Assembly (NCBI RefSeq): GCF_003991155.1
Contig: NZ_CP031293.1
Reading direction: 5' to 3' (one strand)
Length of the DNA stretch: 64,000 bases
Source of the DNA: Escherichia coli
GTDB taxonomy: Bacteria > Pseudomonadota > Gammaproteobacteria > Enterobacterales > Enterobacteriaceae
Each line of letters starts with the position of its first letter. Within the stretch, counting starts at the first letter, position 1. The notes beneath the pieces were generated by a model, which did no database searches, was not told where the DNA came from, and was given only the letters and a program-made list of their open reading frames with translations. Below, piece by piece: positions 1 through 64,000 of the stretch. Made by a program: the position numbers and the translations under genes.

Positions 1-153
1 CAGTAAATCGATAAACACATCTTCACTATCCAGCAGGAACGGGTTCATGCCGGCTTTAATAATTGCTTCTTCACGATAAGCGCGAGTGGTACGTTTTACT
101 GGCTCAATAACACGAATGCGGAACGGTTCAGGGAGATGTTTAAAGTTTTCCAT
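1..153 (-). CDS. tnaA: tryptophanase, N-terminal 51 codons only (gene runs off the window start)
   Basis: Minus-strand translation from ATG at 151-153 gives [51 protein letters not shown], the TnaA N-terminus with one substitution versus the K-12 protein as recalled; an in-frame ATG also lies 15 nt upstream. Confidence 0.85.
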
Positions 154-359
154 TACGTAATCCTTCATTTATTTTAAGGACAGAAAATTACGGAGATATT
201 GCAAATGCAATACCCGATAGTTCGCTAAAATATTTGCAAGAGACATCATTTATAAAAATGAATGATAGTCTTTACAAAAGCAGAAATAAGATATGCCAAA
301 CAGACAGGTTAGATGGAATTCAATCTATTTGACAAAAATGATGGTTACAGAAAGGCAAG

Positions 360-434
360 TTAAGGGTGGTGTTCAACAATCTTGTTGTCGATATTGAACC
401 ATTTTGAGGTCACACATATATGTAAGATATTCAT
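360..434 (-). CDS. tnaC: tna operon leader peptide (24 aa, MNILHICVTSKWFNIDNKIVEHHP)
   Basis: Own translation of minus strand; W12, D16 and terminal P24 are conserved; positions 21 and 23 differ from K-12 TnaC as recalled (DHRP); ~206 nt spacer to tnaA start. Confidence 0.8.
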   Translation of the reverse strand: MNILHICVTSKWFNIDNKIVEHHP

Positions 435-509
435 AATGCACTTATCCTCGAAAGACACGAGGTTACAGTATAATACTCAAGAAATTTGTCTATCCTGAAA
501 TTGTTTAAA

Positions 510-525
510 TGTGAATCGAATCACA
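510..525 (-). promoter_or_regulatory. CRP site TGTGAATCGAATCACA upstream of tnaC, with candidate -10 (TATACT/TATTAT) near 463-478
   Basis: Perfect TGTGA-N6-TCACA palindrome about 75-90 nt upstream of the tnaC ATG; the tna operon is known to be CRP-dependent. Confidence 0.6.
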
Positions 526-1488
526 GTTGGTTATTAGTGATATAAAATGACAATGATTTTGCATCATTAAAAATATTTATCAATTACGTTGATAAAACTA
601 TTACATGCAGGTGTTAATAAATGGTGATAAAAATGGTAAATGACAGAGATGTAATGTTGAAGATGATTCCTTGATGAGAATTATGTTCTACGGAAGTGGT
701 ACATCAACTTTTTGGGAAGGTATATAAATAAAGCAGAATAGATCACGTTTGGCACACATCTGATTACTCATGTAATTAACTAATTTCAGCACGGTTTTTC
801 TTGCTTTTTTAGAGTAATTAATATACCGATGCCCAAGATGAATATCATAAGAAATACTATCAAAATAATGTCTGGAATGAAATATTATACAGATGAATGA
901 TTGCGGTTACCTGATGATTTAAATAATGAATATGTGATTTGCTTGTTATATAAGAAAATTTAAATATTGCCGATAGTGTATTGAATAGTGCCTGCTTAAC
1001 GGGGTCCCCTGTTAAGTTGTCAAGCATGTTTATGAGACTGCTGGGGGATAAAAAGTCCCGGCACACATCCTGCTAACAGGACATCACTGCACTGTCTGAG
1101 CGATAAACGCTTGGTTGTGTCGTATTCCACGGCTCATTTTACGTGTGTAGTACGTTTGGGTATTGGTTTTCGGAGAGCAGCAAAGGCTGACAGGAACAAT
1201 GCCCGTTTGATGAGTTTATTGTCTCGTCTTGGCGGATGTTCGCCACATATTGATGAACCGTAACGCTAGGTAAAAAGGGGAAGCAAGACCCCACTGTTTC
1301 ACTTCAAAAGCCTTGCTTATGTAGAGTGATGAGATGGAGTGCCAGAAGGCCTGGAGTGGCAGAATAACGACTGCGGCATGCGTACCGGGAGCGATCATGG
1401 TTTGTTGTACCAGTGCCTGAGTGATGTCTGCCGCGGGGCGTTTTTCAAGATGAGGCTCAAGCTTGCAGGGCTGCCAGCTTCTTTTCAC

Positions 1489-2883
1489 TTAGCGAAGCCA
1501 GTTTTTCCGGCCTACGGCTACTCCCCGTAAGGCGTTCTCTGCGATGTTGTTGTCGATTTCCACCCAGCCATTGCTGCAGTACACGTTCAGGCCATCCCAC
1601 TGTTTCAGCAGGTATGCGAACGCTTTTGCCGTATCTGAGTGACGCGACAGTGTTTTCATCTGTTGCTGTATCCAGTCATACAGTGACTGCATCAGTGGCG
1701 CGGCTCTGGCTTTTCTTGCCGCCAGACGCTGTTCTGCTGAACAGCCCCGGACCTCTGCCTCGATGGCATACAGTTCACCGATACGCTGCAGGGCTTCCGT
1801 GGTGATGTAGGTGGGCGCTCTTGCATGCACATCGTGGATTTTTCTCCGGGCATGAGCCATACACGCGGCTTCCGTTATTCTGCCGGATTCGTATAACGCC
1901 CGGTAACCACCGTAAGCATCGGCCTGAAGCACACCGCTGTAACCGGCCAGGTGATTTTGTGGATGGATACCTTTCCGGTCCGGACTGTACGCGAACCAGA
2001 CCGCCGGGGGCATCTGTGAACCGGCGTTACGGTCATCACGGACGTAGACCCACAGCCGGGCTGTCCGGGTTTTACCGCTGCCCGGCTCCTGGACCGGGAC
2101 GGGGATATCATCAGCATGGACTTTACCGGGCATCAGCACATACTGGCGCAGGACGTCATACAGCGGCTCCAGCAGTTCAGCAACAGCACCTGTCCAGCGC
2201 CCCAGTGTGGCACGGCTCAGCTCCACTCCCTGACGACGGTATATTTCTGACTGGCGGTATAACGGCAGATGGTCTGCATATTTCCCGGTGACAACATGGG
2301 CCAGAAGCCCCGCTCCGGCATAACTGCGTGCAATGGGTTTTGAAGGTACTGGTGCCTGCACGATATGGTCGCACCGGCAACAGGCCTGTTTCGGACGTTG
2401 TGTTTCGATAACCTTAAAGGCGCTGCTGATAAGCTCCAGTTGCTCTGACACATCACATCCCAGAGAACTGAGTTCACCACCACAGGCAGGACAGCATTCC
2501 TCTTCCGGCCGGATAACCCGGGTTTCACGGGGAAGTGAGGCCGGTAACGGTTTACGGGCTGAAGACTGGCGCAGGGCGGATGGCAGTACCGGGTCATATT
2601 GCTCACCCAGCGTTTCCGCCATTTCTTCCTGAAGTGCGCTGATTCGCTCCTGTGCTTCCTGTATCTGCCGTTCGGTTTTTGCACGAAGTTTTTCTGAGCT
2701 TTTACCGAACTGCATACGTTGCAGTTTCGCAACCAGCGCCTTCAGCCGGTTGATTTCGGAAGCATAAGCCGCCACCCGCTGTGAGAGCAGGCGGTTGTAT
2801 TCAGCCATCTGGCGGATGGTGTCCTGTTGCGTCTGCAACAGTGCCCGCAGGCGGGCGTTCTCATGAGCAAGTGAGGTGTCCAT
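1489..2883 (-). CDS. IS66-family transposase TnpC (orfC), C-terminus apparently disrupted
   Basis: 464-aa ORF with zinc-finger-like CxxC pairs and DDE-region conservation; ends at KNWLR where family members continue; a 90-aa ORF (1216..1488) lies immediately downstream in the same orientation. Confidence 0.75.
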
Positions 2884-2902
2884 ATCCTCACTTTACAACG
2901 GG

Positions 2903-3250
2903 TTATATGCGGATTCCAGCGCGTTCCGTTCGTTTCGGGTGCTTCCAGTTGATACCTTCAAGAAGCATGGATAACTGAGCCGGAGTAAGGTGCACCTTGC
3001 CGTCACGGGTGACTGGCCAGACGAAGCGGCCCCGCTCCAGGCGTTTGGTGAAGAGGCACAGTCCGTCACTGTCAGCCCACAACACTTTTATCTGGTCACC
3101 CCGGCGTCCGCGGAAGATGAACAGGTGTCCGGAGAACGGGTCATCCTTCAGGACGTTCTGAACTTTTGATGCCAGGCCGTTAAAGCCATTTCGCATATCG
3201 GTGATACCTGCAACCAGCCAGATACGCGAACCTGCAGGGAGAGATATCAT
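2903..3250 (-). CDS. IS66-family TnpB (orfB)
   Basis: 115-aa ORF MISLPAGSRIWLVAGITDMRNGFNGLA..., the characteristic IS66 Orf2 N-terminus. Confidence 0.8.
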   Translation of the reverse strand: MISLPAGSRIWLVAGITDMRNGFNGLASKVQNVLKDDPFSGHLFIFRGRRGDQIKVLWADSDGLCLFTKRLERGRFVWPVTRDGKVHLTPAQLSMLLEGINWKHPKRTERAGIRI

Positions 3251-3927
3251 CAGTGGCTGCTCCCTTTTATTTCGCGGATAAGTGTCTGTAATAACGCCGG
3301 CGTCAGTTTACCTTTAAGCCTGAGAGTTCCGGCCGGCAGAACCAGCTCACAACACAGACTGTCGGACGGTGTATTTATCTGCTCTGGTTCCTGTGCGGGG
3401 GCCGGGATTTTATTATCCGGCTCCGGCGTTAACGTCACGGGAAGCAGTGCCGGCATATTTTTTCCGGAAGGCAGCAGGCCACCTTTCCGGTATTGATGGC
3501 GCCAGTTGAAGAGCAGGTTATCGTTGATTCCGTTTTCCCGGGCGATCTGCGCCACACAGGCTCCGGGCTGCAGTGACTGCTCCACTAAGGCGATTTTAAA
3601 CTCATAAGGGAAGTTGGGCCGCCGGGGACGTTTTTTTACCACGGGGGCTTCGGATATAACGGTGCTTTCAGGACGTACGACTGGTACCGTGGAAAATTGT
3701 CCGTAAAGGCAGGCATCAAGTTCCTGCTCCGACATGCCTGCGGGCAAAGGCCACGAAAGGCCAGCTCTCCGAAAGCGCACGAACATACTACAAACTGTTG
3801 ATTTTGGTACACCCAGGCGACGCCCGGCCACAACCCGGGGTAAATGTTCTTCAAAGTGAAGACGTAAAGCTTCAGTGATCCAGGTCCGGTGTTTCATACG
3901 ATAGTGTCCATTAAAAATGATGGACAT
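3250..3927 (-). CDS. chimeric ORF: IS21-family IstA-like N-terminus (HTH + LSWPLPAGMSEQELDACLY) fused to IS66-family TnpA (orfA)
   Basis: C-terminal ~130 aa (PNFPYEFKIALVEQSLQPGACVAQIARENGINDNLLFNWR) is IS66 TnpA-like; N-terminal ~95 aa resembles IS21 IstA N-termini. Confidence 0.55.
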   Translation of the reverse strand: MSIIFNGHYRMKHRTWITEALRLHFEEHLPRVVAGRRLGVPKSTVCSMFVRFRRAGLSWPLPAGMSEQELDACLYGQFSTVPVVRPESTVISEAPVVKKRPRRPNFPYEFKIALVEQSLQPGACVAQIARENGINDNLLFNWRHQYRKGGLLPSGKNMPALLPVTLTPEPDNKIPAPAQEPEQINTPSDSLCCELVLPAGTLRLKGKLTPALLQTLIREIKGSSH

Positions 3928-3976
3928 TATTTTTGTAGAGCCGGAGGAAACAGACCAGACGGTTTAAATGAGCCGG

Positions 3977-4180
3977 TTACTTTCCCTCGCGCCATTGTTG
4001 TCGCCATTTGAACAACAGATTGGCGTTAATGCCATTTTCAAGAGCAAGTTTTGAGATGGATATCCCGGGTTCACAGGAGGCAGCAACGAGCTGCTGTTTA
4101 AATTCGGGAGGATAATTAGGGCAGCCTTTTCGCCTGCCGGGAGTCACATTTTTCTGCATATCTGACACTTTGGTTCCCAC
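3977..4180 (-). pseudogene. second IS66-family tnpA-like fragment (67 aa)
   Basis: PNYPPEFKQQLVAASCEPGISISKLALENGINANLLFKWRQQW is paralogous to the TnpA segment at 3250..3650; far shorter than intact TnpA. Confidence 0.5.
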
Positions 4181-4836
4181 TACTTATTTGGTGGACACCA
4201 CTTTGTCTAATTCGTCAGATTCTGACCAGACGGTTCAGGCTGTACGCTTACGTAGAACGCAGGTTCGTTTCGGTTCAGGATCGCGACAGTGCCCCCTCAC
4301 CTTCAGCTACAGTTCCCATAGAATTTTTTTCAGGTCAGTAATACTGGCTGCTGTTGTTGTCAGGATTTGATAGCTCATAAGCCCCGTTTGTCTTATTGGT
4401 ATAAGAGCATCTTTAAAAGCACTCTTAAAAGTACTCGTGTTGAAAAAACAGCCAGAACAAATGAAGTATGGCTCTTTCCGACAACTCTCTAAAACGTTCT
4501 GTAACACATTCTGAGCGTTTTTACGTCAGTTAGGCACGCCGCTCAGTGCTTCTGAGCGGCCTTGTTGCCGCGATCTGTTGTCCTGATCTTGATAAATGAA
4601 CATCAATACGGCGTTCCGTCAGTGTTTACAATAACTCCCAATTCATAACTACTTTTAACACATTTGTGTGATTCCCCCTTTCTGCTGAAAATATAGTTAT
4701 TTCCAATATAATCAATGAGTTTTATTAATTTGTTGATTTTTTTTTTCATGTTTTTTTTGTGATAATTATCATTTGAATGTGAATGTTGCTCCTGAATAAT
4801 GTTTATCAAAGTTGTCTGGTACGAGGGAGAAATTTC

Positions 4837-6099
4837 ATGGCTATCATCATGGGGATCATCGCTGACGATTTTACTGGCGCGACTGATATTGCCTGCTTTA
4901 TGGCAGAGAATGGTTTTCGGGTTGCGCTGTTGCCCGGTTTGCATGCACTCACGCAGTCATGGGATGAAGAGGCTGATGCAATAGTCATTTCACTGAAAAG
5001 TCGTTCATTACCCGCGAATCAGGCAATTGAGCAGACTTTGCTAAGTTATCATTGGTTGCGTGACTGTGCGGGGGCGCAGCAGATCTATTTCAAATATTGC
5101 TCAACATTTGATTCCACTGCAGATGGCAATATCGGCCCGGTCAGCGATGCACTGATGAAGGTGATGGGCACACCTTATGTCGTGCATTGTCCCGCTTTGC
5201 CCCAAAATGGCCGAACAGTTATCCATGGACATCTTTTTGTTAACGGTATACCCCTTAACGAATCCGGCATGGAAAAACACCCCCTGAATCCAATGACCGA
5301 CACTAACCTGCTGCGCGTACTGGCTGCACAAACCCCCAATAGAGTTGGTAATCTTGATCTGAGGACAGTTCAACAGGGCGAGCAAGCCATCACCACCGCA
5401 CTTTCCCGTTGTCAGGCTGAAGGGAAGCAACACATTATTGTCGATACATTAACTGAAAATGATCTGCAAAGCCTGGCAAATGTATTACGCCATACACCTT
5501 TACTGGCTGGGGGATCCGGACTGGGTGGGGCGTTAGCCGCTTTTTTACAGCAACATCCTTATACGCCAGCCTCCGCGTTTCCCAATCCTGCCAGAACGGT
5601 AATCTTCTCCGGAAGTTGTTCAGTGATGAGTAATCGACAGGTGGATGCTTATAAATCGCATGCAGCCACGCAGTTGCTTGATGTTGCTCGTTGTCTGGAC
5701 GATGGCAATAGATATATCGATCAATTACTTGAATGGACAATTGCGCACATCAATGATCCGCTTGCTCCGTTGATTTACGCCACTCAACCTGCGGATGTGT
5801 TGAAATCTATACAGCAAACCTGGGGTGAACACGCGGCAAGTAAAGCCATTGAACAAACTTTTGCGCAGCTTAGCCAAAAATTGCAGGTCGCGGGTGTCAA
5901 CACTTTTATTGTTGCTGGGGGAGAAACTTCCGGGACTGTAGTGGAAGCGCTAAATGTGAAACGGCTAACAGTGGGGAGCACTATTACGCCGGGCGTACCA
6001 TGGGTTTTTTCGGCAGAACCGCCCCTGGCACTGGCGCTGAAATCTGGCAATTTTGGGGAGCCTGATTTTTTCATTAAGGCTCAGGAGCATGGATTATGA
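4837..6099 (+). CDS. four-carbon acid-sugar kinase family protein (DUF1537; OtnK/YgbK-like 3-oxo-tetronate kinase homolog)
   Basis: N-terminal IADDFTGATD motif and overall length (420 aa) typical of DUF1537 kinases; RBS GAGGGAG upstream; stop overlaps next start. Confidence 0.75.
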   Translation: MAIIMGIIADDFTGATDIACFMAENGFRVALLPGLHALTQSWDEEADAIVISLKSRSLPANQAIEQTLLSYHWLRDCAGAQQIYFKYCSTFDSTADGNIGPVSDALMKVMGTPYVVHCPALPQNGRTVIHGHLFVNGIPLNESGMEKHPLNPMTDTNLLRVLAAQTPNRVGNLDLRTVQQGEQAITTALSRCQAEGKQHIIVDTLTENDLQSLANVLRHTPLLAGGSGLGGALAAFLQQHPYTPASAFPNPARTVIFSGSCSVMSNRQVDAYKSHAATQLLDVARCLDDGNRYIDQLLEWTIAHINDPLAPLIYATQPADVLKSIQQTWGEHAASKAIEQTFAQLSQKLQVAGVNTFIVAGGETSGTVVEALNVKRLTVGSTITPGVPWVFSAEPPLALALKSGNFGEPDFFIKAQEHGL

Positions 6100-6734
6100 G
6101 TGAACTCATCGAACAAAAATTACGTGAACAACTCGTCTATTACGGGCGTTCGCTCTTTATGCGCGGTTTCAGTAGTGGCGGTTCCGGCAATATCAGCGTC
6201 AAACTGGCTGAAGACCGTTTTTTGGTCACGCCGACCAATTCCTGTCTTGGCGAGTTAGATAGTGAAAGAGTGAGTCTTATCGATATTCATGGCAACCATA
6301 TCAGTGGTGATAAGCCGTCAAAAGAGGTGCCTATGCATCTTGCCTGGTATCGACATCGTCCGAACTGTGGAGCGGTGGTACATCTGCACTCGCCATGGCT
6401 GACGGCACTTTCGTGTTTACCTTGCACAACACCAGAGAATTGCTTACCGCCGCTCACTCCCTATTACGTGATGCGTGTGGGGAAATTACCATTATTGCCT
6501 TATTTCAAACCAGGACATGAGGATATCGCTACGGCATTAAGCCATATAGCGGCCGACTCTACCGCAGCTCTGTTGGCGAATCATGGCCCCGTTGTCAGCG
6601 GAAGAACATTGCGCGAAGCGGTATTTAATGCCGAAGAGCTGGAAGACAGTGCCCGTATCTGGCTGACCTTAAAACCACTTGGCTATGTTCCTCTTTCGGC
6701 AAAAGACATCGCTGAACTGGAACAGGCCAGATGA
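6096..6734 (+). CDS. class II aldolase/adducin-family protein (OtnC/YgbL-like decarboxylase/aldolase)
   Basis: 212 aa, SGGSGNISVK and HLHSPW metal-binding-type motifs; ATGA overlap with upstream kinase gene. Confidence 0.75.
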   Translation: MSELIEQKLREQLVYYGRSLFMRGFSSGGSGNISVKLAEDRFLVTPTNSCLGELDSERVSLIDIHGNHISGDKPSKEVPMHLAWYRHRPNCGAVVHLHSPWLTALSCLPCTTPENCLPPLTPYYVMRVGKLPLLPYFKPGHEDIATALSHIAADSTAALLANHGPVVSGRTLREAVFNAEELEDSARIWLTLKPLGYVPLSAKDIAELEQAR

Positions 6735-6749
6735 TAACGAGGTGAGAGG

Positions 6750-7556
6750 ATGATACCCGAGCAAAGGCGAGACTTTATTTACCGCTATGTCCATGAGAAA
6801 AACGTTGCTTCATTTAATGAACTGGCTGAGTTGATGAGCGTTTCGCATATGACAGTGCGTCGTGATATTCAATTACTGGAAGAAGAAGGCAAAGTTATTA
6901 CCATAAATGGCGGCGTTAAGCTGAACAACCAACTTAAATTGGAGTTACCGTGGCGAGAAAAAGCTGAACTGCATCATGATATTAAGCGTGACATGGGGCA
7001 GCTTGCTGCGATGTTGATCGAACCCGGGCAGACACTCTATTTAGATGCCGGAACCTCATTATTTGAGGTCGCAAAAGCAATCGTTGCCAGCCAGTGCTTT
7101 AATCTCACTATCGTGACAAATGATTTCTCTATCAGCCATTACCTGATGGATATGCAACATATCACGCTTTACCACACCGGGGGATTGGTAGATCAACGCA
7201 ATCGTTCTTGTTTGGGGAAAAGTGCAGCTGATTTTCTGCGCACGATTAATATCGATGTTGCATTTCTTAGCTCCTCTTCATGGGATACACAAAGAGGAAT
7301 GTCAACACCAAATGAAGGTAAAGCTACAGTGAAAGAGGCGGCGCTTACGGTCTCCCGTCGCCGCGTATTAGTGTGTGATAGCAGTAAATTCGGTAAATAC
7401 GGAATGTTCCATATATGCGAGCTCAGCCAATTGACCGATATCATTTCAGATAACCAGTTGCCTTTATCGGCGCAGGAAAGCATTACACAGCTGGGCGTGA
7501 AATTACATCTGGTTAATAGCCGGGAGGGAACGCAGCATGTTGAAGCTGGCGGCTAA
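6750..7556 (+). CDS. DeoR-family transcriptional regulator
   Basis: N-terminal HTH (FNELAELMSVSHMTVRRDIQLLEEEGKV) and C-terminal sugar-phosphate-binding-like domain. Confidence 0.8.
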   Translation: MIPEQRRDFIYRYVHEKNVASFNELAELMSVSHMTVRRDIQLLEEEGKVITINGGVKLNNQLKLELPWREKAELHHDIKRDMGQLAAMLIEPGQTLYLDAGTSLFEVAKAIVASQCFNLTIVTNDFSISHYLMDMQHITLYHTGGLVDQRNRSCLGKSAADFLRTINIDVAFLSSSSWDTQRGMSTPNEGKATVKEAALTVSRRRVLVCDSSKFGKYGMFHICELSQLTDIISDNQLPLSAQESITQLGVKLHLVNSREGTQHVEAGG

Positions 7557-8313
7557 TCTCGACTGGTTGTTCACAGAACTGCCGATGTCTGCACGGTTTC
7601 ATGCAGCCAGACGGGAGGGGTTTCGTGCTGTTGAAGGAATGTTTTTCTGTCAGCATTCTCTGGATATGCTGAGAATTGCGCAGCAAGAATCGGGAATGAG
7701 CGTGGTGCTGATGAATGCTCCGGCAGGTGACTGGCTACGAGGTGAGCGTGGCCTGGCTGCACTTCCTGGCCGCGATGATGAATACCTGAACAGTTTGCTC
7801 ATTGCCCGCCGATATGCAGGGACGCTGGGATGCAGGCAGGTTCATGTTATGGCGGGCCTTCGGGATCACTCTGTGACAGAAGATGAACAACTGGAGTTAC
7901 TGGTTAATCGCTTGTGCATAGCCTGCGATGTGCTGGCGGAAAAAGATATTACAGTATTAATCGAACCCCTGAATTCTGAAGATATGCCTGGCTATATTAT
8001 TAATAGCCTTCCTCGAGCAAAAGATATTATCCGGCGGGTTTCTCACCAAAATATTGGTTTGCAGTTTGATATTTATCATTGCCAGAAAATTCATGGTAAT
8101 GTCACCCAAAATATAGATAAATATTTATCAATAGTTAAGCATTTTCAGATTGCCTCTGTGCCTGGTCGCCACGAACCAGGTTCTGGTGAGCTAAATGATA
8201 CGTGGATATTAAATTTTATTAATCAAAAAAACTTCCAGGGCTGGATTGGCTGTGAGTATAAACCTTCCACACTGACAACCGAGTCATTACGCTGGATGAA
8301 ACCATATTTATAA
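7537..8313 (+). CDS. Hyi/OtnI-like TIM-barrel isomerase (hydroxypyruvate / 2-oxo-tetronate isomerase family)
   Basis: 258 aa; strong similarity to E. coli Hyi as recalled (AGDW..GERG, LIEPLN, GW(I/V)GCEYKP, LRWM.PY). Confidence 0.8.
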   Translation: MLKLAANLDWLFTELPMSARFHAARREGFRAVEGMFFCQHSLDMLRIAQQESGMSVVLMNAPAGDWLRGERGLAALPGRDDEYLNSLLIARRYAGTLGCRQVHVMAGLRDHSVTEDEQLELLVNRLCIACDVLAEKDITVLIEPLNSEDMPGYIINSLPRAKDIIRRVSHQNIGLQFDIYHCQKIHGNVTQNIDKYLSIVKHFQIASVPGRHEPGSGELNDTWILNFINQKNFQGWIGCEYKPSTLTTESLRWMKPYL

Positions 8314-8334
8314 AATCTTTTTCTGGAGGAAAAT

Positions 8335-9147
8335 ATGTCGGATACCGTCATAATTTCGTTGGCACCTGTGGCCGCAGACTGCACCAGAGTCATACCCGAA
8401 GAATTGGCGCAGGAAATTTTGGCTTGCGTTGAATATGGAGCAGCAATTGTTCATTTACACGTTCGTGATAAGCAAGGCAAGTTAACGCCAGATACAACCG
8501 ATTTCCAGTCAACCATTGATCTCGTCAGACATCAATCAGACTTAATTATTCAGGCTTCTACGGGCGGAGTCTCTGCCATGTCAATAGCCGAGCGTTGCGC
8601 GCCTCTGGACTGCCCTGGCGTTGAAATGGCGTCGCTGAATGTAGGGTCGGTGAACCTTGGTGATGCCGTCTACGCTAATCCAACACCGGATGTCGAATAT
8701 TGTTCACAGCAAATTACCGCGCGTAGTATTGTTCCTGAATTTGAAGTGTTTGAAATTGGAATGGTTAATAATATTTTAACCCTCAATGAAAAGATAAAAT
8801 TCAGAAACCCCATGTTATTTAATATTGTACTTGGTCATAGAGGAAGTTCTCCGGCGACAATAGATGCATTAATTGCGATGCGCAGTATGATCCCGCGAGA
8901 TGCATTATGGGGTATTACTCACTTTGGCAGAAAGAATTTTGATGTTATTGCTGCTGCGGTAGCTATGGGAGCTAGCGAGGTCAGAATTGGTTTTGAAGAT
9001 AGTTATTATTTAAGTGCAGAGGAGATGGCGGAACAAAATTATCAGCAAGTTAAAAAACTCGCCAGACTTATTCGTAGTATGGATAAACAAGTGGCCTCAC
9101 CGGAAATTGCCCGACGGATATTAAATATCCCAATCCGGCAGCAATGA
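8335..9147 (+). CDS. DUF849 / BKACE-family beta-keto acid cleavage enzyme
   Basis: 270 aa with HLHVRD motif characteristic of 3-keto-5-aminohexanoate cleavage enzyme family; good RBS (GGAGGAAAA). Confidence 0.7.
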   Translation: MSDTVIISLAPVAADCTRVIPEELAQEILACVEYGAAIVHLHVRDKQGKLTPDTTDFQSTIDLVRHQSDLIIQASTGGVSAMSIAERCAPLDCPGVEMASLNVGSVNLGDAVYANPTPDVEYCSQQITARSIVPEFEVFEIGMVNNILTLNEKIKFRNPMLFNIVLGHRGSSPATIDALIAMRSMIPRDALWGITHFGRKNFDVIAAAVAMGASEVRIGFEDSYYLSAEEMAEQNYQQVKKLARLIRSMDKQVASPEIARRILNIPIRQQ

Positions 9148-9168
9148 CGACAGACAGGACATTTTACT

Positions 9169-10479
9169 ATGACTATAACAACCCTAATACAAAAAGCAGG
9201 ACTTACAATCTGTATAGCTGGCGGTGTACTCGCGGCAACAGGCGGGTTGATGCAATCCGCTGTGCTCTGGCAACCTGGATTGGTGATGCTTACTGCAGGC
9301 TTTGCCCTCGGTGCTGGTTACTGGCCGATACTTCGAAGTTATCAATTCACGTTATGGATTATCGCAGGTTTCGTGGCTGCGATGACCTGGTCGATGGATT
9401 TGATTGTCTGGGGCGGGTTTAACATTACTCACAAATGGATCGTGTTTTTAGTCATTCAGGCAACGATGTTCAGTATGGGTACCAAACTGACGATTCAGGA
9501 TTTTATCGATGTTGCCAAAATGCCATGGGCGGTGTTTATTGGCACCTTCTGCCACTTTGTGATTATGCCGTTGCTGGGGCTAACCATTACGCTGTTATTT
9601 GATTTTCCGCCAGAAGTTGCGGTGGGGATCCTGCTCATAGGTGCCTGCCCTAGCGGTTTATCATCAACTGTTATGGTTTATATCGCTAACGCGAACCTCG
9701 CGCTGGCGGTATCAATCGCCGCAGTTTCTACGCTGGCAGCAACGGTTATGACGCCGTTGTGGGTAAATTTGCTGGCTGGCTCCATGATTGACATCCAACT
9801 TACCGCAATGGTTATGGACGTGGTGAAAATTGTCCTTATACCAATTGGTGCAGCAATTTTGCATGACTACCTGAAAACGTACGCTGGAGTTCGAGGTCGA
9901 CGAACCGTGCAGCTTCTCGCCGGGATCTGCGCCCTGTGGCTAATTTACATGAGCTCTGGTGGTTGGGACTATCTCTTTGACAACGCCAGTGCAGACGTAC
10001 AAATGTATGCCGTGGTACTGAACTTTGTCACGGGTGGCATTGTATGGGCGTTGTTCTATAACTGGCTGTACAGTCGCGTGGAAGGCATTCAAAAGATTAT
10101 GCCAACCATCTCTATGATTGGGATCATCTTCTTTACCACCACCGCTGCGGCAGCTGGTCGTGATAACCTGTTGCAGGTTGGTTTCCTGCTTTGTTTCGCC
10201 ATGTTGTTGCATAACCTTGGCGGTTTCCTGATTGGCTATCTGATGAGTCGCTGGATATTCCGCATGGACGAACAATCGTCCCGTACCGTAGCCTTTGAAG
10301 TGGGATTGCAAAACGGAGGTATGGCGTCAGGTCTGGCAGCGGCAATGGGCAAACTGGCTACAGTTGGCCTTGCCTCTGCAGTCATGACACCTCTCGGCAA
10401 TGTGAGTGGTTCGCTGTTGGCAAACTACTGGCGCAAAAAAGACGCTCGTAAAGCACAGACTGCGAATAAAGACAAATAG
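9169..10479 (+). CDS. BASS-family (bile acid:sodium symporter / SBF-like) transporter with N-terminal extension
   Basis: Highly hydrophobic 436-aa ORF, GACPSGLSSTVMVYIANANLALAVS signature region; start codon uncertain. Confidence 0.65.
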   Translation: MTITTLIQKAGLTICIAGGVLAATGGLMQSAVLWQPGLVMLTAGFALGAGYWPILRSYQFTLWIIAGFVAAMTWSMDLIVWGGFNITHKWIVFLVIQATMFSMGTKLTIQDFIDVAKMPWAVFIGTFCHFVIMPLLGLTITLLFDFPPEVAVGILLIGACPSGLSSTVMVYIANANLALAVSIAAVSTLAATVMTPLWVNLLAGSMIDIQLTAMVMDVVKIVLIPIGAAILHDYLKTYAGVRGRRTVQLLAGICALWLIYMSSGGWDYLFDNASADVQMYAVVLNFVTGGIVWALFYNWLYSRVEGIQKIMPTISMIGIIFFTTTAAAAGRDNLLQVGFLLCFAMLLHNLGGFLIGYLMSRWIFRMDEQSSRTVAFEVGLQNGGMASGLAAAMGKLATVGLASAVMTPLGNVSGSLLANYWRKKDARKAQTANKDK

Positions 10480-10514
10480 TCTGCCTGTTGTAACCTTTCA
10501 AAAGGAAACTCAAT

Positions 10515-10934
10515 ATGACGACATTGACCCTGAAACAAGCATTGCTTGCAGTAGAGTATGCGCTTGATCTTGCAGTGCAACAATATGCTGGCCGTCCTTT
10601 AAGTGTGGCAGTATGCGATGTTAATGGTGAATTGCTGAGCTTTGCCCGCATGGATAGAGCCAAACTGTTAACTATTGAATTAACGCAGCGTAAAGCACGA
10701 ACCAGTAGTCGTCTGGGCTGTACGACAGCAGCATTCTTACAGCGTCTACAAAAAGAGCAACTTGATATCAGCTATTTTGGAGATCCCCGGTTTACCGCAT
10801 TACCAGGAGGGATCCCTATTCTGGTTAAAGGAAAATGCATTGGTGCTGTTGCTGTGGGGGGATTATCCGCACGAGAAGATCATGATGCGGCACAGGCTGT
10901 CGCAGATAAACTGCTTGAGGAGATGACCAAATGA
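10515..10934 (+). CDS. GlcG/DUF336 (HbpS-like) protein
   Basis: 139 aa, typical DUF336 length and GAVAVGG glycine-rich motif. Confidence 0.6.
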   Translation: MTTLTLKQALLAVEYALDLAVQQYAGRPLSVAVCDVNGELLSFARMDRAKLLTIELTQRKARTSSRLGCTTAAFLQRLQKEQLDISYFGDPRFTALPGGIPILVKGKCIGAVAVGGLSAREDHDAAQAVADKLLEEMTK

Positions 10935-11581
10935 AAAAAATAGCCATGCTTCACACCAGTTCAGCCACGCTTGCGGTGATGCAACAACTGATAGGCGATA
11001 TCATGCCTGAGGCTGAAGTGATGCATCTGGTTGAGGAGTCTATGATTAAGCAGGTGATGAAAGCGGGCGGTGTTACGCCAGATATCGCCGCACGGATCGC
11101 TGATTACATACGGATCGCTGAAAAAGCCGACTGCGATATTTTCATTACCGCTTGTTCATCAATTGGTACTGCTGTCGAACAGTGTCAATTTATGACTTCA
11201 GTACAACTGGCACGGATTGACTGTGCGATGGTGGATGAAGCAATCAACAAAGGGGAACACATTGCTGTGCTGGCAACGGTGGCCACAACGCTGAAACCGA
11301 CGCTTGATTTTGTCCGGCGAAAAGTTCAGGAAAGTGGAAAACAGCGGATTATTACACCTGTTTTAATGGAAGAAGCCTTCCATGCGTTATTGAATGGTGA
11401 TATGGGAACGCATGACCGCATTGTGAGTGAAGGATTACAAAAGGCCTTTGGGCAGGCAGATGTTATTATGTTAGCGCAGGCATCGATGGCACGGGTGCTG
11501 CAAAATATGCCTGAGCCTCCGGTTCCGGTATTAACATCGCCAGAAAGCGGTATTCGCTGGTTGAAAACATTCGCGAGTTAA
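10931..11581 (+). CDS. AroM-like / Asp-Glu-hydantoin racemase superfamily protein
   Basis: 216 aa; architecture resembles E. coli AroM as recalled; ATGA overlap with upstream gene; family assignment tentative. Confidence 0.45.
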   Translation: MKKIAMLHTSSATLAVMQQLIGDIMPEAEVMHLVEESMIKQVMKAGGVTPDIAARIADYIRIAEKADCDIFITACSSIGTAVEQCQFMTSVQLARIDCAMVDEAINKGEHIAVLATVATTLKPTLDFVRRKVQESGKQRIITPVLMEEAFHALLNGDMGTHDRIVSEGLQKAFGQADVIMLAQASMARVLQNMPEPPVPVLTSPESGIRWLKTFAS

Positions 11582-11684
11582 GTCAGGTATAGTTTCTATA
11601 TTAAAGACGTTTACACATAATGGTGTACAGGCCCATTCAGAAACGGAACTGGGAATTTATTAACGGATAATCCGGAAACGTATT

Positions 11685-11716
11685 AAATGGCAGAAGGTAA
11701 CTACTTTCTGCCATTT
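11685..11716 (+). terminator. perfect 11-bp inverted repeat (AAATGGCAGAA / TTCTGCCATTT, 10-nt loop) ~105 nt downstream of the operon
   Basis: Seen directly; no clear T-tract follows, so terminator function is uncertain. Confidence 0.35.
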
Positions 11717-12101
11717 CACAGACAGGATGTACATATTAATCGGCCATGATGGTTGACATAAAAAATGCATCGGCAGTGATGTGGCAAGTTTTTCCCGGAC
11801 AATGTTTTTCTTCATCCCACTTGCAGAAAATATATAATATTATATTTTATATAACATTTTCTAACTCATTGAATACACTTGCAAATCTTCTCATTCTTAC
11901 TTAGAAATATTATTAATTTTAACGTTCTTTGTTGAATGTTTGTTTGGTTACAGCCATCTAATTTTTTAAATGCACAGTATCTGTGGATAACTTTGCGTAA
12001 ACACTGGGGACAGAGCTCGTTGAACCAGAGAAAGCACGCATGAAAACAAAATACTCATTCTTTAACCATTCTGTATAAGATCAGATGTCAGATCTGCTCA
12101 A

Positions 12102-12157
12102 TTCCGCTTTCCCGGTCACTGACTCGCTACGCTCGATCGTTCGGTTGCGGCGAGCGG
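12102..12157. other. ~56-bp segment resembling ColE1/pMB1-type plasmid backbone sequence
   Basis: TTCCGCTTTCCCGGTCACTGACTCGCTACGCTCGATCGTTCGGTTGCGGCGAGCGG versus pBR322/pUC backbone as recalled; roughly 50 of 56 positions match. Confidence 0.4.
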
Positions 12158-12455
12158 AGTCTCCTTTCTCAAAATCAGGCTTCGTGCATCTGGTCACAAA
12201 CCCGTATATCAATCATCATTGATGAGAAATTATCTTTATGAGGGCGTTTTTTTGGTTTCAGTTTTGCACGGAACCAGGAGATTTTTGGGAGTTGTTTTAT
12301 GTATGTTGTAAATAAAATTTTAATATTGACATCTACTGTACGTGCATAGAGTACGCCGGTGACCAACGTCAGCATTCCACTGTTCCAGTAACTAATTAAC
12401 GTAAGTGAAGTTATCGAGGAAGCAATACTGGATGGAGAAGTCGTCCTTGAGGTAT

Positions 12456-12737
12456 TCACTTTCCTTTCGTTCTGCCCATTAGTGGACAGCTAACTAGTGG
12501 CAGGACATCGGAGTACAGCACCTTCCCGTTGTTATTTATCAGCACGGCAGCTTTCTGGTTATTGACGAGCACAGTTTTCACGCCGCCGCCAAAGTTGTGG
12601 AAGACTCGCACCAGTGACTCATGGGTATGTTCAGCATCCTGTATGGGGCAGCAAAGAGATAGAAGCGACGTGAGAACCCCCTGCGTATTAGTCGCGAAGT
12701 TAATGCAGCATCGTTGTCTGACCAGTACCCCAGTCAT
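12456..12737 (-). pseudogene. IS21-family transposase IstA fragment (central DDE region, truncated)
   Basis: Translation ...QDAEHTHESLVRVFHNFGGGVKTVLVNNQKAAVLINNNGKV...GRTKGK closely parallels IS21 IstA and stops inside the TKGK(V)E motif; flanking frames 12738..13143 look like further degenerate remains. Confidence 0.6.
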
Positions 12738-13219
12738 GCTGGAGCTGGTAATCCGGCTGAGTTTTGAAGCGAACCGTTTTCTTCGATTTCCGTCTGGGAA
12801 GTAATCAGACTCAGCACGGACAAAAATTGCAGCGCCCGGATGGCACGGGTAATGGTCAGATTACCGGATGCGGATTAGGTGCCGCGTAGTGAAGCGCGCC
12901 GGATTCAGAGTCGCTAGTATGGTCATACAGCGAAGGAAAGCCGCCAATTTTTGTGCCGGACGTGGAATATACAGCGAATGCTGATGTAAAAGGCGCTCGT
13001 AATATTTTAGCTGCGGGACATACTGTGCTTGCCAGGGAAGGGATGGTGCAGTCAGACCACCCGTTGAAGCGAAATGAACCTGAACCATACGACAACCTGA
13101 AAGTAGCAGGAATCCACGCCCTGAAGGACGTGGAGGAAGTCAAATCGATGGTAGGTTGTAGGTTTATGGCAACATCTGCTTCATTAGATACATGTCGATA
13201 TACAGAACATATATCACAT

Positions 13220-13903
13220 TTATGAATTTTCTTTTATCCTGCTATTTTGGGGTTTATTGTGAAAGTAACTTTCAAGAACAGGCAGATAGTACCAGGATTC
13301 AGGATGTTTTTTCAGGAATTCATTTAAAAATGATTGCATTGTTAAATATAAATCTTTGTTATTTCCTTTATGTATAAAATCATAAATCCACACGTAATTA
13401 CTGTAATTAGAATCAAAGTATGATGCAATAAAATACGCATTAGCACCTGCGCGTCTTACAATATATTCCCAACCACCGTGCAACCATGCTTTCTTATTCA
13501 GTAGACAAGCTTCTCTTACAGAACCATAGTTTTCGCTACTATACACTGAGGGTATATCTGGTAATATAATCAAATTAGCTCCGTTTTTTACAAGCTTAAT
13601 CATGGCCTTTATTTCTGTAATGCCATTTTTTTCGAAAACAGTAATCTGATGCCCAAGTCCAGAAAGTGAATGTATTAATTCCAACTCATTGAGACCATTT
13701 ACAGAACTTCTATAAAAAATAAAATGTGAGTTAGATTTATATGAAAGTAGAATTTTATGAATGGCTGTCCAGTATTCACCAGAATGTAAAACTACAAACA
13801 CAGAATTATTAAGTGTTTTATGTAATGCATCCAAAAAACAGTCTTCATATATAAATTTTGTACGGTGTGCATACTCATGAAGGGTATTCATAGACACAAT
13901 CAT
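13220..13903 (-). CDS. hypothetical AT-rich protein with LpxL/LpxM-like (lipid A late acyltransferase family) features, lacking the usual N-terminal region
   Basis: 227 aa; H-S-G-E-Y-W and ILPDIP motifs resemble HxGxWE and LPDQD motifs of LpxL-family enzymes; markedly AT-rich. Confidence 0.35.
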   Translation of the reverse strand: MIVSMNTLHEYAHRTKFIYEDCFLDALHKTLNNSVFVVLHSGEYWTAIHKILLSYKSNSHFIFYRSSVNGLNELELIHSLSGLGHQITVFEKNGITEIKAMIKLVKNGANLIILPDIPSVYSSENYGSVREACLLNKKAWLHGGWEYIVRRAGANAYFIASYFDSNYSNYVWIYDFIHKGNNKDLYLTMQSFLNEFLKKHPESWYYLPVLESYFHNKPQNSRIKENS

Positions 13904-13983
13904 TTTAGCCCTATTACTGACAATAATGATAATTGATATTCTGAGCGTATCGAAAATAAGTCCGAATTATCAGAAGGTTTATT

Positions 13984-14756
13984 ATGAAAATACTCATTGC
14001 AGGGGCAACCGGAAGTATTGGTCTTCATGTCGTGAATACCGCTATTGAAATGGGTCATCAGCCCGTGGCGCTGGTCAGAAATAAACGCAAAGTAAAATCT
14101 CTTCCTCGTGGAACAGATGTTTTTTACGGCGATGTTTCAATGCCGGAAACACTCACCGAATTGCCGAAAGATATTGATGCCATCATCTTCACTCTCGGTT
14201 CTGATGGCCAGGGGCGTATTGGTGCCAGAGCGATCGATTACGGAGGAGTGCGTAATATTTTGCGAATATTCAGGGATACACCTGTTCGTATCAGCTAATG
14301 ACCACGATTGGCGTGACTGAGCGGCTCAGCACTTGGAATCAACGCACTGAGGTTCATGACAGGAAAAGACGTGCCGAGCGTCTGGTCAGGGCCAGCGGTC
14401 ATCCCTATATTATCGTCCGGCCCGGCTGGTTTGATTACAACAATGATGATGAACACAGGATCGTTATGCTTCAGGGGGATCGTCGCCATGCAGGAACACC
14501 GGAAGATGGTGTGATATCCCGGGAGCAAATCGCCCAGGTTCTGGTCAGTGCCCTGACCAACGACGAGGCAAAAAATAAAACGTTCGAGCTGGTGGCTGAA
14601 CGAGGTGAAGCACCACAGGATCTTACCCCACTGTTTGCAGAACTGCAGACTGATGATGCACAAAAAAATGATGGGGTTCTGGACATAGACAATATGCAGC
14701 TGAGAGAAGAACCGGAGTGCATTATTAACGAGCTGAACCTGTATTCAAAAAATTAA
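13984..14756 (+). pseudogene. NAD(P)H-binding NmrA/atypical-SDR-family oxidoreductase split by a frameshift at ~14296
   Basis: First ORF (104 aa) starts with Rossmann motif MKILIAGATGSIG; second ORF (152 aa) continues the family in another frame; junction AGCTAATGACC. Confidence 0.6.
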
Positions 14757-14897
14757 ACAATCTACAACCCTGACAATTTTGTCATATAGCGGTCAGCCTC
14801 ATGACAGTTTAAGTCTGTATATTTACATACACAAACGGGGATAGTTCCCTTGATACGAATCCAGTTTTAAACATAGATTTTAAAAGAGGTATTAAAT

Positions 14898-15149
14898 ATG
14901 AAAGCATTACTTATTACTACATTGGTCATGGGGTTTATTTCAGTGAATGCCGCATCTGCAGCTCAGGAAATTAACCATGCAGATGGGAAAGAAAAGATAG
15001 GTGTAGTCTCAGCCAGCAATGCCTATACGCTTGATGAATTATCGAATACGCTTTCTCGTAAGGCTGATGAACAAGGAGCAACATCGTTCAAAATTCTGTC
15101 AACCACGGGGAATAACCGGCTGCACGGGGTTGCTGAAATCTATAAGTAA
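14898..15149 (+). CDS. BhsA/YdgH/McbA-family (DUF1471) small secreted stress protein
   Basis: 83 aa with signal peptide and C-terminal ...LHGVAEIYK closely paralleling E. coli BhsA. Confidence 0.75.
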   Translation: MKALLITTLVMGFISVNAASAAQEINHADGKEKIGVVSASNAYTLDELSNTLSRKADEQGATSFKILSTTGNNRLHGVAEIYK

Positions 15150-15205
15150 ATCATTAGTATCCTGAGCAGGATGTGTCTTAACCCTCTTATAGCGAGCGTC
15201 GATTT

Positions 15206-15541
15206 ATGTTTAGAACAGAAGACATCATCGATGAGATAACCCAATGGATTGATTCAAATTTACATAAGCCGCTGAAGATAGAGGATGTTGCTGCGCGGGC
15301 AGGATACTCGAGGTGGCATCTTCAGCGGATTTTTGTGCAGGTGAGAGAAATTAGCCTTGGGAAGTACATAAGAGATACGAAACTTAGACTTGCAGCAAAA
15401 GATCTTATCGCGACTAATGAGCCAGTGATGGTTATCGCCTTTAAATATGGATTCGATTCACAACAAACTTTTACTCGGATTTTCTTTAAAAAATATAAAT
15501 TGCCACCATTGAAATATAGGGTAATGACTCCAACTTATTGA
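15206..15541 (+). CDS. MarA/SoxS/Rob-type small AraC-family regulator, 3' end replaced by IS1 sequence
   Basis: Two HTH regions (SRWHLQRIF... / ...QQTFTRIF) like SoxS; IS1 left end begins at 15520 inside the ORF so the last ~7 codons and the stop are IS1-derived. Confidence 0.7.
15511..15519. repeat. IS1 target-site duplication, left copy (GAAATATAG)
   Basis: Identical 9-mer directly flanks both IS1 ends. Confidence 0.8.
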
Positions 15542-16038
15542 TAGTGTTTTATGTTCAGATAATGCCCGATGACTTTGTCATGCAGCTCCACCGATTTTGA
15601 AAACGACAGCGACTTCCGTCCCAGCCGTGCCAGGTGCTGCCTCAGATTCAGGTTATGCCGCTCAATTCGCTGCGTATATCGCTTGCTGATTACGTGCAGC
15701 TTTCCCTTCAGGCGGGATTCATACAGCGGCCAGCCATCCGTCATCCATATCACCACGTCAAAGGGTGACAGCAGGCTCATAAGACGCCCCAGCGTCGCCA
15801 TAGTGCGTTCACCGAATACGTGCGCAACAACCGTCTTCCGGAGCCTGTCATACGCGTAAAACAGCCAGCGCTGGCGCGATTTAGCCCCGACGTATCCCCA
15901 CTGTTCGTCCATTTCCGCGCAGACGATGACGTCACTGCCCGGCTGTATGCGCGAGGTTACCGACTGCGGCCTGAGTTTTTTAAATGGCGGAAAATCGTGT
16001 TGAGGCCAACGCCCATAATGCGGGCGGTTGCCCGGCAT
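15535..16038 (-). CDS. insB: IS1 InsB (expressed as InsAB' by frameshift)
   Basis: 167-aa ORF matching IS1 InsB. Confidence 0.85.
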
Positions 16039-16232
16039 CCAACGCCATTCATGGCCATATCAATGATTTTCTGGTGCGTACCGGGTTGAGAAGCGGTGTA
16101 AGTGAACTGCAGTTGCCATGTTTTACGGCAATGAGAGCAGAGATAGCGCTGATGTCCGGCGGTGCTTTTGCCGTTACGCACCACTCCGTCAGTAGCTGAA
16201 CAGGAGGGACAGCTGATAGAAACAGAAGCCAC
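15957..16232 (-). CDS. insA: IS1 InsA
   Basis: [42 protein letters not shown]... Confidence 0.9.
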
Positions 16233-16287
16233 TGGAGCACCTCAAAAACACCATCATACACTAAATCAGTAAGTTGGCAGCATCACC

Positions 16288-16296
16288 GAAATATAG
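16288..16296. repeat. IS1 target-site duplication, right copy (GAAATATAG)
   Basis: Identical 9-mer directly flanks both IS1 ends. Confidence 0.8.
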
Positions 16297-16522
16297 AAAC
16301 GCGGAAAGGAGAAAAAAACTTCACCAGCCCATGTCTTAAGTTCTGTCAGTATGGCTACAGCCTGTTTGCTGAGTGGCACAAGGTGTGGTGTTCGAATCTT
16401 GGTTCCCCAATGAGAGTTCAGGCGGTGTGGGCAAATAAAAAAGAAAACATAAATAAAACCATCCGACCGTTGGTGGGGCTGGATGGTTATTCATTATTTC
16501 TATGTCACTGAACTTTCATTCA

Positions 16523-17704
16523 TCAGATCTGCTCAGAAAGTGAATCAATGTAGTCAGCATACCACTGCATCATTTCACGGCGACCATCCAGATACTGGGC
16601 ATGATTATAGGTACCTCTGATAGCGTTTTTATCCATATGAGCTAACTGCATTTCAATCCAGGCAGAATTAAAGCCCTGTTCGTGCAGAATTGTACTCATG
16701 GTGTGTCTGAAACCGTGCCCTGTGAGTCTTCCCTTATATCCTAGTAATTCAATGACTTGGTTTATGCTTTCCTTACTAATTGGTTTGCGAGGATCGTTCC
16801 TACCGATAAAGACCAGAGGATGATGTTTTGAGATTGGTTCAAGTTGCTTAAATAGCGCAATGACCTGCTCAGAGAGCGGCACAATATGAGGTCGCTTCAT
16901 CTTCATTACTTCTGCCGGGATCTCCCATAATTTTGTCTCAAAATCGATATCCTCCCAGCGTGCGAAACGCAATTCTTGAGTTCGTACACCAGTTAGCATA
17001 ATGATTTGAGTGGCTGTCTTAGTGATAATACTTCCGGTATAACCCGCCAGATCATTGAGGAAGTGGGGAAGTTCATTAGCAGTAAGAAAGGGAAAATGTA
17101 CTTTTTTCGGTGTAGCTAAAGCACTGGCAAGATCGGGAGCAGGGTTGTAGTTAGCCCGACCAGTAACAATTGCATAGCGGAACACCTCTCCACAGCGCTG
17201 GCGGACCTTACGCATTTTCTCCAGAGCTCCACGTTTTTCCATTTTACGCAATGCTTCCAGTAACTCCATTGGTTTGATTTCAGCAATAGGGCGTTTGCCA
17301 ATATAGGGAAAAATATCTTTTTCAAAGGTATCAATGATTTCATCACGATAGCGTAATGACCACCGATCGGCTTTTGACTGATGCCATTCTCGAGCAACGG
17401 CCTCAAATGTGTTTTTCAAACTCATTTGCAGCGCGATTTTTTCTTCTTTTTTTGTCTCACCCGGATCGCATCCTGCAGCGAGGATTTTCCTAGCTTCACT
17501 GCGTTTTTCGCGAGCGTCGGCTAGAGTTACATCGGGGTATACGCCAATAGAAAGCATCTTTTCTTTGCCAGCAAAGCGGTACTTCATACGCCAATATTTA
17601 GAACCATTAGTGTTAATGAGTAGATACATACCGCCACCATCAGACAGCTTATAGGGCTTTTCTTTTGGTTTTGCGGTTTTCACTTTAATATCAGTTAACG
17701 CCAT
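16523..17704 (-). CDS. P4-type (CP4-like) tyrosine integrase
   Basis: 393 aa, C-terminal HGFRHT...Y catalytic signature; lies beside the 3' end of selC in the same orientation. Confidence 0.85.
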   Translation of the reverse strand: MALTDIKVKTAKPKEKPYKLSDGGGMYLLINTNGSKYWRMKYRFAGKEKMLSIGVYPDVTLADAREKRSEARKILAAGCDPGETKKEEKIALQMSLKNTFEAVAREWHQSKADRWSLRYRDEIIDTFEKDIFPYIGKRPIAEIKPMELLEALRKMEKRGALEKMRKVRQRCGEVFRYAIVTGRANYNPAPDLASALATPKKVHFPFLTANELPHFLNDLAGYTGSIITKTATQIIMLTGVRTQELRFARWEDIDFETKLWEIPAEVMKMKRPHIVPLSEQVIALFKQLEPISKHHPLVFIGRNDPRKPISKESINQVIELLGYKGRLTGHGFRHTMSTILHEQGFNSAWIEMQLAHMDKNAIRGTYNHAQYLDGRREMMQWYADYIDSLSEQI

Positions 17705-17999
17705 GACATCCTCCGGATTTTGATGAATCCATGTTCCTGGACTTCTGCCAGTAACTGACCTGATATCCCCAATGCACCCCCATGTATAACAAAGATGTTG
17801 TTAAAAGCCGTTGTTATATATCACATTTTTTCCATTATGGGGGTGCTGATATTTTAAGAGAAAATAGTACCCCCTAAAGTACCCCCAAAAGCAACTTGAT
17901 ATGGGGTGATACCGGTTGACCTCGGGATACAAAGAAATCCTGATATACAATAGGTTATATGGAGATTGTTGATATAAGGAGAGTTCAGAAGAGGTTAAT

Positions 18000-18094
18000 T
18001 GGCGGAAGATCACAGGAGTCGAACCTGCCCGGGACCGCTGGCGGCCCCAACTGGATTTGAAGTCCAGCCGCCTCACCGGAGACGACGATCTTCC
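18000..18094 (-). tRNA. selC: tRNA-Sec (selenocysteine)
   Basis: Reverse complement reads GGAAGATCGTCGTCTCCGGTGAGGCGGCTGGACTTCAAATCCAGTTGGGGCCGCCAGCGGTCCCGGGCAGGTTCGACTCCTGTGATCTTCCGCCA (95 nt, CCA end), matching E. coli selC as recalled. Confidence 0.9.
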
Positions 18095-18386
18095 GCGCCT
18101 CGATTGCTACATGGAGGCGGGGCGCATTATAGCTACTTCCTTGAGTTTCTACATCCCCCAGATCAGTTTTTTCCGCCTAATACACGCAGCGTATTATCAC
18201 GAAAGCATTATAATTCATATAAAACCCATACTTTACAATGATATATGAGCGTAATTTACGCTACCACGATCACATAAAACAAGAATCATAAATTAATAAC
18301 CAGATATCGGAATATTCGCTCTCACAGGGATGGTTTACAAAATGCGTTATCGGTCTCAGCACCCCTATAGCATCAAGGAAAAGCAG

Positions 18387-19769
18387 ATGAAGAGTGAAGT
18401 GTTGTCCGTTAAAGAGAAAATTGGTTATGGCATGGGAGACGCCGCCAGCCACATTATTTTCGATAACGTAATGTTATATATGATGTTCTTTTATACCGAT
18501 ATTTTTGGCATTCCTGCCGGATTTGTCGGAACCATGTTTTTGGTCGCTCGTGCACTGGATGCGATTTCCGATCCTTGCATGGGGTTGTTGGCCGATCGAA
18601 CGCGCTCTCGCTGGGGTAAATTTCGTCCGTGGGTACTGTTTGGCGCACTGCCATTTGGGATCGTCTGTGTACTGGCCTATAGCACGCCAGATCTCAGTAT
18701 GAACGGAAAAATGATTTATGCAGCAATTACTTACACCCTACTTACCTTACTTTATACCATCGTTAATATCCCTTACTGCGCATTGGGTGGGGTAATCACC
18801 AATGACCCGACTCAGCGTATCTCGCTGCAATCCTGGCGTTTTGTGCTGGCGACCGCGGGAGGCATGCTCTCTACTGTTCTGATGATGCCACTGGTTAATT
18901 TAATTGGTGGTGATAATAAACCACTCGGTTTCCAGGGCGGAATCGCGGTCCTTTCCGTGGTGGCATTTATGATGCTGGCATTTTGTTTCTTCACCACTAA
19001 AGAACGCGTTGAAGCACCACCTACAACGACGTCTATGCGGGAAGATTTACGTGATATCTGGCAAAACGACCAGTGGCGTATTGTCGGTTTACTAACCATT
19101 TTCAATATTCTGGCGGTATGCGTACGCGGTGGGGCGATGATGTATTACGTCACATGGATTTTGGGTACGCCGGAAGTGTTTGTCGCTTTTCTTACCACTT
19201 ATTGCGTGGGTAACCTGATTGGTTCCGCACTGGCGAAACCGCTGACCGACTGGAAATGTAAAGTCACTATCTTCTGGTGGACGAACGCCCTGCTGGCAGT
19301 GATTAGCCTGGCGATGTTCTTTGTTCCTATGCAGGCCAGCATCACCATGTTTGTCTTCATCTTCGTGATTGGTGTGCTGCATCAACTGGTGACACCTATC
19401 CAGTGGGTAATGATGTCCGATACCGTCGATTACGGCGAGTGGTGCAATGGTAAACGCCTGACCGGGATCAGTTTTGCTGGCACGCTGTTTGTGCTCAAAC
19501 TGGGGTTGGCCTTCGGCGGCGCTCTTATCGGCTGGATGCTGGCTTATGGCGGATATGATGCGGCAGAAAAAGCGCAGAACAGCGCCACGATTAGCATCAT
19601 TATTGCGCTATTCACGATTGTTCCGGCGATCTGTTATTTGCTGAGCGCGATTATCGCTAAACGCTACTACTCACTCACGACGCACAATCTGAAAACCGTT
19701 ATGGAACAGCTGGCCCAGGGCAAACGCCGTTGCCAGCAACAATTCACCTCTCAAGAAGTGCAGAACTAA
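18387..19769 (+). CDS. yicJ: GPH-family glycoside-pentoside-hexuronide:cation symporter
   Basis: 460 aa from MKSEVLSVKEK...; conserved position next to yicI. Confidence 0.85.
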   Translation: MKSEVLSVKEKIGYGMGDAASHIIFDNVMLYMMFFYTDIFGIPAGFVGTMFLVARALDAISDPCMGLLADRTRSRWGKFRPWVLFGALPFGIVCVLAYSTPDLSMNGKMIYAAITYTLLTLLYTIVNIPYCALGGVITNDPTQRISLQSWRFVLATAGGMLSTVLMMPLVNLIGGDNKPLGFQGGIAVLSVVAFMMLAFCFFTTKERVEAPPTTTSMREDLRDIWQNDQWRIVGLLTIFNILAVCVRGGAMMYYVTWILGTPEVFVAFLTTYCVGNLIGSALAKPLTDWKCKVTIFWWTNALLAVISLAMFFVPMQASITMFVFIFVIGVLHQLVTPIQWVMMSDTVDYGEWCNGKRLTGISFAGTLFVLKLGLAFGGALIGWMLAYGGYDAAEKAQNSATISIIIALFTIVPAICYLLSAIIAKRYYSLTTHNLKTVMEQLAQGKRRCQQQFTSQEVQN

Positions 19770-19778
19770 GGAACGGCA

Positions 19779-22097
19779 ATGAAAATTAGCGACGGAAACT
19801 GGTTGATTCAACCTGGCCTCAATTTGATTCACCCGCTTCAGGTGTTCGAGGTTGAACAGCAGGGTAATGAAATGGTGGTCTATGCTGCCCCTCGTGATGT
19901 GCGTGAACGTACCTGGCAGCTTGATACGCCTTTATTTACGCTGCGCTTTTTCTCCCCACAGGAAGGTATTGTCGGTGTACGGATTGAGCATTTTCAGGGG
20001 GCGCTGAATAACGGTCCTCATTATCCGCTCAATATTTTGCAGGACGTGAAGGTCACAATCGAAAACACAGAACGTTACGCTGAGTTTAAAAGTGGCAACT
20101 TAAGCGCGCGTGTCAGCAAAGGTGAGTTCTGGTCACTGGATTTTCTGCGCAACGGCGAACGTATTACCGGTAGTCAGGTGAAAAATAACGGCTACGTGCA
20201 GGACACGAATAATCAACGAAATTATATGTTTGAGCGGCTGGATCTTGGCGTTGGCGAAACAGTTTACGGTCTGGGAGAGCGCTTTACTGCCCTGGTGCGC
20301 AATGGCCAGACGGTAGAGACCTGGAACCGGGACGGCGGCACAAGTACTGAACAGGCGTATAAAAATATTCCGTTCTATATGACTAACCGTGGTTATGGGG
20401 TACTGGTCAATCATCCTCAATGCGTCTCTTTTGAAGTGGGATCGGAGAAAGTCTCCAAAGTGCAGTTCAGCGTTGAGAGTGAATATCTCGAATACTTTGT
20501 TATCGACGGCCCGACGCCGAAAGCGGTACTTGATAGTTATACCCGTTTTACTGGTCGTCCGGCGCTGCCGCCCGCGTGGTCCTTCGGCCTGTGGCTAACC
20601 ACTTCATTTACCACCAACTACGACGAAGCGACGGTAAACAGCTTTATCGATGGTATGGCGGAACGCAATCTGCCGCTGCATGTTTTCCACTTTGACTGTT
20701 TCTGGATGAAAGCCTTCCAGTGGTGCGATTTTGAGTGGGACCCGCTGACTTTCCCGGACCCGGAAGGGATGATCCGCCGCCTGAAAGCGAAAGGGCTAAA
20801 AATCTGCGTCTGGATTAACCCCTATATCGGGCAAAAATCCCCTGTCTTTAAAGAGTTACAAGAGAAAGGTTATTTACTCAAACGCCCGGACGGTTCGCTG
20901 TGGCAGTGGGATAAATGGCAGCCAGGTCTGGCGATTTATGACTTTACCAATCCGGATGCCTGCAAATGGTACGCCGACAAACTGAAAGGTCTGGTCGCGA
21001 TGGGCGTTGATTGCTTTAAGACCGACTTTGGCGAACGTATTCCAACCGATGTTCAATGGTTTGATGGTTCCGATCCGCAGAAAATGCATAACCATTATGC
21101 GTACATCTACAACGAACTGGTGTGGAACGTGCTCAAGGAAACCGTTGGCGAGGAAGAAGCCGTCTTGTTTGCCCGCTCGGCCTCCGTCGGTGCGCAGAAA
21201 TTCCCGGTACATTGGGGTGGCGACTGTTACGCTAACTACGAATCAATGGCGGAAAGCCTGCGCGGTGGTTTGTCTATTGGCCTTTCTGGTTTTGGCTTCT
21301 GGAGCCACGATATCGGCGGCTTTGAGAATACCGCTCCGGCGCACGTTTACAAACGCTGGTGCGCGTTTGGTTTGCTCTCCAGCCATAGCCGTTTACACGG
21401 CAGCAAATCTTATCGTGTGCCGTGGGCCTATGATGATGAGTCCTGTGATGTGGTGCGCTTCTTCACGCAACTGAAATGCCGCATGATGCCGTATCTGTAT
21501 CGTGAAGCTGCACGTGCAAACGCCCGGGGTACCCCGATGATGCGGGCCATGATGATGGAGTTCCCGGACGATCCGGCTTGTGATTACCTTGACCGTCAAT
21601 ACATGTTAGGCGATAACGTGATGGTTGCTCCGGTGTTCACTGAAGCGGGCGATGTGCAGTTCTACCTGCCGGAAGGTCGCTGGACACACCTGTGGCACAA
21701 CGATGAACTCGACGGTAGTCGCTGGCATAAACAGCAGCACGGCTTCCTGAGTCTGCCCGTTTATGTGCGTGATAACACCCTACTGGCGCTGGGCAACAAC
21801 GAGCAACGTCCCGATTACGCGTGGCACGAAGGCACGGCATTCCAGCTCTTTAATCTGCAAGACGGGCATGAAGCCATCTGTGAAGTGCCCGCTGCCGATG
21901 GTTCCGTTCTTTTCACCCTGAAAGCGGCGCGTACTAGCAACACAATTACTGTGACTGGTGCGGGCGTGGCGAAGAACTGGACGCTGTGCTTGCGCAATGT
22001 TGTGAAAGTAAATGGTCTGCAAGGCGGTTCGCAGGCTGAAAGTGAGCAGGGGCTGGTGGTGACGCCTCAAGGGAATGCGCTGACAATTACGTTGTAA
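19779..22097 (+). CDS. yicI: alpha-xylosidase (GH31)
   Basis: 772 aa, GH31 catalytic region (WIDMNE-like / KTDFGE motifs). Confidence 0.9.
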
Positions 22098-22111
22098 TCT
22101 ATTGAAGAATG

Positions 22112-22142
22112 CCGGATACGAATGGTTTTGTGTCGTATCCGG
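22112..22142. repeat. perfect 10-bp inverted repeat (CCGGATACGA / TCGTATCCGG) downstream of yicI
   Basis: Seen directly; REP-like or terminator hairpin without T-tract. Confidence 0.4.
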
Positions 22143-22391
22143 TAAATAATCTCACATCTGGTAATAAATATTTCTTCCATCGTATTTGCGAGCATGATCA
22201 CGATTATTCATCACGAAAATGTGATCTGTGCTGAAAAATATCCCTTAACCGCCTTGCTTTGTTTTATCACTGTCCGGATTACGGACATATTTTAGTATTG
22301 TTGTGAAATTATTCTGCTTTATATTTACCCTCAGAGATGGCAACTGAAGCTCTTCCTCATAGGGCTTCTTAATCTGTGATAAGGGTAAAAA

Positions 22392-23945
22392 ATGCAAATG
22401 ATTACCTCGCGACAAAACAGATTATTACGATTCCTTTTACCTCGAAGGGAATATACGACTATTGTTACGATTGCCGGCTATTTAAATGTTTCGGAAAAAA
22501 CCATTCAACGTGATTTACGTTTACTTGAGCAATGGCTGGGGCAATGGAGAATAAATGTTGAGAAGCGTGCTGGCGCGGGTGTGATGTTAAGCGCGGAGAA
22601 TATTGCTGATTTGCTGCATCTTGATCATTTGTTGGGAGCAGAATGTGAAGAGATTGATGGTGTAATGAATAATGCCAGGCGCGTTAAAATAGCGTCGCAG
22701 TTATTAAGTGAAACACCGAATGAAACGTCGATCAGTAAATTGTCAGAACGCTACTTTATCAGCGGAGCCTCTATTGTTAATGACCTGAGAGTAATTGAGT
22801 CCTGGCTTGCGCCGTTGGGGTTATCATTGATCCGCAGCCCAAGTGGTACGCATATTGAAGGTAGTGAAGGGCAAGTCCGACAGGCAATGGCATTACTGAT
22901 TAACGGCATTATTAACCATAATGAGCCGCAAGGTGTCGTGTATTCACGTCTGGATCCCGGAAGTTATAAAGCATTAGTCCATTATTTTGGAGAAGAAGAG
23001 GTGTTATTTGTCCAGTCATTGTTACTGGATATGGAAAATGAATTAAGTTGGTCTTTGGGAGAGCCTTATTACGTTAACATTTTTACTCACATCCTTATTA
23101 TGATGTATCGCAACACGCACGGGAATGCGTTATCCAGAGAAGAAGATCAAACCAGGCAATATGATGAAAATATCTTTAATGTTGCCAGTCAGATGATTCA
23201 TAAGATAGAACAACGAATTGCACATACATTGCCCGATGATGAAGTCTGGTTTATTTATCAATATATCATTTCATCAGGTGTGGCGATTGATGGACAAAAA
23301 GATGTGAGCATTATTTCACATATGCAGGCCAGCAATGAAGCGCGTCTGATTACCTGGCGTTTAATTACGGTATTCAGTGACATCGTGGACTGCGATTTTA
23401 GTGAAGACAGCGCATTATATGATGGCTTGTTGGTTCATATTAAGCCGCTGATTAACCGACTAAATTATCGCATTCATATCCGTAATCCATTGCTGGAAGA
23501 TATTAAAGCAGAATTAGCGGATGTCTGGCGGTTGACGCAATATGTGGTGAATCAGGTATTTAAAACCTGGGGTGAGAATGCAGTGAGCGAGGATGAAGTG
23601 GGTTACCTGACCGTTCATTTTCAGGCTGCGATGGAGCGGCAAATTGCCCGTAAACGCGTATTACTGGTCTGTTCAACCGGAATCGGAACTTCGCATCTAC
23701 TGAAAAGCCGTATTCTGCGAGCGTTTCCTGAATGGACGATTGTTGATGTTATTTCAGCAGCGAATTTATCACAGGTTTTGCCTGACAATATCGAACTGAT
23801 TATTTCGACCATTAATTTGCCTACAGTCACTATGCCGGTCGCTTATGTTACCGCTTTTTTTAATGATGCCGATATTAAGCGGGTCACTGAAATGGTGATT
23901 ACGGAAAAATTACATCATGCGACGTCTCGGGTCGTTGAAATTTAA
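22392..23945 (+). CDS. PRD-containing transcriptional regulator (BglG/MtlR/LicR-type activator with EIIB/EIIA-like domains), frz-like operon
   Basis: 517 aa; N-terminal HTH, central PRD-like regions, C-terminal CSTGIGTSHLL EIIB-like motif. Confidence 0.7.
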   Translation: MQMITSRQNRLLRFLLPRREYTTIVTIAGYLNVSEKTIQRDLRLLEQWLGQWRINVEKRAGAGVMLSAENIADLLHLDHLLGAECEEIDGVMNNARRVKIASQLLSETPNETSISKLSERYFISGASIVNDLRVIESWLAPLGLSLIRSPSGTHIEGSEGQVRQAMALLINGIINHNEPQGVVYSRLDPGSYKALVHYFGEEEVLFVQSLLLDMENELSWSLGEPYYVNIFTHILIMMYRNTHGNALSREEDQTRQYDENIFNVASQMIHKIEQRIAHTLPDDEVWFIYQYIISSGVAIDGQKDVSIISHMQASNEARLITWRLITVFSDIVDCDFSEDSALYDGLLVHIKPLINRLNYRIHIRNPLLEDIKAELADVWRLTQYVVNQVFKTWGENAVSEDEVGYLTVHFQAAMERQIARKRVLLVCSTGIGTSHLLKSRILRAFPEWTIVDVISAANLSQVLPDNIELIISTINLPTVTMPVAYVTAFFNDADIKRVTEMVITEKLHHATSRVVEI

Positions 23946-23971
23946 TGTCAGAATTTTATGAGGTATGACGA

Positions 23972-24442
23972 ATGGACATAACAAAAATCCTGAATACGAA
24001 TCGCGTTATTTTAGATATGCAAGCGACGAATAAAGCGGAGGCGATTGAAGAATTAACTAATCTTCTCAAAAAAGATGGTGCGATCGATTGTCGGGAAACC
24101 TTTATTAAAGATGTCTGGCAGCGCGAAGCGGAAGGCTCGACTGGTTTTGAAAATCATATTGCGATCCCGCATGGTAAATCTTCTGCGGTAATTAATACTA
24201 CGCTGGCAATTGGCCGTACCCGCCAGGATATTCCCTGGGAAACGCTGGATGGCAGTAGCGTGCGCTGTATTATTTTATTTGCGGTACGTCTTGAAGATCA
24301 AAATACCACTCATATCCGTTTACTTTCCCAGGTCGCGGGCGCGCTGGCGGATGATGACATCATAGAACAATTGTTAGTTGAGACGAGTCCGCAAAAAATC
24401 ATTGATCTCTTTAGTCAGTATGCACAATCCGATGTCTGCTAA
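23972..24442 (+). CDS. PTS EIIA component (fructose/mannitol family)
   Basis: 156 aa with HIAIPHGK phosphorylation-site motif. Confidence 0.8.
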   Translation: MDITKILNTNRVILDMQATNKAEAIEELTNLLKKDGAIDCRETFIKDVWQREAEGSTGFENHIAIPHGKSSAVINTTLAIGRTRQDIPWETLDGSSVRCIILFAVRLEDQNTTHIRLLSQVAGALADDDIIEQLLVETSPQKIIDLFSQYAQSDVC

Positions 24443-24459
24443 ATAACAGGGAGTATGTC

Positions 24460-24774
24460 ATGAATATTGTCTGTGTTGCCGCCTGTACGGCGGGTATTGC
24501 TCATACCTATATTGCTCGTGAAAAGTTAATCAAAGGAGCAAAAGCTCTGGGCCATACCATTAAAGTTGAAACCCAGGGAACCATTGGTACAGAAAATGAA
24601 TTACAGGCGGCAGATATCTCTGCTGCTGACGTCGTGATTCTTGCTGTAGATGTGAAAATAAAAGGAGAAGAACGCTTCACCAATAAACGTATTGTGCGAG
24701 TAAAGACAGAGATCGTCATTAAATCGCCCGTTCAATTTCTTGAAAAGGTCGAAAAATCACTGGGAAACAAATGA
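24460..24774 (+). CDS. PTS EIIB component (fructose-like)
   Basis: 104 aa, N-terminal VAACTAGIAHTY cysteine phosphorylation motif. Confidence 0.8.
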   Translation: MNIVCVAACTAGIAHTYIAREKLIKGAKALGHTIKVETQGTIGTENELQAADISAADVVILAVDVKIKGEERFTNKRIVRVKTEIVIKSPVQFLEKVEKSLGNK

Positions 24775-24798
24775 TCCTTATACTGGAGGGATCTTAAT

Positions 24799-25890
24799 AT
24801 GAAAGACAATAAAATTCCGGTTTCACAGGAAATTAAAAAACATTTATTAACCGGCATCTCGTGGATGATACCCCTTATTGTGGCCGCCGGGATATGTATT
24901 GCGTTGGGGCAAGTTCTTGGCGGTACAGATGTTGGTGAAAAAACAGGAACAATCCCGTGGATGCTTAATCAGATTGGCGGCTGGGGAATGGGGCTGATTG
25001 TGCCGCTGATTAGCGCGGCAATTGCCTATTCTATTGCCGATCGTCCCGGATTTGCCCCGGGTCTGATTGTCGGCTTTCTCTGTGGGCAAATCCATACCGG
25101 ATTTATTGGCGGTATGTTGGGTGGTTTCCTGGTGGGCTACACCATTTTGCTACTTAAACGCTATATCCGCCTGCCGCAGTCGATGCAAGGACTCATGCCA
25201 ATCATGGTGTTGCCGGTATTAAGCACCATTATCGGTGGGCTGTTAATGATGACGCTGATTGGTAAACCCATCGCCTGGTTACAAGAAGCACTGATTCATT
25301 TGCTCGAGTCGATGCAGGGCGGATCGCGCTTCCTGATGGGGGCCATACTTGGCGCGATGGCAACCTTCGATTTCGGTGGTCCGGTCAACAAAACCATGTC
25401 GCTGTTTTCCGATGGCTTGCTGGTCAGTGGCGTCTACGGACCAGAAGCCGTGAAATTTGTCGGCTCAATCATCCCTCCGTTTGGCATCACACTTTCGTTC
25501 TTACTGACACGCCATAAATACACCCGTGCGGAGCGCGAGGCGCTGAAAGCCGCGTTTCCGATGGGGATCTGCATGATCACTGAAGGAGTCATTCCGATCG
25601 CCGCGCGTGACCTGCTGCGAGTAGTGGGATCTTGTGTGGTGGCATCGGCGGTCGCGGGCGGCTTAATCATGGTGTGGGGCGTGGAGAGTCCGGTTCCGCA
25701 TGGCGGCATGTTTGTTGTGCCTCTGTTCACCCATCCTCTGCTGTTTTGCCTGGCGCTGGGTATAGGCACGGTGATTTGTGGCGTGATGCTTTCACTCTGG
25801 AAGAAACCGGTAACGGAACGCGACGAAGAGTTTGACGAACTGAGCGATCAAAAGCTGAAAGATGAAGAGATCACTTTCACCCTCGAATAA
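24799..25890 (+). CDS. PTS EIIC permease (fructose-like)
   Basis: 363 aa polytopic membrane protein following EIIA/EIIB. Confidence 0.8.
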   Translation: MKDNKIPVSQEIKKHLLTGISWMIPLIVAAGICIALGQVLGGTDVGEKTGTIPWMLNQIGGWGMGLIVPLISAAIAYSIADRPGFAPGLIVGFLCGQIHTGFIGGMLGGFLVGYTILLLKRYIRLPQSMQGLMPIMVLPVLSTIIGGLLMMTLIGKPIAWLQEALIHLLESMQGGSRFLMGAILGAMATFDFGGPVNKTMSLFSDGLLVSGVYGPEAVKFVGSIIPPFGITLSFLLTRHKYTRAEREALKAAFPMGICMITEGVIPIAARDLLRVVGSCVVASAVAGGLIMVWGVESPVPHGGMFVVPLFTHPLLFCLALGIGTVICGVMLSLWKKPVTERDEEFDELSDQKLKDEEITFTLE

Positions 25891-25901
25891 CCGGAGGCCC
25901 T

Positions 25902-26753
25902 ATGTTTGCCGATATGAAAAGTATGGTGATGAAAGCCTGGCATGAACATTACGCCTTACTGGCGATCAACTGTATGAATCTGGAAAGTGCTCACGCAGCT
26001 ATCCGCGTGGCGGAGAAGAATCGCGCTCCGATCATTCTCAATCTCTATCAGGGGCATCTGGCGCATTTTCCAGCACCCGTCGCGGCGGCAGTGGTTAAAA
26101 CGCTCGCGGAATCTGCCTCAGTACCGGTCGCTCTGGCGCTTGATCATGGCAAAAATCCGGACTGTATTCGTCAGGCGTTTCGTGCTGGTTTCAGCGGATT
26201 AATGATTGATGCTTCTGCTTTTCCCCTGGAGGAAAACGTGCGCCAGACCAGGGCGGTGGTGGAACTCGCCGCCAGCGTGCAGCTCTGCGTGGAAGGCGAA
26301 CTGGGCCATCTGGCAGATGCGCCGCGTTACGACCAGGCCGCCAATGCAGACCTGATGACGCAACCCACTGATGTGGAACCGTTTATCGCGCAGACAGGCA
26401 TTGATCTACTGGCCGTCTCGGTAGGCACGGCGCACGGCATGTACGCGCCTGGTGTTGTACCTGCTATTGATTTTCAGCGTCTGGCGGAGATTTTCCACTG
26501 CTCGAGCGTGCCTCTGGCATTACATGGCGGTAGCGGTACGCCGTTCGATCAGCTCCAGCTCTGTACGACGCTGGGGGTAGCAAAAATCAACGTGGGGGCG
26601 GCCATTTTTGAACGGGGGAAATCCGCGCTCCTGCATACCCTCTGTCACGATATATCCATTGAACTGGTGGACGCGCTGAAAGCTATGGAACTGGCCTTCG
26701 AAGAAGCGATTACACCGTATTTACAGGCGAGCGGCTCTATCGGCAAAGCCTGA
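25902..26753 (+). CDS. class II ketose-bisphosphate aldolase (GatY/KbaY-like)
   Basis: 283 aa, LDHG and HGGSG motifs. Confidence 0.8.
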   Translation: MFADMKSMVMKAWHEHYALLAINCMNLESAHAAIRVAEKNRAPIILNLYQGHLAHFPAPVAAAVVKTLAESASVPVALALDHGKNPDCIRQAFRAGFSGLMIDASAFPLEENVRQTRAVVELAASVQLCVEGELGHLADAPRYDQAANADLMTQPTDVEPFIAQTGIDLLAVSVGTAHGMYAPGVVPAIDFQRLAEIFHCSSVPLALHGGSGTPFDQLQLCTTLGVAKINVGAAIFERGKSALLHTLCHDISIELVDALKAMELAFEEAITPYLQASGSIGKA

Positions 26754-26833
26754 TTCATTTTCTGTCATGGCCTTTATGCCAGTGCAATAACGCACCGGCA
26801 GGGCGGACTACACGCTGAAACTGGAGATTTAAC

Positions 26834-27694
26834 ATGTTAGTTTCGATGAAAGAATTACTGCAACCTACCCGCCAGCACGGCTTTGCCATTGGCGCATTTA
26901 ATGTGGCGGATAACTGTTTCCTTCGCGCAGTCGTGGATGAAGCAGAAGCGACAAATACTCCGGCGATTATTGCCATCCATCCCAGCGAACATGATTTTGT
27001 GGGCGATGCCTTTTTCGCTCACGTTCGCGAAATTACCCAGCGTAGTCCGGTCCCGTTTGTACTGCACCTCGATCATGGTGCCTCTGTAGAGCATGTTTTG
27101 CGTGCGATTCGCTGCGGATTTACCTCAGTAATGATCGACGGTTCGCTGCTGCCGTATGAAGAAAACGTGGCGCTGACCGCAGAAGTGGTTCGCCTCGCTC
27201 ACGCGGTTGGAGTGTCGGTTGAGGGTGAACTGGGAACCATCGGACAAACAGGAACGTCGGTAGAAGGTGGTGTTTCACAAGTGACCTACACAGATCCGGC
27301 GCAGGCCGCCGATTTTATTGCTCGTACAGGTGCCGACACTCTGGCTGTGGCGATTGGTACAGCACATGGCATCTATCCAAAAGGGATGCAGCCGAAGCTG
27401 CAAATGGACATTTTGCGCGACATTGCCGGACGTATTGATATTCCGCTGGTGCTACACGGTGGTTCGGCAAACCCGGACGCGGAGATTGCTGAATCAGTTA
27501 CGCTCGGCGTCGGCAAAATCAATATCTCCAGCGATATGAAATACGCCTATTTCCAGAAAGTGCGTGAAATTCTCGCTAAAGAGAGCTGGTGGGACCCGAA
27601 CGTCATCTATCCGGATGCGATTAACGCGGCGCGGGAAGTCATTCGCCACAAAATGAAACTGTTCGGTTCGCTCGGTAAAGCATCACTGTACTAA
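26834..27694 (+). CDS. class II ketose-bisphosphate aldolase, second copy
   Basis: 286 aa, same family motifs (HLDHG, LHGGS). Confidence 0.8.
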   Translation: MLVSMKELLQPTRQHGFAIGAFNVADNCFLRAVVDEAEATNTPAIIAIHPSEHDFVGDAFFAHVREITQRSPVPFVLHLDHGASVEHVLRAIRCGFTSVMIDGSLLPYEENVALTAEVVRLAHAVGVSVEGELGTIGQTGTSVEGGVSQVTYTDPAQAADFIARTGADTLAVAIGTAHGIYPKGMQPKLQMDILRDIAGRIDIPLVLHGGSANPDAEIAESVTLGVGKINISSDMKYAYFQKVREILAKESWWDPNVIYPDAINAAREVIRHKMKLFGSLGKASLY

Positions 27695-27708
27695 GCCAGA
27701 AGGGCGGG

Positions 27709-28674
27709 GTGACCCGCCTTTTACGCAACAAGGAACGAGAAATGCACTATCTGGGGTTGGATATTGGTGGGACCAAAATCGCCGCCGTCGTCATGGATGC
27801 GCATGGCTGGGAGATTCGCCGTTACCGCTGCCCGACGCAAAAGTCGACATATCAACAATTTGTCTCATGTGTTGTGGCGCTTATCGAGCAGATTAGGCGG
27901 GACGTTCAACGACCGATGCTGACAGGGATCGCCTTACCCGGCAGTATCTCGCCACTCACTGGCCTGATTAAAAACGCGAATATTCAGGTGATTAACGGTC
28001 ATGCGTTACAGGCTGATTTGCAGCAATTGCTTGGGCAACCGGTGGTGATAGCCAATGATGGTAACTGTTTCGCGCTATCAGAAGCTTGCGACGGTGCCGG
28101 GCAAGATTATGACGTGGTATTTGGTATTACGCTTGGTACGGGCTGCGGCGGTGGCATTGCCATCAAGCAACGACCGTTTATAGGGGCCTGGGGAAATGCT
28201 GCCGAATGCGGTCATATCACGTTGCCAGGCTATACGGAGCAGGAAGATGGTCCATCAGTCAGTTGCTATTGCGGCAAACACAACTGCGTGGAGTCGTTTG
28301 TTTCCGGCAGCGGTTTTAGTGAACGCTATCAACAGATGACTGGTAACTTGCTCACTCCTGCGGCGATTGTCACCCTGGCACAACGTGGTGATGCTGGTGC
28401 CATGCAGCAGGTGGCACGTTTTCGCCAACAGCTTGCCCGCACGCTGGCAACCATCGTTAATGTTGTTGACCCTGGCGTGATTGTGATCGGCGGCGGGCTT
28501 TCGAATGTGGAACTGCTTATCACCGATCTGAACGCAGAAGTTGCTCCACTGGTTTTCACCGATCAATTCACCACTCCCATTGTAAAAGCACAGCACGGCG
28601 ACAGTAGCGGAATGCGTGGCGCTGCCTGGCTTGCTATGCGCAACGGAGAAGCCAATGAAACGTTCACAAATTAA
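27709..28674 (+). CDS. ROK-family sugar kinase
   Basis: LGLDIGGTKI ATP motif and CxCGxxxC zinc motif; start may be the internal ATG at 27742. Confidence 0.8.
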   Translation: MTRLLRNKEREMHYLGLDIGGTKIAAVVMDAHGWEIRRYRCPTQKSTYQQFVSCVVALIEQIRRDVQRPMLTGIALPGSISPLTGLIKNANIQVINGHALQADLQQLLGQPVVIANDGNCFALSEACDGAGQDYDVVFGITLGTGCGGGIAIKQRPFIGAWGNAAECGHITLPGYTEQEDGPSVSCYCGKHNCVESFVSGSGFSERYQQMTGNLLTPAAIVTLAQRGDAGAMQQVARFRQQLARTLATIVNVVDPGVIVIGGGLSNVELLITDLNAEVAPLVFTDQFTTPIVKAQHGDSSGMRGAAWLAMRNGEANETFTN

Positions 28675-29335
28675 TTATGTTATTGATAAAGCACATGCCA
28701 TTGCGCAGACCTTCCGCGTTTGTTTGCCAGAGTTCGCCTATTTTACGGTGGATGACTGGCTGCAGCGGGAACGGGATAACTGGCAAGAAGTGGTCGACTT
28801 ACAGCTCGGTTGGGATATCACCGATTTTGGTCGTGGTGATTTCAACCAAACGGGACTAACACTGCTAACGATGCGCAACGGCGCGCTGGGGTCGGCGGCA
28901 TATCCAAAACCGTATGCTGAGAAAATGTTGCAGATCCAACAAGATCAGCAGACTCCCTGGCATTTTCACACCCACAAAATGGAAGATATCCTCAATCGGG
29001 GCGGTGGAGACTTATGCATGCAGTTGGCCTGGGCCAACGAAGCCAATCTCTGTGATGATCAACGAGTCATTACCGTGAGTGTTGATGGTCAGCGGCGTAC
29101 CATGAAACCTGGTGAAACGCTGGTGCTAAAGCCGGGGCAGGGCATTTGCCTGCCGCCGCGTCTGTATCATCGCTTCTGGGCGGAAAAAGCGTTTGTTCTC
29201 GGCTGGGAAATTTCGATGGTAAATGATGACCAACACGATAATTATTTTCTTGAGCCGGGAGGACGTTTTCCGGCGATAGAAGAAGATGAACCGGTGAAAT
29301 GGTTATTGTGCAGTGAGTATGGAATTTTGCGCTAA
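28655..29335 (+). CDS. cupin-superfamily sugar isomerase (D-lyxose/D-mannose isomerase-like)
   Basis: Histidine cluster WHFHTHKMEDI; start taken at ATG 28655 with RBS GGAGAA, overlapping the kinase stop. Confidence 0.65.
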   Translation: MKRSQINYVIDKAHAIAQTFRVCLPEFAYFTVDDWLQRERDNWQEVVDLQLGWDITDFGRGDFNQTGLTLLTMRNGALGSAAYPKPYAEKMLQIQQDQQTPWHFHTHKMEDILNRGGGDLCMQLAWANEANLCDDQRVITVSVDGQRRTMKPGETLVLKPGQGICLPPRLYHRFWAEKAFVLGWEISMVNDDQHDNYFLEPGGRFPAIEEDEPVKWLLCSEYGILR

Positions 29336-29344
29336 TAACGGGGA

Positions 29345-29372
29345 ACGCTAGCGCTGATATCCGCTAGCGTCC
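29345..29372. terminator. hairpin between convergent cupin gene and yicH
   Basis: GAACGCTAGCG...CGCTAGCGTCC imperfect inverted repeat followed by TTATTTTT. Confidence 0.5.
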
Positions 29373-29378
29373 TTATTT

Positions 29379-31088
29379 TTACTGCACCGGCTCCGTCGAC
29401 GTAACTTCACCACTGGAAACGACGCCCGCATTTATGGTTTGAGTCACTTGCTGCTTTGCGGCATTCACGGCATGCAATTGCCCGCTAACCGTAGGTTTCA
29501 GCGGGACATTGGCCTGAATATCGCCACTGGCGGTAAGCTGAATATTGCCGTCGCCAGTCAACGGTAATTCAGGCCATCCCCAATGTTGCAAAATATTCAC
29601 CGGCACACCGCGTCCATTCAGGCTGATATGGGTCTGACGTTGTGGCGTTTGTGAAACACTGGCGGTGGCTTCCAGAATGCCTTTTTCAGTAAATGCACTC
29701 AGTTCGCTGATATTCACCGTGCTGCTGTTGGCGGTCAGCGCCAGCGATGGGCGACGAACATCAACACGATTGAATGTCGCGGCGGCGGCATTCAGATTCG
29801 CCGAACCACTCCAGACGCCCCATTTATGATCGGTAACCAGCGTCAGGTTGGCACCGTAACCATCGAGCGCGGTGAGCTGCCACGGGAAGTCAGGGTCGAT
29901 ATCAATGATCAGATTGCGGCTGGCGCTAAATCTCTTCAGTTGCAGGCTGTTTAACCAACCGGGTGTCGTTTCCATCCACAACTGTTGCCAGTTTTTTGGC
30001 AAGGTATATTCCAGTCCGGCAATTGCCGCATCATCGAGGATCAACATTTTCCCGTCACGCAACCAGTTCCCTGACGTTCTGACCATGCCCCCTTCCCAGC
30101 GGCTGGTGAACTGGCGCAGTGCTACGCCCTGCGGGGAAAATTCCGCGTTTATAATCGGGTCAAATAAATGCAGCGAACCATAAATGAACTCGCTGGCGTT
30201 CATCGACAGTTTGCCTTCCTGTGTCTGCCAGTCATCTTTACTGAAGGTCATGTTGCGCAAGCTGAGATCGAGGTCGGTCACCGCCCAGTCCGGACCTTGC
30301 AAACGAGCATCGATCACTTCCAGGCGACCAATCTGCAACGACGGGACAGAGCGTAATGGCGCAAAGAAGTCGGTTAGCGATTTTTCGCTTTGTAGACGGA
30401 TATCCGCCATGCGCAGATTTTCCACTTGCCAGCTGCCGTCGGCGTTACGCTGCGCGTTTCCGGTTAATGTCCCGCGGGCGATGTCGGCACCCAGGTTAGT
30501 CAGCGTAACGCGATCGTTATCAATACTGCCTTCAATCAGTACATTGGTGGCAGGAACATCATTGAGCGAAAGCGATCCGGCACTAAACTGAATCTGCGCC
30601 TTCGTACCCAGCACTTTACCGGCTTCTGGTGACCACGGAACCACGCCGCCATTTACCCGCTGCGCGCTCAGTTTCCATTCGCTATTCGGGCTATTAAACG
30701 CCATATTACGCAGTTGCAGACGATCGGCTTTGAACGGTAGCGGCGCGGTCTGGTCGGTGAGATTCAGCGTCCCGTTTTCCAGCAGGATGGTATCGACATG
30801 GCGTGGTTCGGTCAGTTGCCGACTGCTTAGCGCAATGTCGACACTTTTTGCCACCAGGGTCGCGGGCTGGCCATCACGACCAAACGTGACGTTCTCCAGC
30901 ACGATATGAGATGGCGCGGAAAAACGGTGATCCATCGCCCCGAAGGCCAGATGATAGTCGCTATTCTCGGAAACCCATGCGCTGATATGTTCTGCTCCCC
31001 AGCGAGTTTGCAGAAGAAAATAGAGGCCAGCGATCACCACTAACAGAGCGATGAGAATGTAGAGAAGCAGCTTCCCAATAAATTTCAT
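29379..31088 (-). CDS. yicH: AsmA-family protein
   Basis: 569 aa from MKFIGKLLLYILIALL... Confidence 0.9.
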   Translation of the reverse strand: MKFIGKLLLYILIALLVVIAGLYFLLQTRWGAEHISAWVSENSDYHLAFGAMDHRFSAPSHIVLENVTFGRDGQPATLVAKSVDIALSSRQLTEPRHVDTILLENGTLNLTDQTAPLPFKADRLQLRNMAFNSPNSEWKLSAQRVNGGVVPWSPEAGKVLGTKAQIQFSAGSLSLNDVPATNVLIEGSIDNDRVTLTNLGADIARGTLTGNAQRNADGSWQVENLRMADIRLQSEKSLTDFFAPLRSVPSLQIGRLEVIDARLQGPDWAVTDLDLSLRNMTFSKDDWQTQEGKLSMNASEFIYGSLHLFDPIINAEFSPQGVALRQFTSRWEGGMVRTSGNWLRDGKMLILDDAAIAGLEYTLPKNWQQLWMETTPGWLNSLQLKRFSASRNLIIDIDPDFPWQLTALDGYGANLTLVTDHKWGVWSGSANLNAAAATFNRVDVRRPSLALTANSSTVNISELSAFTEKGILEATASVSQTPQRQTHISLNGRGVPVNILQHWGWPELPLTGDGNIQLTASGDIQANVPLKPTVSGQLHAVNAAKQQVTQTINAGVVSSGEVTSTEPVQ

Positions 31089-31208
31089 GGTCTTCCATCC
31101 CGTGAAATGCACATAAGGGAGTTATGCACGATTTACGCGCAATCCTCAAGGCGGGAATGGTGAAAGAGGTGAGACTGCGGCGGTAATTATCTTACCGCCG
31201 CCAGTGAA

Positions 31209-32600
31209 TTACTGTTTTTCTGGTGGGAAAATCAGATTCAGCACGATGGCAGTAATACCGCCCGCGGCGATCCCGGAGGAGAGCAGGTTTTTCAGCCATT
31301 CAGGGGCAAACTGCAAAATCAGCGGCTGCTGAGACACGCCCAGACCGACCGCCAGCGACAGCGCGATAATCAGAATCGCCCGGCGGTTCAGCGGCTCACG
31401 AGAAACGATACGCACACCGGAGGCGGCGATGGTGCCAAACATTACAAGCGTTGCGCCGCCCAGAACCGGTTCTGGAATGTGTTGTACAAAACCGCTCACT
31501 GCCGGGAACAGACCCAGCACGATCAACATCAGCGCGACGACAAAACCGACATAGCGGCTGGCAACACCGGTTAACTGGATCACCCCGTTGTTCTGCCCGA
31601 AGCAGGAGTTCGGGAAGGTATTAAATACCGCCGAGACAAACGAGTTCAGGCCGTTTGCCAGCACGCCGCCTTTCAGGCGTTTCATGTACAGCGGACCGGA
31701 AACCGGCTGTTCGGAAACGTCAGAGGTCGCCGTGATATCGCCAATGGTTTCCAGCGAAGTGATCATAAAGACCAGCATCAGCGGCAGCAGCAGACTCCAT
31801 TCAATGCCAAGACCGTAATAGAGCGGCGTTGGCACCATAATCAGTTCTTGCGTCATCGGTTCGTTGCTTTCTGGCAACATGTCCATAAACCACGCCAGCG
31901 CATATCCAGCCGCCATCGCAATCACCAGTGAGGCCACGCGTAAGTAAGGGTTACGTTGACGGTTAAGCAGGATAATTAAGGCTAAGACCACGCCTGCCAG
32001 CAGCAGATTTTTCGGTGCGCCGAAGGTGTTATCGCTCATGGCTGCGTAACCGCCGCCAATGGAGGTCAGTCCAACCTGAATTAGCGACAGGCCGATAATC
32101 ATCACCACAACGCCAGAAACCAGCGGCGTAATAATGCGGCGTGCCAGATGCAGAACGCGGGAGATCACCATCTCGGTACAACTTGCCAGCATCAACGTGC
32201 CGAACAAAGCCGCCATCATGGTAGGAACATCAGCACCACCGGTCTTCAGCGCTGTGCCGCCCATAATCAGCGGAGCAACAAAGTTGAAGCTGGTGCCCTG
32301 AATAGACAACAACCCGGAGCCAACCGGACCCCAGGCCTTAATTTGAATAATCGATGCCACACCGGAGGCAAACAGCGACATACTAATAATGTGTTGCGTG
32401 TCTTGTGCCGGTAAACCCAGCGCCTGGCAGATTAATAGCGCTGGCGTGATCACCGCAACGAACATCGCCAGCAAATGCTGACAGGCGGCAAACAGGGTTT
32501 GAGGAAGCGGCGGACGATCTTCAAGACGGTAAATCAGTTCGCTGTTTTGAGTCTGCGCAACCGGTTGCGCATTTTCTGACTCGAGGGTGGAAACAGACAT
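31209..32600 (-). CDS. xanP: xanthine permease (NCS2 family)
   Basis: 463 aa from [16 protein letters not shown]... Confidence 0.9.
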
Positions 32601-32879
32601 CGAAAACAATCCCGTGGTAGCAAAGCGGGCATTTTAGCTGACCGAAAGAGAAAAGCAAACGTTTGCCACATCCTCATCTAAATATTTAAATGAGATAAAT
32701 GTACTTTTTTATATAACTTTTAGTTGTTTTCTGCTTAAAATCCATGCCATTTTTCTAGTTTCAGCTAAGAATTCGAACCAGGAAAGCATGACTCGATACT
32801 CGTCATATTTCGCCTTACTGCAAATGCGCGATGAAGTATGACGAGTATGAAAGAGTGATGCGGACACAAAGGAGTAACT

Positions 32880-34085
32880 ATGTTTCATCTCGATACTTTA
32901 GCAACGCTTGTTGCCGCAACGCTGACGTTGCTGCTCGGGCGCAAGTTGGTCCATTCCGTCTCCTTTTTGAAGAAATACACCATACCGGAACCTGTTGCGG
33001 GTGGTTTATTAGTGGCGCTGGCGCTGCTGATACTGAAAAAAAGCATGGGCTGGGAAGTCAACTTTGATATGTCCCTGCGCGATCCGTTGATGCTGGCTTT
33101 CTTCGCCACCATTGGCCTGAACGCCAACCTTGCCAGTTTGCGTGCCGGTGGGCGTGTGGTTGGCATCTTCTTGATTGTGGTTGTTGGTCTGTTGGTGATG
33201 CAAAATGCCATTGGCATTGGTATGGCTAGCCTGTTAGGGCTTGATCCGCTGATGGGGCTGTTGGCCGGTTCTATTACGCTTTCCGGCGGTCACGGTACGG
33301 GCGCTGCGTGGAGTAAATTGTTCATTGAACGTTATGGCTTCACCAATGCGACAGAAGTGGCGATGGCCTGTGCAACGTTCGGTTTGGTGCTGGGCGGCTT
33401 GATTGGCGGTCCGGTGGCACGCTATCTGGTGAAACACTCTACCACACCGAACGGTATTCCGGATGACCAGGAAGTTCCGACCGCGTTCGAAAAGCCGGAT
33501 GTGGGCCGCATGATCACCTCGCTGGTGTTGATTGAAACTATCGCGCTGATTGCTATCTGCCTGACGGTGGGGAAAATTGTTGCGCAACTTTTGGCTGGTA
33601 CTGCTTTTGAACTACCGACCTTCGTCTGTGTACTATTTGTTGGCGTGATTCTGAGCAACGGTCTGTCAATGATGGGCTTTTACCGCGTCTTTGAGCGAGC
33701 GGTATCCGTGCTGGGTAACGTAAGCCTGTCGTTGTTCCTGGCGATGGCGTTGATGGGGCTGAAACTGTGGGAGCTGGCTTCGCTGGCGCTGCCGATGCTG
33801 GCGATTCTGGTGGTACAGACCATCTTCATGGCGTTGTATGCCATCTTCGTTACCTGGCGCATGATGGGCAAAAACTACGATGCGGCAGTGCTGGCTGCGG
33901 GTCACTGTGGCTTTGGCCTTGGCGCAACGCCAACAGCAATCGCCAACATGCAGGCGATCACTGAACGCTTTGGCCCGTCGCACATGGCGTTCCTGGTAGT
34001 GCCGATGGTCGGTGCGTTCTTTATCGATATCGTCAATGCGCTGGTGATTAAGCTGTATTTGATGTTGCCGATTTTTGCCGGTTAA
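32880..34085 (+). CDS. gltS: sodium/glutamate symporter
   Basis: 401 aa polytopic protein; conserved position between xanP and recG. Confidence 0.9.
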   Translation: MFHLDTLATLVAATLTLLLGRKLVHSVSFLKKYTIPEPVAGGLLVALALLILKKSMGWEVNFDMSLRDPLMLAFFATIGLNANLASLRAGGRVVGIFLIVVVGLLVMQNAIGIGMASLLGLDPLMGLLAGSITLSGGHGTGAAWSKLFIERYGFTNATEVAMACATFGLVLGGLIGGPVARYLVKHSTTPNGIPDDQEVPTAFEKPDVGRMITSLVLIETIALIAICLTVGKIVAQLLAGTAFELPTFVCVLFVGVILSNGLSMMGFYRVFERAVSVLGNVSLSLFLAMALMGLKLWELASLALPMLAILVVQTIFMALYAIFVTWRMMGKNYDAAVLAAGHCGFGLGATPTAIANMQAITERFGPSHMAFLVVPMVGAFFIDIVNALVIKLYLMLPIFAG

Positions 34086-34091
34086 CCGATG

Positions 34092-34118
34092 AAGCGGCGG
34101 TATTCTCACCGCCGCCTT
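34092..34118. terminator. hairpin between convergent gltS and recG
   Basis: AAGCGGCGGT...ACCGCCGCCTT inverted repeat followed by TTTAC. Confidence 0.55.
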
Positions 34119-36200
34119 TTACGCATTCGAGTAACGTTCCGTCTCCGGCATCCAGCGTTCTATCAGGGCTTTTGCCTGTTGTGGGTAACGTTCGTGAATA
34201 TGTCGCGCCAGGCGCTGAACTTCCGGGATCATCGCCTGATCGCGCAGTAAATCCGCCACTTTAAATTCAGCATTACCCGTCTGACGCGTACCTAACAGTT
34301 CACCCGGTCCGCGAATCTCTAAGTCTTTCTGTGCAATCACAAAACCGTCGTTGCTGTCGCGCAGCACTTGCAGCCGAATTTGCGCGGTTTTGGAGAGCGG
34401 CGTTTTGTAGAGCAGCACGCAGTGAGAAGCCACCGCACCACGACCTACACGCCCGCGAAGCTGGTGTAACTGCGCCAGACCCAGACGCTCAGGGTTTTCG
34501 ATAATCATCAGACTGGCGTTAGGCACATCAACACCGACTTCAATAACGGTAGTGGCAACCAGCAGGTGTAACTCGCCTTGTTTAAATGATGCCATGACGG
34601 CCTGCTTCTCGGCTGGTTTCATCCGTCCGTGTACCAGACCAACATTCAACTCTGGTAGCGCCAGTTTCAACTCTTCCCAGGTAGCTTCCGCCGCCTGTGC
34701 TTCCAGTAATTCTGATTCTTCAATGAGTGTGCACACCCAGTACGCCTGACGCCCTTCAGTCATACAGGCGTGGCGCACGCGGTCGATAATGTCGTTGCGG
34801 CGGGTATCCGGGATTGCCACTGTCGTCACTGGCGTGCGGCCTGGCGGCAGCTCATCTATCACCGAGGTATCGAGATCGGCATATGCAGTCATTGCCAGCG
34901 TGCGGGGGATCGGCGTGGCGGTCATGATCAACTGATGCGGATGGAAGCCCTGCTGCTGGCCTTTCTCCCATAACGCCAGACGCTGATGCACGCCAAAACG
35001 ATGCTGTTCGTCGATAATCACCAGCGCCAGGCCGTTAAACTGCACCTGTTCCTGGAAGATGGCGTGTGTACCGACAATCATCTGCACCTGACCGCTGGCG
35101 ATGGCTTCCTGCTGTGCCAGTCGTGCTTTACCTTTCTGTTTACCGGCGAGCCAGCCCACTTCGATACCGAGCGGAGCAAACCAGTTACGGAAGTTATTGG
35201 CGTGCTGCTCGGCGAGTAATTCGGTTGGTGCCATCAATGCCACCTGTTTGCCGTGCGCAATCGCACGCAACGCGGCGAGGGCGGCGACCAGCGTTTTACC
35301 GGAACCTACATCGCCCTGCACCAGGCGCATCATTGGCACATCCAGCGCCATATCGCGCTCGATCTCCGCCACTACGCGTGCCTGTGCGCCCGTTGGTTTG
35401 AACGGTAAGGCGGCGAGGAGTTTATTTTTCAGCGCGTCATTGGCGCTCAGCGGCTGGGCATGAAAACGCTGTGCTCCGGCACGTAAGGCTAACATGCTGA
35501 GGTTGTGCGCCAGCAACTCTTCCAGAATCAGCCGGCGTTGTGCCGGATGCTGCCCGGTTTCGAGATCGCTAAGCTGTAGCGTCGGCGGCGGGCGGTGCAA
35601 AGTGCGCAACGCTTCCGGTAGCGTCATCATTCCTTGTGACAGTTCCGGCGGCAGGAGTTCTTCAATGGCGCATGTGTCGAGCAGATCCAGCGCCTGGTCG
35701 GTTAATTTACGCAGCGTAGCCTGCTTTACGCCTTCCGTAGTTGGATAAACCGGTGTAAGCGTTTCCTGCAACTCTGGCGTACTGAGATCGCCCTGCACGC
35801 GGTATTCCGGGTGGATCATCTCCGCACCATATTTGCCGCGCTTTGCTTCTCCATAGGCCAGCACGCGGCGGCCCGTCGCCAGGCTATTTTTCATTGCCGC
35901 GTTGAAGTTGAAAAAGCGCATGGTGAGAATGCCGGAACCGTCGCTGATCTGGCAGGTCATCATCCGCCGACCGCCGAAGGAGATATTGCAGTTCAGCACT
36001 TCGCCTTCCACCGTGGCATAAACACCCGGCAGTAGTTCACCGATGGGGTAGAGATGGGTGCGATCTTCGTAGCGCAGAGGAAGGTGTAAGAGCAAATCCT
36101 GTACGGTATGCAGGTTGATTTTCGCCAGCTTGTTACTAAGCGCTGCGCCAACGCCCGTTAGGGAACTGAGCGGGACAGCATCTAACAGGCGACCTTTCAT
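34119..36200 (-). CDS. recG: ATP-dependent DNA helicase RecG
   Basis: 693 aa from MKGRLLDAVPLSSLTGVGAA...; Walker A GDVGSGKT; DEQH box. Confidence 0.95.
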   Translation of the reverse strand: MKGRLLDAVPLSSLTGVGAALSNKLAKINLHTVQDLLLHLPLRYEDRTHLYPIGELLPGVYATVEGEVLNCNISFGGRRMMTCQISDGSGILTMRFFNFNAAMKNSLATGRRVLAYGEAKRGKYGAEMIHPEYRVQGDLSTPELQETLTPVYPTTEGVKQATLRKLTDQALDLLDTCAIEELLPPELSQGMMTLPEALRTLHRPPPTLQLSDLETGQHPAQRRLILEELLAHNLSMLALRAGAQRFHAQPLSANDALKNKLLAALPFKPTGAQARVVAEIERDMALDVPMMRLVQGDVGSGKTLVAALAALRAIAHGKQVALMAPTELLAEQHANNFRNWFAPLGIEVGWLAGKQKGKARLAQQEAIASGQVQMIVGTHAIFQEQVQFNGLALVIIDEQHRFGVHQRLALWEKGQQQGFHPHQLIMTATPIPRTLAMTAYADLDTSVIDELPPGRTPVTTVAIPDTRRNDIIDRVRHACMTEGRQAYWVCTLIEESELLEAQAAEATWEELKLALPELNVGLVHGRMKPAEKQAVMASFKQGELHLLVATTVIEVGVDVPNASLMIIENPERLGLAQLHQLRGRVGRGAVASHCVLLYKTPLSKTAQIRLQVLRDSNDGFVIAQKDLEIRGPGELLGTRQTGNAEFKVADLLRDQAMIPEVQRLARHIHERYPQQAKALIERWMPETERYSNA

Positions 36201-36205
36201 GGCAC

Positions 36206-36895
36206 TTATCCTGCAGCCTGCATGGTAGCCCACCAGTCGGCATCAGCTTCAATTTCGCCCTGCTGATTGACGTGGGGGTAAGGCAGGCCTTTGCGTTTTG
36301 CGACTTTCGCCAGCACCGGATAGCCGCCTTCAAACAACAGGCGTTGTTGCTCTGCTTCCGGCAACATGCTGTTTTCACGCAGGTACATGCCCGCATTTTG
36401 CCGCTGGCGCTGGGCTTCGTAAAGAATGAGGGCTGAGGCAACGGAAACATTCAGCGATTGCACCATGCCAATCATCGGAATGATGATGTCCCGATCCGCC
36501 AGGGCCAACGCTTCCTGCGTGATGCCTGTTTTCTCCTGTCCCATCAAAATACAGGTCGGGCGAGTGTAATCAATTTCGCGGAAATCGACAGCGTTATCAG
36601 AAAGATGGGTTGCCAGAATCTGCATGCCCTGGCCTTTCAGATGAGCGACGGCATCGCCAATGGTGCGGTGCGTTTTCACCTGTACCCAGCTGTTACTACC
36701 CGCAGCTGCCGAAGCCATGGTGCGCATCCGGCTACCAGGCCAGACAGCATGAACTTCATGTACACCAACGGCATCTGCGGTACGAATAATCGCAGAAACG
36801 TTATGAGGTTTGTGGACCTGCTCCATGCAGACGGTCAGATCAGGCTGCCGCCTGGCGAGCATTTCGCAGATACGTGCATAACGTGTTGGGTTCAT
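36206..36895 (-). CDS. trmH: tRNA (Gm18) 2'-O-methyltransferase
   Basis: 229 aa SpoU-family methyltransferase between spoT and recG. Confidence 0.9.
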   Translation of the reverse strand: MNPTRYARICEMLARRQPDLTVCMEQVHKPHNVSAIIRTADAVGVHEVHAVWPGSRMRTMASAAAGSNSWVQVKTHRTIGDAVAHLKGQGMQILATHLSDNAVDFREIDYTRPTCILMGQEKTGITQEALALADRDIIIPMIGMVQSLNVSVASALILYEAQRQRQNAGMYLRENSMLPEAEQQRLLFEGGYPVLAKVAKRKGLPYPHVNQQGEIEADADWWATMQAAG

Positions 36896-36901
36896 AAAAC
36901 A

Positions 36902-39010
36902 TTAATTTCGGTTTCGGGTGACTTTAATCACGTCTGGCATCACGCGGATTTTGCGCATGATATTCGCCAGATGCACACGGTCACGGGCGGTCAGACGAAT
37001 AAAGGCGCTGTAGACGCGACCATCTTTCTCTTCCGTATTCAAACTTTGAATATTCGAGGTCGTGGTGTTAATTGCCGCTGTCAGGTTTGCCAGCGCGCCC
37101 TGATGATTGAACATCTCCACCTTGATTTCGGTGATGAACTCCTGCGCCGTCTCTTTATCCCATTCCACAGCCATAAACTTCTCTGGCTCTTTCTGGTAGC
37201 CACGGATGTTACGGCAGGATTCATGGTGGATCACCAGACCTTTACCGGGGCTCACGTGGGCGATAATCGGGTCGCCAGGAATAGGGCGGCAGCATTTCGC
37301 AAAGGTGATCAGCACGCCATCGGCACCTTTAATGGGCAGATGTCCGTGACTTTGGGTTGCCGGTGGAATGGAGGCGTCCCCATGTTGCAGATTTTTCGCG
37401 ACCACCACGCTCATTGCGTTACCAAGGCCGATTTCAGCCAGCAGATCGTCAAGCGTTGCCAGCTTCATGCGGTCCAGCTCGCGCTGAATATTTTCCTGCG
37501 GGATTTCATTGAGCTTACGGCTACCACCCAACGCATGGTTGAGCAGACGACGTCCCAGGCTTACAGAATCATCACGCTTGAGGTTTTTCAGCAACTGACG
37601 AATTTTGGCGCGCGCTTTCGAGCTGACGACAAAGTTCAGCCACGCGGCATTCGGGCGAGCGCCCGGTGCGGTAATGATTTCAACGGTTTGACCGCTGGTA
37701 AGCGGCTGCGACAGCGGGTAAGGCTGACGGTCGACACGCGCGCCCACGCAGGCATGACCGATATCGGTATGCACCGCATAAGCGAAGTCGACGGGCGTTG
37801 CACCGGCAGGCAGTTCGACAATGCGCCCTTCCGGTGTGAAAACGTAAATCTCATCCGGGAAGAGATCGGATTTAACGCTCTCGATAAATTCAAACGAGCT
37901 ACCGGCACTCTGTTGCAGCTCCAGCAGGCTTTGCATCCAGCGCTGGGCGCGGATTTGCGCGGTGGTGCTGGTTTCGCCGTGCTCTTTATAAGCCCAGTGC
38001 GCGGCAACACCCATCTCCGCCATCTGATCCATATCTTCGGTACGGATTTGGACCTCAACCGGCACGCCGTGCGGGCCAATCATCGAGGTGTGCAAAGACT
38101 GATAGCCGTTCGCTTTTGGAATGGCGATGTAGTCTTTCACGCGACCCGGACGCGGCTTGTACAGGCTATGCATTTGCCCGAGCACGCGATAACAGGTGTC
38201 GGAATCATTGACGATCACGCGGAAAGCGTAGATGTCCATGATTGAGTGAAAACGCTGCTCTTTGAGCACCATTTTGCAGTAGATCGAATAAAGATGCTTC
38301 TCGCGACCACTGACGCGGCACGGTATTCCCGCTTCCTGCAAACGCCCTTCGATTTCAGAGAGGATTTTTTGGATCATCTCTTTACGGTTGCCGCGTGCGG
38401 CTTTCACCACTTCTTTGATTACGCGGTAACGGTTGGGATACAGCGCCTCAAAACCCAGCTCTTCGAGTTCGGTTTTAATGTGGTGGATACCTAAACGGTG
38501 CGCCAGCGGGCTGTAAATTTCGAGTGTTTCACGGGCGATGCGGCGACGTTTGTCCGGGCGAAGTGAGCCCAGCGTGCGCATGTTGTGGGTACGGTCGGCA
38601 AGTTTGATGAGAATGACGCGGATATCCTGCACCATCGCCATAATCATCTTGCGAAAGTTTTCGGCCTGCGCCTCTTTCTTATCGCGGAACTTGAGCTTAT
38701 CAAGTTTCGACACCCCCTCTACCAGCTCGGCGACGCTTTTACCAAAAAGCTGTTCCATGTCCTGGTAGGTGGCGGGAGTATCTTCAATCACGTCATGCAG
38801 CAGCGCCGCCATCAGCGTTTCATAGTCGAGTTTCATCTCGGCCAGAATGCAGGCAACCGCCACCGGGTGCGTGATATAGGGTTCACCGCTTGAACGTGTT
38901 TGCCCCTCGTGAGCATCACGTGCAACGAGATACGCCTGCCGCAGACGCTTGATTTGGTCTTCCGGCAGGTAGGTTTGAATCAGTTGATTCAGGCTTTCAA
39001 ACAGATACAA
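36902..39010 (-). CDS. spoT: bifunctional (p)ppGpp synthetase/hydrolase
   Basis: 702 aa; HD domain, synthetase domain, TGS and ACT regions. Confidence 0.95.
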   Translation of the reverse strand: MYLFESLNQLIQTYLPEDQIKRLRQAYLVARDAHEGQTRSSGEPYITHPVAVACILAEMKLDYETLMAALLHDVIEDTPATYQDMEQLFGKSVAELVEGVSKLDKLKFRDKKEAQAENFRKMIMAMVQDIRVILIKLADRTHNMRTLGSLRPDKRRRIARETLEIYSPLAHRLGIHHIKTELEELGFEALYPNRYRVIKEVVKAARGNRKEMIQKILSEIEGRLQEAGIPCRVSGREKHLYSIYCKMVLKEQRFHSIMDIYAFRVIVNDSDTCYRVLGQMHSLYKPRPGRVKDYIAIPKANGYQSLHTSMIGPHGVPVEVQIRTEDMDQMAEMGVAAHWAYKEHGETSTTAQIRAQRWMQSLLELQQSAGSSFEFIESVKSDLFPDEIYVFTPEGRIVELPAGATPVDFAYAVHTDIGHACVGARVDRQPYPLSQPLTSGQTVEIITAPGARPNAAWLNFVVSSKARAKIRQLLKNLKRDDSVSLGRRLLNHALGGSRKLNEIPQENIQRELDRMKLATLDDLLAEIGLGNAMSVVVAKNLQHGDASIPPATQSHGHLPIKGADGVLITFAKCCRPIPGDPIIAHVSPGKGLVIHHESCRNIRGYQKEPEKFMAVEWDKETAQEFITEIKVEMFNHQGALANLTAAINTTTSNIQSLNTEEKDGRVYSAFIRLTARDRVHLANIMRKIRVMPDVIKVTRNRN

Positions 39011-39028
39011 GGGCGACCCGCTTTGTGA

Positions 39029-39304
39029 TTAACGACGACCTTCAGCAATAGCGGTAACGGCTTGTAATTCAGCGGCTTCCTGCTCTTGCTGTTCCTGGCG
39101 TTCACGAACGTCGAGGATCTGGTTGTTGATCAGACCTTCTTCGATTTCGCGCAGCGCGATTACAGTGGTTTTATCGTTTTCTTCCGGTACCAGCGGATCC
39201 TTTCCGCCTACCTGCATCTGACGAGCGCGACGCGCGGCGACCAGTACCAGGTCAAAACGGTTACCAATTTTCTCTACAGCGTCCTGAACAGTTACGCGTG
39301 CCAT
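39029..39304 (-). CDS. rpoZ: RNA polymerase omega subunit
   Basis: 91 aa [29 protein letters not shown]... Confidence 0.95.
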
Positions 39305-39358
39305 ACTTAAAAAGCTCCACAGGTGAAGAAATGACTGGGCATGATACTGAAATCAGGT

Positions 39359-40146
<788 letters not shown>

Positions 40147-40147
40147 C

Positions 40148-42536
<2,389 letters not shown>

Positions 42537-42826
42537 GGTTCTCTCCCTAAAAATCTGTCTGGCAGGGTAGCGATTTGTGCGTATTGTCACGATTGAGATT
42601 TTTTAAGGTGAGAGGAAATTGATAACTTTTAGTTATGTGAAATCGCTATTTTCTGTAGCGTAGATGTATTCTTCTGACTTCTTGTCTGAGAAAATGCATA
42701 AGAAAAAATAGGTTAAAATTGAGGGTGGAAAAGAAAGGTGCAATGTTTAGCCATTGTGTTCACCGCACCTGGACTTTGGCTTACGCATCGGGTATCTCAA
42801 TCAACAAAAAGAGTTTTTAGTTTCTG

Positions 42827-43651
42827 CTATTTCTTCTCTGTAATTTTTACACTGTTTTCCAACTGCTTGATGCTGACCTGCGGGGTCGGCAACTCTTCAG
42901 GCATGGTTCCGCCAAGTTCCTGAATGGTTTGCCTCACCTTGCTACCCACGTCAAAGTGTGTGGTATTAGCTTGCTGTTTTGAATTCACGCCATCCCGCTT
43001 GAGTTTTTCTTCTGTTTGGGTAGCTCGAAAGAGATTAGCCGCCAGTTCTGTTGAACCCATATGATCCAGGATCTTCTGACTCTTTTTCAGCCCCTTCCGC
43101 TGATGGATGGCTTTCTGATCTAATCCACCATACAGTCCCCGGTAACCATGATTCTGAAATATGGCGAAATCGGTAGCTGTCGCTACCCCAGCTTGCTGCG
43201 CTGCCTCAACTAATTGTTTGTTATGTTCTTTCAACTCATTTCTCAGAAAAAGACGCTTTTCGTCTTCACGAAGTTGCCTGAAAGCTTCATCGTCAGCCAG
43301 CTCCTGCCGTCGGGTCTGGATAGCAAAATAAGTTTGCCCTGCCGCAATAACCGGTTTCGCAGGGTCGCCGTTTTGTACTACCAGGTAACAGGCATAGCGG
43401 GAGAGATGAACATCTTCAAGTTCTCGTTGAGCCCCTGAACCTAATACAACCATTTTGGTGGTTTCAACGAAATGGTCAGATGCAGCTTGATTGCTGGCTT
43501 CGCACGCTTGAGTCGCGCGGGCCAGTACCTTTTGAAAATTGCGCCAGTCCCGATAATCCAGTAACGGAGCCAATTCTCTCGCTGACCAAAATTCTTGCCC
43601 TTCAGTGCCATAATGCCGTATTTCTTCAAAAGGTTGATGATGTTCGTTCAT
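42827..43651 (-). CDS. dinD: DNA damage-inducible protein D
   Basis: 274 aa from MNEHHQPFEEIRHYG...; LexA box upstream. Confidence 0.85.
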   Translation of the reverse strand: MNEHHQPFEEIRHYGTEGQEFWSARELAPLLDYRDWRNFQKVLARATQACEASNQAASDHFVETTKMVVLGSGAQRELEDVHLSRYACYLVVQNGDPAKPVIAAGQTYFAIQTRRQELADDEAFRQLREDEKRLFLRNELKEHNKQLVEAAQQAGVATATDFAIFQNHGYRGLYGGLDQKAIHQRKGLKKSQKILDHMGSTELAANLFRATQTEEKLKRDGVNSKQQANTTHFDVGSKVRQTIQELGGTMPEELPTPQVSIKQLENSVKITEKK

Positions 43652-43694
43652 TGCCCACTCCATGTGATATCGATTGCAAGGAAAGTAAGTTTAC

Positions 43695-43714
43695 AACTGT
43701 GTTTATATACAGTT
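43695..43714 (-). promoter_or_regulatory. LexA (SOS) box AACTGTGTTTATATACAGTT upstream of dinD
   Basis: CTGT-N8-ACAG palindrome 44-63 nt upstream of the dinD start. Confidence 0.75.
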
Positions 43715-43872
43715 GTGAGTATCTCACGTTCTCACTGCGCTGGGCAAAAAAACATCGCAAAATCTGGAGCAGGCACGCAAAACAGAATTGAATGTTGCGG
43801 GGAGGAAAAATGCCGCTCTGTTTGAGTGGGCGGCATTTGTGAAGGCTGAAAAGGAAGAATTGGCGTTACGAG

Positions 43873-44736
43873 TTATTCAATGTTCTGAATCTGCTCGCGC
43901 ATCTGCTCAATCAACACTTTCAGCTCAATCGCGGAGTTTGTCACTTCGGCATTGATAGACTTCGAAGCAAGAGTGTTCGACTCGCGGTTGAACTCCTGCA
44001 TCATAAAGTCCAGACGACGGCCAACCGCTTCTTTTTTCTTCAGAATGTTGTAGGTCTCTTTGACATGCGCTTCGAGGCGATCCAGTTCTTCGGCAACGTC
44101 AATTCGTTGTGCCAGCAGAACCAACTCCTGCTCCAGACGGTTGTTTTCCAGTTGCACCTGAGCATCTTCCAGCTTCGCGACCAGACGCTCACGCTGCCAT
44201 TGCAGGATTTCCGGCATATGGGCGCGGACTTTGACCACTTCGGCGCTGACGCCTTCCAGACGCTGCTCAATCAACACTTTCAGCGCCTGACCTTCGGTTT
44301 CACGTGCGATGATAAAGTCGTCCAGCGTACCATCCAACGCCGCGAGAATTTCAGCGGCAATCGCGTCGAGATCCTGCTCCTGGGCTGCCATCACGCCCGG
44401 CCAGCGTAGAATATCAACCGGATTGATTTCCCCTTCGTCACTCTGCATTTTTACCCAGTTCGCGGCAGTTACCAGCTGTTTAGCCAGTTTTTCGTTGAGG
44501 ATCAGCTCACCTTGCGCGCTAACATCTGGCTCATAGCGCAGGGTACATTCCACTTTACCGCGCGTCAGGCGAGAACGAATACGCTCACGAACGACAGGTT
44601 CAAGGCTACGGAACTGCTCCGGCAGACGAAAGTAAGTTTCCAGATAACGCTGGTTTACCGAGCGCATTTCCCAGGTTGCGCTCCCCCATTCACCCTTGAT
44701 TTCACGCCGGGCGTAGGCGGTCATACTGCGGATCAT
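43873..44736 (-). CDS. yicC: YicC-family stress-induced protein
   Basis: 287 aa MIRSMTAYARREIKGEWGSATWEMRSVNQRYLE... Confidence 0.9.
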   Translation of the reverse strand: MIRSMTAYARREIKGEWGSATWEMRSVNQRYLETYFRLPEQFRSLEPVVRERIRSRLTRGKVECTLRYEPDVSAQGELILNEKLAKQLVTAANWVKMQSDEGEINPVDILRWPGVMAAQEQDLDAIAAEILAALDGTLDDFIIARETEGQALKVLIEQRLEGVSAEVVKVRAHMPEILQWQRERLVAKLEDAQVQLENNRLEQELVLLAQRIDVAEELDRLEAHVKETYNILKKKEAVGRRLDFMMQEFNRESNTLASKSINAEVTNSAIELKVLIEQMREQIQNIE

Positions 44737-44862
44737 AGACGTTCCTGTTTATAAAAGGAGAGGTGGAAGGATTATAGCCATCGATGCCTTGTCAGGATAG
44801 GAATAACCGCCGGAAGTCCGTATAATGCGCAGCCACATTTGTTTCAAGCCGGAGATTTCAAT

Positions 44863-45579
44863 ATGCGTCCAGCAGGCCGTAGCAATAATCAGGTGCGTCC
44901 CGTTACCCTGACTCGTAACTATACAAAACATGCAGAAGGCTCGGTGCTGGTCGAATTTGGCGATACCAAAGTATTGTGTACCGCCTCTATTGAAGAAGGC
45001 GTGCCGCGCTTCCTGAAAGGTCAGGGCCAGGGCTGGATCACCGCAGAGTACGGCATGCTGCCACGTTCTACCCACACCCGTAACGCGCGTGAAGCAGCGA
45101 AAGGTAAGCAGGGTGGGCGCACAATGGAAATCCAGCGTCTGATCGCCCGTGCTCTTCGCGCAGCAGTAGATTTGAAAGCGCTGGGTGAGTTCACTATTAC
45201 GCTGGACTGCGACGTGCTTCAGGCTGATGGTGGCACGCGTACCGCGTCGATTACGGGTGCCTGCGTGGCGCTGGCAGATGCGCTACAGAAGCTGGTGGAA
45301 AACGGCAAGCTGAAAACCAACCCGATGAAAGGGATGGTAGCCGCAGTTTCTGTCGGCATTGTCAACGGCGAAGCGGTTTGCGATCTGGAATACGTTGAAG
45401 ACTCAGCCGCAGAGACCGACATGAACGTAGTGATGACCGAAGACGGGCGCATCATTGAAGTGCAGGGGACGGCAGAAGGCGAACCGTTCACCCACGAAGA
45501 ATTACTCACCTTGTTGGCGCTGGCCCGAGGGGGAATCGAATCCATTGTAGCGACGCAGAAGGCGGCGCTGGCAAACTGA
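44863..45579 (+). CDS. rph: ribonuclease PH (intact 238-aa form)
   Basis: From [16 protein letters not shown]... to ...ATQKAALAN; no rph-1-type frameshift. Confidence 0.95.
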
Positions 45580-45585
45580 TTTTTA

Positions 45586-45612
45586 AGGCGACTGATGAGT
45601 CGCCTTTTTTTT
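45586..45612 (+). terminator. pyrE attenuator (intrinsic terminator between rph and pyrE)
   Basis: GGCGACT-GATG-AGTCGCC hairpin followed by T8. Confidence 0.8.
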
Positions 45613-45644
45613 GTCTGTAGAAAAGTAAGATGAGGAGCGAAGGC

Positions 45645-46286
45645 ATGAAACCATATCAGCGCCAGTTTATTGAATTTGCGCTTAGCAAGCAGGTGTTAAA
45701 GTTTGGCGAGTTTACGTTGAAGTCCGGGCGCAAAAGCCCCTATTTCTTCAACGCCGGGCTGTTTAATACCGGGCGCGATCTGGCACTGTTAGGCCGTTTT
45801 TACGCTGAAGCATTGGTGGATTCCGGCATTGAGTTCGATCTGCTGTTTGGCCCTGCTTACAAAGGGATCCCGATTGCCACCACAACTGCCGTGGCGCTGG
45901 CGGAGCATCATGACCTGGACCTGCCGTACTGCTTTAACCGCAAAGAAGCAAAAGACCATGGTGAAGGTGGCAATCTGGTCGGTAGCGCGTTACAAGGACG
46001 CGTAATGCTGGTGGATGATGTGATCACCGCCGGAACGGCGATCCGCGAGTCGATGGAAATTATTCAGGCCAATGGCGCGACGCTTGCTGGCGTATTGATT
46101 TCGCTCGATCGTCAGGAACGGGGGCGCGGCGAGATTTCGGCAATTCAGGAAGTTGAGCGTGATTACAACTGCAAAGTGATCTCTATCATCACCCTGAAAG
46201 ACCTGATTGCTTACCTGGAAGAGAAGCCGGAAATGGCGGAACATCTGGCGGCGGTTAAGGCCTATCGCGAAGAGTTTGGTGTTTGA
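45645..46286 (+). CDS. pyrE: orotate phosphoribosyltransferase
   Basis: 213 aa from [23 protein letters not shown]... Confidence 0.95.
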
Positions 46287-46290
46287 TAAA

Positions 46291-46318
46291 AAACGCCGGA
46301 TGGTAAATCATCCGGCGT
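46291..46318. terminator. hairpin between convergent pyrE and slmA
   Basis: CGCCGGATGG...ATCCGGCG inverted repeat. Confidence 0.5.
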
Positions 46319-46322
46319 CATC

Positions 46323-46919
46323 TTACTGCAACTGCGCAGCAATCAGTGGCCAGCGGGCGTCAAAATCATCCGTCGGGCGGTATTTAAATTCGCTGCGGAC
46401 AAAGCGTGACAGCATACCTTCACAAAATGCCAGCAACTGGCTTGCCAGCAGCGTTTCATCGGTGGTGTAACCTTCACCCTCACGCATTCTCTTTTCACGC
46501 AATACCTGACGCAACTGCGCCTCAATACGCTCGAACAGCTGGTTGATGCGCCCTTGCAGGCGATCCTGTTCAAACATTAGCGCATGACCAGTGAGGATGC
46601 GGGTCAGGCCAGGATTACGCTCACCAAAACCGAGAAGCAGCAACACAATCAGACGCAGGCGCGCTGTGGTGTCCTTCTCATCTTTCAGAATCAGATTGAT
46701 GCGAGTAATCAGGCTATCTTCGATAAACTCAATCAGGCTATCGAACATGCGGGTCTTACTGGGGAAGTGGCGATACAGTGCCGCTTCGGAAACGCCGACA
46801 GAGGCGGCCAGTTTTGCCGTCGTGATACGTTGGCTTCCATCGCTGGATTCCAGCATCAGCGCCAGAGACTGAAGTATTTCCTCGCGACGGTTCCTTTTCG
46901 CAGTTTGTTTTTCTGCCAT
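46323..46919 (-). CDS. slmA: nucleoid occlusion factor SlmA (TetR family)
   Basis: 198 aa from [20 protein letters not shown]... Confidence 0.95.
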
Positions 46920-47025
46920 GTTACAAAATACCCCTGAAAATAAGCACTTGCCAGGCGGCACCCACGCTATGACCGCAAACGAAATGTTTGCGGCTATGTT
47001 ATGACGTTATTCGGATGCGTATGTG

Positions 47026-47481
47026 TTACTGACGACCAGAGTGACCAAAGCCGCCTTCACCGCGGTCGGTGGCGTCGAAATCTTCCACCAGATTAAATTC
47101 AGCCTGTACTACCGGAACAAAAATCATCTGGGCGATGCGTTCGCCTGGTTGAATGGTGAAGCTGTCCTGACCACGGTTCCACACGGAAATCATCAACTGG
47201 CCCTGATAGTCAGAATCGATCAATCCTACCAGGTTACCAAGCACGATACCGTGCTTATGTCCCAATCCGGAGCGCGGCAGCATCATTGCCGCCAGTGAAG
47301 GATCGGCAATATGAATCGCCAGCCCGGTCGGAACCAGCGTAGTGTCACCCGGAGCCAGTTCTACGGCGTCGTCGAGACAGGCACGCAGGTCAAGTCCGGC
47401 AGAGCCAGAGGTGGCATAAGTCGGGAGCGGAAATTCCTTCCCAACGCGCGGGTCCAGAATCTTAACGTCGATTTTTTTCAT
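47026..47481 (-). CDS. dut: dUTP diphosphatase
   Basis: [34 protein letters not shown]... Confidence 0.95.
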
Positions 47482-48682
47482 CATAACGGGTCACGATCTC
47501 GTCGAGTAATAATTGGCCAAGGAGCTCTTTGCGCTCAAGCGGTAAGACTTTATCTCCGTCCTGCCAGAAAAGGTGTAATGCGTTGTTGTCGCTGTTAAAT
47601 CCTTGAGTTGGCTGGGAAACATCGTTCGCGCAGATCAGATCAAGGTTTTTACGGATACGTTTTTGCCGAGCGTATTCTTCCACATTATTTGTTTCGGCGG
47701 CAAATCCAACGACGTAGGGTCGATGGTCTTTTAGTGCGGCAACGCCTGCGACGATATCGGGGTTTTTAACCATTTTTATTGTTAATTCATCACCCTGCGT
47801 GGCCTGCTTTTTGATTTTCTCTGGGGCCACGGTAGCTGCGCGATAATCCGCCACGGCGGCGCAACCGATAAAAATATTTTGCTGCTGTACAGATGCATTC
47901 ACGGCGGCTTCCATTTCCAGCGCGGTCATCACATCAACACGGTTAACAAACGGTGGCGTCGGTAGTGAAACCGGACCTGATACCAGCGTGACGTTCGCGC
48001 CACGACGGGCTGCGGCGGCGGCGATAGCAAAACCCATCTTGCCGGAGCTGTGATTAGAGATATAACGCACGGGATCGAGCGGTTCACGCGTCGGACCGGC
48101 GGTAATCATAATGTTCAGATGTTTCAGGTCGTTGACGGGCGAAAAATGCGCCACCGCCATATCCACAATGGTTAACGGATCGAGCATTCGCCCTGGGCCG
48201 ATATCACCACAAGCCTGACTGCCGCTGTCTGGCCCCCAGATGAGCAAACCACGGGAAGCAAGCACCTCTAAATTATGCTGCGTGGCAGCGGCACGGTACA
48301 TCTGCTGGTTCATGGCGGGGAGCACGGCTACAGGCGCAGGTGTAGCCAGACAAATCGTCGATACCAGGTCATTCGCCATTCCGGCAGCAACACGGGCAAT
48401 CAAATCTGCCGTGGCAGGGGCGAGAATCACTAAATCAGCCCATTTACCCAGCTCAATATGGCCCATAGCGGCTTCGGCTGCCGGGTCCAGCAGACTGTCG
48501 GAAACGGGATAACCAGAAACCGCCTGCAAGCTAAGTGGGGTGATAAAGGCTTTTGCCGCTTCGGTCATGGCTACGCGGACGTCGGCCCCGCGATCGCGCA
48601 AACGACGCACCAGTTCAGGGGTTTTATAGGCAGCAATACCGCCGCTGACGCCGAGAACGATTTTTTTACCGGCCAGGCTCAT
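47462..48682 (-). CDS. coaBC: phosphopantothenoylcysteine decarboxylase / phosphopantothenate-cysteine ligase
   Basis: 406 aa from [20 protein letters not shown]... Confidence 0.95.
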
Positions 48683-48847
48683 GATGATTTTTCCTGTTGG
48701 GTGACACCAGAAGTTGGCGATTTTATCACAATACTTTTGTTGTCGTGCCTTCACCTGAGAATCACTTTGCGAGGCGCTTTCCAGGATTGAAAACTGGCCG
48801 TCGATTTAACGGAACGGCTATGACAGGATGCGAGCACCACAAAGGAG

Positions 48848-49522
48848 GTGAAGGTGAAAAACAATGCACAGCTGTTGATGCCGCGCGAAAAAATGCTGAA
48901 GTTTGGTATTAGCGCCTTAACGGATGTCGAGCTGCTGGCGCTATTTCTGCGTACCGGAACGCGCGGTAAAGATGTATTAACCCTGGCAAAAGAGATGCTG
49001 GAGAATTTCGGCTCTCTTTATGGCTTGTTAACCTCTGAATATGAACAGTTTAGTGGCGTTCATGGAATTGGCGTGGCGAAATTCGCCCAGTTAAAGGGGA
49101 TTGCCGAACTGGCGCGGCGTTACTACAACGTGCGGATGCGTGAAGAAAGCCCTTTACTCAGCCCGGAGATGACGAGGGAATTTTTACAAAGCCAGCTTAC
49201 GGGCGAGGAGCGGGAGATCTTTATGGTGATCTTTCTCGACTCACAACACCGGGTTATAACGCATAGCCGTCTTTTTTCCGGCACGCTAAACCATGTTGAA
49301 GTCCATCCTCGGGAAATTATCCGCGAAGCGATAAAAATAAATGCCTCGGCGCTGATCCTTGCACATAATCACCCTTCGGGTTGTGCTGAACCCAGTAAAG
49401 CGGATAAACTCATTACTGAACGGATAATAAAGAGTTGTCAGTTCATGGATTTACGCGTGCTCGACCATATCGTGATTGGGCGTGGAGAGTATGTTTCTTT
49501 TGCCGAACGCGGCTGGATTTAA
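48848..49522 (+). CDS. yicR: RadC-family (JAB/MPN domain) protein
   Basis: HNHPSG JAMM-like motif; GTG start at 48848 or 48854. Confidence 0.85.
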
Positions 49523-49717
49523 CCCGCTATGCGCGATCCTTCGGGATCTTTGTCTGTTCGGGACTTGAGCACATCGCTGAGTCAGCGTATACTACGCCAC
49601 CTTTGAGAATCTCGGGTTTGGCATTTGGGCCTGGCAATCGAGAGTTCACATAGAACTGCGATGACCGGGCTGTAAAGCCTGACGAGGCGCCAATACCCCA
49701 TACGAAGCTCGAGCTAA

Positions 49718-49975
<258 letters not shown>

Positions 49976-49992
49976 GTACTTAGAGGAAATAA

Positions 49993-50163
<171 letters not shown>

Positions 50164-50185
50164 TTCTCGCTTTGATGTAACGAAA

Positions 50186-50211
50186 AACCTCGCTCCGGCG
50201 GGGTTTTTTGT
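50186..50211 (+). terminator. intrinsic terminator after rpmG
   Basis: GC-rich hairpin CTCGCTCCGGCGGGG followed by TTTTTTG. Confidence 0.6.
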
Positions 50212-50260
50212 TATCTGCTTGCCCCCATATTGACTGCATCTGTTCATTCCTGGAGATGCT

Positions 50261-51070
50261 ATGCCTGAATTACCCGAAGTTGAAACCAGCCGTCGCGGCA
50301 TAGAACCGCATCTCGTTGGTGCAACCATTCTTCATGCGGTGGTGCGCAACGGACGCTTGCGCTGGCCGGTTTCAGAAGAGATCTACCGTTTAAGCGACCA
50401 ACCAGTGCTTAGCGTGCAGCGCCGGGCTAAATATCTGCTGCTGGAGCTGCCTGAGGGCTGGATTATCATTCATTTGGGGATGTCTGGCAGCCTGCGCATC
50501 CTTCCAGAAGAACTTCCCCCTGAAAAGCATGACCATGTGGATTTGGTGATGAGCAACGGCAAAGTGCTGCGCTACACCGATCCGCGCCGCTTTGGTGCCT
50601 GGCTATGGACCAAAGAGCTGGAAGGGCACAACGTTCTGGCCCATCTTGGACCGGAGCCGCTTAGTGACGATTTCAACGGTGAGTACCTGCATCAGAAGTG
50701 CGCGAAGAAAAAAACGGCGATTAAACCGTGGCTGATGGATAACAAGCTGGTGGTAGGGGTAGGGAATATCTATGCCAGCGAATCTCTGTTTGCGGCGGGG
50801 ATCCATCCGGATCGGCTGGCGTCATCACTGTCGCTGGCAGAGTGTGAATTGTTAGCTCGGGTGATTAAAGCGGTGTTGCTGCGTTCGATTGAGCAGGGTG
50901 GTACAACGCTGAAAGATTTTCTGCAAAGTGATGGTAAACCGGGCTATTTCGCGCAGGAATTGCAGGTTTACGGGCGAAAAGGCGAGCCGTGTCGGGTGTG
51001 CGGTACGCCGATTGTGGCGACTAAACATGCGCAGCGGGCAACGTTTTATTGTCGGCAGTGCCAGAAGTAA
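50261..51070 (+). CDS. mutM: formamidopyrimidine-DNA glycosylase
   Basis: 269 aa [16 protein letters not shown]..., C-terminal zinc finger CRVCGTPI...CRQC. Confidence 0.95.
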
Positions 51071-51077
51071 TTGATGC

Positions 51078-51099
51078 GAGCCGGATGGCATACCATCCG
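51078..51099. terminator. hairpin between convergent mutM and coaD
   Basis: GCCGGATGG...CCATCCGGC inverted repeat. Confidence 0.5.
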
Positions 51100-51108
51100 G
51101 CATAAACG

Positions 51109-52873
<1,765 letters not shown>

Positions 52874-53224
52874 AGTAAATAGCTGACTTATGGATGTGCT
52901 GGGGATTCTATGTATTTAGCTGTGGCTTTACCATTACTTTTCCCGTTTTTGACTTAAATAGCAATTTACCCGCCAATTCTTGCTGAACATCTATACTTTT
53001 TTTGTATTTTTATGCGATTCATTGATTTCTGCAGTACGTGCAGGAAGGAATCGCAGAGCAACAGTAAAAGAATATGGTTGCTAATGATTTTATTTGATTG
53101 ATTTCTTTATTGAAAATCAACAATGTGCTTAAAAATCATTCGGGTCGGATTGCCGCGAAAGAAGTGATACACTAGCGCGTCAATATCAGTGCGGTATCAG
53201 TATTCAGGTAGCTGTTGAGCCTGG

Positions 53225-53236
53225 GGCGGTAGCGTG
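53225..53236 (+). promoter_or_regulatory. ops element GGCGGTAGCGTG in the waaQ operon leader (RfaH recruitment site)
   Basis: Exact 12-mer ~50 nt upstream of waaQ start on the coding strand. Confidence 0.8.
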
Positions 53237-53285
53237 CTTTTTCTGCTTCACCTTAATCGGATAATCTCAACAAAAAGAGTTACTT

Positions 53286-54344
53286 GTGGATAAGCCATTT
53301 CGAAGAATTTTGCTCATTAAGATGCGTTTTCATGGGGATATGTTATTAACTACTCCCGTCATTAGTTCGCTGAAAAAAAATTACCCTGACGCAAAAATCG
53401 ATGTGCTGCTTTATCAGGACACCATCCCGATCCTGTCTGAAAATCCAGAGATTAACGCGCTCTACGGCATAAAAAATAAAAAAGCAAAAGCCTCAGAAAA
53501 AATTGCCAACTTTTTCCATCTCATCAAGATATTACGTGCCAATAAGTATGACCTTATCGTTAATCTTACCGATCAATGGATGGTTGCTATACTGGTTCGC
53601 TTATTAAATGCCCGTGTGAAAATTTCCCAGGATTATCATCATCGGCAGTCTGCTTTTTGGCGTAATAGTTTCACTCATTTGGTGCCGTTGCAGGGTGGAA
53701 ATGTGGTGGAAAGTAACTTATCCGTGCTGACGCCATTGGGACTTGAATCGTTGGTGAAGCAGACAACCATGAGTTACCCGCCTGCAAGCTGGAAACGTAT
53801 GCGTCGCGAACTTGATCACGCTGGTGTTGGACAAAATTATGTGGTTATCCAACCTACGGCGCGGCAAATCTTCAAATGCTGGGACAACGCCAAGTTTTCC
53901 GCTGTGATTGATGCCTTACATGCTCGTGGTTATGAAGTCGTTCTGACGTCCGGCCCAGATAAAGACGATCTGGCCTGCGTCAATGAAATTGCGCAGGGAT
54001 GCCAGACGCCACCAGTAACGGCGCTGGCCGGAAAGGTGACCTTCCCGGAACTTGGTGCGTTAATCGATCATGCGCAGCTGTTTATTGGCGTTGATTCCGC
54101 ACCGGCGCATATTGCCGCTGCAGTTAATACGCCGCTGATATCGCTGTTTGGTGCGACAGACCATATTTTCTGGCGTCCCTGGTCAAATAACATGATTCAA
54201 TTCTGGGCGGGAGATTACCGGGAAATGCCAACGCGCGATCAGCGTGACCGAAATGAGATGTATCTTTCGGTTATTCCGGCGGCAGATGTCATTGCAGCTG
54301 TCGATAAATTACTTCCCTCCTCCACGACAGGTACGTCGTTATGA
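53286..54344 (+). CDS. waaQ: LPS heptosyltransferase III (GT9)
   Basis: First gene after ops; GTG at 53286 or internal ATG as start. Confidence 0.85.
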   Translation: MDKPFRRILLIKMRFHGDMLLTTPVISSLKKNYPDAKIDVLLYQDTIPILSENPEINALYGIKNKKAKASEKIANFFHLIKILRANKYDLIVNLTDQWMVAILVRLLNARVKISQDYHHRQSAFWRNSFTHLVPLQGGNVVESNLSVLTPLGLESLVKQTTMSYPPASWKRMRRELDHAGVGQNYVVIQPTARQIFKCWDNAKFSAVIDALHARGYEVVLTSGPDKDDLACVNEIAQGCQTPPVTALAGKVTFPELGALIDHAQLFIGVDSAPAHIAAAVNTPLISLFGATDHIFWRPWSNNMIQFWAGDYREMPTRDQRDRNEMYLSVIPAADVIAAVDKLLPSSTTGTSL

Positions 54345-55465
54345 TCGTTGCTTTTTGTTTATATAAATATTTTCCCTTTGGCGGTTTGCAGCGCGATTTT
54401 ATGCGCATTGCTCAGACAGTTGCCGCCCGAGGTCATCATGTTCGGGTTTATACCCAGTCGTGGGAAGGCGAATGCCCTGATGTATTTGAACTGATCAAAG
54501 TGCCGGTTAAATCGCATACCAATCACGGGCGCAATGCGGAATATTTTGCCTGGGTGCAAAAACATTTACGTGAACACCCCGTCGATAGAGTCGTTGGATT
54601 TAATAAAATGCCGGGGCTGGACGTTTATTATGCCGCTGATGTTTGTTATGCCGAGAAAGTAGCGCAGGAGAAAGGCTTTTTCTATCGCCTGACGTCACGT
54701 TATCGCCATTATGCCGCCTTTGAGCGGGCAACCTTCGAACAGGGCAAGCCGACACAGCTGCTGATGCTGACAGATAAGCAAATCGCCGATTTCCAGAAAC
54801 ATTATCAGACTGAGGCGGAGCGTTTTCATATTCTGCCACCGGGGATTTATCCTGATCGTAAATATAGCCAGCAACCAGCGAATAGCCGTGAAATCTTCCG
54901 TAAGAAGAATGGAATAACCGAACAACAATATTTATTGTTGCAGGTCGGTTCAGACTTCACGCGTAAAGGTGTCGATCGTTCCATTGAAGCACTTGCTTCG
55001 TTACCGGATTCGCTGCGCCACAACACATTACTATATGTTGTTGGGCAGGATAAACCGCGAAAATTTGAGGCGCTGGCAGAAAAACGCGGCGTGCGCAGTA
55101 ATGTTCACTTCTTCTCGGGGCGCAACGATGTCTCGGAATTAATGGCGGCGGCGGATTTATTACTTCATCCTGCCTACCAGGAAGCGGCGGGAATTGTGTT
55201 GCTGGAAGCGATAACTGCAGGATTACCGGTACTAACAACAGCCGTTTGTGGCTATGCGCATTATATTGTCGACGCCAATTGCGGCGAGGCTATTGCTGAG
55301 CCATTCCGCCAGGAAACATTGAATGAGATTTTACGCAAAGCGTTAACGCAATCTTCATTGCGCCAGGCCTGGGCGGAAAATGCGCGACATTATGCTGATA
55401 CACAAGATTTATACAGTCTGCCAGAGAAAGCGGCGGACATCATAACGGGTGGTCTGGATGGTTGA
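54341..55465 (+). CDS. waaG: LPS glucosyltransferase I (GT4)
   Basis: 374 aa; conserved position and GT4 features. Confidence 0.9.
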
Positions 55466-56255
55466 ACTTAAAGAGCCGTTTGCCACGTTATGGCGCGGTA
55501 AAGATCCTTTTGAGGAAGTTAAAACCTTGCAGGGTGAGGTATTTCGTGAACTGGAAACTCGCCGCACTCTGCGCTTTGAAATGGCGGGCAAAAGCTATTT
55601 TCTCAAATGGCATCGCGGCACGACCCTGAAAGAGATAATCAAAAATTTACTCTCATTGCGGATGCCAATATTAGGCGCAGACCGCGAATGGAATGCGATT
55701 CATCGACTGCGGGATGTCGGCGTTGATACTATGTATGGGGTGGCATTCGGCGAAAAAGGCATTAATCCGCTGACCAGAACCTCGTTTATTATTACCGAAG
55801 ATCTGACACCAACCATCAGTCTGGAAGATTACTGTGCTGACTGGGCGACCAACCCACCAGATGTTCGCGTAAAGCGTATGCTTATTAAGCGTGTCGCGAC
55901 GATGGTGCGCGATATGCATGCTGCGGGCATTAACCACCGTGACTGTTATATCTGTCATTTCCTGCTGCACTTGCCTTTTTCCGGTAAGGAAGAGGAGTTA
56001 AAAATTTCAGTAATTGACCTGCACCGGGCGCAGCTTCGCACGCGCGTTCCACGTCGTTGGCGCGATAAAGATCTTATTGGACTTTATTTTTCTTCGATGA
56101 ATATTGGCCTGACTCAACGGGATATCTGGCGGTTTATGAAAGTGTATTTTGTCGCCCCGCTTAAAGACATTCTCAAGCAGGAACAAGGGCTGCTGTCGCA
56201 AGCAGAAGAAAAAGCCACAAAAATCAGGGAAAGAACGATTCGAAAATCGTTGTAA
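55458..56255 (+). CDS. waaP: LPS core heptose(I) kinase
   Basis: 265 aa from [21 protein letters not shown]... Confidence 0.9.
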
Positions 56256-56270
56256 TTTCCGGAGAGAAAT

Positions 56271-57287
56271 ATGAGTGCCCACTATTTTAATCCACAAGAG
56301 ATGATCAATAAGACAATCATCTTCGATGAAAGGCCAGAGGCGTCAGTGGCATCATCATTCCATGTTGCTTATGGCATTGATCAGAACTTTCTTTTTGGTT
56401 GTGGTGTTTCAATCACGTCAGTTTTGTTACATAACAACGACGTGAGTTTTGTCTTCCACGTTTTTATTGATGATATCCCTGACGCCGATATCCAGCGTTT
56501 ATCCCAATTGGCGAAAAGCTATCATACCTGTATCCAGATCCATCTGGTAAATTGTGAACGGCTTAAGGTATTACCGACGACCAAAAATTGGTCTATTGCC
56601 ATGTATTTCCGTTTTGTAATTGCAGATTACTTTATTGATCAACAAGATAAGATCCTGTACCTGGATGCTGATATCGCCTGTCAGGGAACCTTAAAACCGC
56701 TGATAACAATGGATCTTGCCAATAGCGTTGCTGCTGTTGTTACTGAACGCGATGCTAACTGGTGGTCGTTACGGGCTCAAAGTCTGCAGTGTAATGAACT
56801 TGAAAAGGGTTACTTTAATTCAGGTGTCCTGTTAATTAATACACCTGCGTGGGCGCAGGAGTCCGTTTCTGCTAAAGCGATGTCGATGCTTGCTGATAAA
56901 GCCGTCGTTTCCCGTTTAACCTATATGGATCAAGATATACTAAATCTTATCCTGTTAGGGAAAGTTAAATTCATTGATGCTAAATACAATACGCAATTTA
57001 GTTTAAATTATGAATTAAAAAAATCATTTATTTGTCCAATTAATGATGAAACCGTATTAATTCATTATGTCGGCCCGACAAAACCCTGGCATTACTGGGC
57101 CGGTTATCCAAGCGCGCAGCCATTTATCAAAGCCAAAGAAGCATCGCCCTGGAAAAATGAACAGTTAATGCGGCCAATTAACTCAAATTATGCTCGTTAT
57201 TGCGCCAAGCATAATTTTAAACAAAATAAACCAATTAACGGGATAATGAATTATATTTATTATTTTTATTTAAAGATAATAAAATGA
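56271..57287 (+). CDS. waaO: GT8 LPS core alpha-1,3-glucosyltransferase (R1-type waaO position)
   Basis: 338-aa GT8 protein directly after waaP; gene order fits R1/R4 core types. Confidence 0.6.
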   Translation: MSAHYFNPQEMINKTIIFDERPEASVASSFHVAYGIDQNFLFGCGVSITSVLLHNNDVSFVFHVFIDDIPDADIQRLSQLAKSYHTCIQIHLVNCERLKVLPTTKNWSIAMYFRFVIADYFIDQQDKILYLDADIACQGTLKPLITMDLANSVAAVVTERDANWWSLRAQSLQCNELEKGYFNSGVLLINTPAWAQESVSAKAMSMLADKAVVSRLTYMDQDILNLILLGKVKFIDAKYNTQFSLNYELKKSFICPINDETVLIHYVGPTKPWHYWAGYPSAQPFIKAKEASPWKNEQLMRPINSNYARYCAKHNFKQNKPINGIMNYIYYFYLKIIK

Positions 57288-57303
57288 CATTGAGAAAAGT
57301 TAA

Positions 57304-58299
57304 ATGAATGAATTTATAAAAGAACGGTTTTCGTATTTAGCAGATAATAAAAAAGAAAACGTCCCAGAGCTAAATGTTTCCTACGGTATCGATAAGAATT
57401 TTTTGTATGGTGCTGGCGTTTCAATTTCTTCCGTTTTGATTAATAATTCAGATATTAATTTTGTCTTTCATGTTTTCACTGATTATGTGGATGATGATTA
57501 TTTAAAGTCATTTAATGAAACAGCAAAACAATTTAATACCTCAATTATTGTATATTTAATTGACCCAAAATACTTTGCTGATCTGCCGACGTCACAGTTT
57601 TGGTCGTACGCGACATACTTCAGGGTATTGTCCTTTGAATATCTGAGTGAAAGTATTTCCACACTGCTGTATCTGGATGCCGATGTCGTTTGTAAAGGAA
57701 GTCTGAAACCTCTCACAAAAATTATATTTAAAGATGAGTTTGCTGCGGTTATTCCTGACAATGATAGTACTCAGGCGGCATGTGCAAAACGTCTTAACAT
57801 TCCCGAAATGAATGGACGTTATTTCAATGCAGGCGTTATCTATGTCAATCTTAAAAAATGGCATGAAGCAAATTTGACACCGTATTTACTCACGCTTTTA
57901 CGAGGGGAAACTAAATATGGCTCTCTTAAATATTTAGATCAGGATGCGTTGAATATCGCATTTAATATGAATAATATCTACCTCGCGAAGGATTTTGATA
58001 CTATTTATACCCTGAAAAACGAACTTCATGATCGTAGTCATCGAAAGTATCAGCAAACCATTACCGATAAAACAGTATTGATTCACTATACAGGGATAAC
58101 TAAACCATGGCATAGCTGGGCTGGATATCCGTCTGCATCATACTTTAATATCGCGCGTGAACAATCTCCCTGGAAGAAATATCCTCTTAAAGAGGCGCGG
58201 ACTGTTGCAGAAATGCAGAAACAATATAAGCATCTGTTTGCCCATGGTGAGTATATAAAAGGCATAACTTCATTAATTAAGTACAAGCTTAAGAAATAA
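57304..58299 (+). CDS. waaT: GT8 LPS core alpha-1,2-galactosyltransferase (R1-type waaT position)
   Basis: 331-aa GT8 protein second after waaP, before waaY. Confidence 0.55.
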   Translation: MNEFIKERFSYLADNKKENVPELNVSYGIDKNFLYGAGVSISSVLINNSDINFVFHVFTDYVDDDYLKSFNETAKQFNTSIIVYLIDPKYFADLPTSQFWSYATYFRVLSFEYLSESISTLLYLDADVVCKGSLKPLTKIIFKDEFAAVIPDNDSTQAACAKRLNIPEMNGRYFNAGVIYVNLKKWHEANLTPYLLTLLRGETKYGSLKYLDQDALNIAFNMNNIYLAKDFDTIYTLKNELHDRSHRKYQQTITDKTVLIHYTGITKPWHSWAGYPSASYFNIAREQSPWKKYPLKEARTVAEMQKQYKHLFAHGEYIKGITSLIKYKLKK

Positions 58300-58308
58300 A
58301 TTACTCTT

Positions 58309-59001
58309 ATGATTACAAGTATACGTTACCGCGGCTTCTCATTTTATTACAAAAATAATGATAATAAATATAAAGAAATCTTTGATGAAATACTGGCCTA
58401 TAATTTTAAAACAGTAAAAGTATTACGTAATATTGATGATACCAAAGTATCGTTGATTGATACGAAATATGGTCGCTATGTTTTTAAAGTCTTTGCTCCG
58501 AAAACGAAAAGGAATGAACGTTTTTTAAAATCTTTTGTAAAAGGTGACTACTATCAGAATTTGATCGTTGAAACCGATCGTGTCAGAAGTGCAGGTCTTA
58601 CTTTTCCTAATGATTTTTATTTTCTGGCTGAGCGTAAAATTTTCAATTATGCCAGTGTTTTTATCATGCTTATCGAGTATGTCGAGGGCGTAGAGCTCAA
58701 TGATATGCCGATTATTCCAGAAGATGTTAAAGCAGAAATTAAGGCTTCAATGGAAAAATTGCATGCCTTAAATATGCTATCGGGCGACCCACACCGGGGT
58801 AACTTTATCGTTAGTAAAGATGGTGTCAGGATAATTGACCTATCCGGTAAAAGCTGTACGGCAGAGCGTAAAGCTCGTGATCGTCTGGCCATGGAACGTC
58901 ACCTGGGTATTGCCAACGAAATAAAAGATTATGGCTACTATTCAGTAATCTACAGAACCAAACTACGCAAATTTATTAAAAAATTAAAAGGCAAAGCGTA
59001 A
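58309..59001 (+). CDS. waaY: LPS core heptose(II) kinase
   Basis: 230 aa, WaaY-like kinase (MITSIRYRGFSFYYKNND...). Confidence 0.75.
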   Translation: MITSIRYRGFSFYYKNNDNKYKEIFDEILAYNFKTVKVLRNIDDTKVSLIDTKYGRYVFKVFAPKTKRNERFLKSFVKGDYYQNLIVETDRVRSAGLTFPNDFYFLAERKIFNYASVFIMLIEYVEGVELNDMPIIPEDVKAEIKASMEKLHALNMLSGDPHRGNFIVSKDGVRIIDLSGKSCTAERKARDRLAMERHLGIANEIKDYGYYSVIYRTKLRKFIKKLKGKA

Positions 59002-59026
59002 ACCACACAGTCAAAACGGAACCAAC

Positions 59027-60055
59027 ATGGATTTATTAGCTGAGAGTATTACTGAAGTCGCTGTCTCTGGGGAAATTGCTAACACCGATCGTGTGTTAAA
59101 TATCGCTTACGGTATTGACCGCAACTTTTTATTTGGTGCAGCAGTATCTATGCAATCAGTTGTTATGCATAACCCGGATCTTGCGGTTAAGTTTCATCTC
59201 TTTACTGACTACATTGATGAAGATTATCTACAACGTGTTAATGCTTTTACCAGCAAAAATGCTAACGTTGAAGTAAGAATTTATAAAGTATCCAGTGCCT
59301 TTATTGATATCTTCCCCAGCCTGAAACAGTGGTCTTATGCAACATTCTTCCGTTTAGTTGCGTTCCAGTATCTGAGTGAAACTATTGAAAATCTGTTATA
59401 TATCGATGCTGATGTCATCTGTAAAGGCTCATTAGCTGGATTGCTTGATATTAATTTTGATGGCGATAAATTCGCAGCTGTTATTAAAGATGTGCCTTTT
59501 ATGCAGGAAAAACCAGCGAAGCGTCTGGCTATAGAGGGGCTTCCAGGGAATTATTTCAACGCCGGTGTAGTATATCTGCAGCTTGAAGCGTGGGCGAAAA
59601 ATGATTTTATGAATAAAGCCATTGCTATGCTGGCAAGTGACCCGCAGCACACGAAGTATAAATGCCTTGATCAGGATATTTTAAATATTCTGTTCTTTGG
59701 TCATTGTATTTTTATTAGCGGCGATTATGATTGCTTTTATGGCATTGACTATGAGTTAAAAAATAAAAGCGATGAAGATTATAAAAAGACCATTACCGAT
59801 GATACTAAGCTGATTCATTATGTTGGCGTAACGAAGCCCTGGAACGACTGGACGAATTATCCCTGCCAGAAGTATTTTAATGAGGCTTATCAGGCTTCTT
59901 GCTGGAATGATGTGGCGTTTATTCCAGCCACGAATGAAAAGCAGTATCAAGTGAAATACCAACATGCAAAGAAAAATGGTGATACGTTTAACGCTTTTAT
60001 TTACTTCATTAAATTCAAATTAAATAAGTATAAAAGAAAACTATTTAGGCAATAA
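59027..60055 (+). CDS. waaW: GT8 LPS core glycosyltransferase (R1-type waaW position)
   Basis: 342-aa GT8 protein after waaY. Confidence 0.55.
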   Translation: MDLLAESITEVAVSGEIANTDRVLNIAYGIDRNFLFGAAVSMQSVVMHNPDLAVKFHLFTDYIDEDYLQRVNAFTSKNANVEVRIYKVSSAFIDIFPSLKQWSYATFFRLVAFQYLSETIENLLYIDADVICKGSLAGLLDINFDGDKFAAVIKDVPFMQEKPAKRLAIEGLPGNYFNAGVVYLQLEAWAKNDFMNKAIAMLASDPQHTKYKCLDQDILNILFFGHCIFISGDYDCFYGIDYELKNKSDEDYKKTITDDTKLIHYVGVTKPWNDWTNYPCQKYFNEAYQASCWNDVAFIPATNEKQYQVKYQHAKKNGDTFNAFIYFIKFKLNKYKRKLFRQ

Positions 60056-60136
60056 TAAAAATTATGGATGTCTAAGTTACAATAATAATTAAGGATGAGT
60101 CCTATCATATTTTATTAGTTCAGGCAAGAGAACACG

Positions 60137-61120
60137 ATGAGCAATGATTACCCTTTAGTATCCATAATAATACCGACGTATAATTCATCTGATTACATTA
60201 CTGAAACTCTAACGAAATTAGAAAAACAAACTTACCCAAATTTTGAAATTGTTATTGTTAATGATGGTTCTAAAGATAACACATCAAATGTTTTGAGAGA
60301 GTATGGGTTAACCCACTCTCGATTAATTATTATCAATAAAGAAAATGGCGGTGTTTCGTCTGCCAGGAATACAGGTATCCGCAAGGCGCAAGGACAGTTT
60401 ATATGTTTTATGGATGATGATGATGAGATAGATCCTAACTATCTGCTGAAGATGTATTCCAGACAACATGAGACGGGAGGGGATGCGATTTATTGTGGGC
60501 TTTATGGACATCATATAAAAAATGGTGTTACTTACTCACCTATAAATACAGATTTTAATGAAGGGTCTTTACTTTTCGATTTTTTTTATAAAAAGGTCAG
60601 ATTCCATATAGGGTGCTTGTTTATAAGAAAACAACTCCTGGAAGATAATAATCTTTTTTTTGATGAAGATTTACGACTAGGAGAAGATCTGGATTTTATC
60701 TATCGACTGCTAATTACATGCGATATGTATGCGGTTCCATATTATATGTATAAGCATAACTATAGAGAAAATTCCCTAATGAACTCATGTAGAACCATCA
60801 CTCATTATCGACATGAGTCATTTGCGCACGAAAGAATCTACTCTTCTGTGATGCAGTTATACAAAGGTAACCGGAAAGAAGAAATTCATACATTATTGAG
60901 TAAAAATAGAACTTATCATAAAACTCGTTATTTATGGAATGTTCTACTTAATGGCGATTTTGAATTATTAAATCAATTAGTTGAAAGCAATGAAAAAGAA
61001 TTGAAAGATTGTAATCTTCTTGGCAAGAGAGATAAGAGGCGAGCAAAAATATTAGCATCAAAAAACTATATTCTCTGGAGGATGGTAAGACTGGTAAATA
61101 GAAAAAAGAATAAACGTTAG
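60137..61120 (+). CDS. waaV: GT2 LPS outer-core beta-glycosyltransferase (R1-type waaV position)
   Basis: 327 aa with GT2 motifs (IIIPTYNSSDYI, VNDGSKDNT, DDDDEID). Confidence 0.5.
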   Translation: MSNDYPLVSIIIPTYNSSDYITETLTKLEKQTYPNFEIVIVNDGSKDNTSNVLREYGLTHSRLIIINKENGGVSSARNTGIRKAQGQFICFMDDDDEIDPNYLLKMYSRQHETGGDAIYCGLYGHHIKNGVTYSPINTDFNEGSLLFDFFYKKVRFHIGCLFIRKQLLEDNNLFFDEDLRLGEDLDFIYRLLITCDMYAVPYYMYKHNYRENSLMNSCRTITHYRHESFAHERIYSSVMQLYKGNRKEEIHTLLSKNRTYHKTRYLWNVLLNGDFELLNQLVESNEKELKDCNLLGKRDKRRAKILASKNYILWRMVRLVNRKKNKR

Positions 61121-61165
61121 GTCTTGCATTAAATAACCCATCCTCGTAGCATAGGTTGAAATTAT

Positions 61166-62419
61166 ATGTCGTTTTGTTGGAAAGAAATTAACTCTGGTGT
61201 CAAGTCTTTAATTCTCATATTATGTATGTTGTCTTTAATGACTTTGTCTTTGTGGGATGATGTTGCAACAAAGTTTCTTCATGCAGCTGGAATTATATCT
61301 GCATTATATTTTCTAGCGACAGCAAAAAAAACAATAACTAATAATCCTACTTTGTTAATTTTTATCTCATTATGTCTTTTGGGTATCGTTAATATCATCT
61401 GGTATTCACATTATAAAGTTTCAGGCTCGGTTTATACCAATGCATATCGTGGCCCAATGGAAACTGGAAAAATTGCCTTGTGTAGTGCTTTTATTTTCTT
61501 AGTTCTTTTTGCTAAAGATGAGATGAGAACAAAAATAAAATTTGGGAAACTAATTCTGTTCGCATCCCTGGCAACGCAGTTACTTTTTTTTGCGCATGCC
61601 ATGTGGCAACATTTCTATTTAAACGTAGACCGTGTTGCATTATCAGCTTCCCACGCTACAACAGCAGGCTACATCATCCTTTTCCCTTCTTTACTGGCAT
61701 CAATTCTCATTTTAAAATGCGACTTTAGACATAAAACAACATTATATACAATTAACTTCATGCTTAGCTTATGTGCTGTCATAGTAACTGAAACGCGTGC
61801 AGCCATATTAGTGTTTCCATTCTTTGCGTTACTATTAATCGTAATGGATAGTTATATTAATAAGCGAATTAATTATAAGTTATATTGTTTTATTGCGATT
61901 GCATTATTAGCAGGTGTGTTTTCTTTTAAAGATACATTGCTTATGAGAATGAATGACTTAAATAACGATTTAGTTAATTATTCGCATGATAACACCAGAA
62001 CTTCAGTCGGTGCCCGTCTGGCAATGTATGAAGTTGGTTTAAAAACATATTCTCCAATAGGACAATCACTGGAAAAACGCGCGGAAAAAATACATGAACT
62101 AGAAGAGAAAGAGCCTAGATTAAGTGGCGCTTTACCCTTTGTAGATTCTCATTTGCATAACGATCTCATAGATACGTTATCAACGCGTGGTATTCCTGGA
62201 GTAGTATTAACAATTTTAGCCTTTTCAGCAATATTCATATATGCCTTAAGAACTGCTAAAGAACCTTATATTTTAATCTTGCTTTTTTCACTACTGGTAG
62301 TAGGCCTAAGTGATGTAATACTCTTTTCTAAACCGGTTCCGACTGCTGTGTTTGTCACCATAATATTGCTTTGTGCTTATTTTAAAGCACAATCGGACCA
62401 ATGTTTATTAGATAAGTAA
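61166..62419 (+). CDS. waaL: O-antigen ligase
   Basis: 417-aa polytopic membrane protein at the end of the waaQ-direction gene string. Confidence 0.75.
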   Translation: MSFCWKEINSGVKSLILILCMLSLMTLSLWDDVATKFLHAAGIISALYFLATAKKTITNNPTLLIFISLCLLGIVNIIWYSHYKVSGSVYTNAYRGPMETGKIALCSAFIFLVLFAKDEMRTKIKFGKLILFASLATQLLFFAHAMWQHFYLNVDRVALSASHATTAGYIILFPSLLASILILKCDFRHKTTLYTINFMLSLCAVIVTETRAAILVFPFFALLLIVMDSYINKRINYKLYCFIAIALLAGVFSFKDTLLMRMNDLNNDLVNYSHDNTRTSVGARLAMYEVGLKTYSPIGQSLEKRAEKIHELEEKEPRLSGALPFVDSHLHNDLIDTLSTRGIPGVVLTILAFSAIFIYALRTAKEPYILILLFSLLVVGLSDVILFSKPVPTAVFVTIILLCAYFKAQSDQCLLDK

Positions 62420-62429
62420 TGAATATGTG

Positions 62430-62461
62430 AAATAAAATCAGCAAGGAAGCTGATTTTATTT
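62430..62461. terminator. perfect 13-bp inverted repeat between convergent waaL and waaC (bidirectional terminator candidate)
   Basis: AAATAAAATCAGC-AAGGAA-GCTGATTTTATTT, A/T runs on both sides. Confidence 0.7.
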
Positions 62462-62488
62462 CAAAATTATCTATTAAAGAGTTGTAAT

Positions 62489-63469
62489 TTAAATCATGGC
62501 AGCTTTTTCAGCGTTTTCTTCAATGAATTGCTTAACAGCATTTGCTGTCAATTGAGACAACTCATTCCCCGGAGCCCTACAAACCATCTGATTCTTCCCA
62601 TACCCGCCAATTAATCCCGGATCGGTAGGTCCATAAACCGTGATATTGGGTCTATCCAGTGCCGCCGTTAAATGGCTTAACCCCGTATCCACCGACACTA
62701 CAAATTTAGCTCCGGCCAGCACGCGGGCAACGCCTTCCAGACTCATCTTCGGCAATACTTCAACATAAGCAAATCCTTCCGCCAGTCGTTTCGCCCGTTC
62801 TTCCTCATGCGGCGCGCCCCACGGAAGTTTAATCCGTATTCCTGAATCAGCCAGTAAACCAATCAATTCTCGCCAGTGTTCTTCCGGCCAGTGTTTATCA
62901 TCACGGGTCGTCGCATGAAGAAATACGGCATATTCGCCAGCATCTGTAGGCCGGTTCGTCAGGAAATGCTGTGCGATAGCATAATCGCCCTGGGTTTGCG
63001 GTTTGCTATAGCCCAGACTTTTGGCAAACAGTTCGCGGGTGCGTTCTACGGCGTGCTGCTGTTTTGCAATATGATGCTTACGATTGTAAAACAGGCTGGC
63101 TAAAGGTTCGCGAGCGGTTTGCCAGTCCATGCCATGCTTTACGCCATGCGCCAGACGCGTCACCAGCGCCGCGCTTTTTACCAGCCCCTGAGCATCGATA
63201 ACTGCGTCATAGTTCTCTGCTTGTAGCGCTTCACGAAACGCTTTGCGTTCAGCTTTTATGGGGGCCGAGAACCAGGCTTTACGCCAGCGACGTATTGCCA
63301 CAGGAATAACTCGCTCAACGGCAGCGTGCCAGGAAGGAATCTGTGCGAACCCTTCTTCCACCACCCAGTCAAACTTAATTCCTGGGATTGCCTGCTGGGC
63401 ATCAGTGAGTGCGGGCAACGTATGGAGAACATCGCCCATCGACGATGTTTTAACGATCAAAACCCGCAT
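62489..63469 (-). CDS. waaC: LPS heptosyltransferase I
   Basis: MRVLIVKTSSMGDVLHTLPALTDAQQAIPGIKFDWVVEEGF... Confidence 0.95.
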   Translation of the reverse strand: MRVLIVKTSSMGDVLHTLPALTDAQQAIPGIKFDWVVEEGFAQIPSWHAAVERVIPVAIRRWRKAWFSAPIKAERKAFREALQAENYDAVIDAQGLVKSAALVTRLAHGVKHGMDWQTAREPLASLFYNRKHHIAKQQHAVERTRELFAKSLGYSKPQTQGDYAIAQHFLTNRPTDAGEYAVFLHATTRDDKHWPEEHWRELIGLLADSGIRIKLPWGAPHEEERAKRLAEGFAYVEVLPKMSLEGVARVLAGAKFVVSVDTGLSHLTAALDRPNITVYGPTDPGLIGGYGKNQMVCRAPGNELSQLTANAVKQFIEENAEKAAMI

Positions 63470-63472
63470 CCG

Positions 63473-64000
63473 TCAGGCTTCCTCTTGTAACAATAGCGCG
63501 TTGAGTTCTTCCAGTACGCGCTGGGGAGTAATGTCGATCAAGCTCTGGTGATAACCCTCCGCAGCGTCACCTTTACGCACTTTGTGATAGCCGGTAATCA
63601 GGCGGATCACGCGCGCTTTATGGGATAGCGGCGGTGTGAAGTCTGGGCTACTCGGACCATACAGGGCAACCAGCGGACGATTGAGCGCCGCCGCAACGTG
63701 CATCAGGCCAGAATCGTTAGTGACAATGGCTTTACAGGCTGCAATCAGGATAACCGCTTGATCAAGCTGTGTTTCCCCCGCCAGGTTACGACACCATGCC
63801 TGCTGCTCGGTATTCAAAGCGGCAAGAATCTCATTGCCCGCTTCATGATCTTTCGCCGAGCCAAACAGAACCACCTGATAACCTTCATCAATCAGCTGCT
63901 TTGCCAGCTCCGCATAGTGGTAGTGTGGCCAGCGTTTTGCCGGACCAAACTCCGCTCCGGGGCAAAAGCCAATCATCGGACGTTCTGATGAGAGCGAAAA
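63473..64000 (-). CDS. waaF: LPS heptosyltransferase II, C-terminal part only (gene runs off the window end)
   Basis: GT9 C-terminal region immediately upstream of waaC on the same strand. Confidence 0.85.
   Translation of the reverse strand, partial: FSLSSERPMIGFCPGAEFGPAKRWPHYHYAELAKQLIDEGYQVVLFGSAKDHEAGNEILAALNTEQQAWCRNLAGETQLDQAVILIAACKAIVTNDSGLMHVAAALNRPLVALYGPSSPDFTPPLSHKARVIRLITGYHKVRKGDAAEGYHQSLIDITPQRVLEELNALLLQEEA

Follow-up and report, generated by a model that had tools for sequence, protein, structure and literature searches.

Does the gene for a small exported protein that stands next to a MarA/SoxS-like activator on an Escherichia coli island form an accessory stress circuit with that activator? 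The question is raised by two open reading frames (ORFs) in the window, which is the whole 64,000-nucleotide stretch of E. coli DNA analyzed herein. Our preferred explanation, to which we assign a probability of about 55%, is that both are real genes and that they are the tail of a LysR-gated mobile cassette, present here as a degraded copy.

Identity of the Two Genes

An earlier note on this DNA gave coordinates and families for the two ORFs (14898-15149 and 15206-15541), and both are correct according to Pfam, NCBIfam and PDB alignments, with the products falling into the BhsA-like and MarA-class families, respectively; the 56 bp that it placed between them corresponds to positions 15150-15205. 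The upstream gene (14898-15149, plus strand) is intact in the window and encodes an 83-residue protein that matches PF07338 (YdgH_BhsA-like) with an E value of 1.5e-18 and 67 bits (cutoff 27), residues 32-83 covering profile positions 2-55 of 55 and thus a full-length DUF1471 domain. Inspection of its N-terminus reveals a signal-peptide-like sequence, with K2, the hydrophobic core LLITTLVMGFISV and A-S-A|A (…NAASA|AQE). A single DUF1471 domain behind a signal peptide is the architecture of BhsA/YcfR, YbiJ, McbA, YhcN, YahO and RclB, and such genes encode stress- or ROS-induced small periplasmic proteins (PMC4092069; PMC11057644). In K. pneumoniae the loss of six DUF1471 genes at once had no phenotypic effect (PMC11057644), which makes redundancy likely. 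BhsA (NF047859) is the best NCBIfam match, at 80.9 bits for the window copy and 82.3 for locus L050, and because this is below the equivalog cutoff of 90 we consider the gene to be a bhsA paralogue and not bhsA. Unlike the BhsA-type paralogues, it is paired with a transcription factor gene in an operon-like arrangement. Exactly this protein is found on 449 contigs.

The downstream ORF (15206-15541, plus strand; hereafter ramA-like) encodes 111 residues, including a tail contributed by IS1, and matches PF12833 (HTH_18) and PF00165 (HTH_AraC). Its native part (15206-15519), consisting of codons 1-104 and two bases of codon 105, contains the complete two-HTH domain, as judged from NCBIfam and PDB alignments, and is collinear over 101-104 residues with RamA (7bef), MarA (1bl0), the N-domain of Rob (1d5y) and SoxS (7w5w). 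The best structural match is RamA 7bef (E 3.4e-37), and RamA (NF012144) also gives the highest NCBIfam score (151.9 bits, cutoff 180), followed by Rob (121, cutoff 380), SoxS (119, cutoff 174) and MarA (109, cutoff 202). These alignments identify the protein as a single-domain activator of the MarA/SoxS/Rob/RamA class, closest to RamA and with neither a ligand nor a dimerization domain. It resembles RamA of Klebsiella, Salmonella and Enterobacter, and the mobile RamAp, in being a two-HTH AraC activator of ~110-120 residues. It is not a RamA orthologue by score or by identity (~60% to RamA and RamAp), and its neighbors are not ramR or romA but the SDR and DUF1471 genes, the latter directly upstream, with a LysR-type regulator linked.

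The likeness to MarA, SoxS and Rob extends from the fold to the recognition helices, and the same class of marbox targets is to be expected. Residues W37, Q40, R41, Q86, Q87, T88, T90 and R91 are identical in the alignment to MarA W42, Q45, R46, Q91, Q92, T93, T95 and R96, which we take to be the base-contacting residues of both helices; the list of MarA contacts reportedly originates with Rhee et al. in 1998. Within the ramA-like clade W37, Q40, R41, Q87 and T90 are invariant, Q86 and R91 are nearly so, and Y104 and R105 are invariant as well. Purifying selection acts on both genes of the pair, with Ka/Ks values of 0.04-0.22 overall and 0.05-0.19 for the DUF1471 gene. Both products are unnamed paralogues within known families. 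Database names for the ramA-like clade are generic only, and a literature search for a described paralogue of that clade turned up nothing.

A Mobile Cassette With a Divergent LysR-Type Regulator

The two genes had been interpreted as a self-contained circuit, a view that gives way to that of a larger unit with a co-inherited LysR-type regulator (LTTR). Comparison of loci shows that the pair forms the distal end of a cassette, conserved and mobile in Enterobacteriaceae, with the gene order (AKR-AKR)-lysR(divergent)-SDR-DUF1471-ramA-like. At least 10 genera have the same pair with the same spacing of ~56 bp, and pairing and spacing are strict both in the cassettes of the window's kind (type A) and in a rearranged, diverged kind (type B); given this fixed spacing and the purifying selection on both genes, their adjacency is evidently not due to chance. 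The arrangement LysR-SDR-DUF1471-RamA-like is seen in Kluyvera, Huaxiibacter, Tatumella, Raoultella, Silvania, Enterobacter, Citrobacter and Atlantibacter, and in E. coli the cassette occupies sites at tRNA-Thr, tRNA-Gly, selC and the ydeT region. E. coli strains whose cassette is intact include RMDEC465 and FDAARGOS_1373. Plasmids of K. pneumoniae carry the cassette lacking the ramA-like gene, and no member of the ramA-like clade at >60% identity occurs on any plasmid in PLSDB.

Every undamaged type-A cassette has the same LysR protein (85-99% amino acid identity), and the type-B cassette has a LysR that is 76% identical over residues 100-295. The lysR gene is divergent and lies beside its presumptive target promoter in L002-L014, L039, L041, L042 and L050, with the dyad ATTACTGACAATAAT in the SDR promoter. 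The regulator is YafC-like (155 bits, cutoff 470) and is not YhaJ. YhaJ is the documented precedent, an LTTR that directly activates the DUF1471 gene ybiJ via an inverted-repeat box and responds to aromatic and quinone compounds (PMC5031710). By analogy with the hydroquinone/DNT regulon of E. coli, in which YhaJ acts on ybiJ, the cassette LysR could act on the DUF1471-ramA-like pair by the same logic, although the candidate site in the cassette consists of four TGNCA motifs and not of TCA-N7-TGA.

Promoter and Candidate Operator

Phylogenetic footprinting of 14 loci reveals a candidate operator of four TGNCA half-sites at 14770-14807 (plus strand), namely TGACA (14771-14775), TGTCA (14780-14784), GGTCA (14791-14795) and TGACA (14802-14806), spaced 9-11 bp from start to start and overlapping the expected –35 position. 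The half-sites are conserved in L009, L010 and L013 while the spacers between them diverge, and in L009 and L010, which have no SDR gene, the array sits in the lysR-DUF1471 intergenic region. Alignment of orthologues also reveals a conserved –10 element, TATATT at 14818-14823 (plus strand; TATAnT in orthologues and TATAAT in L014), with a predicted transcription start at ~14830 and no good –35. A promoter scan returned an additional hit at 14850-14879, which was rejected as it is not conserved across orthologues.

In the intact cassette the DUF1471 and ramA-like genes would be co-transcribed from an activator-dependent promoter made up of this –10 element, a poor –35 and the half-sites at 14771-14806, and the cassette LysR, the presumed binder of the operator, probably controls this promoter. 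The motif CTGACAAT is common to the TGNCA operator and the SDR promoter box. The array is no textbook T-N11-A LTTR box, and a search of the type-B promoter, near which a related LysR is also encoded, found no such array, which weakens the link between LTTR and operator. The inducing signal would be a small molecule, probably a carbonyl, quinone or dye of the sort that the linked reductases handle, and the promoter would yield a BhsA-like envelope protein of the periplasm together with a RamA-like global activator. As its base-contact residues are identical to those of MarA, the activator should bind host marboxes such as those of acrAB, tolC and micF, and would be expected to activate the corresponding regulon.

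A Degraded Copy Beside selC

The proposed location of the pair on an island is supported by an adjacent P4-type tyrosine integrase (16523-17704, minus strand; Pfam Arm-DNA-bind_3, Phage_int_M and Phage_integrase), by the tRNA-Sec gene selC as the probable integration site (18000-18094, minus strand; ARAGORN and the annotation of L001) and by the rarity of the pair, which only 29 of 5426 complete E. coli genomes carry. The integrase is 63-64% identical to those of tRNA-Gly islands bearing the same cassette. The gene next after selC is yicJ, at 18330. A search of the rest of the window for a repeat of the selC 3′ end (at least 12 bp) found none, and the far end of the island is scrambled by IS elements.

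What the island carries, however, is not the intact accessory circuit that had been envisaged, as lysR is gone, the SDR gene is frameshifted and the ramA-like gene has an IS1 tail. No LysR gene was found in the window by tblastn and the AKR genes are also missing. Alignment with the intact cassettes L002, L039 and L040 shows that of the divergent arrangement only ~114 bp of lysR-SDR intergenic DNA are left (13870-13983, plus strand), within which the LTTR-box-like dyad ATTACTGACAATAAT (T-N11-A) is retained at 13913-13927. The adjoining gene for an atypical SDR, an NmrA-like NAD(P)H-binding oxidoreductase (13984-14756, plus strand), is a pseudogene with PF13460 matches on both halves, and relative to intact orthologues a 1-bp deletion near 14294 has split it into ORFs 13984-14298 and 14298-14756. 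PGAP labels this gene 'frameshifted' in L001.

The lesion at the other end of the pair is an IS1 of 768 bp (15520-16287, with insA/insB on the minus strand), recognized by its IS1 Pfam domains, by the 9-bp target site GAAATATAG that is duplicated on its two sides (15511-15519 and 16288-16296) and by alignment of the junctions with L001, in which the site is empty. The earlier note missed that the 3′ end of the ORF (15520-15541) is IS1 DNA, which provides VMTPTY and a stop codon (15521-15541), such that the product is a chimera ending in …KYR|VMTPTY*. The intact allele, as in E. coli 2016C-3878, encodes 118 residues (…KYRNAERRKKLHQPMS*), and its last 13 codons have therefore been exchanged for 6 that are IS1-encoded. 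The displaced original end, which translates as R-NAERRKKLHQPMS*, lies beyond the element at 16295-16339 (plus strand) and is identical to positions 16759-16803 of L001. An exact-protein look-up located this junction in at least four independent assemblies, including CP134912.1, and it is absent from the 5426 complete E. coli genomes.

The break follows the last invariant residue of the clade, equivalent to residue 104 of the 107 of SoxS, and the natural tails after YR are variable, not conserved and as short as 4 residues, which is why the IS1-tailed protein may still work. A sister strain (L045) has a second IS1 inside the DUF1471 gene, and the ramA-like gene has been broken independently in several further loci. 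The count of independent lesions, 8 in ramA-like vs. 1-2 in the DUF1471 gene, is suggestive only of preferential inactivation of the activator, with p ~0.05-0.1 under a length-proportional null and ascertainment bias on top. We conclude that the window holds a degraded copy at the integrase-proximal end of the selC island and that the pair is probably poorly expressed and decaying, given that its presumed activator is gone.

The most serious rival to this explanation, which we regard as doubtful, is that the remnant is still active, with the promoter firing despite the loss of LysR, be it basally or with the help of a host factor, and with the IS1-tailed protein turning on the host marbox regulon to give a low-level efflux or tolerance benefit. 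It has in its favor that both ORFs are open, that IS1 struck right after the invariant Y104-R105 and left the DNA-binding fold complete ahead of a tail that is naturally short, and that RamAp, a mobile and unregulated RamA, works in a foreign host (PMC13253676). The frequencies of the alleles also speak for it, as 372 contigs have the intact ramA-like allele that lacks lysR and 32 have the IS1 allele, numbers which indicate that the lysR-less form has not been purged quickly and could still be used. Set against this are a promoter that looks activator-dependent, with its poor –35, in a window that has no lysR, and signs of ongoing decay, in that the neighboring SDR gene is already a pseudogene, the DUF1471 gene of the sister strain has been hit by another IS1 and the ramA-like gene has been broken independently elsewhere.

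One Transcript or Two

The alternative that the ramA-like gene is transcribed separately, from a promoter and operator of its own in the spacer, is in our opinion unlikely. Two elements in the 56-bp spacer (15150-15205, plus strand) would suit such a promoter, a small palindrome (15159-15172, ATCCTG-AG-CAGGAT) and, ~20 nt before the ATG, a –10-like TATAGC; orthologues keep the stem ATCC…GGAT as well as a TAnAnT-like hexamer. The spacer has no recognizable –35, though, no sigma-70-like promoter was called in it and the leader would be only ~10 nt. A terminator scan between the DUF1471 and ramA-like genes found none, and the strict pairing and spacing in type-A and type-B cassettes likewise speak for the single transcript of the cassette model. 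A weak hairpin spans the ramA-like start; a riboregulator in the 5′UTR or spacer is not claimed, as there are only weak hairpins with little covariation.

No Marbox at the DUF1471 Gene

In the model of the earlier note, the MarA/SoxS-like activator acts on its BhsA-like neighbor via a marbox, on the premise that BhsA-family genes are under MarA-type control. In the literature searches, neither a marbox nor regulation by MarA emerged for bhsA. With the consensus AYnGCACnnWnnRYYAAAYn, no marbox with up to 3 mismatches is present between position –200 relative to the DUF1471 gene and the start codon of the ramA-like gene, and none is positionally conserved in 20 orthologous loci. Across the whole window there are 12 matches with up to 2 mismatches, compared to 19.7 expected from shuffles, and none is near the pair. 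A minus-strand match with 3 mismatches recurs at –115; it was rejected, as it overlaps the TGNCA operator and the GCAC core is missing.

The marRAB operon joins an activator to a small exported protein, MarB, and is autoactivated through a marbox. Sharing an operon with such a protein, here the DUF1471 product, is a likeness to marRAB, but the ramA-like gene differs from the MarA class in that its own promoter has no marbox, and from MarA and SoxS in that its cognate sensor would be an LTTR and not MarR or SoxR. A self-contained stress circuit closed by a marbox is consequently very improbable: the recognition-helix residues shared with MarA, the autoactivation of marRAB and a marbox-like site with 1 mismatch in one type-B contig (L053:801), 155 nt ahead of its DUF1471 gene, would accord with it, but that site is not kept in L048 and the searches of the window, the orthologues and the literature all go against it. 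What does survive of the earlier idea is that the pair is a functional unit tied to stress and efflux, and support for the latter comes from its relatives.

Link to an RND Pump and Wider Implications

MFP and RND genes are located 24-30 bp downstream of the ramA-like gene in L048 and L050-L054. On an E. coli IncF plasmid it is the diverged (type-B) pair that is joined to an AcrAB-like RND pump, and on K. oxytoca islands it is a hybrid form of the pair; in these forms the same transcript would run on into the pump. The type-A cassette of the window has no pump. The possibility that the pump is ancestral to the window's clade, as L050 might indicate, was rejected, as the ramA-like gene of K. oxytoca has a composite structure, being 96-98% type A from nt 1 to ~110 and type-B-like in the remainder. 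This mosaic instead assigns the pump to the type-B lineage, and the pump-joined relatives link the pair to efflux. The pump is AcrAB-like (1887 bits for AcrB vs. 854 for OqxB), and this distinguishes the arrangement from RarA-OqxAB of Klebsiella, in which the activator also lies beside a pump as the type-B and hybrid pairs do directly upstream of theirs.

We tentatively suggest, as a possibility well short of even odds, that the DUF1471-ramA-like system represents a sixth, unnamed branch of the MarA/SoxS/Rob/RamA/RarA activators, which would be LysR-gated and not of the MarR/SoxR/TetR/Rrf2 type, mobile on tRNA-integrating islands and plasmids and, in its full form, a self-sufficient transferable efflux unit. 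The LTTR would be the sensor, the reductases would detoxify a carbonyl, quinone or dye and the AcrAB-like pump would export the compound. Since no outer-membrane channel gene was seen beside the pump in the examined loci, the RamA-like protein would recruit host TolC, and would lower OmpF, via host marboxes.

Activators of the MarA class are a main route to low-level multidrug tolerance, and the plasmid-borne RamAp has already been implicated in azithromycin and multidrug resistance phenotypes in Salmonella. An intact cassette that proved inducible and active would be an unrecognized transferable determinant of efflux regulation that resistance-gene screens do not flag, and the DUF1471 protein would gain a defined regulatory partner. 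The locus in the window carries modest weight in this respect and the intact cassette more; the window copy should not be counted as an active resistance circuit unless its expression is demonstrated. There are precedents for mobility in this class, as mobile RamAp acts on acrAB, micF and other genes of a foreign host (PMC13253676), and TetD of Tn10, to which the ramA-like protein is 43% identical, is encoded by a MarA-class gene that travels on a transposon.

A BhsA-Like and a ramA-Like Gene Within a Larger Conserved Cassette

Both plus-strand ORFs described in the earlier note are present, a DUF1471 gene at 14898–15149 (83 aa) and a ramA-like gene at 15206–15541 (111 aa) separated by 56 bp, and the family assignments are borne out, the first by Pfam PF07338 (YdgH_BhsA-like, E 1.5e-18) and the second, of the MarA/SoxS/Rob class, by Pfam HTH_18 and HTH_AraC and by an alignment to the known structures of RamA (7bef, E 3.4e-37), MarA, Rob and SoxS that is collinear over ~101–104 residues. 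The top NCBIfam model for the DUF1471 protein is BhsA, but because its score (80.9 bits) is under the 90-bit equivalog cutoff, the protein is a BhsA-like paralogue and DUF1471 member rather than BhsA itself. For the activator, whose database names are generic throughout, RamA ranks first (151.9 bits, cutoff 180), followed by Rob, SoxS and MarA, and it differs from RamA in falling under the equivalog score and in lacking ramR/romA synteny. MarA is said to contact bases, in work by Rhee and colleagues from 1998, through W42, Q45, R46, Q91, Q92, T93, T95 and R96, and a structure-sequence alignment finds all eight residues to be identical in the ramA-like protein, which probably works like RamA, MarA and SoxS. 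Ka/Ks values of 0.04–0.22 show purifying selection on each of the two genes.

These two genes belong to a conserved cassette of greater extent. When one genome was scanned per species, the DUF1471 gene was found directly 5′ of ramA-like, at unchanged spacing, in eight genera (Kluyvera, Huaxiibacter, Tatumella saanichensis, Raoultella, Silvania, Enterobacter, Citrobacter and Atlantibacter). All undamaged loci have, upstream of the pair, a gene for an atypical SDR/NmrA-like reductase and a divergent LysR-type regulator (LTTR) gene, whose product is 85–99% identical across genera, with two aldo/keto reductases (AKRs) usually found farther upstream; the SDR is gone by deletion in three loci. Canonical RamA loci (Buttiauxella and others, ~60% identity) have no DUF1471 neighbor.

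The proposed island location agrees with the P4-type integrase (16523–17704) beside tRNA-Sec (18000–18094), after which yicJ follows, with a G+C content of 40–45% compared to ~50% in the adjoining core, and with the presence of the pair in only 29 of 5426 complete E. coli genomes. A search of the window for an att repeat of selC gave none. The rest of the island (~1085–13100, from the annotation of E. coli 2016C-3878 [L001] at an offset of −1241) is a patchwork that includes IS110, IS66 and ISCro1 fragments, an otnK-type 3-oxo-tetronate kinase sugar-acid cluster (about 4837–11581) and IncFII RepA and TnpB fragments (about 12780–13085). Its far end adjoins tnaC/tnaA, which suggests that IS elements caused a rearrangement or deletion beside selC.

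Predicted Control of the Pair

MarA-type control of the BhsA-like gene, as the earlier note envisaged, finds no backing: no marbox (≤3 mismatches) lies in front of this gene in the window, none is positionally conserved in 20 orthologous loci, and literature searches gave no support for such control of bhsA. Phylogenetic footprinting instead revealed four TGNCA half-sites (14771–75, 14780–84, 14791–95 and 14802–06), spaced by about one helical turn and kept although the spacers have wholly diverged in two compared loci (L013 and L009), with a conserved −10 element (TATAnT, 14818–23) 3′ of the array and no credible −35 in the footprint alignment. Silvania loci that lack the SDR have the array between lysR and the DUF1471 gene, at 28 nt from the start of lysR, and the SDR promoter carries a related dyad, ATTACTGACAATAAT, with CTGACAAT common to both; no array is evident 5′ of the pair in the diverged relative (type B). 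We infer that the array is a candidate operator for the cassette LTTR, which would control an activator-dependent promoter upstream of the DUF1471 gene. As a precedent, the LTTR YhaJ responds to hydroquinone by direct activation of ybiJ, a DUF1471 gene (PMC5031710). The LysR of the cassette resembles YafC without being its orthologue (155 bits, cutoff 470), AKR1 resembles DkgA, and the SDR has a remote similarity to triphenylmethane reductase; these likenesses loosely suggest a signal of the carbonyl, quinone or dye type.

The two genes probably share a bicistronic transcript; a terminator scan of the 56-bp spacer found none, and RNA prediction gave only weak hairpins there. Conserved small palindromes or hairpins occur in the spacer (ATCCTG-AG-CAGGAT, 15159–15172) and the predicted 5′UTR (GGGGA-tag-TTCCC, 14837–14849), with some compensatory changes between genera. 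The retained SDR promoter remnant contains a Fur-box-like ATAATGATAATTGATATT (13921–13938, ~14/19 to consensus by eye), and a similar AT-rich run is in a type-B promoter (L053).

An IS1 Insertion at the 3′ End of ramA-Like

Of the feature at 14898–15541, proposed as an accessory stress circuit, both genes are real but the 3′ end from 15520 is not native. Alignment with the otherwise identical L001, which has the intact allele of 118 aa, places IS1 at 15520–16287 between 9-bp duplications of GAAATATAG (15511–19 and 16288–96), with the displaced gene end (RNAERRKKLHQPMS, then stop) at 16295–16339; the last six codons of the 111-aa ORF (VMTPTY) are therefore IS1-encoded. The junction recurs in CP134912.1 (window 12206–18541, 100% identical) and three further assemblies, and an assembly artefact is excluded; it was not found in the RefSeq complete-genome set. 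Exact protein look-up gave the chimeric form on 32 contigs and the intact form on 372. The break immediately follows Y104-R105, beyond which the clade has no invariant residue; the position aligns with residue 104 of the 107-aa SoxS, and natural tails beyond YR are short, variable and mainly basic, so that the DNA-binding fold is predicted to be complete, with an uncertain effect of the tail swap. In L045 (GCA_028736835.1), a strain sister to the source lineage, a second IS1 lies within the DUF1471 gene (~15006–15021 equivalent), and hence both genes are hit in that strain.

Association With an Efflux Pump and Relation to Known Systems

Type-B relatives (DUF1471 60% and activator 58% identical to the window-like type A) occur on the E. 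coli IncF plasmid pSCU-111-1 (L048) and metagenome contigs, where the pair is followed after 28–30 bp by MFP and RND permease genes and then a LysR 76% identical to that of type A. In K. oxytoca-group tRNA-Gly(CCC) islands the order is AKR-AKR-LysR-SDR-DUF1471-ramA-like-MFP-RND-integrase, and the pump is directly 3′ of the pair in both settings (L050–L052:4833–15369; L048:3359–10315). It is AcrAB-like (AcrA 487/765 bits, AcrB 1887/2150 bits), not OqxAB. Compared with type A (L001, L003) and type B (L048, L053), the K. oxytoca ramA-like gene (L050:9001–9339) is a mosaic, 96–98% identical to type A from nt 1 to ~110 and type-B-like thereafter, with the breakpoint in the stretch that codes for recognition helix 3. 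The pump thus belongs to the type-B lineage, fused to a type-A sensor half by intragenic recombination, and we reject its loss from the clade of the window.

The pump association argues that the function of the pair is tied to efflux. TolC belongs to the mar/sox/rob regulon, and since no outer-membrane channel gene was seen beside the pump in the loci examined, the co-transcribed RamA-like factor could raise host TolC for it. Pump and pair are possibly an undescribed mobile RND efflux cassette with its own RamA-like factor. The intact cassette would matter more than the window copy if it proves to be a transferable unit of efflux regulation that can be induced.

Other MarA-class genes on mobile DNA have been described: RamAp, which matches Klebsiella ramA exactly, is ~60% identical to the cassette activator, and TetD is 43% identical to it. 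The pair adds a new and unnamed member to known families, set in a conserved cassette that is distinct; among PLSDB plasmids no clade member was found at >60% identity to the ramA-like protein. Phenotypes of DUF1471 genes are notoriously hard to see, and in K. pneumoniae a six-fold knockout showed none (PMC11057644), so the phenotype tests proposed earlier may tell little about the DUF1471 gene.

Mobility and Damage of the Cassette

The cassette travels on defense-island-type elements. In E. coli it is intact at tRNA-Thr/proA (L039, every gene), tRNA-Gly/actS (L042) and the ydeT region (L041); other copies at the latter two sites have, respectively, no lysR with a frameshifted ramA-like (L040:7446–7785) and a ramA-like cut by ISKpn26 (L002:8447–9990), and in an IS-riddled region of ECONIH4 IS110 replaces ramA-like (L043:7544–8569). 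At selC, L001 and the window lack lysR and the AKRs and have a frameshifted SDR; the window copy, with ~114 bp left of the lysR-SDR intergenic region (from about 13870) and a 1-bp SDR deletion near 14294, is a degraded remnant. On K. pneumoniae IncF plasmids the order is AKR-AKR-LysR-SDR-DUF1471 and ramA-like is missing, the ramA-like copies of C. amalonaticus and Atlantibacter are frameshifted, and an IS3-family element interrupts it at codon 5 in a Citrobacter MAG (L007:1447–2984). The ramA-like gene is thus disrupted or displaced independently in these L002, L007, L040 and L043 intervals and in L014 and L036, by ISKpn26, IS3-family, IS110 and frameshift lesions, while the DUF1471 gene is nearly always intact; the count (8 against 1–2) is suggestive of preferential damage, an excess that is not significant. 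In L007 the IS3 fusion might additionally provide an IS-driven promoter, in the way that ISEcp1 does for ramAp.

On the minus strand of the window, a 227-aa ORF (13220–13903) has weak lipid A acyltransferase likeness (Pfam E 5e-4, under cutoff) and a G+C of 32%; its first 11 codons derive from the lysR-SDR intergenic remnant, and its 5′ end is therefore a junction product. Other E. coli islands place the cassette beside anti-phage defense genes (L002:1115–4005; L042:1–3073 and 8160–10200; L039:8169–9279), these being SIR2 with an ATPase, an ATP-dependent nuclease with a UvrD-like helicase, and GapS4a/b.

Follow-up and report, generated by a model that had tools for sequence, protein, structure and literature searches.

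At selC in Escherichia coli, a short gene for a MarA/SoxS-like regulator, the first cargo gene beside the integrase of an island at this tRNA-Sec locus, runs into a copy of the insertion sequence IS1. The question that this locus raises is whether a mobile element has clipped the 3′ end of a native gene and, if so, how old and how widespread the event is and what it means for the regulator and for the neighbouring integrase. The stretch of DNA analysed here, 64,000 nucleotides long and referred to below as the window, had been read in a first-pass annotation as carrying an IS1 insertion that ends the regulator gene prematurely. That reading held on every direct test, and the insertion of IS1 in the 3′ end of the regulator gene is confirmed. 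The features discussed below are collected in Table 1.

Table 1. Positions of the regulator, the IS1 element and the neighbouring features in the window.
Feature	Position	Strand	Basis or remark
DUF1471 / BhsA-like small secreted protein gene	14898-15149	+	Pfam YdgH_BhsA-like, 1.5e-18; NCBIfam BhsA, 80.9 bits (cut-off 90)
Chimeric regulator ORF, 111 aa	15206-15541	+	Residues 1-105 native; residues 106-111 (VMTPTY) and TGA from IRR
Target-site duplication GAAATATAG, left copy, 9 bp	15511-15519		Single at the empty site in L001
IS1 right inverted repeat (IRR)	15520-15542	+	GGTAATGACTCCAACTTATTGAT; supplies the new tail codons and the regulator stop
insB′ reading frame, DDE transposase domain	15535-16038	-	Pfam DDE_Tnp_IS1, 2.3e-78
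A6C slippery motif TTAAAAAACTC	15975-15981	-	IS1 coordinate 307, in the insA/insB′ overlap; -1 frameshift gives the InsAB′ transposase
insA, 91 aa	15957-16232	-	ORF list; Pfam Zn_ribbon_InsA and HTH_Tnp_IS1
IS1 left inverted repeat (IRL)	16265-16287	-	GGTGATGCTGCCAACTTACTGAT; contains the inward-reading insA promoter-like site
Target-site duplication GAAATATAG, right copy, 9 bp	16288-16296		Sequence read and script
Orphaned regulator 3′ end	16297-16339	+	Third base of codon 105, codons 106-118 (NAERRKKLHQPMS), TAA; identical to L001 12721-12763
Hairpin between the convergent genes	16457-16488		U-run follows on the - strand
P4-type tyrosine integrase of the selC island	16523-17704	-	Pfam Arm-DNA-bind_3, Phage_int_M, Phage_integrase
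tRNA-Sec (selC), island attachment site	18000-18094	-	ARAGORN; Rfam RF01852, 83.8 bits

The element is a complete IS1 of the IS1B type that occupies positions 15520-16287 on the minus strand and runs in the opposite direction to the window. The two copies of GAAATATAG are separated by exactly 768 bp, on which a reading of the sequence and a script check agree. The terminal repeats have the length (~23 bp) and the imperfect character (GGTRATG...CCAACTTA) of the IS1 family, with IRR and IRL matching at 18 of 23 positions, and the IS1 end pattern was found nowhere else in the 64-kb window (0 expected in shuffles). Because insA abuts the end at 16287, that end is IRL by IS1 convention and the end at 15520 is IRR. 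The left terminus of IS1 had been placed at 15520, inside the regulator ORF; the position is correct, but the end is the right one of an inverted element. Between the repeats lie the insA and insB′ frames, the A6C site for the -1 frameshift and the DDE transposase domain, and identical IS1 copies carry the label ‘programmed frameshift’ in PGAP annotation. Over all 768 bp the element is 100% identical to copies carrying the PGAP label ‘IS1-like element IS1B family’, and annotated copies at this level of identity number in the thousands. The promoter-like site in IRL (16280 to 16253, minus strand) reads inward to insA, and transcription of insA and insB is directed towards the regulator. Of 5,426 complete E. 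coli genomes, 4,970 contain IS1, and the median number of places per genome is 11. In its length, repeats, insA/insB′ organization, A6C site, 9-bp duplication and AT-rich target the present copy agrees with the known IS1 family and is ordinary in every respect, the insertion site alone being specific.

As had been proposed, GAAATATAG stands as a direct 9-bp repeat on both flanks of the element, for which a match by chance at two fixed positions has a probability of ~4e-6. The duplicated target is 78% A+T, in a window of 48% G+C overall, and AT-rich targets are a known preference of IS1. Joining the flanks restores, again as proposed, an open reading frame, in this case of 118 amino acids ending in ...PLKYRNAERRKKLHQPMS and identical to WP_061092946.1 of strain 2016C-3878. 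The comparison with uninterrupted alleles in relatives, which had been put forward as a check, showed that 21 complete E. coli genomes have the site unoccupied, with one GAAATATAG each. In these, a 3-kb query aligned in two pieces with 100% identical flanks and the matched span was 2224 bp, that is, 3001-768-9. The empty site of strain 2016C-3878 reads ...CCATTGAAATATAGAAACGCGG... and contains one GAAATATAG only; between this genome and the window there are 0 mismatches over 1-15519 and 16288-43881 (~43 kb of flanks). Both the chromosome and a plasmid of strain 2016C-3878 carry 100%-identical IS1 copies, and a donor copy was therefore at hand in the lineage. We conclude with high confidence that an active-looking IS1 transposed once into codon 105/106 of a horizontally acquired RamA-like gene in the selC island. 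In the proposed course of events, an IS1 copy would have moved a single time into the AT-rich 9-bp target GAAATATAG at codon 105/106, where a staggered cut would have given rise to the perfect 9-bp duplication with the element left complete, and the insertion would then have been inherited in a circulating sublineage.

The distribution of the fused allele was assessed at the level of both DNA and protein. The junction was found in 0 of 5,426 RefSeq complete E. coli genomes with a 3-kb query and a 241-bp junction query, and the exact 38-base junction pattern was absent from GTDB species representatives and JGI metagenome contigs. A private one-off event was accordingly considered, and it was dropped when exact-protein look-ups yielded 32 contigs with the fusion and ~40 that terminate at the junction. 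The 32 public contigs encoding the exact 111-residue fusion (GenBank AZR86989.1 and others) include the 5.01-Mb chromosome CP134912.1 and a 4.90-Mb contig. An identical left junction is present in all 8 of the 8 fetched loci that encode the exact 111-residue protein, and the right junction in both long contigs. A 104-residue ‘partial’ product, corresponding to residues 1-104, occurs on a further set of 40 contigs; two of the three such loci shown lie on contigs that break off exactly at the counterpart of window position 15519, and contig ends of this kind are the usual signature of short-read assembly breaking at an insertion sequence. The intact 118-residue protein is found on 372 contigs, such that the fused or junction-ended allele makes up 72 of 444 contigs, or ~16% of the public sightings (roughly one in six). 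The identical site and orientation point to a single origin of the insertion. Because the flanks carry no substitutions the insertion is young in evolutionary terms, yet it is an inherited polymorphism of a circulating sublineage. The earlier description of the insertion as recent is therefore borne out on the evolutionary scale, with 0 substitutions over ~43 kb relative to an empty-site genome, but the intact duplication on which it had been based is by itself weak evidence of age and the event is not private to one strain.

Two explanations that dispense with such an insertion were weighed. IS1 is a multicopy element (a median of 11 places per genome) at which short-read assemblies break, and a copy could have been misplaced during repeat resolution; a perfect 9-bp duplication, however, is the footprint of real transposition and not of misjoining. 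Two independent multi-megabase contigs also contain both junctions, six further assemblies contain the left one, and draft contigs terminate exactly at 15519, all of which makes an assembly artefact extremely improbable. It is just as difficult to sustain the converse scenario, in which IS1 was ancestral at this site and the intact 118-residue alleles arose by its precise excision. Although precise excision between 9-bp repeats is mechanistically possible according to established knowledge of insertion sequences, it is rare, and the intact allele is in the majority, being found on 372 contigs and in 21 of 21 complete genomes with a 100%-identical locus. In addition, diverged homologues in other genera run past R105 with related tails and no IS1. 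We assign this scenario a negligible probability, and the single insertion of IS1 into an intact gene is taken as the basis for what follows.

The native regulator is a protein of 118 residues (WP_061092946.1) that is annotated only as ‘helix-turn-helix domain-containing protein’. It comprises the two-HTH AraC DNA-binding domain alone (Pfam HTH_AraC, residues 15-50; HTH_18, residues 29-105) and, as in the MarA/SoxS/Rob/RamA group, this small single-domain protein has no sensor or dimerisation domain. Regulators of this group bind marbox DNA as monomers and activate acrAB, tolC and micF. Its best PDB matches are RamA, MarA, Rob-N and SoxS (E values of 1e-37 to 1e-24), and its AlphaFold2 model contains seven helices with a mean pLDDT of 92. 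RamA, the AcrAB-TolC activator of Salmonella and Klebsiella (PDB 7BEF), is the closest by sequence (E 3.4e-37; 56% identity over 104 aligned residues), and the two proteins share a single domain with two HTH motifs and have about equal length. The regulator differs from RamA in that it follows a DUF1471 gene in the selC island without ramR or romA as neighbour: the ramR-ramA(-romA) context is absent at the locus, which has the DUF1471 gene upstream and the selC-island integrase downstream. The NCBIfam ramA_TF model gives 153.1 bits for the native protein and 151.9 bits for the fusion, both below the cut-off of 180 for a RamA equivalog, and the scores of the SoxS and MarA models lie well below their respective cut-offs. 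Since the score is under the equivalog cut-off and there is no ramR neighbour, the regulator is, as judged by sequence and gene context, a RamA-like paralogue and not RamA itself. SoxS and MarA of E. coli belong to the same fold family and share the conserved domain end PPxxYR, with MarA 47.5% identical over 101 aligned residues; however, they are encoded by core chromosomal genes with dedicated sensors (SoxR and MarR), whereas the regulator is island cargo.

Homologues of the regulator at 70-90% identity occur in Klebsiella, Enterobacter, Citrobacter, Raoultella, Scandinavium and Kosakonia. The pair formed by a DUF1471 (BhsA-like) gene and a RamA-like gene is itself widespread at 70-90% identity in Klebsiella, Enterobacter, Citrobacter, Raoultella and Kosakonia, but it is rare in E. 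coli, where 29 of 5,426 complete genomes have it. The regulator of this pair appears to be an unnamed and uncharacterised RamA paralogue, and one diverged E. coli copy is annotated by PGAP as ‘RamA’. A literature search returned nothing specific on this island and no described link between RamA and a DUF1471 gene. In the window the DUF1471 gene ends 56 bp upstream of the regulator and is preceded by a promoter-like site (14850-14879, plus strand), and the two genes are probably co-transcribed.

The insertion exchanges the C-terminal tail of the regulator. The junction falls within codon 105, where AGG takes the place of AGA; this change is synonymous and retains R105, and beyond this codon the six residues VMTPTY take the place of the thirteen native residues NAERRKKLHQPMS, shortening the protein from 118 to 111 residues with a TGA stop at 15539-15541, inside IRR. 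Seven IS1-encoded residues had been counted previously; there are six, the seventh being the straddling codon, which still specifies Arg. Conservation among 28 aligned homologues ends at Y104-R105, beyond which the tails range from 3 to 34 residues, and one homologue (P0036) terminates four residues past R105. The SoxS chain has 107 residues, of which residues 4-105 align to query residues 5-106, and its natural end lies about three residues beyond Y104-R105, about where IS1 cuts the regulator. All residues conserved across MarA, SoxS, Rob and RamA are retained in the fusion, including both HTH motifs and the PPxKYR domain end. What the fusion lacks is a short basic patch after R105 (N-A/T-E-K/R-R/I-K-K) that close homologues mostly keep. 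In the AlphaFold2 model of the native protein the last helix comprises residues 101-113 (mean pLDDT of 96 for residues 101-110); the insertion interrupts this predicted helix beyond residue 105, with a proline following four residues past the cut. In RamA, MarA and SoxS the Lon degron lies at the N-terminus (PMC3922155), and the tail swap is therefore not expected to affect control by Lon. With family conservation ending at Y104-R105 and the natural end of SoxS lying about three residues further on, the chimeric protein probably still folds and binds DNA and would be a hypomorph at worst, a reading that we favour with some reservation.

The larger effect may be on the mRNA. The insertion parts the regulator ORF from its 3′ UTR and probable terminator. 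The hairpin between the convergent genes has a predicted folding energy of -23.1 kcal/mol (z = -4.8) as minus-strand RNA and -18.0 kcal/mol (z = -2.2) as plus-strand RNA. It is likely to be the terminator of the integrase on the minus strand and, in its weaker plus-strand form, is likely to have terminated the regulator transcript before the insertion moved it 777 bp away. Transcripts of the regulator would enter IS1 antisense to insB and face convergent insA transcription. IS1 is classically polar in both orientations.

The integrase gene on the other side of the element has been left as it was. It is 100% identical to that of the empty-site sister strain 2016C-3878, its sequence being unaltered by the insertion. 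The integrase and regulator genes converge, with 235 bp between the integrase stop codon and IS1 (IRL), and the integrase promoter is on the far side, towards selC. A promoter scan found no outward promoter-like site at either end of IS1. An outward hybrid promoter formed by an IS1 end was also considered and was rejected, as the TTGGCA hexamer in IRL is without a -10-like hexamer at 16-18 bp spacing in the flank, and the element's own promoter points away from the integrase. The suggestion that the outward-reading IS1 end may affect the integrase thus finds no support in the arrangement of the genes, which are convergent with a terminator hairpin between them and no outward promoter-like site, and we infer that the integrase is not affected by the insertion.

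Two other views of the fused allele deserve consideration, one in which the gene has lost its function and one in which it has been altered to advantage. In the former, the cut in helix 7, the lost basic tail and the lost native 3′ end would destabilise the protein or its mRNA and the gene would be a young pseudogene in an island decaying through insertion sequences. This is less likely than a protein that still folds and binds DNA, and we entertain it tentatively: the predicted helix does span residues 101-113, the basic patch after R105 is semi-conserved in close homologues, and the product is labelled ‘partial’ in GenBank. The neighbouring SDR oxidoreductase gene is moreover already frameshifted, and a second IS1 in the upstream gene of assembly GCA_028736835.1 would fit a module that was already dispensable. 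The conserved core argues in the opposite direction, since every family-wide conserved position is kept, the HMM scores are essentially unchanged, the SoxS chain of just 107 residues aligns to query residue 106 and P0036 ends four residues after R105. Nor does the regulator carry a further mutation at any of the 8 insertion-bearing loci that were fetched.

In the adaptive view, the altered tail or transcript would change the level or stability of the regulator and lead to more efflux or stress tolerance, or IS1 would alter expression of the integrase and stability of the island; either would account for the noticeable frequency of the allele. The relatives RamA, MarA and SoxS drive AcrAB-TolC expression (PMC3922155, PMC7216687), and the allele accounts for ~16% of public sightings (72 of 444 contigs). 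Clonal inheritance in a sampled lineage would, however, give such a frequency, the known degron is N-terminal, and an effect on the integrase is countered by the lack of an outward promoter-like site in the scan and by a convergent gene with its own terminator. We consider an adaptive fusion allele quite improbable. The related notion that the fused allele is a selected gain- or change-of-function variant of the island-borne RamA paralogue, or an incipient IS1 composite transposon, is likewise given very little weight. The reading retained here remains that of a chimeric protein which would still fold and bind DNA. Insertions of IS elements that shorten bacterial genes at the 3′ end, or fuse to them there, form a general class in which the IS repeat supplies a stop codon and a few residues and the polymorphism is lineage-specific, and the present case is no different in kind.

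Other features of the island and of the window were noted alongside the regulator. A tyrosine integrase adjoins tRNA-Sec and is followed by accessory cargo that is absent from most strains, as is typical of a tRNA-associated island. The SDR/NAD(P)H-binding oxidoreductase gene at 13984-14756 (plus strand) is split by a frameshift into ORFs at 13984-14298 and 14298-14756, and because the sister strain 2016C-3878 is annotated with the same frameshift, this lesion predates the IS1 event. The far part of the island (window 1-2950; L006) contains IS66 (ISCro1) and IS110 transposase remnants adjoining a copy of tnaC-tnaA (tryptophanase). For the same sister strain, PGAP annotates a remnant of 32 codons (‘hypothetical protein, incomplete’), equivalent to 16320-16415 on the minus strand, that overlaps the 3′ end of the regulator. 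A T-loop-like sequence within it, GGTGTTCGAATC, at 16387-16398 was examined as a possible tRNA remnant and was rejected, as ARAGORN and Rfam found no tRNA or RNA family. At ~43873-43881, between yicC and dinD, strain 2016C-3878 carries an integrase-bearing element of ~17.3 kb, absent from the window, that encodes an antirepressor, a DUF5906 protein, a phage DNA ejection protein and a PerC-family regulator; the window is empty at this site, where the two BLAST pieces overlap by 9 bases.

Further IS1 insertions were seen near the regulator or at comparable positions in other islands. In assembly GCA_028736835.1 (JAQZDF010000001.1, 2033-2800; L008), one of those that bear the insertion, a second IS1 lies inside the upstream DUF1471 gene at the equivalent of window positions ~15006-15021. 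This copy, oriented the same way, belongs to a different isoform (98.7% identical) and is flanked by a 9-bp duplication of its own, GTCTCAGCC. The regulator of this assembly is bracketed by two direct IS1 copies in an arrangement resembling a composite transposon and, if this is what it is, could move as a composite IS1 transposon. In unrelated selC islands (L002, L003 and L004, from E. coli O104:H4 C227-11, ET979 and I3) IS1 is found just past the 3′ end of the integrase gene at other sites and with other duplications, and ET979 has a tandem pair of IS1 copies. Copies of IS1 beside selC integrases in other strains (H22-H30), whose matches extended by a few bases into the left flank, were considered as instances of the same insertion and were rejected because the islands are different. 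At the ET979 junction both the site and the duplication (GAATATTGC) differ, and the flank match arises from AT-rich targets resembling one another by chance. The AT-rich DNA on the downstream side of these integrase genes may be a favoured landing zone for IS1.

The insertion adds nothing new in kind, since it consists of an ordinary IS1 with an ordinary 9-bp duplication, and the allele is already in public annotation as a ‘partial’ protein. It also illustrates how, in short-read assemblies, genes of this kind come to be reported as ‘partial’ where a contig ends. With identical flanks and a unique insertion site, the junction makes a clean lineage marker for strain typing, and beyond this it is of little importance. 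For the biology of the regulator, it represents a natural C-terminal truncation allele of an unstudied RamA-like protein that is rarely carried by E. coli, and the pair of 118- and 111-residue forms offers a ready-made test of whether the tail past the conserved KYR motif matters.

Follow-up and report, generated by a model that had tools for sequence, protein, structure and literature searches.

Candidate arm-type integrase sites between selC and the integrase gene of a P4-family genomic island in Escherichia coli

The GenBank record of phage P4 (NC_001609), a satellite phage of 11.6 kb that integrates at leuX, annotates a set of 12-nt "attP arm sequence repeats". On the int side of the core these repeats comprise a tandem pair (3942-3953 and 3954-3965, the latter 112 nt from the core) and, 23 nt from the pair, an inverted copy (3915-3926), and the other arm carries a second tandem pair 53 nt from the core. 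These repeats have the sequence TTGGGGGCAT, and P4 int is transcribed away from the core.

A related arrangement has been studied experimentally in the IntS-TorI module of KplE1 (CPS-53), HK620 and Sf6 at argW, where the tRNA gene and the integrase gene have the same orientation and TorI is the helper. According to the KplE1 study (Panis et al. 2010, PMC2951348), the arm-type sites of IntS on attL have a TAAA motif in common and overlap the intS promoter, TorI sites on attL are reported separately from them, the int promoter lies inside attL, and the integrase is negatively autoregulated. That work tested the IntS sites with mutagenesis and with excision in vitro; the sites that we describe below are known from sequence. 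In the K-12 genome we read GGGTAAAA-type direct and inverted repeats just upstream of intS, four sites next to the gene and abutting its ATG, and at the far end of KplE1 a pair with a 12-bp period about 59 nt from the core. Matched by position, the repeats next to intS are taken here to be the published IntS arm sites.

The IntA/AlpA element CP4-57, at ssrA in K-12, has a trio upstream of intA (TAGGCCCA twice, then TGGGCCTA) and at its far end a pair of 12-bp period about 57 nt from the core. Its motif (AGGCCCA) and its target differ from those of the island described here, and it likewise carries an AlpA-family gene within the element. We know the CP4-57 repeats solely as read from the genome.

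The selC spacer and its C-run motifs

The window, by which we mean the whole 64-kb stretch of E. coli DNA that was analysed, holds selC and an integrase gene, both on the - strand (Table 1). The integrase ATG at 17704 is preceded by a GGAGG ribosome-binding site, and transcription of the gene points away from selC, as that of P4 int does from its core. The tRNA gene precedes int in the same orientation, as at argW, and the 295-bp spacer between them (17705-17999), which is long enough for an attL arm, is the int-proximal arm of the island attachment site. Since the chromosomal genes yicJ and yicI lie beyond selC on the non-integrase side, the island lies to the left of 18000 and runs past the window start. 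No Rfam family besides tRNA-Sec was found in the spacer.

The integrase contains a complete Arm-DNA-bind_3 domain (residues 3-88, E 1.2e-29) as well as the Phage_int_M and Phage_integrase domains, and its N-terminal domain matches the solved apo structures PDB 3JU0 (E 7e-33) and 3JTZ. The protein is 96% identical to IntL of O157:H7 (strain 2159), about 48% identical to IntS of KplE1/HK620/Sf6 and 43% identical to P4 Int.

Four copies of a C-run motif had been reported between the integrase start and selC in an earlier note on this DNA, and all four were recovered. Two read GCACCCCC (17774-17781 on the + strand, and 17839-17846 on the - strand, which appears as GGGGGTGC on the + strand) and two read GTACCCCC (17867-17874 and 17879-17886, both on the + strand). 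The formula under which they had been presented, (G/T)(C/A)ACCCCC, fails for GTACCCCC and is replaced here by G(C/T)ACCCCC, which fits. GYACCCCC has no other match in the window, and all four copies fall within 113 bp of the spacer. The count itself is not enriched, at four against 2.4 expected in the window. The clustering was assessed in two ways, each of them post hoc: four of the ten ACCCCC/GGGGGT hexamers lie within 120 bp (P about 5e-6 under random placement), and C-run clustering was compared with dinucleotide shuffles of the spacer (P = 0.0006). A chance cluster was rejected on these statistics together with conservation across genera.

Alignment of relatives revealed degenerate copies beyond the four, namely ATATCCCCAAT, TCACCCCATAT and a lost GTCCCCC, and divided the copies into two sets. 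The conserved trio consists of the copies at 17839, 17867 and 17879, with that at 17774 outside it; most relatives read GCACCCCT at the latter position and ATACCCCCAAT at the adjoining site s0, where the window has a minority T (column conservation 0.94). The GTCCCCC copy of the relatives is missing from the window through a 5-bp deletion at 17739/17740, and the inverted partner of the 17774/17763 pair, kept in relatives, is gone from the window. Positions 17767-17782 and 17872-17887 are 81% identical at a spacing of 105, and the 17774/17763 set looks like a lineage-specific, degenerate duplication, by about 105 bp, of the s3/s4 pair. The weak inverted site s5 is present in the E. coli lineage and in locus L053, has C-run counterparts at the same place in L030 and L039, and is absent in P4. 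Within the close clade the mean conservation of the spacer was 0.86 and the sites stood out modestly (P = 0.013); because the entire spacer is conserved, footprinting within this clade discriminates weakly. A perfect 10-nt inverted repeat (GCACCCCCAT / ATGGGGGTGC) was also considered as an RNA hairpin and rejected, as the fold z-score was merely -1.9 and the 17774 arm varies in relatives against an invariant 17839 arm that shows no compensating change.

Table 1. Features of the selC-integrase region in the window and of the far island end in the surrogate genome L002 (strain 2016C-3878)
Feature	Sequence	Position	Strand	Remarks
tRNA-Sec gene (selC)		18000-18094	-	ARAGORN; Rfam RF01852
Core, selC 3' 24 nt	TGGCGGAAGATCACAGGAGTCGAA (as on + strand)	18000-18023		Direct repeat at far island end
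Possible inverted site s5	TCACCCCATAT	17899-17909	-	Weak; conservation 0.73
Candidate arm-type site s4	GTACCCCCAAAA	17879-17890	+	Tandem pair member 1; conservation 0.96; 113 nt from selC 3' end (family median 114)
Candidate arm-type site s3	GTACCCCCTAAA	17867-17878	+	Tandem pair member 2 (int-sense), 12-bp period; column conservation 0.93 (17 spacers, several genera)
Candidate arm-type site s2	GCACCCCCATA	17836-17846	-	Inverted member, 24 nt past pair, a gap typical of the family; conservation 0.98, top value in spacer
Site s1	GCACCCCCATG	17774-17784	+	Second, degenerate set; conservation 0.79
Site s0	ATATCCCCAAT	17763-17773	+	Degenerate partner of s1
YTGATAT, five copies	YTGATAT	17760, 17846, 17896, 17940, 17969 (within 17760-17975)	all +	Clustered
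Integrase ORF		16523-17704	-	393 aa, intact; P4/CP4 family (Pfam)
Distal direct repeat	TGGCGGAAGATCACAGGAGTCGAA	L002 23453-23476		Beside setC
Distal C-run pair	GTAACCCCCATAAGAACCCCCAAA	L002 ~23376-23400		12-bp period
AlpA-family gene		L002 1897-2130	-	77 aa; PF05930, E 2e-10; same island

The far junction and the layout across the integrase family

An IS1 at 15520-16287 of the window disrupts an AraC-type helix-turn-helix gene adjoining the integrase, and the junction that it forms was found in no complete RefSeq E. coli genome. For this reason the distal arm was read in a surrogate, strain 2016C-3878, which is 100% identical to the window over 37.6 kb save one IS1. The far end of the island in this genome is about 44 kb distant, next to setC, and is marked by a direct repeat of the selC 3' end. 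The motif had been proposed as something to look for at the opposite island junction, and in the surrogate it is there: a GTAACCCCCATAAGAACCCCCAAA pair lies 55 nt inside the distal repeat, in the orientation of the 17867/17879 pair. One repeat motif, different from the core sequence, is found on both arms around the core, the distal arm being that of the surrogate.

The distal pair was compared among eight selC islands with differing cargo. The block GATAAATGAkTAACCCCCATAAGnACCCCCAAATG was nearly invariant and its flanks diverged, with neighbours that differed among the islands (RhuM, DUF2441, DUF4942). This C-run pair block was the best-conserved stretch of the distal arm in the eight islands, and it is the sole part of that arm that still matches in many genomes.

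The arrangement on both arms follows that of P4. An int-side tandem 12-mer pair is accompanied by an inverted copy, a tandem pair occupies the other arm, the 12-bp period is common to both elements, and the core-pair, pair-inverted and distal pair-core spacings given above for P4 are here 113, 24 and 55 nt. Site s3 corresponds to the P4 repeat 3942-3953, s4 to 3954-3965 and s2 to 3915-3926. The motif here is TTGGGGGTAC; the P4 form GGGGGCAT differs by one base, the base after the G-run being T here and C in P4. The elements differ in other respects: the island measures about 44 kb and targets selC rather than leuX, and in the selC lineage the trio and the int start stand about 130 bp further apart, in a stretch that bears the second, degenerate set, which P4 does not have. 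Compared with KplE1, the motif is GGGGGTAC in place of the K-12 repeat type. The parallels with P4 and KplE1 are positional.

To place the window within its family, a homologue scan with one genome per species was used, which gave 80 loci of 95-58% identity from many genera of Enterobacterales. A tRNA gene in the same orientation lay just upstream of the integrase in 59 of the 80; its identity was SeC down to 66% identity, and then Arg, Ser, Thr, Phe or Gly. In the int-sense direction all of these spacers followed a common architecture, a tandem pair of a short motif and then an inverted copy. An unbiased scan, which accepted any exact 6-mer occurring as a tandem pair plus inverted copy upstream of int, recovered this arrangement in 69/81 homologous loci as against 0.4% of shuffles. 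The tandem period was nearly always 12; between pair and inverted copy the gap was usually 20-28 nt, mostly about 24.

Distances to the two ends of the spacer behaved differently in the homologous loci. From the tRNA 3' end to the pair the median was 114 nt (interquartile range 113-115), with a second class at 122-125 nt, one helical turn more, that occurred across tRNA targets and motif classes. From the pair to the int ATG the distance ranged from 48 to 186 nt. Thus the constraint is on position and phase relative to the core and not on distance from the gene start, which is what sites for the assembly of a recombination complex should show.

The motif itself falls into classes: GGGGGT(A/G)C in the clade of the window, GGGGGCAT or GGGGGCYT in others, and TGTATAG in a third group. 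Motif class tracked the N-terminal domain of the integrase, and neither the catalytic domain nor the tRNA target. In loci with GGGGGC, identity to the window integrase was 68/88% and 70/82-85% (residues 1-90/rest), whereas a GGGGGT locus gave 92/80%; these uncoupled identities argue that the motif follows the arm-binding domain. When alignment columns were ranked by how much they tell about motif class, residues 1-90 held 18 of the top 30 (hypergeometric P = 5e-6, with ancestry not fully controlled), and position 50 is M/L/V in 21/21 GGGGGT loci and R/K in 34/34 GGGGGC loci, counts that are inflated by shared ancestry. Among the family proteins (L020-L099) the integrase evolves in modules, the N-terminal 90 residues and the remainder being uncoupled.

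Candidate integrase sites and the alternatives

On this evidence we estimate a probability of about 85% that the C-run motifs are bound, as arm-type sites, by the N-terminal domain of the P4-family tyrosine integrase and form the int-proximal arm of the attachment site. The core of the array would be the head-to-tail pair (17879, 17867) with the inverted copy at 17839, matched by the pair at the far junction. On the model of lambda Int, P4 and KplE1, the N-terminal domain of each integrase monomer would hold an arm site and its catalytic domain a core site in the selC 3' end, bending of the DNA between arm and core sites bringing the two together. The arms would in this way be the scaffold on which the recombination complex forms, both in integration and, aided by an AlpA-type helper, in excision. 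The copies at 17774 and 17763 would be a decaying duplicate of the pair nearer the int start, which might act in regulation only or do nothing.

The spacer holds a second clustered motif. YTGATAT occurs five times in 216 bp, as against 31 occurrences in the window where 18 were expected, and three of the five copies abut C-run sites. Between core and arm pair, relatives have TCAAC/TCTAC repeats with a period of about 11 bp, and KplE1 has GTTCG repeats at the same place as these TCAAC-like repeats. We infer that the GTTCG repeats are the TorI sites reported in PMC2951348. YTGATAT may mark candidate sites for an AlpA-family excision factor or a host bending protein; the canonical IHF consensus WATCAANNNNTTR had no exact match in the spacer. 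An AlpA-family gene is located about 5.5 kb beyond window position 1 in the surrogate genome, and its product is likely the excision helper of the island, in the role that TorI has in KplE1.

The earlier note had offered arm-type sites or an excisionase/regulator array as the identity of the C-run motifs. Lambda Xis sites lie on one arm only. An excisionase array would be expected on a single arm, in the stretch from the core to the integrase arm sites, and the C-run motif is not placed in this way. That the motifs are sites for a recombination directionality factor of the AlpA/Vis/TorI type, and not for the integrase, is in our view improbable. Such factors typically bind short head-to-tail repeats with roughly the period of a helical turn, the surrogate island does contain an AlpA-family gene, and a helper would co-evolve with its element too; yet the C-run motif stands on both arms, its class tracks residues of the integrase N-terminal domain, the equivalent repeats of P4 carry the label of attP arm repeats in the GenBank record, and YTGATAT/TCAAC fills the place expected for a helper. 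PMC2951348, moreover, assigns the sites at the corresponding positions of KplE1 to IntS, and the repeats that we take for its TorI sites have a different motif and lie nearer the core. We therefore favour the integrase as the probable ligand, on the P4 geometry, the fixed distance to the core, the covariation and the KplE1 IntS positions. The arm-type part of the earlier proposal is accordingly supported and the excisionase part is unlikely, given a motif on both arms and a different one proximal to the core; as for the four copies, the trio was retained and 17774 was not.

The int promoter must lie in the spacer between selC and int, and the sites occupy the sole space for it; bound integrase should therefore lower its own transcription. 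No match to the sigma-70 promoter consensus or to a terminator consensus was found in 17500-18350, and because the spacer holds no sigma-70 consensus the overlap of promoter and sites is one that we infer. These considerations raise the question of whether the sites are an operator for int autoregulation and nothing else, with no part in recombination. Their position between selC and the int ATG is compatible with that, as are the second set (17763-17784) nearer the int start and a 4-fold repression of the equivalent EDL933 region by IntL (PMC2951348). An operator would nevertheless be expected to show the opposite pattern of distances from the one found, in which the core distance is fixed, with a one-turn alternative, and the ATG distance varies threefold; and the matching pair at the far junction is about 44 kb from any int promoter. 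We consider a purely operator function very unlikely.

It is hardly credible, finally, that the sites are relics kept by descent in an island that is no longer mobile, with no current function in this strain: IS elements and pseudogenes do litter the island, one site in the window has a point change, another was lost to the 5-bp deletion and about 100 bp of the array is lost in O157:H7, but the integrase ORF, the trio, the distal pair and the direct repeat are all intact, and the proposal concerns present activity rather than the identity of the sites.

Read as integrase arm sites, the array would be an ordinary, expected part of the recombination site of a mobile island, the P4 arrangement in a selC-specific member of the family, and the conceptual gain is correspondingly small. 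What is obtained is the likely attachment-site anatomy (core, both arms and spacing) of a selC-specific integrase that many selC islands of E. coli share. Close relatives of both the integrase and the arm sequences occur in LEE-associated elements of O55:H7 and O157:H7. This anatomy can be used to delimit island ends, to design mini-attP substrates, and to judge mobilisability by the presence of an intact trio, distal pair and integrase.

O157:H7, the LEE and a possible recognition code

Our search of the literature for mapped arm sites of selC integrases found none, and returned just the autoregulation of IntL. The integrase of O157:H7 strain 2159, 96% identical to that of the window, occupies the same selC site; in EDL933 the corresponding cryptic element, 933L, is next to the LEE. 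The selC-intL spacer of strain 2159 (L019 8398-8592) is 195 bp long, compared with 295 bp in the window, owing to a deletion of about 100 bp equivalent to 17782-17886 by which the inverted site and one member of the pair are gone. The deletion runs between the equivalents of the 17774 and 17879 copies, with one end in each, so that the event looks like a collapse between the two repeated pairs.

As described in PMC2951348, gfp is expressed from an EDL933 selC-intL fragment (-273 to +70), and IntL represses this expression 4-fold. This result supports integrase action on this DNA in vivo, at the level of the fragment rather than of mapped sites. If the EDL933 fragment matches the strain 2159 spacer, as we assume, it has no equivalent of 17782-17886, and the repression is therefore not assignable to the trio.

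The right end of the LEE was read in O55:H7 (L008 1500-1840) and O157:H7 (L009/L019). It contains a copy of the proximal arm with no integrase, a degenerate core, and a distal arm with a C-run pair; therefore the LEE and the neighbouring 933L-like element are two tandem selC islands.

A more speculative proposal, which we hold tentatively and think rather doubtful, is that this family combines a simple, readable recognition code with module swapping and a duplicated trio whose functions have split. As regards the code, GGGGGT versus GGGGGC may track position 50 (M/L versus R/K) and position 6 (V/I versus R) of the integrase. The arm domain and its sites appear to be swapped without regard to the catalytic domain, which determines the tRNA target. 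With respect to the duplication, the copy 113 nt from the core would serve recombination and the copy at the int start may serve autoregulation; if true, duplication would have split two functions that overlap in P4 and KplE1.

Several further observations were made in the course of these comparisons. In Kluyvera georgiana (L034) two tRNA-Sec calls, 765-857 and 1244-1338, lie about 480 bp apart upstream of the integrase, perhaps because of a tandem insertion or because an attachment site was duplicated. The similarity between the two junctions of the E. coli island runs about 15 nt past the tRNA end (CAGAAGAGG). A rhuM fragment at L002 23477-24115, between the distal direct repeat and setC, suggests a remnant of an earlier selC island. 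Within the island itself is a tnaC-tnaA-tnaB tryptophanase operon (window 1-434; L001 1777-4812), flanked by IS66 and IS110 remnants, and the window starts inside tnaA.

Follow-up and report, generated by a model that had tools for sequence, protein, structure and literature searches.

The frz operon was first described in the avian ExPEC strain BEN2908 (Rouquet et al. 2009, J Bacteriol 191:4427). According to the genome paper of that strain, frz (7227 bp) is located between yicH and yicI, and its genes have been reported to be 'transcribed in one operon'. The phenotypes given in the literature comprise fitness when oxygen is restricted and during late stationary phase, the ability to grow in serum and in the gut, and a fim switch that is biased to ON. 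The fourth gene (orf4), encoding the IIC subunit of a PTS fructose transporter, is used as an APEC marker gene (PMC8896058), and where PMC12928451 cites Rouquet et al. 2009 the operon is described as statistically associated with, not specific for, virulent avian ExPEC.

We have analyzed a 64-kb stretch of Escherichia coli DNA (the window). The list of its open reading frames showed eight co-directional genes on the plus strand at 22098-29378, between yicI, the last gene of the yicJI operon, and yicH; these bounds run from the nucleotide after the yicI stop codon to the one before the yicH stop codon. The segment is the published, and hence already known, frz operon. A reading of the sequence alone had proposed this match, and a direct comparison with the reference locus (BEN2908, NZ_LR740776.1, 3991960-3999186) bore it out: the alignment is gapless and collinear across 11,318 nt, and the frz genes have a nucleotide identity of 98.97-100% per gene (frzR 99.0%). 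Moreover, the published frz PCR primers (PMC6238794) match the window with 0 mismatches at two sites within frzR (22797-22816 and 23620-23639) and give an amplicon of exactly 843 bp, as stated. The chromosomal site, the eight genes, their order, the absence of indels and the PCR amplicon are thus shared with BEN2908, whereas the difference within frz is allelic only (40 mismatches in 6759 nt of coding sequence). The flanking genes yicI and yicH are 2-3% diverged, and therefore the host lineage is not that of the ST95/B2 strain BEN2908.

In K-12 MG1655, yicI and yicH are convergent and separated by a spacer of merely 52 bp. The adjacency of the two genes in K-12, as stated in the sequence-only reading, is thereby confirmed: MG1655 does not carry the genes at this site, and frz is indeed a discrete accessory module that K-12 lacks. 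As the REP-like hairpin behind yicI is common to the K-12 spacer, the additional DNA corresponds to about 22144-29378, and the left boundary of the presence/absence polymorphism lies at the hairpin. The cryptic K-12 operons frv, frw and fry resemble frz in their fructose-family EII components, yet differ from it in regulator type and enzyme complement.

Table 1. Position of the frz genes, their flanks and the associated sequence elements in the window, with the evidence for each.
Feature	Position	Strand	Evidence and remarks
yicI	19779-22097	+	GH31 alpha-xylosidase; left flank; Pfam Glyco_hydro_31 domains; RefSeq annotation
REP-like hairpin	22111-22143		just 3' of yicI stop; also in K-12 spacer; junction alignment with K-12
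CRP-like site (putative)	22187-22202	+	TGCGA-N6-TCACG; conserved block in 14-species alignment 5' of frzR
Operator-like motif	22271-22298	+	TGTCCggattacGGACAtatTTTAGTAT; TGTCC-N7-GGACA-N3-TTAGTAT; candidate FrzR binding site
Putative sigma-70 promoter	22298-22325	+	weak -35 TTGTTG (22298-22303); 16-nt spacer; -10 TATATT (22320-22325)
frzR	22392-23945	+	PRD-containing transcriptional activator; Pfam HTH_11, Mga-HTH, PRD x2, PTS_IIB (EIIB-like)
frz EIIA	23972-24442	+	fructose/mannitol-type; AIPHG phosphorylation motif; PF00359 (EIIA_2) E 4e-35; TIGR00848 127 bits > 103.5 cut-off
frz EIIB	24460-24774	+	fructose-type; CTAGIAHT cysteine loop; TIGR00829 100 bits > 76.9 cut-off
frz EIIC permease	24799-25890	+	fructose-type; TIGR01427 311.6 bits > 157.6 cut-off
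Class II ketose-phosphate aldolase 1	25902-26753	+	PF01116 E 3e-75; metal-ligand motifs LDHG, GTAHG, LHGGS
Class II ketose-phosphate aldolase 2	26834-27694	+	PF01116 E 8e-91; NF006042 subfamily 526 bits > 405 cut-off
ROK-family sugar kinase	27742-28674	+	PF00480 E 7e-74; nearest fructo(manno)kinase Mak and NagK; RefSeq start adopted
Cupin sugar isomerase	28655-29335	+	PF07385 (Lyx_isomer) E 6e-87; D-lyxose/mannose-isomerase type
Intrinsic terminator of operon	29345-29380	+	9-bp stem, 6 GC pairs, then CCTTATTTTT; abuts yicH stop codon; terminator scan
yicH	29379-31088	-	AsmA family; right flank; Pfam AsmA; RefSeq annotation

The gene content that had been proposed, i.e. a PRD-type activator, EIIA, EIIB and EIIC, two class II aldolases, a ROK kinase and a cupin, was backed throughout by Pfam and NCBIfam (Table 1). 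The Frz EIIB scores best on the NCBIfam models for the 'fructose-like' EIIB proteins of K-12, yet stays below their cut-offs. Aldolase 2 is the sole frz enzyme to reach an NCBIfam family cut-off, for a model named merely 'hypothetical protein', and is found in all related loci. Aldolase 1 is the faster-evolving paralogue, is missing in some relatives and scores under every NCBIfam equivalog cut-off. Both match the AgaY/KbaY structures at 1e-40 to 1e-50, and the operon shares with the galactitol, N-acetylgalactosamine and D-tagatose pathways (GatY/KbaY) the coupling of a PTS to a terminal class IIb ketose-bisphosphate aldolase. However, the scores are below the cut-offs for tagatose-bisphosphate aldolase, the GatZ/KbaZ partner and the tagatose-phosphate kinase are absent and two PF01116 paralogues are found instead, and the PTS is of the fructose and not of the galactitol or mannose family. 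The ROK kinase matches NagK in the PDB (6e-55) and remains below the cut-off of the fructokinase model NF007108 (317 versus 443 bits). The cupin aligns over its full length to 3KMH/3MPB (E 4e-64), the D-lyxose isomerase Z5688 of E. coli O157:H7, with retention of the HxH...E and ...H motifs that would bind the metal; nevertheless, it is a paralogue in another locus and scores below the equivalog cut-off (NF051472, 272 versus 350 bits).

The six-gene core of frz extends to the Firmicutes. The order regulator-EIIA-EIIB-EIIC-aldolase(-aldolase) is shared by clusters in Citrobacter, Klebsiella michiganensis/grimontii, Kosakonia, Phytobacter, Pantoea, Erwinia and Pectobacterium, as well as in Listeria marthii, Paenibacillus and Lachnospiraceae; the matching genes of Listeria monocytogenes are presumably lmo2133-lmo2138. 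The Enterobacterales and L. marthii clusters also have the upstream operator motif in common with frz. The kinase and isomerase genes are optional, as neither is found in Pantoea, Erwinia and Pectobacterium; the ROK gene is missing in many Citrobacter and present again in Lachnospiraceae, and Anaerostipes has an extra PfkB kinase. Unlike frz, the clusters of Paenibacillus and some Erwinia lack aldolase 1. The Lachnospiraceae regulator (~655 aa) has a detected C-terminal EIIA domain, whereas a domain search of FrzR yielded no C-terminal EIIA-like domain; the regulators of Paenibacillus and Sebaldella are likewise ~655 aa and comparable at least in length. No function was reported for the orthologous clusters in the literature searched, and the gene neighbours of frz in other genera were uninformative on the substrate.

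The successive gaps between the genes from frzR to the cupin gene are 26, 17, 24, 11, 80, 47 and -20 nt, and the terminator scan found none within the frz genes and one at the end of the operon. The eight genes would thus form one transcription unit, in the order of Table 1, driven by a promoter about 70 nt 5' of frzR and ended by the terminator abutting yicH. The 14-species alignment of the region upstream of frzR revealed, besides the CRP-like site, a second conserved block (TGTGATCTG, 22220-22228); at the place equivalent to the former, the sequence in Pantoea and Erwinia reads TGTGA-N6-TCGCA. A new detail is the conserved operator-like motif: TGTCY-N6-9-GGACW-N2-5-TTAGTRT precedes frzR in 61 of 69 related loci, with invariant arms and a variable spacer across species, is unique within the window and has a single other occurrence in 3.07 Mb. 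The promoter block TTATATTTA is kept across the Enterobacteriaceae, and a -10-like hexamer 21-23 nt past TTAGTAT also occurs in Paenibacillus, Listeria and Sebaldella, so that the arrangement of operator and -10 is maintained between E. coli and these genera; a generic consensus promoter scan made no call at the putative promoter. Considering this association, which comes from phylogenetic footprinting, FrzR probably binds the TGTCC-N7-GGACA-TTAGTAT element beside the weak -35 and autoregulates the operon.

FrzR is most likely an activator that binds DNA and is controlled by the PTS, like MtlR, LicR and ManR. In the mannose and mannitol systems of Bacillus subtilis (ManR-ManP-ManA and MtlR-MtlAF-MtlD) the PTS transporter is under control of a PRD-containing DNA-binding activator with the architecture HTH-Mga-PRD-PRD-EIIB-like, as in FrzR, and ManP belongs to the fructose family, as does the Frz PTS. 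These systems differ from frz in the terminal EIIA-like domain, which FrzR lacks, and in the downstream enzymes, which are aldolases in frz instead of an isomerase or dehydrogenase. As for the pathway, the fructose-family PTS would take in and phosphorylate a carbohydrate, and the two metal-dependent class II aldolases would cleave the ketose phosphate, or a bisphosphate made by a housekeeping kinase, to triose units. The E. coli frz operon lacks a dedicated kinase of the 1- or 6-phosphofructokinase type, which leaves a gap between the PTS product and the aldolase. Because their presence in relatives is patchy, the ROK kinase and the lyxose/mannose-type isomerase may represent an optional side branch that channels a free aldose or ketose into the route. 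Overall, we consider it very probable that the segment is a BEN2908-type frz operon that acts as a PTS/aldolase catabolic unit and constitutes an old, variably retained module.

With respect to the regulator, RefSeq names the product 'BglG family transcription antiterminator', the PRD region aligns with LicT and GlcT, and the terminator scan flags 22271-22287, a hairpin followed by TATTTTAGTA, which could be a terminator that FrzR overrides as a BglG-type RNA antiterminator. However, no CAT RNA-binding domain was found in FrzR, and its N-terminus has HTH_11 and Mga DNA-binding domains instead. Moreover, the arms of the hairpin are invariant with zero compensatory changes while the spacer is free, as is typical of a DNA palindrome bound by a protein, the conserved -10-like element is situated 3' and not 5' of the hairpin, and an Rfam search gave no match; antitermination is therefore highly improbable. 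A role of Frz as chiefly a sensory phosphorelay deserves more weight, although we consider it rather doubtful. FrzR and the Frz PTS proteins would then, through their phosphorylation state, report a carbohydrate or energy cue and alter the expression of other loci such as the fim switch, with catabolism being secondary, so that the idea is compatible with a catabolic unit and differs from it in emphasis. In line with this, the reported phenotypes concern stress fitness, adhesion and the ON/OFF bias of fim and not growth on a sugar, no Frz substrate was reported in the literature searched, and FrzR falls in the broad class of the virulence regulators Mga/AtxA/AcpB (N-terminal matches to NF053736, 5e-23, and to PDB 4R6I and 9ATX). 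Nevertheless, the catalytic motifs are kept in all four enzymes, and the PTS and aldolase genes have stayed together as a conserved core from Enterobacterales through Firmicutes and Sebaldella, as is characteristic of a functional catabolic pathway. Activator and metabolic enzymes are, reportedly, both required for the phenotypes, which also counts against a mainly sensory role.

A further alternative concerns the origin of the module, which the sequence-only reading had called 'inserted', that is, a horizontally acquired islet that entered between yicI and yicH in an ExPEC/B2-type ancestor. It would account for the absence of frz from K-12 and ~70% of the complete E. coli genomes and for the low GC content of the 5' third of the operon (42-44% in the first 2.7 kb, frzR to EIIB, versus 50-56% in the rest), and the frz alleles are 98.4-100% identical among E. 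coli versus 2-3% divergence of yicI/yicH, which fits later recombinational spread. Yet such an acquisition is improbable, as the same site is equally occupied in other genera. The order yicJ-yicI-frz-yicH is found in at least five genera of Enterobacteriaceae, and in 16 loci of Escherichia, Citrobacter, Superficieibacter, Phytobacter and Klebsiella yicI lies upstream and yicH downstream. The divergence of frz, both in protein and at third codon positions, is the same as in the flanking genes and mirrors how closely the genera are related (third-position identity to those genera 42-64% for frz and 45-56% for the flanks). The allele that the non-coli Escherichia representative MOD1-EC7003 carries at this site is deeply diverged (92-98% nt), and a close donor outside Escherichia is lacking, the best relatives being 68-85% nt identical. 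The segment is devoid of an integrase, a tRNA gene, IS elements, terminal repeats (direct or inverted) and a target duplication, and an independent deletion is documented in E. coli HS-02, which retains only the promoter of frz and 266 nt of frzR. The module is old, and its polymorphism is most plausibly explained by some lineages having kept it and K-12-like ones having deleted it; loss from the latter is more likely than gain in ExPEC. The 20 listed frz-negative genomes have near-identical spans (1272 nt in 18 and 1271 nt in 2) and thus essentially the same empty junction. Within E. coli, however, the history is not simply vertical: between the window strain and BEN2908 frz is 0.6% diverged and the flanks 2.1-2.9%, i.e. 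4-5 times more, which points to spread by recombination or to frz alleles that coalesced more recently.

The distribution within E. coli bears on the claim that the operon marks the strain as ExPEC-like, which turned out to be weak. The operon is present in 1606 of 5426 complete E. coli genomes (29.6%), and among the carriers are the probiotic strain Nissle 1917, the EPEC (enteropathogenic) strain E2348/69 and isolates from wildlife, wastewater and livestock. The presence of frz is not a specific marker of extraintestinal pathogens; the source strain of the window is a human rectal-swab isolate.

The interval between yicI and yicH in the window is filled by eight open reading frames on the same strand, and a comparison with the ORF list, Pfam, NCBIfam and RefSeq confirmed the genes, their kinds and their coordinates as proposed by the sequence-only reading. 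The neighbourhood it had given for K-12 is also correct: in MG1655 just 52 bp lie between yicI and yicH, and they hold none of these genes. The source strain E. coli 2016C-3878 (human rectal swab) is 100% identical here and its RefSeq annotation lists the same eight genes. The proposed match to the frz operon was borne out by comparison with the locus of BEN2908, the avian ExPEC strain in which frz was first described, and by a match to published primers. The BEN2908 genome paper equates genomic region 27 (GR27, 'yicH..yicI') with frz as described by Rouquet et al. 2009, an operon of 7227 bp. According to the BEN2908 annotation the gene order is the same as in the window, and the two loci are collinear with zero gaps across 11,318 nt, with an identity of 98.97-100% for each of the eight frz genes. 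Moreover, the primers that PMC6238794 gives for the frz marker, with an 843-bp product, align with 0 mismatches and predict a product of 843 bp (see the table). Since location, gene content, collinearity and primer product all agree, the segment is the frz operon and, by each of these tests, an ordinary allele of it.

The operon is therefore already known, and what we add will not surprise the specialist. In the literature frz has been associated with fitness when oxygen is restricted and late in stationary phase, and with a preference for the ON orientation of fim, tying carbohydrate sensing to stress fitness and type 1 fimbrial expression, and it is reported as a marker in typing schemes for avian-pathogenic E. 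coli. Our modest additions concern the likely polarity (loss over gain), the breadth of carriage, a core shared across phyla, and a candidate operator with its promoter.

Coordinates of features in the window (nt)
Feature	Position	Strand	Remark
tnaC-tnaA	<1300		far end of the selC island
selC island	~1860-18100		tyrosine-integrase island
Island integrase gene	16523-17704	-
tRNA-Sec	~18000-18094
yicI	19779-22097	+
frz segment	22098-29378	+
CRP-like TGCGA-N6-TCACG	22187-22202		conserved block
TGTGATCTG	22220-22228		conserved block
Palindrome TGTCC-N7-GGACA, followed by invariant TTTAGTATTGT	22271-22287 (palindrome)		conserved block; candidate operator
TTATATTTA	22319-22327		conserved block
Putative -10	22320-22325
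frzR ribosome-binding region			conserved block
frzR	22392-23945	+
frzR, EIIA and EIIB genes	22392-24774	+	GC 42-44%
frz marker primer	22797-22816	+
frz marker primer	23620-23639	-
EIIC to cupin genes	24799-29335	+	GC 50-56%
Aldolase 1 gene	25902-26753	+
Aldolase 2 gene	26834-27694	+
Strong terminator, followed by T run	29345-29370		abuts the yicH stop; single in the operon
yicH	29379-31088	-

The operon had been described as inserted between yicI and yicH, which would make it an acquisition of ExPEC lineages. The short yicI-yicH interval of K-12 agrees with such a gain; a comparison across genera points the other way. We scanned the GTDB set (one genome per species) with the EIIC protein, used the best 80 of 186 matches, and tabulated the eight Frz proteins together with YicJ, YicI and YicH in each returned locus by tblastn. 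At least 16 of these loci have yicI 5' (in all but one also yicJ) and yicH 3' of the operon. They come from Escherichia sp. MOD1-EC7003, Citrobacter (eleven loci), Superficieibacter (two), Phytobacter and Klebsiella, and the species include Phytobacter ursingii, Klebsiella michiganensis and K. grimontii. In addition, Mangrovibacter has kept the yicJI side, and Kosakonia and Phytobacter diazotrophicus the yicH side. Protein identity to the window tracks relatedness for insert and flanks alike; for instance, in Citrobacter youngae it amounts to 88% for YicI, 82% for YicH and 77-97% for the Frz proteins. The identity at third codon positions to Citrobacter, Phytobacter and Klebsiella is equal for frz (42-64%) and flanks (45-56%), both being saturated. 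No integrase, transposase or insertion sequence, tRNA or attachment site was found inside or at the edges of the segment, and a repeat search returned no terminal direct or inverted repeats and no target duplication there, all pairs being short and at chance level; the segment thus lacks the hallmarks of a genomic island or mobile element. Finally, all that E. coli HS-02 (NZ_CP172818.1, locus L083 4001-4520) has of the operon is its promoter region and 266 nt from the start of frzR, which run straight into a yicH shorter by 9 nt; the remnant marks a deletion that arose independently. Taken together, the shared site, the flank-like divergence, the lack of mobility features and the HS-02 deletion make it rather probable that frz is an ancestral enterobacterial locus that was retained in some E. 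coli and lost in K-12-like lineages, and less likely that it was inserted. The lack of other named Escherichia species among the matches was considered as a sign of gain within E. coli and rejected, because the best 80 of 186 matches hold no E. coli representative either and the scan therefore does not inform on absence.

Within E. coli, the divergence of frz and its flanks does not fit a purely vertical history. Compared to BEN2908 (locus L084, NZ_LR740776.1; window 19795-31112), the frz genes have diverged by 0.6%, which is 4-5 times less than the adjoining yicI (2.9%) and yicH (2.1%). The reverse is seen for most frz genes in MOD1-EC7003: frzR, EIIC, the two aldolases, ROK and cupin share 92-96% identity with the window, as against 97-98.5% for yicJ/yicI. 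Recombination across the locus would be the simplest explanation, and the pattern suggests breakpoints at or near the edges of the operon. At selC, beyond yicJI as seen from frz, there is by contrast a true mobile island. It contains a 3-oxo-tetronate kinase/aldolase/DeoR metabolic cluster, fragments of IS66 and IS110, and a remnant of RepA. Elsewhere in 2016C-3878, outside the window, IS621 splits bcsG and IS1 truncates gadX (compared loci L086 31016-33974 and L087 37018-38618). In K. michiganensis and K. grimontii (L020 and L023 14694-18457) an extra module, comprising an RpiR regulator, a GH4 glycosidase and a glucose-family PTS EIICB, separates yicH from the frz cupin gene, which implies that the yicI-yicH interval took in other sugar modules in other genera.

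The operon was also taken to mark the strain as ExPEC-like, and this view did not hold. With the insert alone as megablast query, frz was found in 1606 of 5426 complete E. coli genomes (29.6%), whatever their pathotype; 1601 of these carriers have it near full length, at an identity of 98.4-100% and, in nearly all, at a single place. The total number of matching places is 1611, with one on a plasmid and two places in a few genomes. The carriers comprise uropathogenic and avian strains, but also Nissle 1917, the enteropathogenic E2348/69, and isolates from wildlife, livestock, rivers and wastewater, so that frz alone is no ExPEC mark. A statistical enrichment of frz in virulent avian isolates has been claimed in the literature. 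In 20 sampled frz-negative genomes that have both flanks, including K-12 and O157:H7, the span is 1272 nt (18 genomes) or 1271 nt (2 genomes), and this near-constancy indicates essentially one common short spacer. A further sampled genome, CUPF09, gave a match to yicH alone (87.9% identity). The source strain is chuA-positive, which places it outside phylogroups A, B1 and C, and in yicI and yicH it differs by 2-3% from BEN2908 and by about as much from K-12. An annotation of frz warrants neither a novelty flag nor use as a pathotype indicator, and the operon is most plausibly seen as a long-standing enterobacterial locus that was lost from some lineages of E. coli.

The three PTS components belong to the fructose family, considering the scores for EIIA (TIGR00848, 127 bits versus a cut-off of 103.5), EIIB (TIGR00829, 100 versus 76.9) and EIIC (TIGR01427, 311.6 versus 157.6). 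The translations contain HIAIPHGKS in EIIA and AACTAGIAHTY in EIIB, the motifs with the phosphorylatable His and Cys of this family. The NCBIfam models for FruA, MngA, Frv and Frw, and all those of equivalog level, remained below their cut-offs. Both aldolases are full-length PF01116 proteins in which the metal-ligand motifs Asp-His, GTAHG and LHG(G/A)S are all present; among structures, they come closest to class IIb aldolases for fructose- and tagatose-bisphosphate and to YdjI. Specificity for fructose-1,6-bisphosphate or tagatose-1,6-bisphosphate could not be assigned, as every equivalog model in NCBIfam scored below its cut-off; aldolase 2 alone passes an NCBIfam subfamily model, one that is recognised yet carries no functional name. 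For the ROK protein the closest relatives are fructo(manno)kinase and NagK. The cupin matches PF07385 (Lyx_isomer, E 6e-87) and conserves the metal ligands in an alignment to 3KMH. It aligns end to end with the D-lyxose isomerase Z5688 of O157 and has kept the cupin motifs, but is a paralogue of that enzyme and stays below the equivalog-level cut-off (NF051472, 272 versus 350 bits).

The regulator FrzR has an HTH_11 domain (residues 7-63), an Mga domain (100-169) and a PRD match in two stretches (E 2e-30, the best at 324-413), which is the layout of the MtlR/LicR/ManR-class activators. An EIIB(Gat/Lac)-like domain follows the PRDs, with a borderline PTS_IIB match at residues 422-498 (24.4 bits versus a cut-off of 23.6) and a CSTGIGTS loop. 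A Lachnospiraceae homologue of 657 aa carries EIIA_2 at 517-656, whereas FrzR, which ends at residue 517 and has no Pfam match to the C-terminal EIIA(Mtl/Fru)-like domain, and all its enterobacterial orthologues lack it; among activators of this class FrzR thus represents a truncated form. RefSeq names the protein 'BglG family transcription antiterminator'. A match to the CAT RNA-binding domain (CAT_RBD) was not found in FrzR, whose N-terminus is formed by HTH_11 and Mga. Considering these DNA-binding domains, the product name is misleading and probably wrong.

The gaps between the frz genes are 26, 17, 24, 11, 80, 47 and -20 nt, and this close spacing, together with the single strong terminator that a terminator scan revealed at the end, implies one transcription unit, as is also stated in the literature. 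Our promoter proposal derives from phylogenetic footprinting. An alignment of the 300 nt 5' of frzR from 14 Enterobacteriaceae showed discrete conserved blocks (see the table) amid unalignable sequence. The composite motif TGTCY-N6-9-GGACW-N2-5-TTAGTRT precedes frzR in 61 of the 69 loci with enough upstream sequence, including those of Pantoea, Erwinia, Pectobacterium and Listeria marthii. Elsewhere it occurs once in 3.07 Mb of locus sequence, and in the window it is found a single time. Near variants are present in Paenibacillus and Sebaldella, with a -10-like hexamer 21-23 nt after TTAGTAT in every case. The arms of the palindrome never vary and its spacer does, as would be expected of a DNA site recognised by a protein rather than of an RNA stem; an Rfam scan of 21900-29600 yielded zero matches at E<=1. 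We consider the palindrome/TTAGTAT element a candidate FrzR operator that would lie against a weak -35, with the putative -10 within the downstream block. A generic sigma-70 scan returned nothing in the region upstream of frzR.

Across taxa the constant core consists of the regulator, EIIA, EIIB, EIIC and aldolase 2, and aldolase 1 is usually present as well. The ROK and cupin genes are variable; ROK returns after the aldolases in Lachnospiraceae, and Anaerostipes has an additional PfkB kinase. The most likely scheme, each step of which we infer, would run from PTS uptake via aldol cleavage to trioses. The PTS would take up and phosphorylate a ketose-type sugar, and the product would be cleaved either as such or once a housekeeping or PfkB kinase has phosphorylated it; ROK and isomerase would form an accessory branch for the free sugar. 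A bolder version, which we consider unlikely, would have frz as an ancient PTS-aldolase regulon with its own conserved operator, extending from Enterobacterales to Firmicutes and Sebaldella. As its core lacks a sugar-phosphate kinase, both class II aldolases might use the ketose monophosphate delivered by the PTS as it is, in the way that YdjI handles its substrate. Frz would then define a route for breaking down a carbohydrate that is not so far recognised as feeding E. coli, and would account for the better fitness of frz-positive lineages in gut and serum; K-12 would lack frz because its lineage deleted what had been an ancestral trait of enterobacteria. For the more general scheme of uptake and cleavage, neither the searchable literature nor the gene neighbourhoods of frz in Pantoea, Pectobacterium, Klebsiella and Mangrovibacter yielded a substrate. 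The neighbours considered as evidence (a TonB receptor, a gyrA-like parC, the RpiR-GH4-PTS module and a TPP enzyme) were discarded as unrelated to the operon, and the Listeria homologues lmo2133-lmo2137 appear in the searched literature in omics mentions that give no function. The candidate operator and the cross-phylum core constitute concrete handles for finding the substrate.

The GC content steps up abruptly within the operon, between the EIIB and EIIC genes, and is 37% in the region 5' of frzR. In C. youngae (L004) an ERIC/IRU-like repeat of ~125 bp separates the conserved promoter blocks from the ribosome-binding site of frzR, and the distance from operator to start codon is ~255 nt as compared to the usual ~131 nt. 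The same 255-nt offset was observed in L007, L008 and L010 (C. braakii and C. portucalensis are among these four loci), which probably carry the same insert. In Citrobacter sp. wls619 the offset is larger still, at ~333 nt.

Follow-up and report, generated by a model that had tools for sequence, protein, structure and literature searches.

Among the lipopolysaccharide core loci of Escherichia coli, the R1-type locus, with the gene order waaQGPOTYWVL, is known from the type strain F470, from E. coli C (NCTC122), from Shigella sonnei and from many ExPEC strains, and the outer core that goes with it has the structure Gal-alpha1,2-Gal-alpha1,2-[Glc-beta1,3]-Glc-alpha1,3-Glc. Other described arrangements are those of the R4 (waaQGPOTYWXL), K-12 (waaQGPSBOJYZU) and R3 (O157:H7; waaQGP-I-Y-J-D) core types. 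The roles of the R1 enzymes have been set out in the literature on R1 strains (bioRxiv 10.1101/2022.09.06.506728; PMC3526765; PMC13293308 Table S13). WaaG transfers glucose I to heptose II, WaaO attaches glucose II in alpha-1,3 linkage (bioRxiv 10.1101/2022.09.06.506728; PMC13293308 Table S13), WaaT adds galactose I to glucose II in alpha-1,2 linkage (bioRxiv 10.1101/2022.09.06.506728), WaaW adds galactose II to galactose I, again in alpha-1,2 linkage, and WaaV then attaches the side-branch beta-1,3 glucose to glucose II, while the heptose region is decorated by WaaP, WaaQ and WaaY, in that order. In the periplasm WaaL, whose sequence is core-type-specific, joins the undecaprenyl-PP-linked O-antigen to the beta-glucose that WaaV has added. 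R1 is the core type found most often in E. coli, and it predominates among extraintestinal pathogens (PMC13293308).

The stretch of E. coli DNA that we analysed, 64,000 nt long and hereafter called the window, carries at positions 56271-62419 a set of outer-core genes which, together with the genes upstream of it (Table 1), we read with high confidence (probability about 0.96) as the canonical, intact R1-type waa locus of the E. coli chromosome. The segment runs from the start codon (ATG) of the first outer-core ORF through the final base of the ligase stop codon; it is 100% identical over its 6149 nt to many E. coli chromosomes, two of which (CP029747.1 and CP024826.1) are typed R1 in the supplement of PMC13293308, and 1825 of 5426 complete genomes match at least 80% of it. 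Proteins were aligned with those of reference loci from E. coli C (R1), PSJ-14 (R4), O157:H7 (R3) and K-12; E. coli C was used in the form of the C122 genome, which we assume to be the same strain as NCTC122, the R1 control in PMC13293308, and PSJ-14 is typed R4 in the supplement of that paper. Annotation was also drawn from strain 2016C-3878, for the waa locus and for window positions 17356-50000 only. That strain is not colinear with the whole window, having an extra insert of ~17 kb and a different selC island.

Table 1. Features of the waa region, with positions in the 64,000-nt window
Feature	Position	Strand	Basis
JUMPstart element with ops sequence, in the waaQ leader	53198..53236	+	Rfam RF01707, 55.2 bits vs gathering score 35, E=6e-10
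waaQ, heptosyltransferase III, first operon gene	53286..54344	+	99% identical to R1, R3 and R4 WaaQ; 73% to K-12
waaG, adds glucose I to heptose II	54341..55465	+	99% identical to R1/R3/R4 WaaG; 91% to K-12
waaP, heptose I kinase	55458..56255	+	98% identical to R1/R4 WaaP
Six outer-core genes waaO-T-Y-W-V-L, after waaQGP	56271-62419	+	6149 bases, all intact
waaO, GT8, 338 aa	56271..57287	+	PF01501 and PF08437; NF011718, 610 bits vs cutoff 461
waaT, GT8, 331 aa, alpha-1,2-galactosyltransferase	57304..58299	+	Sequence identity; role from literature
waaY, heptose II kinase, 230 aa	58309..59001	+	PF06176, 430 bits, full length; NF007684, 401 bits vs cutoff 248
waaW, GT8, 342 aa, alpha-1,2-galactosyltransferase	59027..60055	+	99.1% identical to E. 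coli C, 93.3% to R4
R1-specific DNA cassette, GC 0.326	59985..62569		Last 70 nt of waaW, waaV, waaL, hairpin, last ~80 nt of waaC
waaV, GT2, 327 aa, beta-1,3-glucosyltransferase, R1-defining gene	60137..61120	+	PF00535; 97.2% identical to E. coli C GT2
waaL, R1-specific O-antigen ligase, 417 aa, last gene of + strand unit	61166..62419	+	PF04932 Wzy_C
Hairpin, candidate bidirectional terminator	62428..62463		15-bp perfect stem, 6-nt loop, in the waaL-waaC gap
waaC, heptosyltransferase I, final gene in the convergent operon gmhD-waaF-waaC	62489..63469	-	97-99% identical to WaaC of four reference loci except in the C-terminal tail
waaF, heptosyltransferase II, 3' part, cut by the window end	63473..64000	-	Colinear at 98% with reference rfaF

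With E. coli C the agreement extends to gene content, order, orientation and lengths, to the junction hairpin and to the core-typing amplicon, and the DNA is 98% identical over 11.7 kb. The two loci differ only by allelic variation, in the form of 237 differences over that span and of three additional codons at the waaC 3' end. All six outer-core proteins are 95-99% identical to their counterparts in that R1 control, and their ORFs are full length against the references (338/331/230/342/327/417 aa), with WaaW, at 342 aa versus 341 aa in E. coli C, as the sole difference. Pfam and NCBIfam assignments are concordant for the genes of the locus, and the ORF map and Pfam bear out the order that the first-pass annotation had proposed downstream of waaQGP, namely GT8, GT8, the waaY kinase, GT8, GT2 and ligase. 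Among the upstream genes, waaQ is labelled rfaQ by PGAP in an identical genome, waaG has overlaps of 4 nt with waaQ and of 8 nt with waaP, and the longest ORF for waaP begins at a GTG at 55449, the PGAP start being the ATG listed in Table 1. PGAP and NCBIfam also call the product of the first outer-core ORF (waaO) a galactosyltransferase, a label in conflict with its literature role as a glucosyltransferase in R1.

Much of this resemblance is common to R1 and R4. WaaO is 95% identical to both the R1 and the R4 WaaO (55% to R3 WaaI and 51% to K-12 WaaO), WaaT is 98.5-98.8% identical to the second GT8 of E. coli C and PSJ-14 (43% to the WaaJ of K-12 or R3), and WaaY is 99% identical to its R1 and R4 counterparts (52-54% to those of K-12 and R3). 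In an R4-type locus the waaQGPOTYW backbone would be the same, with the GT25 beta-galactosyltransferase WaaX and then the ligase of R4 after it. Between waaA and a point near the end of waaW the two types are in fact alike at 98% DNA identity, and R1 is indistinguishable from R4 on the first 3704 nt of the segment alone, a part that takes in waaO-T-Y with most of waaW and is 98% identical to R4 loci. The deciding position, however, is occupied here by a GT2 enzyme where R4 has a GT25 of 257 aa, and the two are unrelated (E=5 in a direct pairwise comparison). The first-pass annotation had let the choice between R1 and R4 turn on this WaaV-like GT2 and had named a best match to WaaX or WaaD as the outcome that would overturn its reading. 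That outcome was looked for and not found: at E<=1e-3 the protein has a BLASTP match neither to the R4 GT25 of PSJ-14 nor to R3 WaaD, nor to any of the K-12 Waa proteins. The first 399 nt of the gene are 99.5% identical to a sequence labelled waaV in PMC13293308 Table S17, and in one source the exact protein bears the name "UDP-glucose:(glucosyl)LPS beta-1,3-glucosyltransferase".

The ligase sorts the loci in the same way. Its Wzy_C domain (66 bits vs a cutoff of 31.7, residues 197-349) and its similarity to the solved WaaL structure 7tpg (E=7e-13) accompany a sequence that is 96.2% identical to the WaaL of E. coli C, 35.7% to that of R4 and 30.4% to that of K-12, with no match to the R3 ligase at E<=1e-3. 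The core-typing PCR that had been suggested as a check agrees with the alignments to typed loci in favoring R1: run in silico, the LPSTyper primers give only the R1 product, which spans waaW and waaV from 59896 to 60737 with 0 mismatches and has exactly the published size of 842 bp. It is bounded by a site in waaW that R1 and R4 have in common (59896-59915) and by the R1-F site in waaV (60719-60737). The R2, R3, R4-F and K-12 primers have no site even at 3 mismatches; an R4 control locus yields its 380-bp R4 product in silico. By tblastn the window has no match to the R4 GT25. With a ligase only 36% identical to that of R4 as well, we regard the chance that this is an R4-type locus as negligible.

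The remaining core types were rejected as well. K-12 has in common with the R1-type locus the three-operon layout from waaA to gmhD, the waaQGP head (80% identical in DNA), GT8 paralogs and WaaY, but it has waaS, waaB, waaZ and waaU, which are lacking here, and its waaL lies after waaC, on the strand of the gmhD operon. As had been claimed on first inspection, the locus is not of the K-12 core type: tblastn of K-12 WaaS, WaaB and WaaZ against the 64 kb returns nothing at E<=1, K-12 WaaU (formerly RfaK) gives weak paralogous matches in waaC and waaF only, and the K-12 primers have no site, as described above. The R3 locus of O157:H7 likewise has GT8 enzymes and WaaY, and its waaQGP is 98% identical, but it has two GT8 genes versus three here, the GT4 enzyme WaaD replaces the GT2, and waaL lies after waaC on the opposite strand. 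R3 is rejected on the grounds that DNA homology to O157:H7 ends at 56320, that the sole match of WaaD (GlcNAc-transferase-like) in the window is a weak one to waaG, and that R3 primer sites are absent. R2, a type with waaK and waaZ in a gene set like that of K-12, is excluded on two grounds only, the lack of a site within 3 mismatches for its waaK/waaZ primers and the lack of a WaaZ, WaaS or WaaB homolog.

An R1 gene set may also be present and yet fail to work. In E. coli B, waaT is interrupted by IS1, and the locus in the window could in the same way be R1-like, functionally defective and productive of a truncated core. The collection does contain insertions of this kind (IS1 in C43(DE3) and STLEFF_29, ISKpn26 in OkiPb01703). 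Here, however, the nine + strand genes are uninterrupted, the outer-core proteins match the references in length and at 95-99% identity, the only indel relative to E. coli C amounts to 9 nt, at the waaC 3' end, and the exact protein sequences of the locus each occur on at least 1000 contigs, so that we hold a defective locus to be very unlikely. Still less probable, and indeed scarcely credible, is the idea that the strain resembles the R1/R4 hybrid ECOR46 in having a second waaX-waaL pair outside the locus. The ECOR46 precedent (PMC13293308) and the span of genome seen here, 64 kb, leave some room for such a pair, but the 64 kb contain neither waaX nor a second waaL, the locus has no transposase or rearrangement, and the genomes that are 100% identical over the segment have a single matching place each, the median being one per genome.

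The operon structure of the locus also favors the canonical R1 reading. JUMPstart/ops is the recruitment site of the RfaH antiterminator, and the ops sequence GGCGGTAGCGTG can be read directly at 53225-53236 in the leader of waaQ, which marks the waaQ unit as a probable RfaH-dependent operon. Junctions between genes of the + strand unit range from an 8-nt overlap to an 81-nt gap, and a terminator scan finds no + strand terminator-like site between 53286 and 62419. This arrangement suggests that waaL is co-transcribed with waaQ and that termination takes place at the hairpin beyond it. Normally, waaL stands at the end of the waaQ transcription unit: it is final there in every one of the 1825 genomes with a match to at least 80% of the segment, and in the R4 locus it is likewise last and convergent with waaC. 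Heinrichs et al. in 1998 and Amor et al. in 2000 reportedly described the waaQ operon as ending with waaL in both R1 and R4. The AT-richness noted early on for the central genes is real, the GC content of 56271-62419 being 0.353 (0.32-0.38 per gene), or 35% versus 52-54% in the flanks (0.54 for waaA and 0.525 for waaC-waaF), with 0.475 for waaQGP and 0.481 for the window as a whole.

At the downstream end, waaL (co-oriented with the waaQ operon) and waaC are convergent, as first described, and their stop codons lie 69 nt apart. The hairpin in this gap has the perfect stem that had been reported, although its length is 15 bp (62428-62442 paired with 62449-62463) rather than 13 bp, the sole error of the first-pass annotation. 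The predicted folding energy of about -20 kcal/mol goes with z scores of -6.1 and -7.0 for the two strands, and 0 of 200 shuffles fold as well; only 4 pairs of the A/T-rich stem are G-C, the T-runs fall partly within the stem, and the terminator scan, a simple one, flags the hairpin on just one strand, the - strand. E. coli C has an identical hairpin, in a 69-nt gap that is 100% conserved throughout, and by its position the hairpin probably marks the place at which transcription of the waaQ operon and of the gmhD operon would collide. Homology to the R4 locus, at 98%, stops at 59984 and restarts at 62570 (blastn), and the DNA between these points is the R1-specific cassette of Table 1. The right edge of this core-type-variable cassette falls within the last ~25 codons of waaC, and therefore the C-terminal tail of WaaC differs from one core type to the next, as does the hairpin, each type having an unrelated one of its own; R4, for example, differs from the present locus in both. 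It is conceivable, though in our opinion unlikely, that the WaaC tails and junction hairpins of the core types are co-selected functional modules and not passive recombination scars. If they were, the hairpins might, for instance, be terminators able to stop RfaH-modified polymerase, or the WaaC tail might be tuned to the core type.

Taken as the canonical R1 locus, the region would operate as follows: transcription would start upstream of waaQ, the ops sequence of the JUMPstart leader would bring in RfaH, and one long mRNA would span waaQ-G-P-O-T-Y-W-V-L and end at or near the hairpin facing waaC. At the level of sequence the R1 assignment and the gene identities are demonstrated and nothing speaks against the canonical R1 reading, the R1 enzymology being that of the literature on R1 strains. 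The R1 locus is already well described and raises no new biological question; the outcome is one of annotation only, in that the source strain is assigned to core type R1. The R1-type gene set builds the outer core and attaches O-antigen in about a third of E. coli strains, and the core type of a strain bears on its phage receptor range, on the O-antigens that can be attached, and on vaccines and antibodies directed at the core.

Nine tightly spaced plus-strand genes form one run in the window, from waaQ to the ligase gene, with waaA divergent upstream and with waaC and, beyond it, waaF convergent downstream. The interval 56271-62419 is exactly filled by six of these ORFs, neighbouring genes overlap by up to 8 nt or are separated by up to 81 nt, and all nine genes are full length and intact relative to the reference loci. 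The ORF map and the Pfam and NCBIfam assignments agree with the first-pass annotation in coordinates, gene order and orientations, and its description of the central genes as AT-rich also holds, the GC content being 0.353 over 56271-62419 as against 0.475 in waaQGP, 0.54 in waaA and 0.525 in waaC-waaF. The outer-core genes of waa loci have long been known for their low GC content. ORF1, which carries the gene name waaO, is labelled "lipopolysaccharide 3-alpha-galactosyltransferase" by NCBIfam NF011718 and PGAP; the R1-core literature describes WaaO as an alpha-1,3-glucosyltransferase responsible for adding glucose II, and the automated galactosyltransferase name was probably inherited from the WaaI enzyme of Salmonella and R3.

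Features of the waa locus, the hairpins at the convergence point in four core types, and other elements of the window (L002, L003 and L004 are the R4, K-12 and R3 reference loci)
Feature	Coordinates	Strand	Basis or remark
waaA	51596-52873	-	divergent, upstream of waaQ
JUMPstart element	53198-53236		Rfam RF01707, 55 bits
waaQ	53286-54344	+	ORF map
waaG	54341-55465	+	ORF map
waaP	55458-56255	+	ORF map
ORF1 (waaO), 338 aa	56271-57287	+	Pfam GT8 with GT8 C-terminal domain; NCBIfam WaaO-like GT8
ORF2 (waaT), 331 aa	57304-58299	+	Pfam GT8
ORF3 (waaY), 230 aa	58309-59001	+	Pfam WaaY; NCBIfam heptose II kinase
ORF4 (waaW), 342 aa	59027-60055	+	Pfam GT8
R1 typing product	59896-60737		in silico PCR, 842 bp
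ORF5 (waaV), 327 aa	60137-61120	+	Pfam GT2
ORF6 (waaL), 417 aa	61166-62419	+	Pfam Wzy_C O-antigen ligase
waaC	62489-63469	-	convergent, downstream of waaL
R1 hairpin	window 62428-62463		15/15 pairs
R4 hairpin	L002 10894-10920		13 nt at 92%
R3 hairpin	L004 13958-13998		20 nt at 80%
K-12 hairpin	L003 5222-5249		13/13
RirA	L003 15167-15239		annotated small RNA, K-12
Genomic island	1-17355		adjoins selC
IS66-family transposase genes	1489-3927		in island
Sugar-acid-like cluster	4783-11581		in island
P4-type integrase	16523-17704	-	island
selC (tRNA-Sec)	18004-18094	-

Five independent lines of sequence evidence concur in supporting an R1 core type, which had been proposed on the ground that the last glycosyltransferase belongs to the GT2 family. 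Many E. coli chromosomes match the 6149 bases of 56271-62419 at 100% identity, and 1825 of 5426 complete genomes (34%) cover at least 80% of this stretch, a proportion near the published R1 frequency of 35.5% (PMC13293308). The genomes with 100% identity include CP029747.1 (2016C-3878) and CP024826.1 (CREC-544), both of which are recorded as R1, phylogroup F, O11:H25 and ST457 (PMC13293308 supplement). In a second population of genomes the match is confined to the first 3704 bases and stops shortly before the third GT8 gene ends; PSJ-14, a member of this population that has been typed R4 (PMC13293308 supplement) and that served as our typed R4 control, encodes, at the positions that decide the type, a GT25 protein of 257 aa and another ligase. 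With the nine primers listed in PMC13293308 (Table 2), in silico PCR on the window gave the R1 product alone, equal to the published size, and the other type-specific primers had no site in the window within 3 mismatches. The R4 control locus gave a 380-bp R4 product.

The proteins were compared with those of E. coli C strain C122 (which we take to be NCTC122), PSJ-14 (R4), O157:H7 (R3) and MG1655 (K-12). NCTC122 is an R1 PCR control (PMC13293308). ORF5 is 97.2% identical to the GT2 protein of E. coli C and has no match at E<=1e-3 among proteins of the R4, R3 and K-12 loci; direct comparison with the R4 GT25 protein gave E=5. Its first 399 nt are 99.5% identical to a waaV-labelled sequence (PMC13293308 Table S17), and the exact protein is entered in one public source as "UDP-glucose:(glucosyl)LPS beta-1,3-glucosyltransferase". 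According to the literature on R1 strains, the core type is determined by WaaV in R1 and by WaaX in R4, O-antigen extending from the residue that each adds. A best match to WaaX or WaaD, named beforehand as refuting R1, was sought and not found; in tblastn searches the R3 GT4 protein WaaD matched the window in waaG alone. For ORF6, identity is 96.2% with the E. coli C ligase, 35.7% with that of R4 and 30.4% with that of K-12, no similarity to that of R3 being detectable, and ORFs 1-4 are 93-99% identical to their equivalents in the R1 and R4 loci as against 38-55% for K-12/R3 counterparts. The supposed absence of waaS, waaB and waaZ was confirmed in that tblastn with the K-12 proteins was blank across the 64 kb at E<=1; K-12 WaaU gave only weak paralogous matches, to waaC and waaF, which encode heptosyltransferases.

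Blastn comparisons delimit the R1-specific DNA. E. coli C is colinear with the window over 52272-64000 at 98.0%, R3 homology ends at 56320 and resumes at 62541, and K-12 shares only 80% identity as far as 56151, with homology taken up again from 62571 at 98.6%. Homology to R4 ends at 59984 and resumes at 62570, so that the difference between R1 and R4 amounts to a 2.6-kb cassette (59985-62569, GC 0.326) that starts with the final 70 nt of waaW, spans waaV, waaL and the hairpin, and ends with the final ~80 nt of waaC. On its right side the core-type-variable DNA reaches into the waaC 3' end (62489-62570), where its boundary falls. WaaC is 97-99% identical among R1, R3, R4 and K-12 up to "...VCRAP", and because the recombination boundary falls inside the gene the tails that follow are core-type-specific, with total lengths of 319-330 aa; window waaC is three codons longer than its E. 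coli C equivalent.

Between the waaL and waaC stop codons lie 69 nt, which contain a perfect inverted repeat, TGAAATAAAATCAGC and GCTGATTTTATTTCA, at 62428-62442 and 62449-62463. A perfect hairpin between these convergent genes had been noted correctly, its stem consisting of 15 pairs with a 6-nt loop rather than the 13 bp first described. It folds at ~-20 kcal/mol on either strand (z = -6.1 and -7.0; 0 of 200 shuffles as good), with only 4 G-C pairs in the stem and T-runs partly within it. A simple terminator scan flagged the hairpin on the minus strand only and detected no plus-strand terminator-like site before the waaL end. The hairpin may terminate transcription in both directions where the two operons meet, the most tentative of our readings. 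Exactly where the waaQ-operon and gmhD-operon strands converge, the four core types under comparison carry hairpins that differ and are unrelated to one another.

A JUMPstart element that includes the ops sequence GGCGGTAGCGTG is located in the waaQ leader, 50 nt before the gene; in the K-12 annotation, the counterpart of this leader encodes a small RNA, RirA. It is predicted that a single RfaH-dependent transcript extends from waaQ to waaL. According to the R1 literature (bioRxiv 10.1101/2022.09.06.506728; PMC3526765; PMC13293308), glucose I and glucose II are added by WaaG and WaaO and galactose I and galactose II by WaaT and WaaW, WaaV, which needs earlier WaaW action, attaches a further glucose in beta-1,3 linkage to glucose II, and the heptose region is modified by WaaP, WaaQ and WaaY, in that order.

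Elsewhere in the window, the island beside selC carries a cluster resembling sugar-acid catabolism genes, with four-carbon acid sugar kinase domains, a class II aldolase, a DeoR regulator, a TIM-barrel isomerase, a BKACE enzyme, an SBF transporter and a racemase. The selC island of 2016C-3878 differs beyond the integrase, its homology to the window ending at 17356. That genome also has, between yicC and dinD, an extra ~17.3-kb element encoding an integrase, an antirepressor, a DUF5906 primase-like protein and a DNA ejection protein, which looks like a prophage; the window lacks it, is 100% identical to 2016C-3878 on both sides of ~43873-43881, and has the empty attachment site there. Three of the 2539 places that match the R1 outer-core stretch in E. 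coli genomes are on plasmids rather than chromosomes, and an ST540 chromosome (NZ_CP007391.1) has three such places.

In K-12 and R3, waaL follows waaC on the other strand, whereas in the window it ends the waaQ unit, as it also does in E. coli C, in the R4 genome and in all genomes that match the whole stretch; its placement is no peculiarity of the window. This contrast was reportedly described by Heinrichs et al. in 1998, along with the first sequences of the R1 and R4 loci. Judged by its sequence, the locus is a standard, intact R1 core locus of a kind already known, and its value lies in correct core-type annotation.
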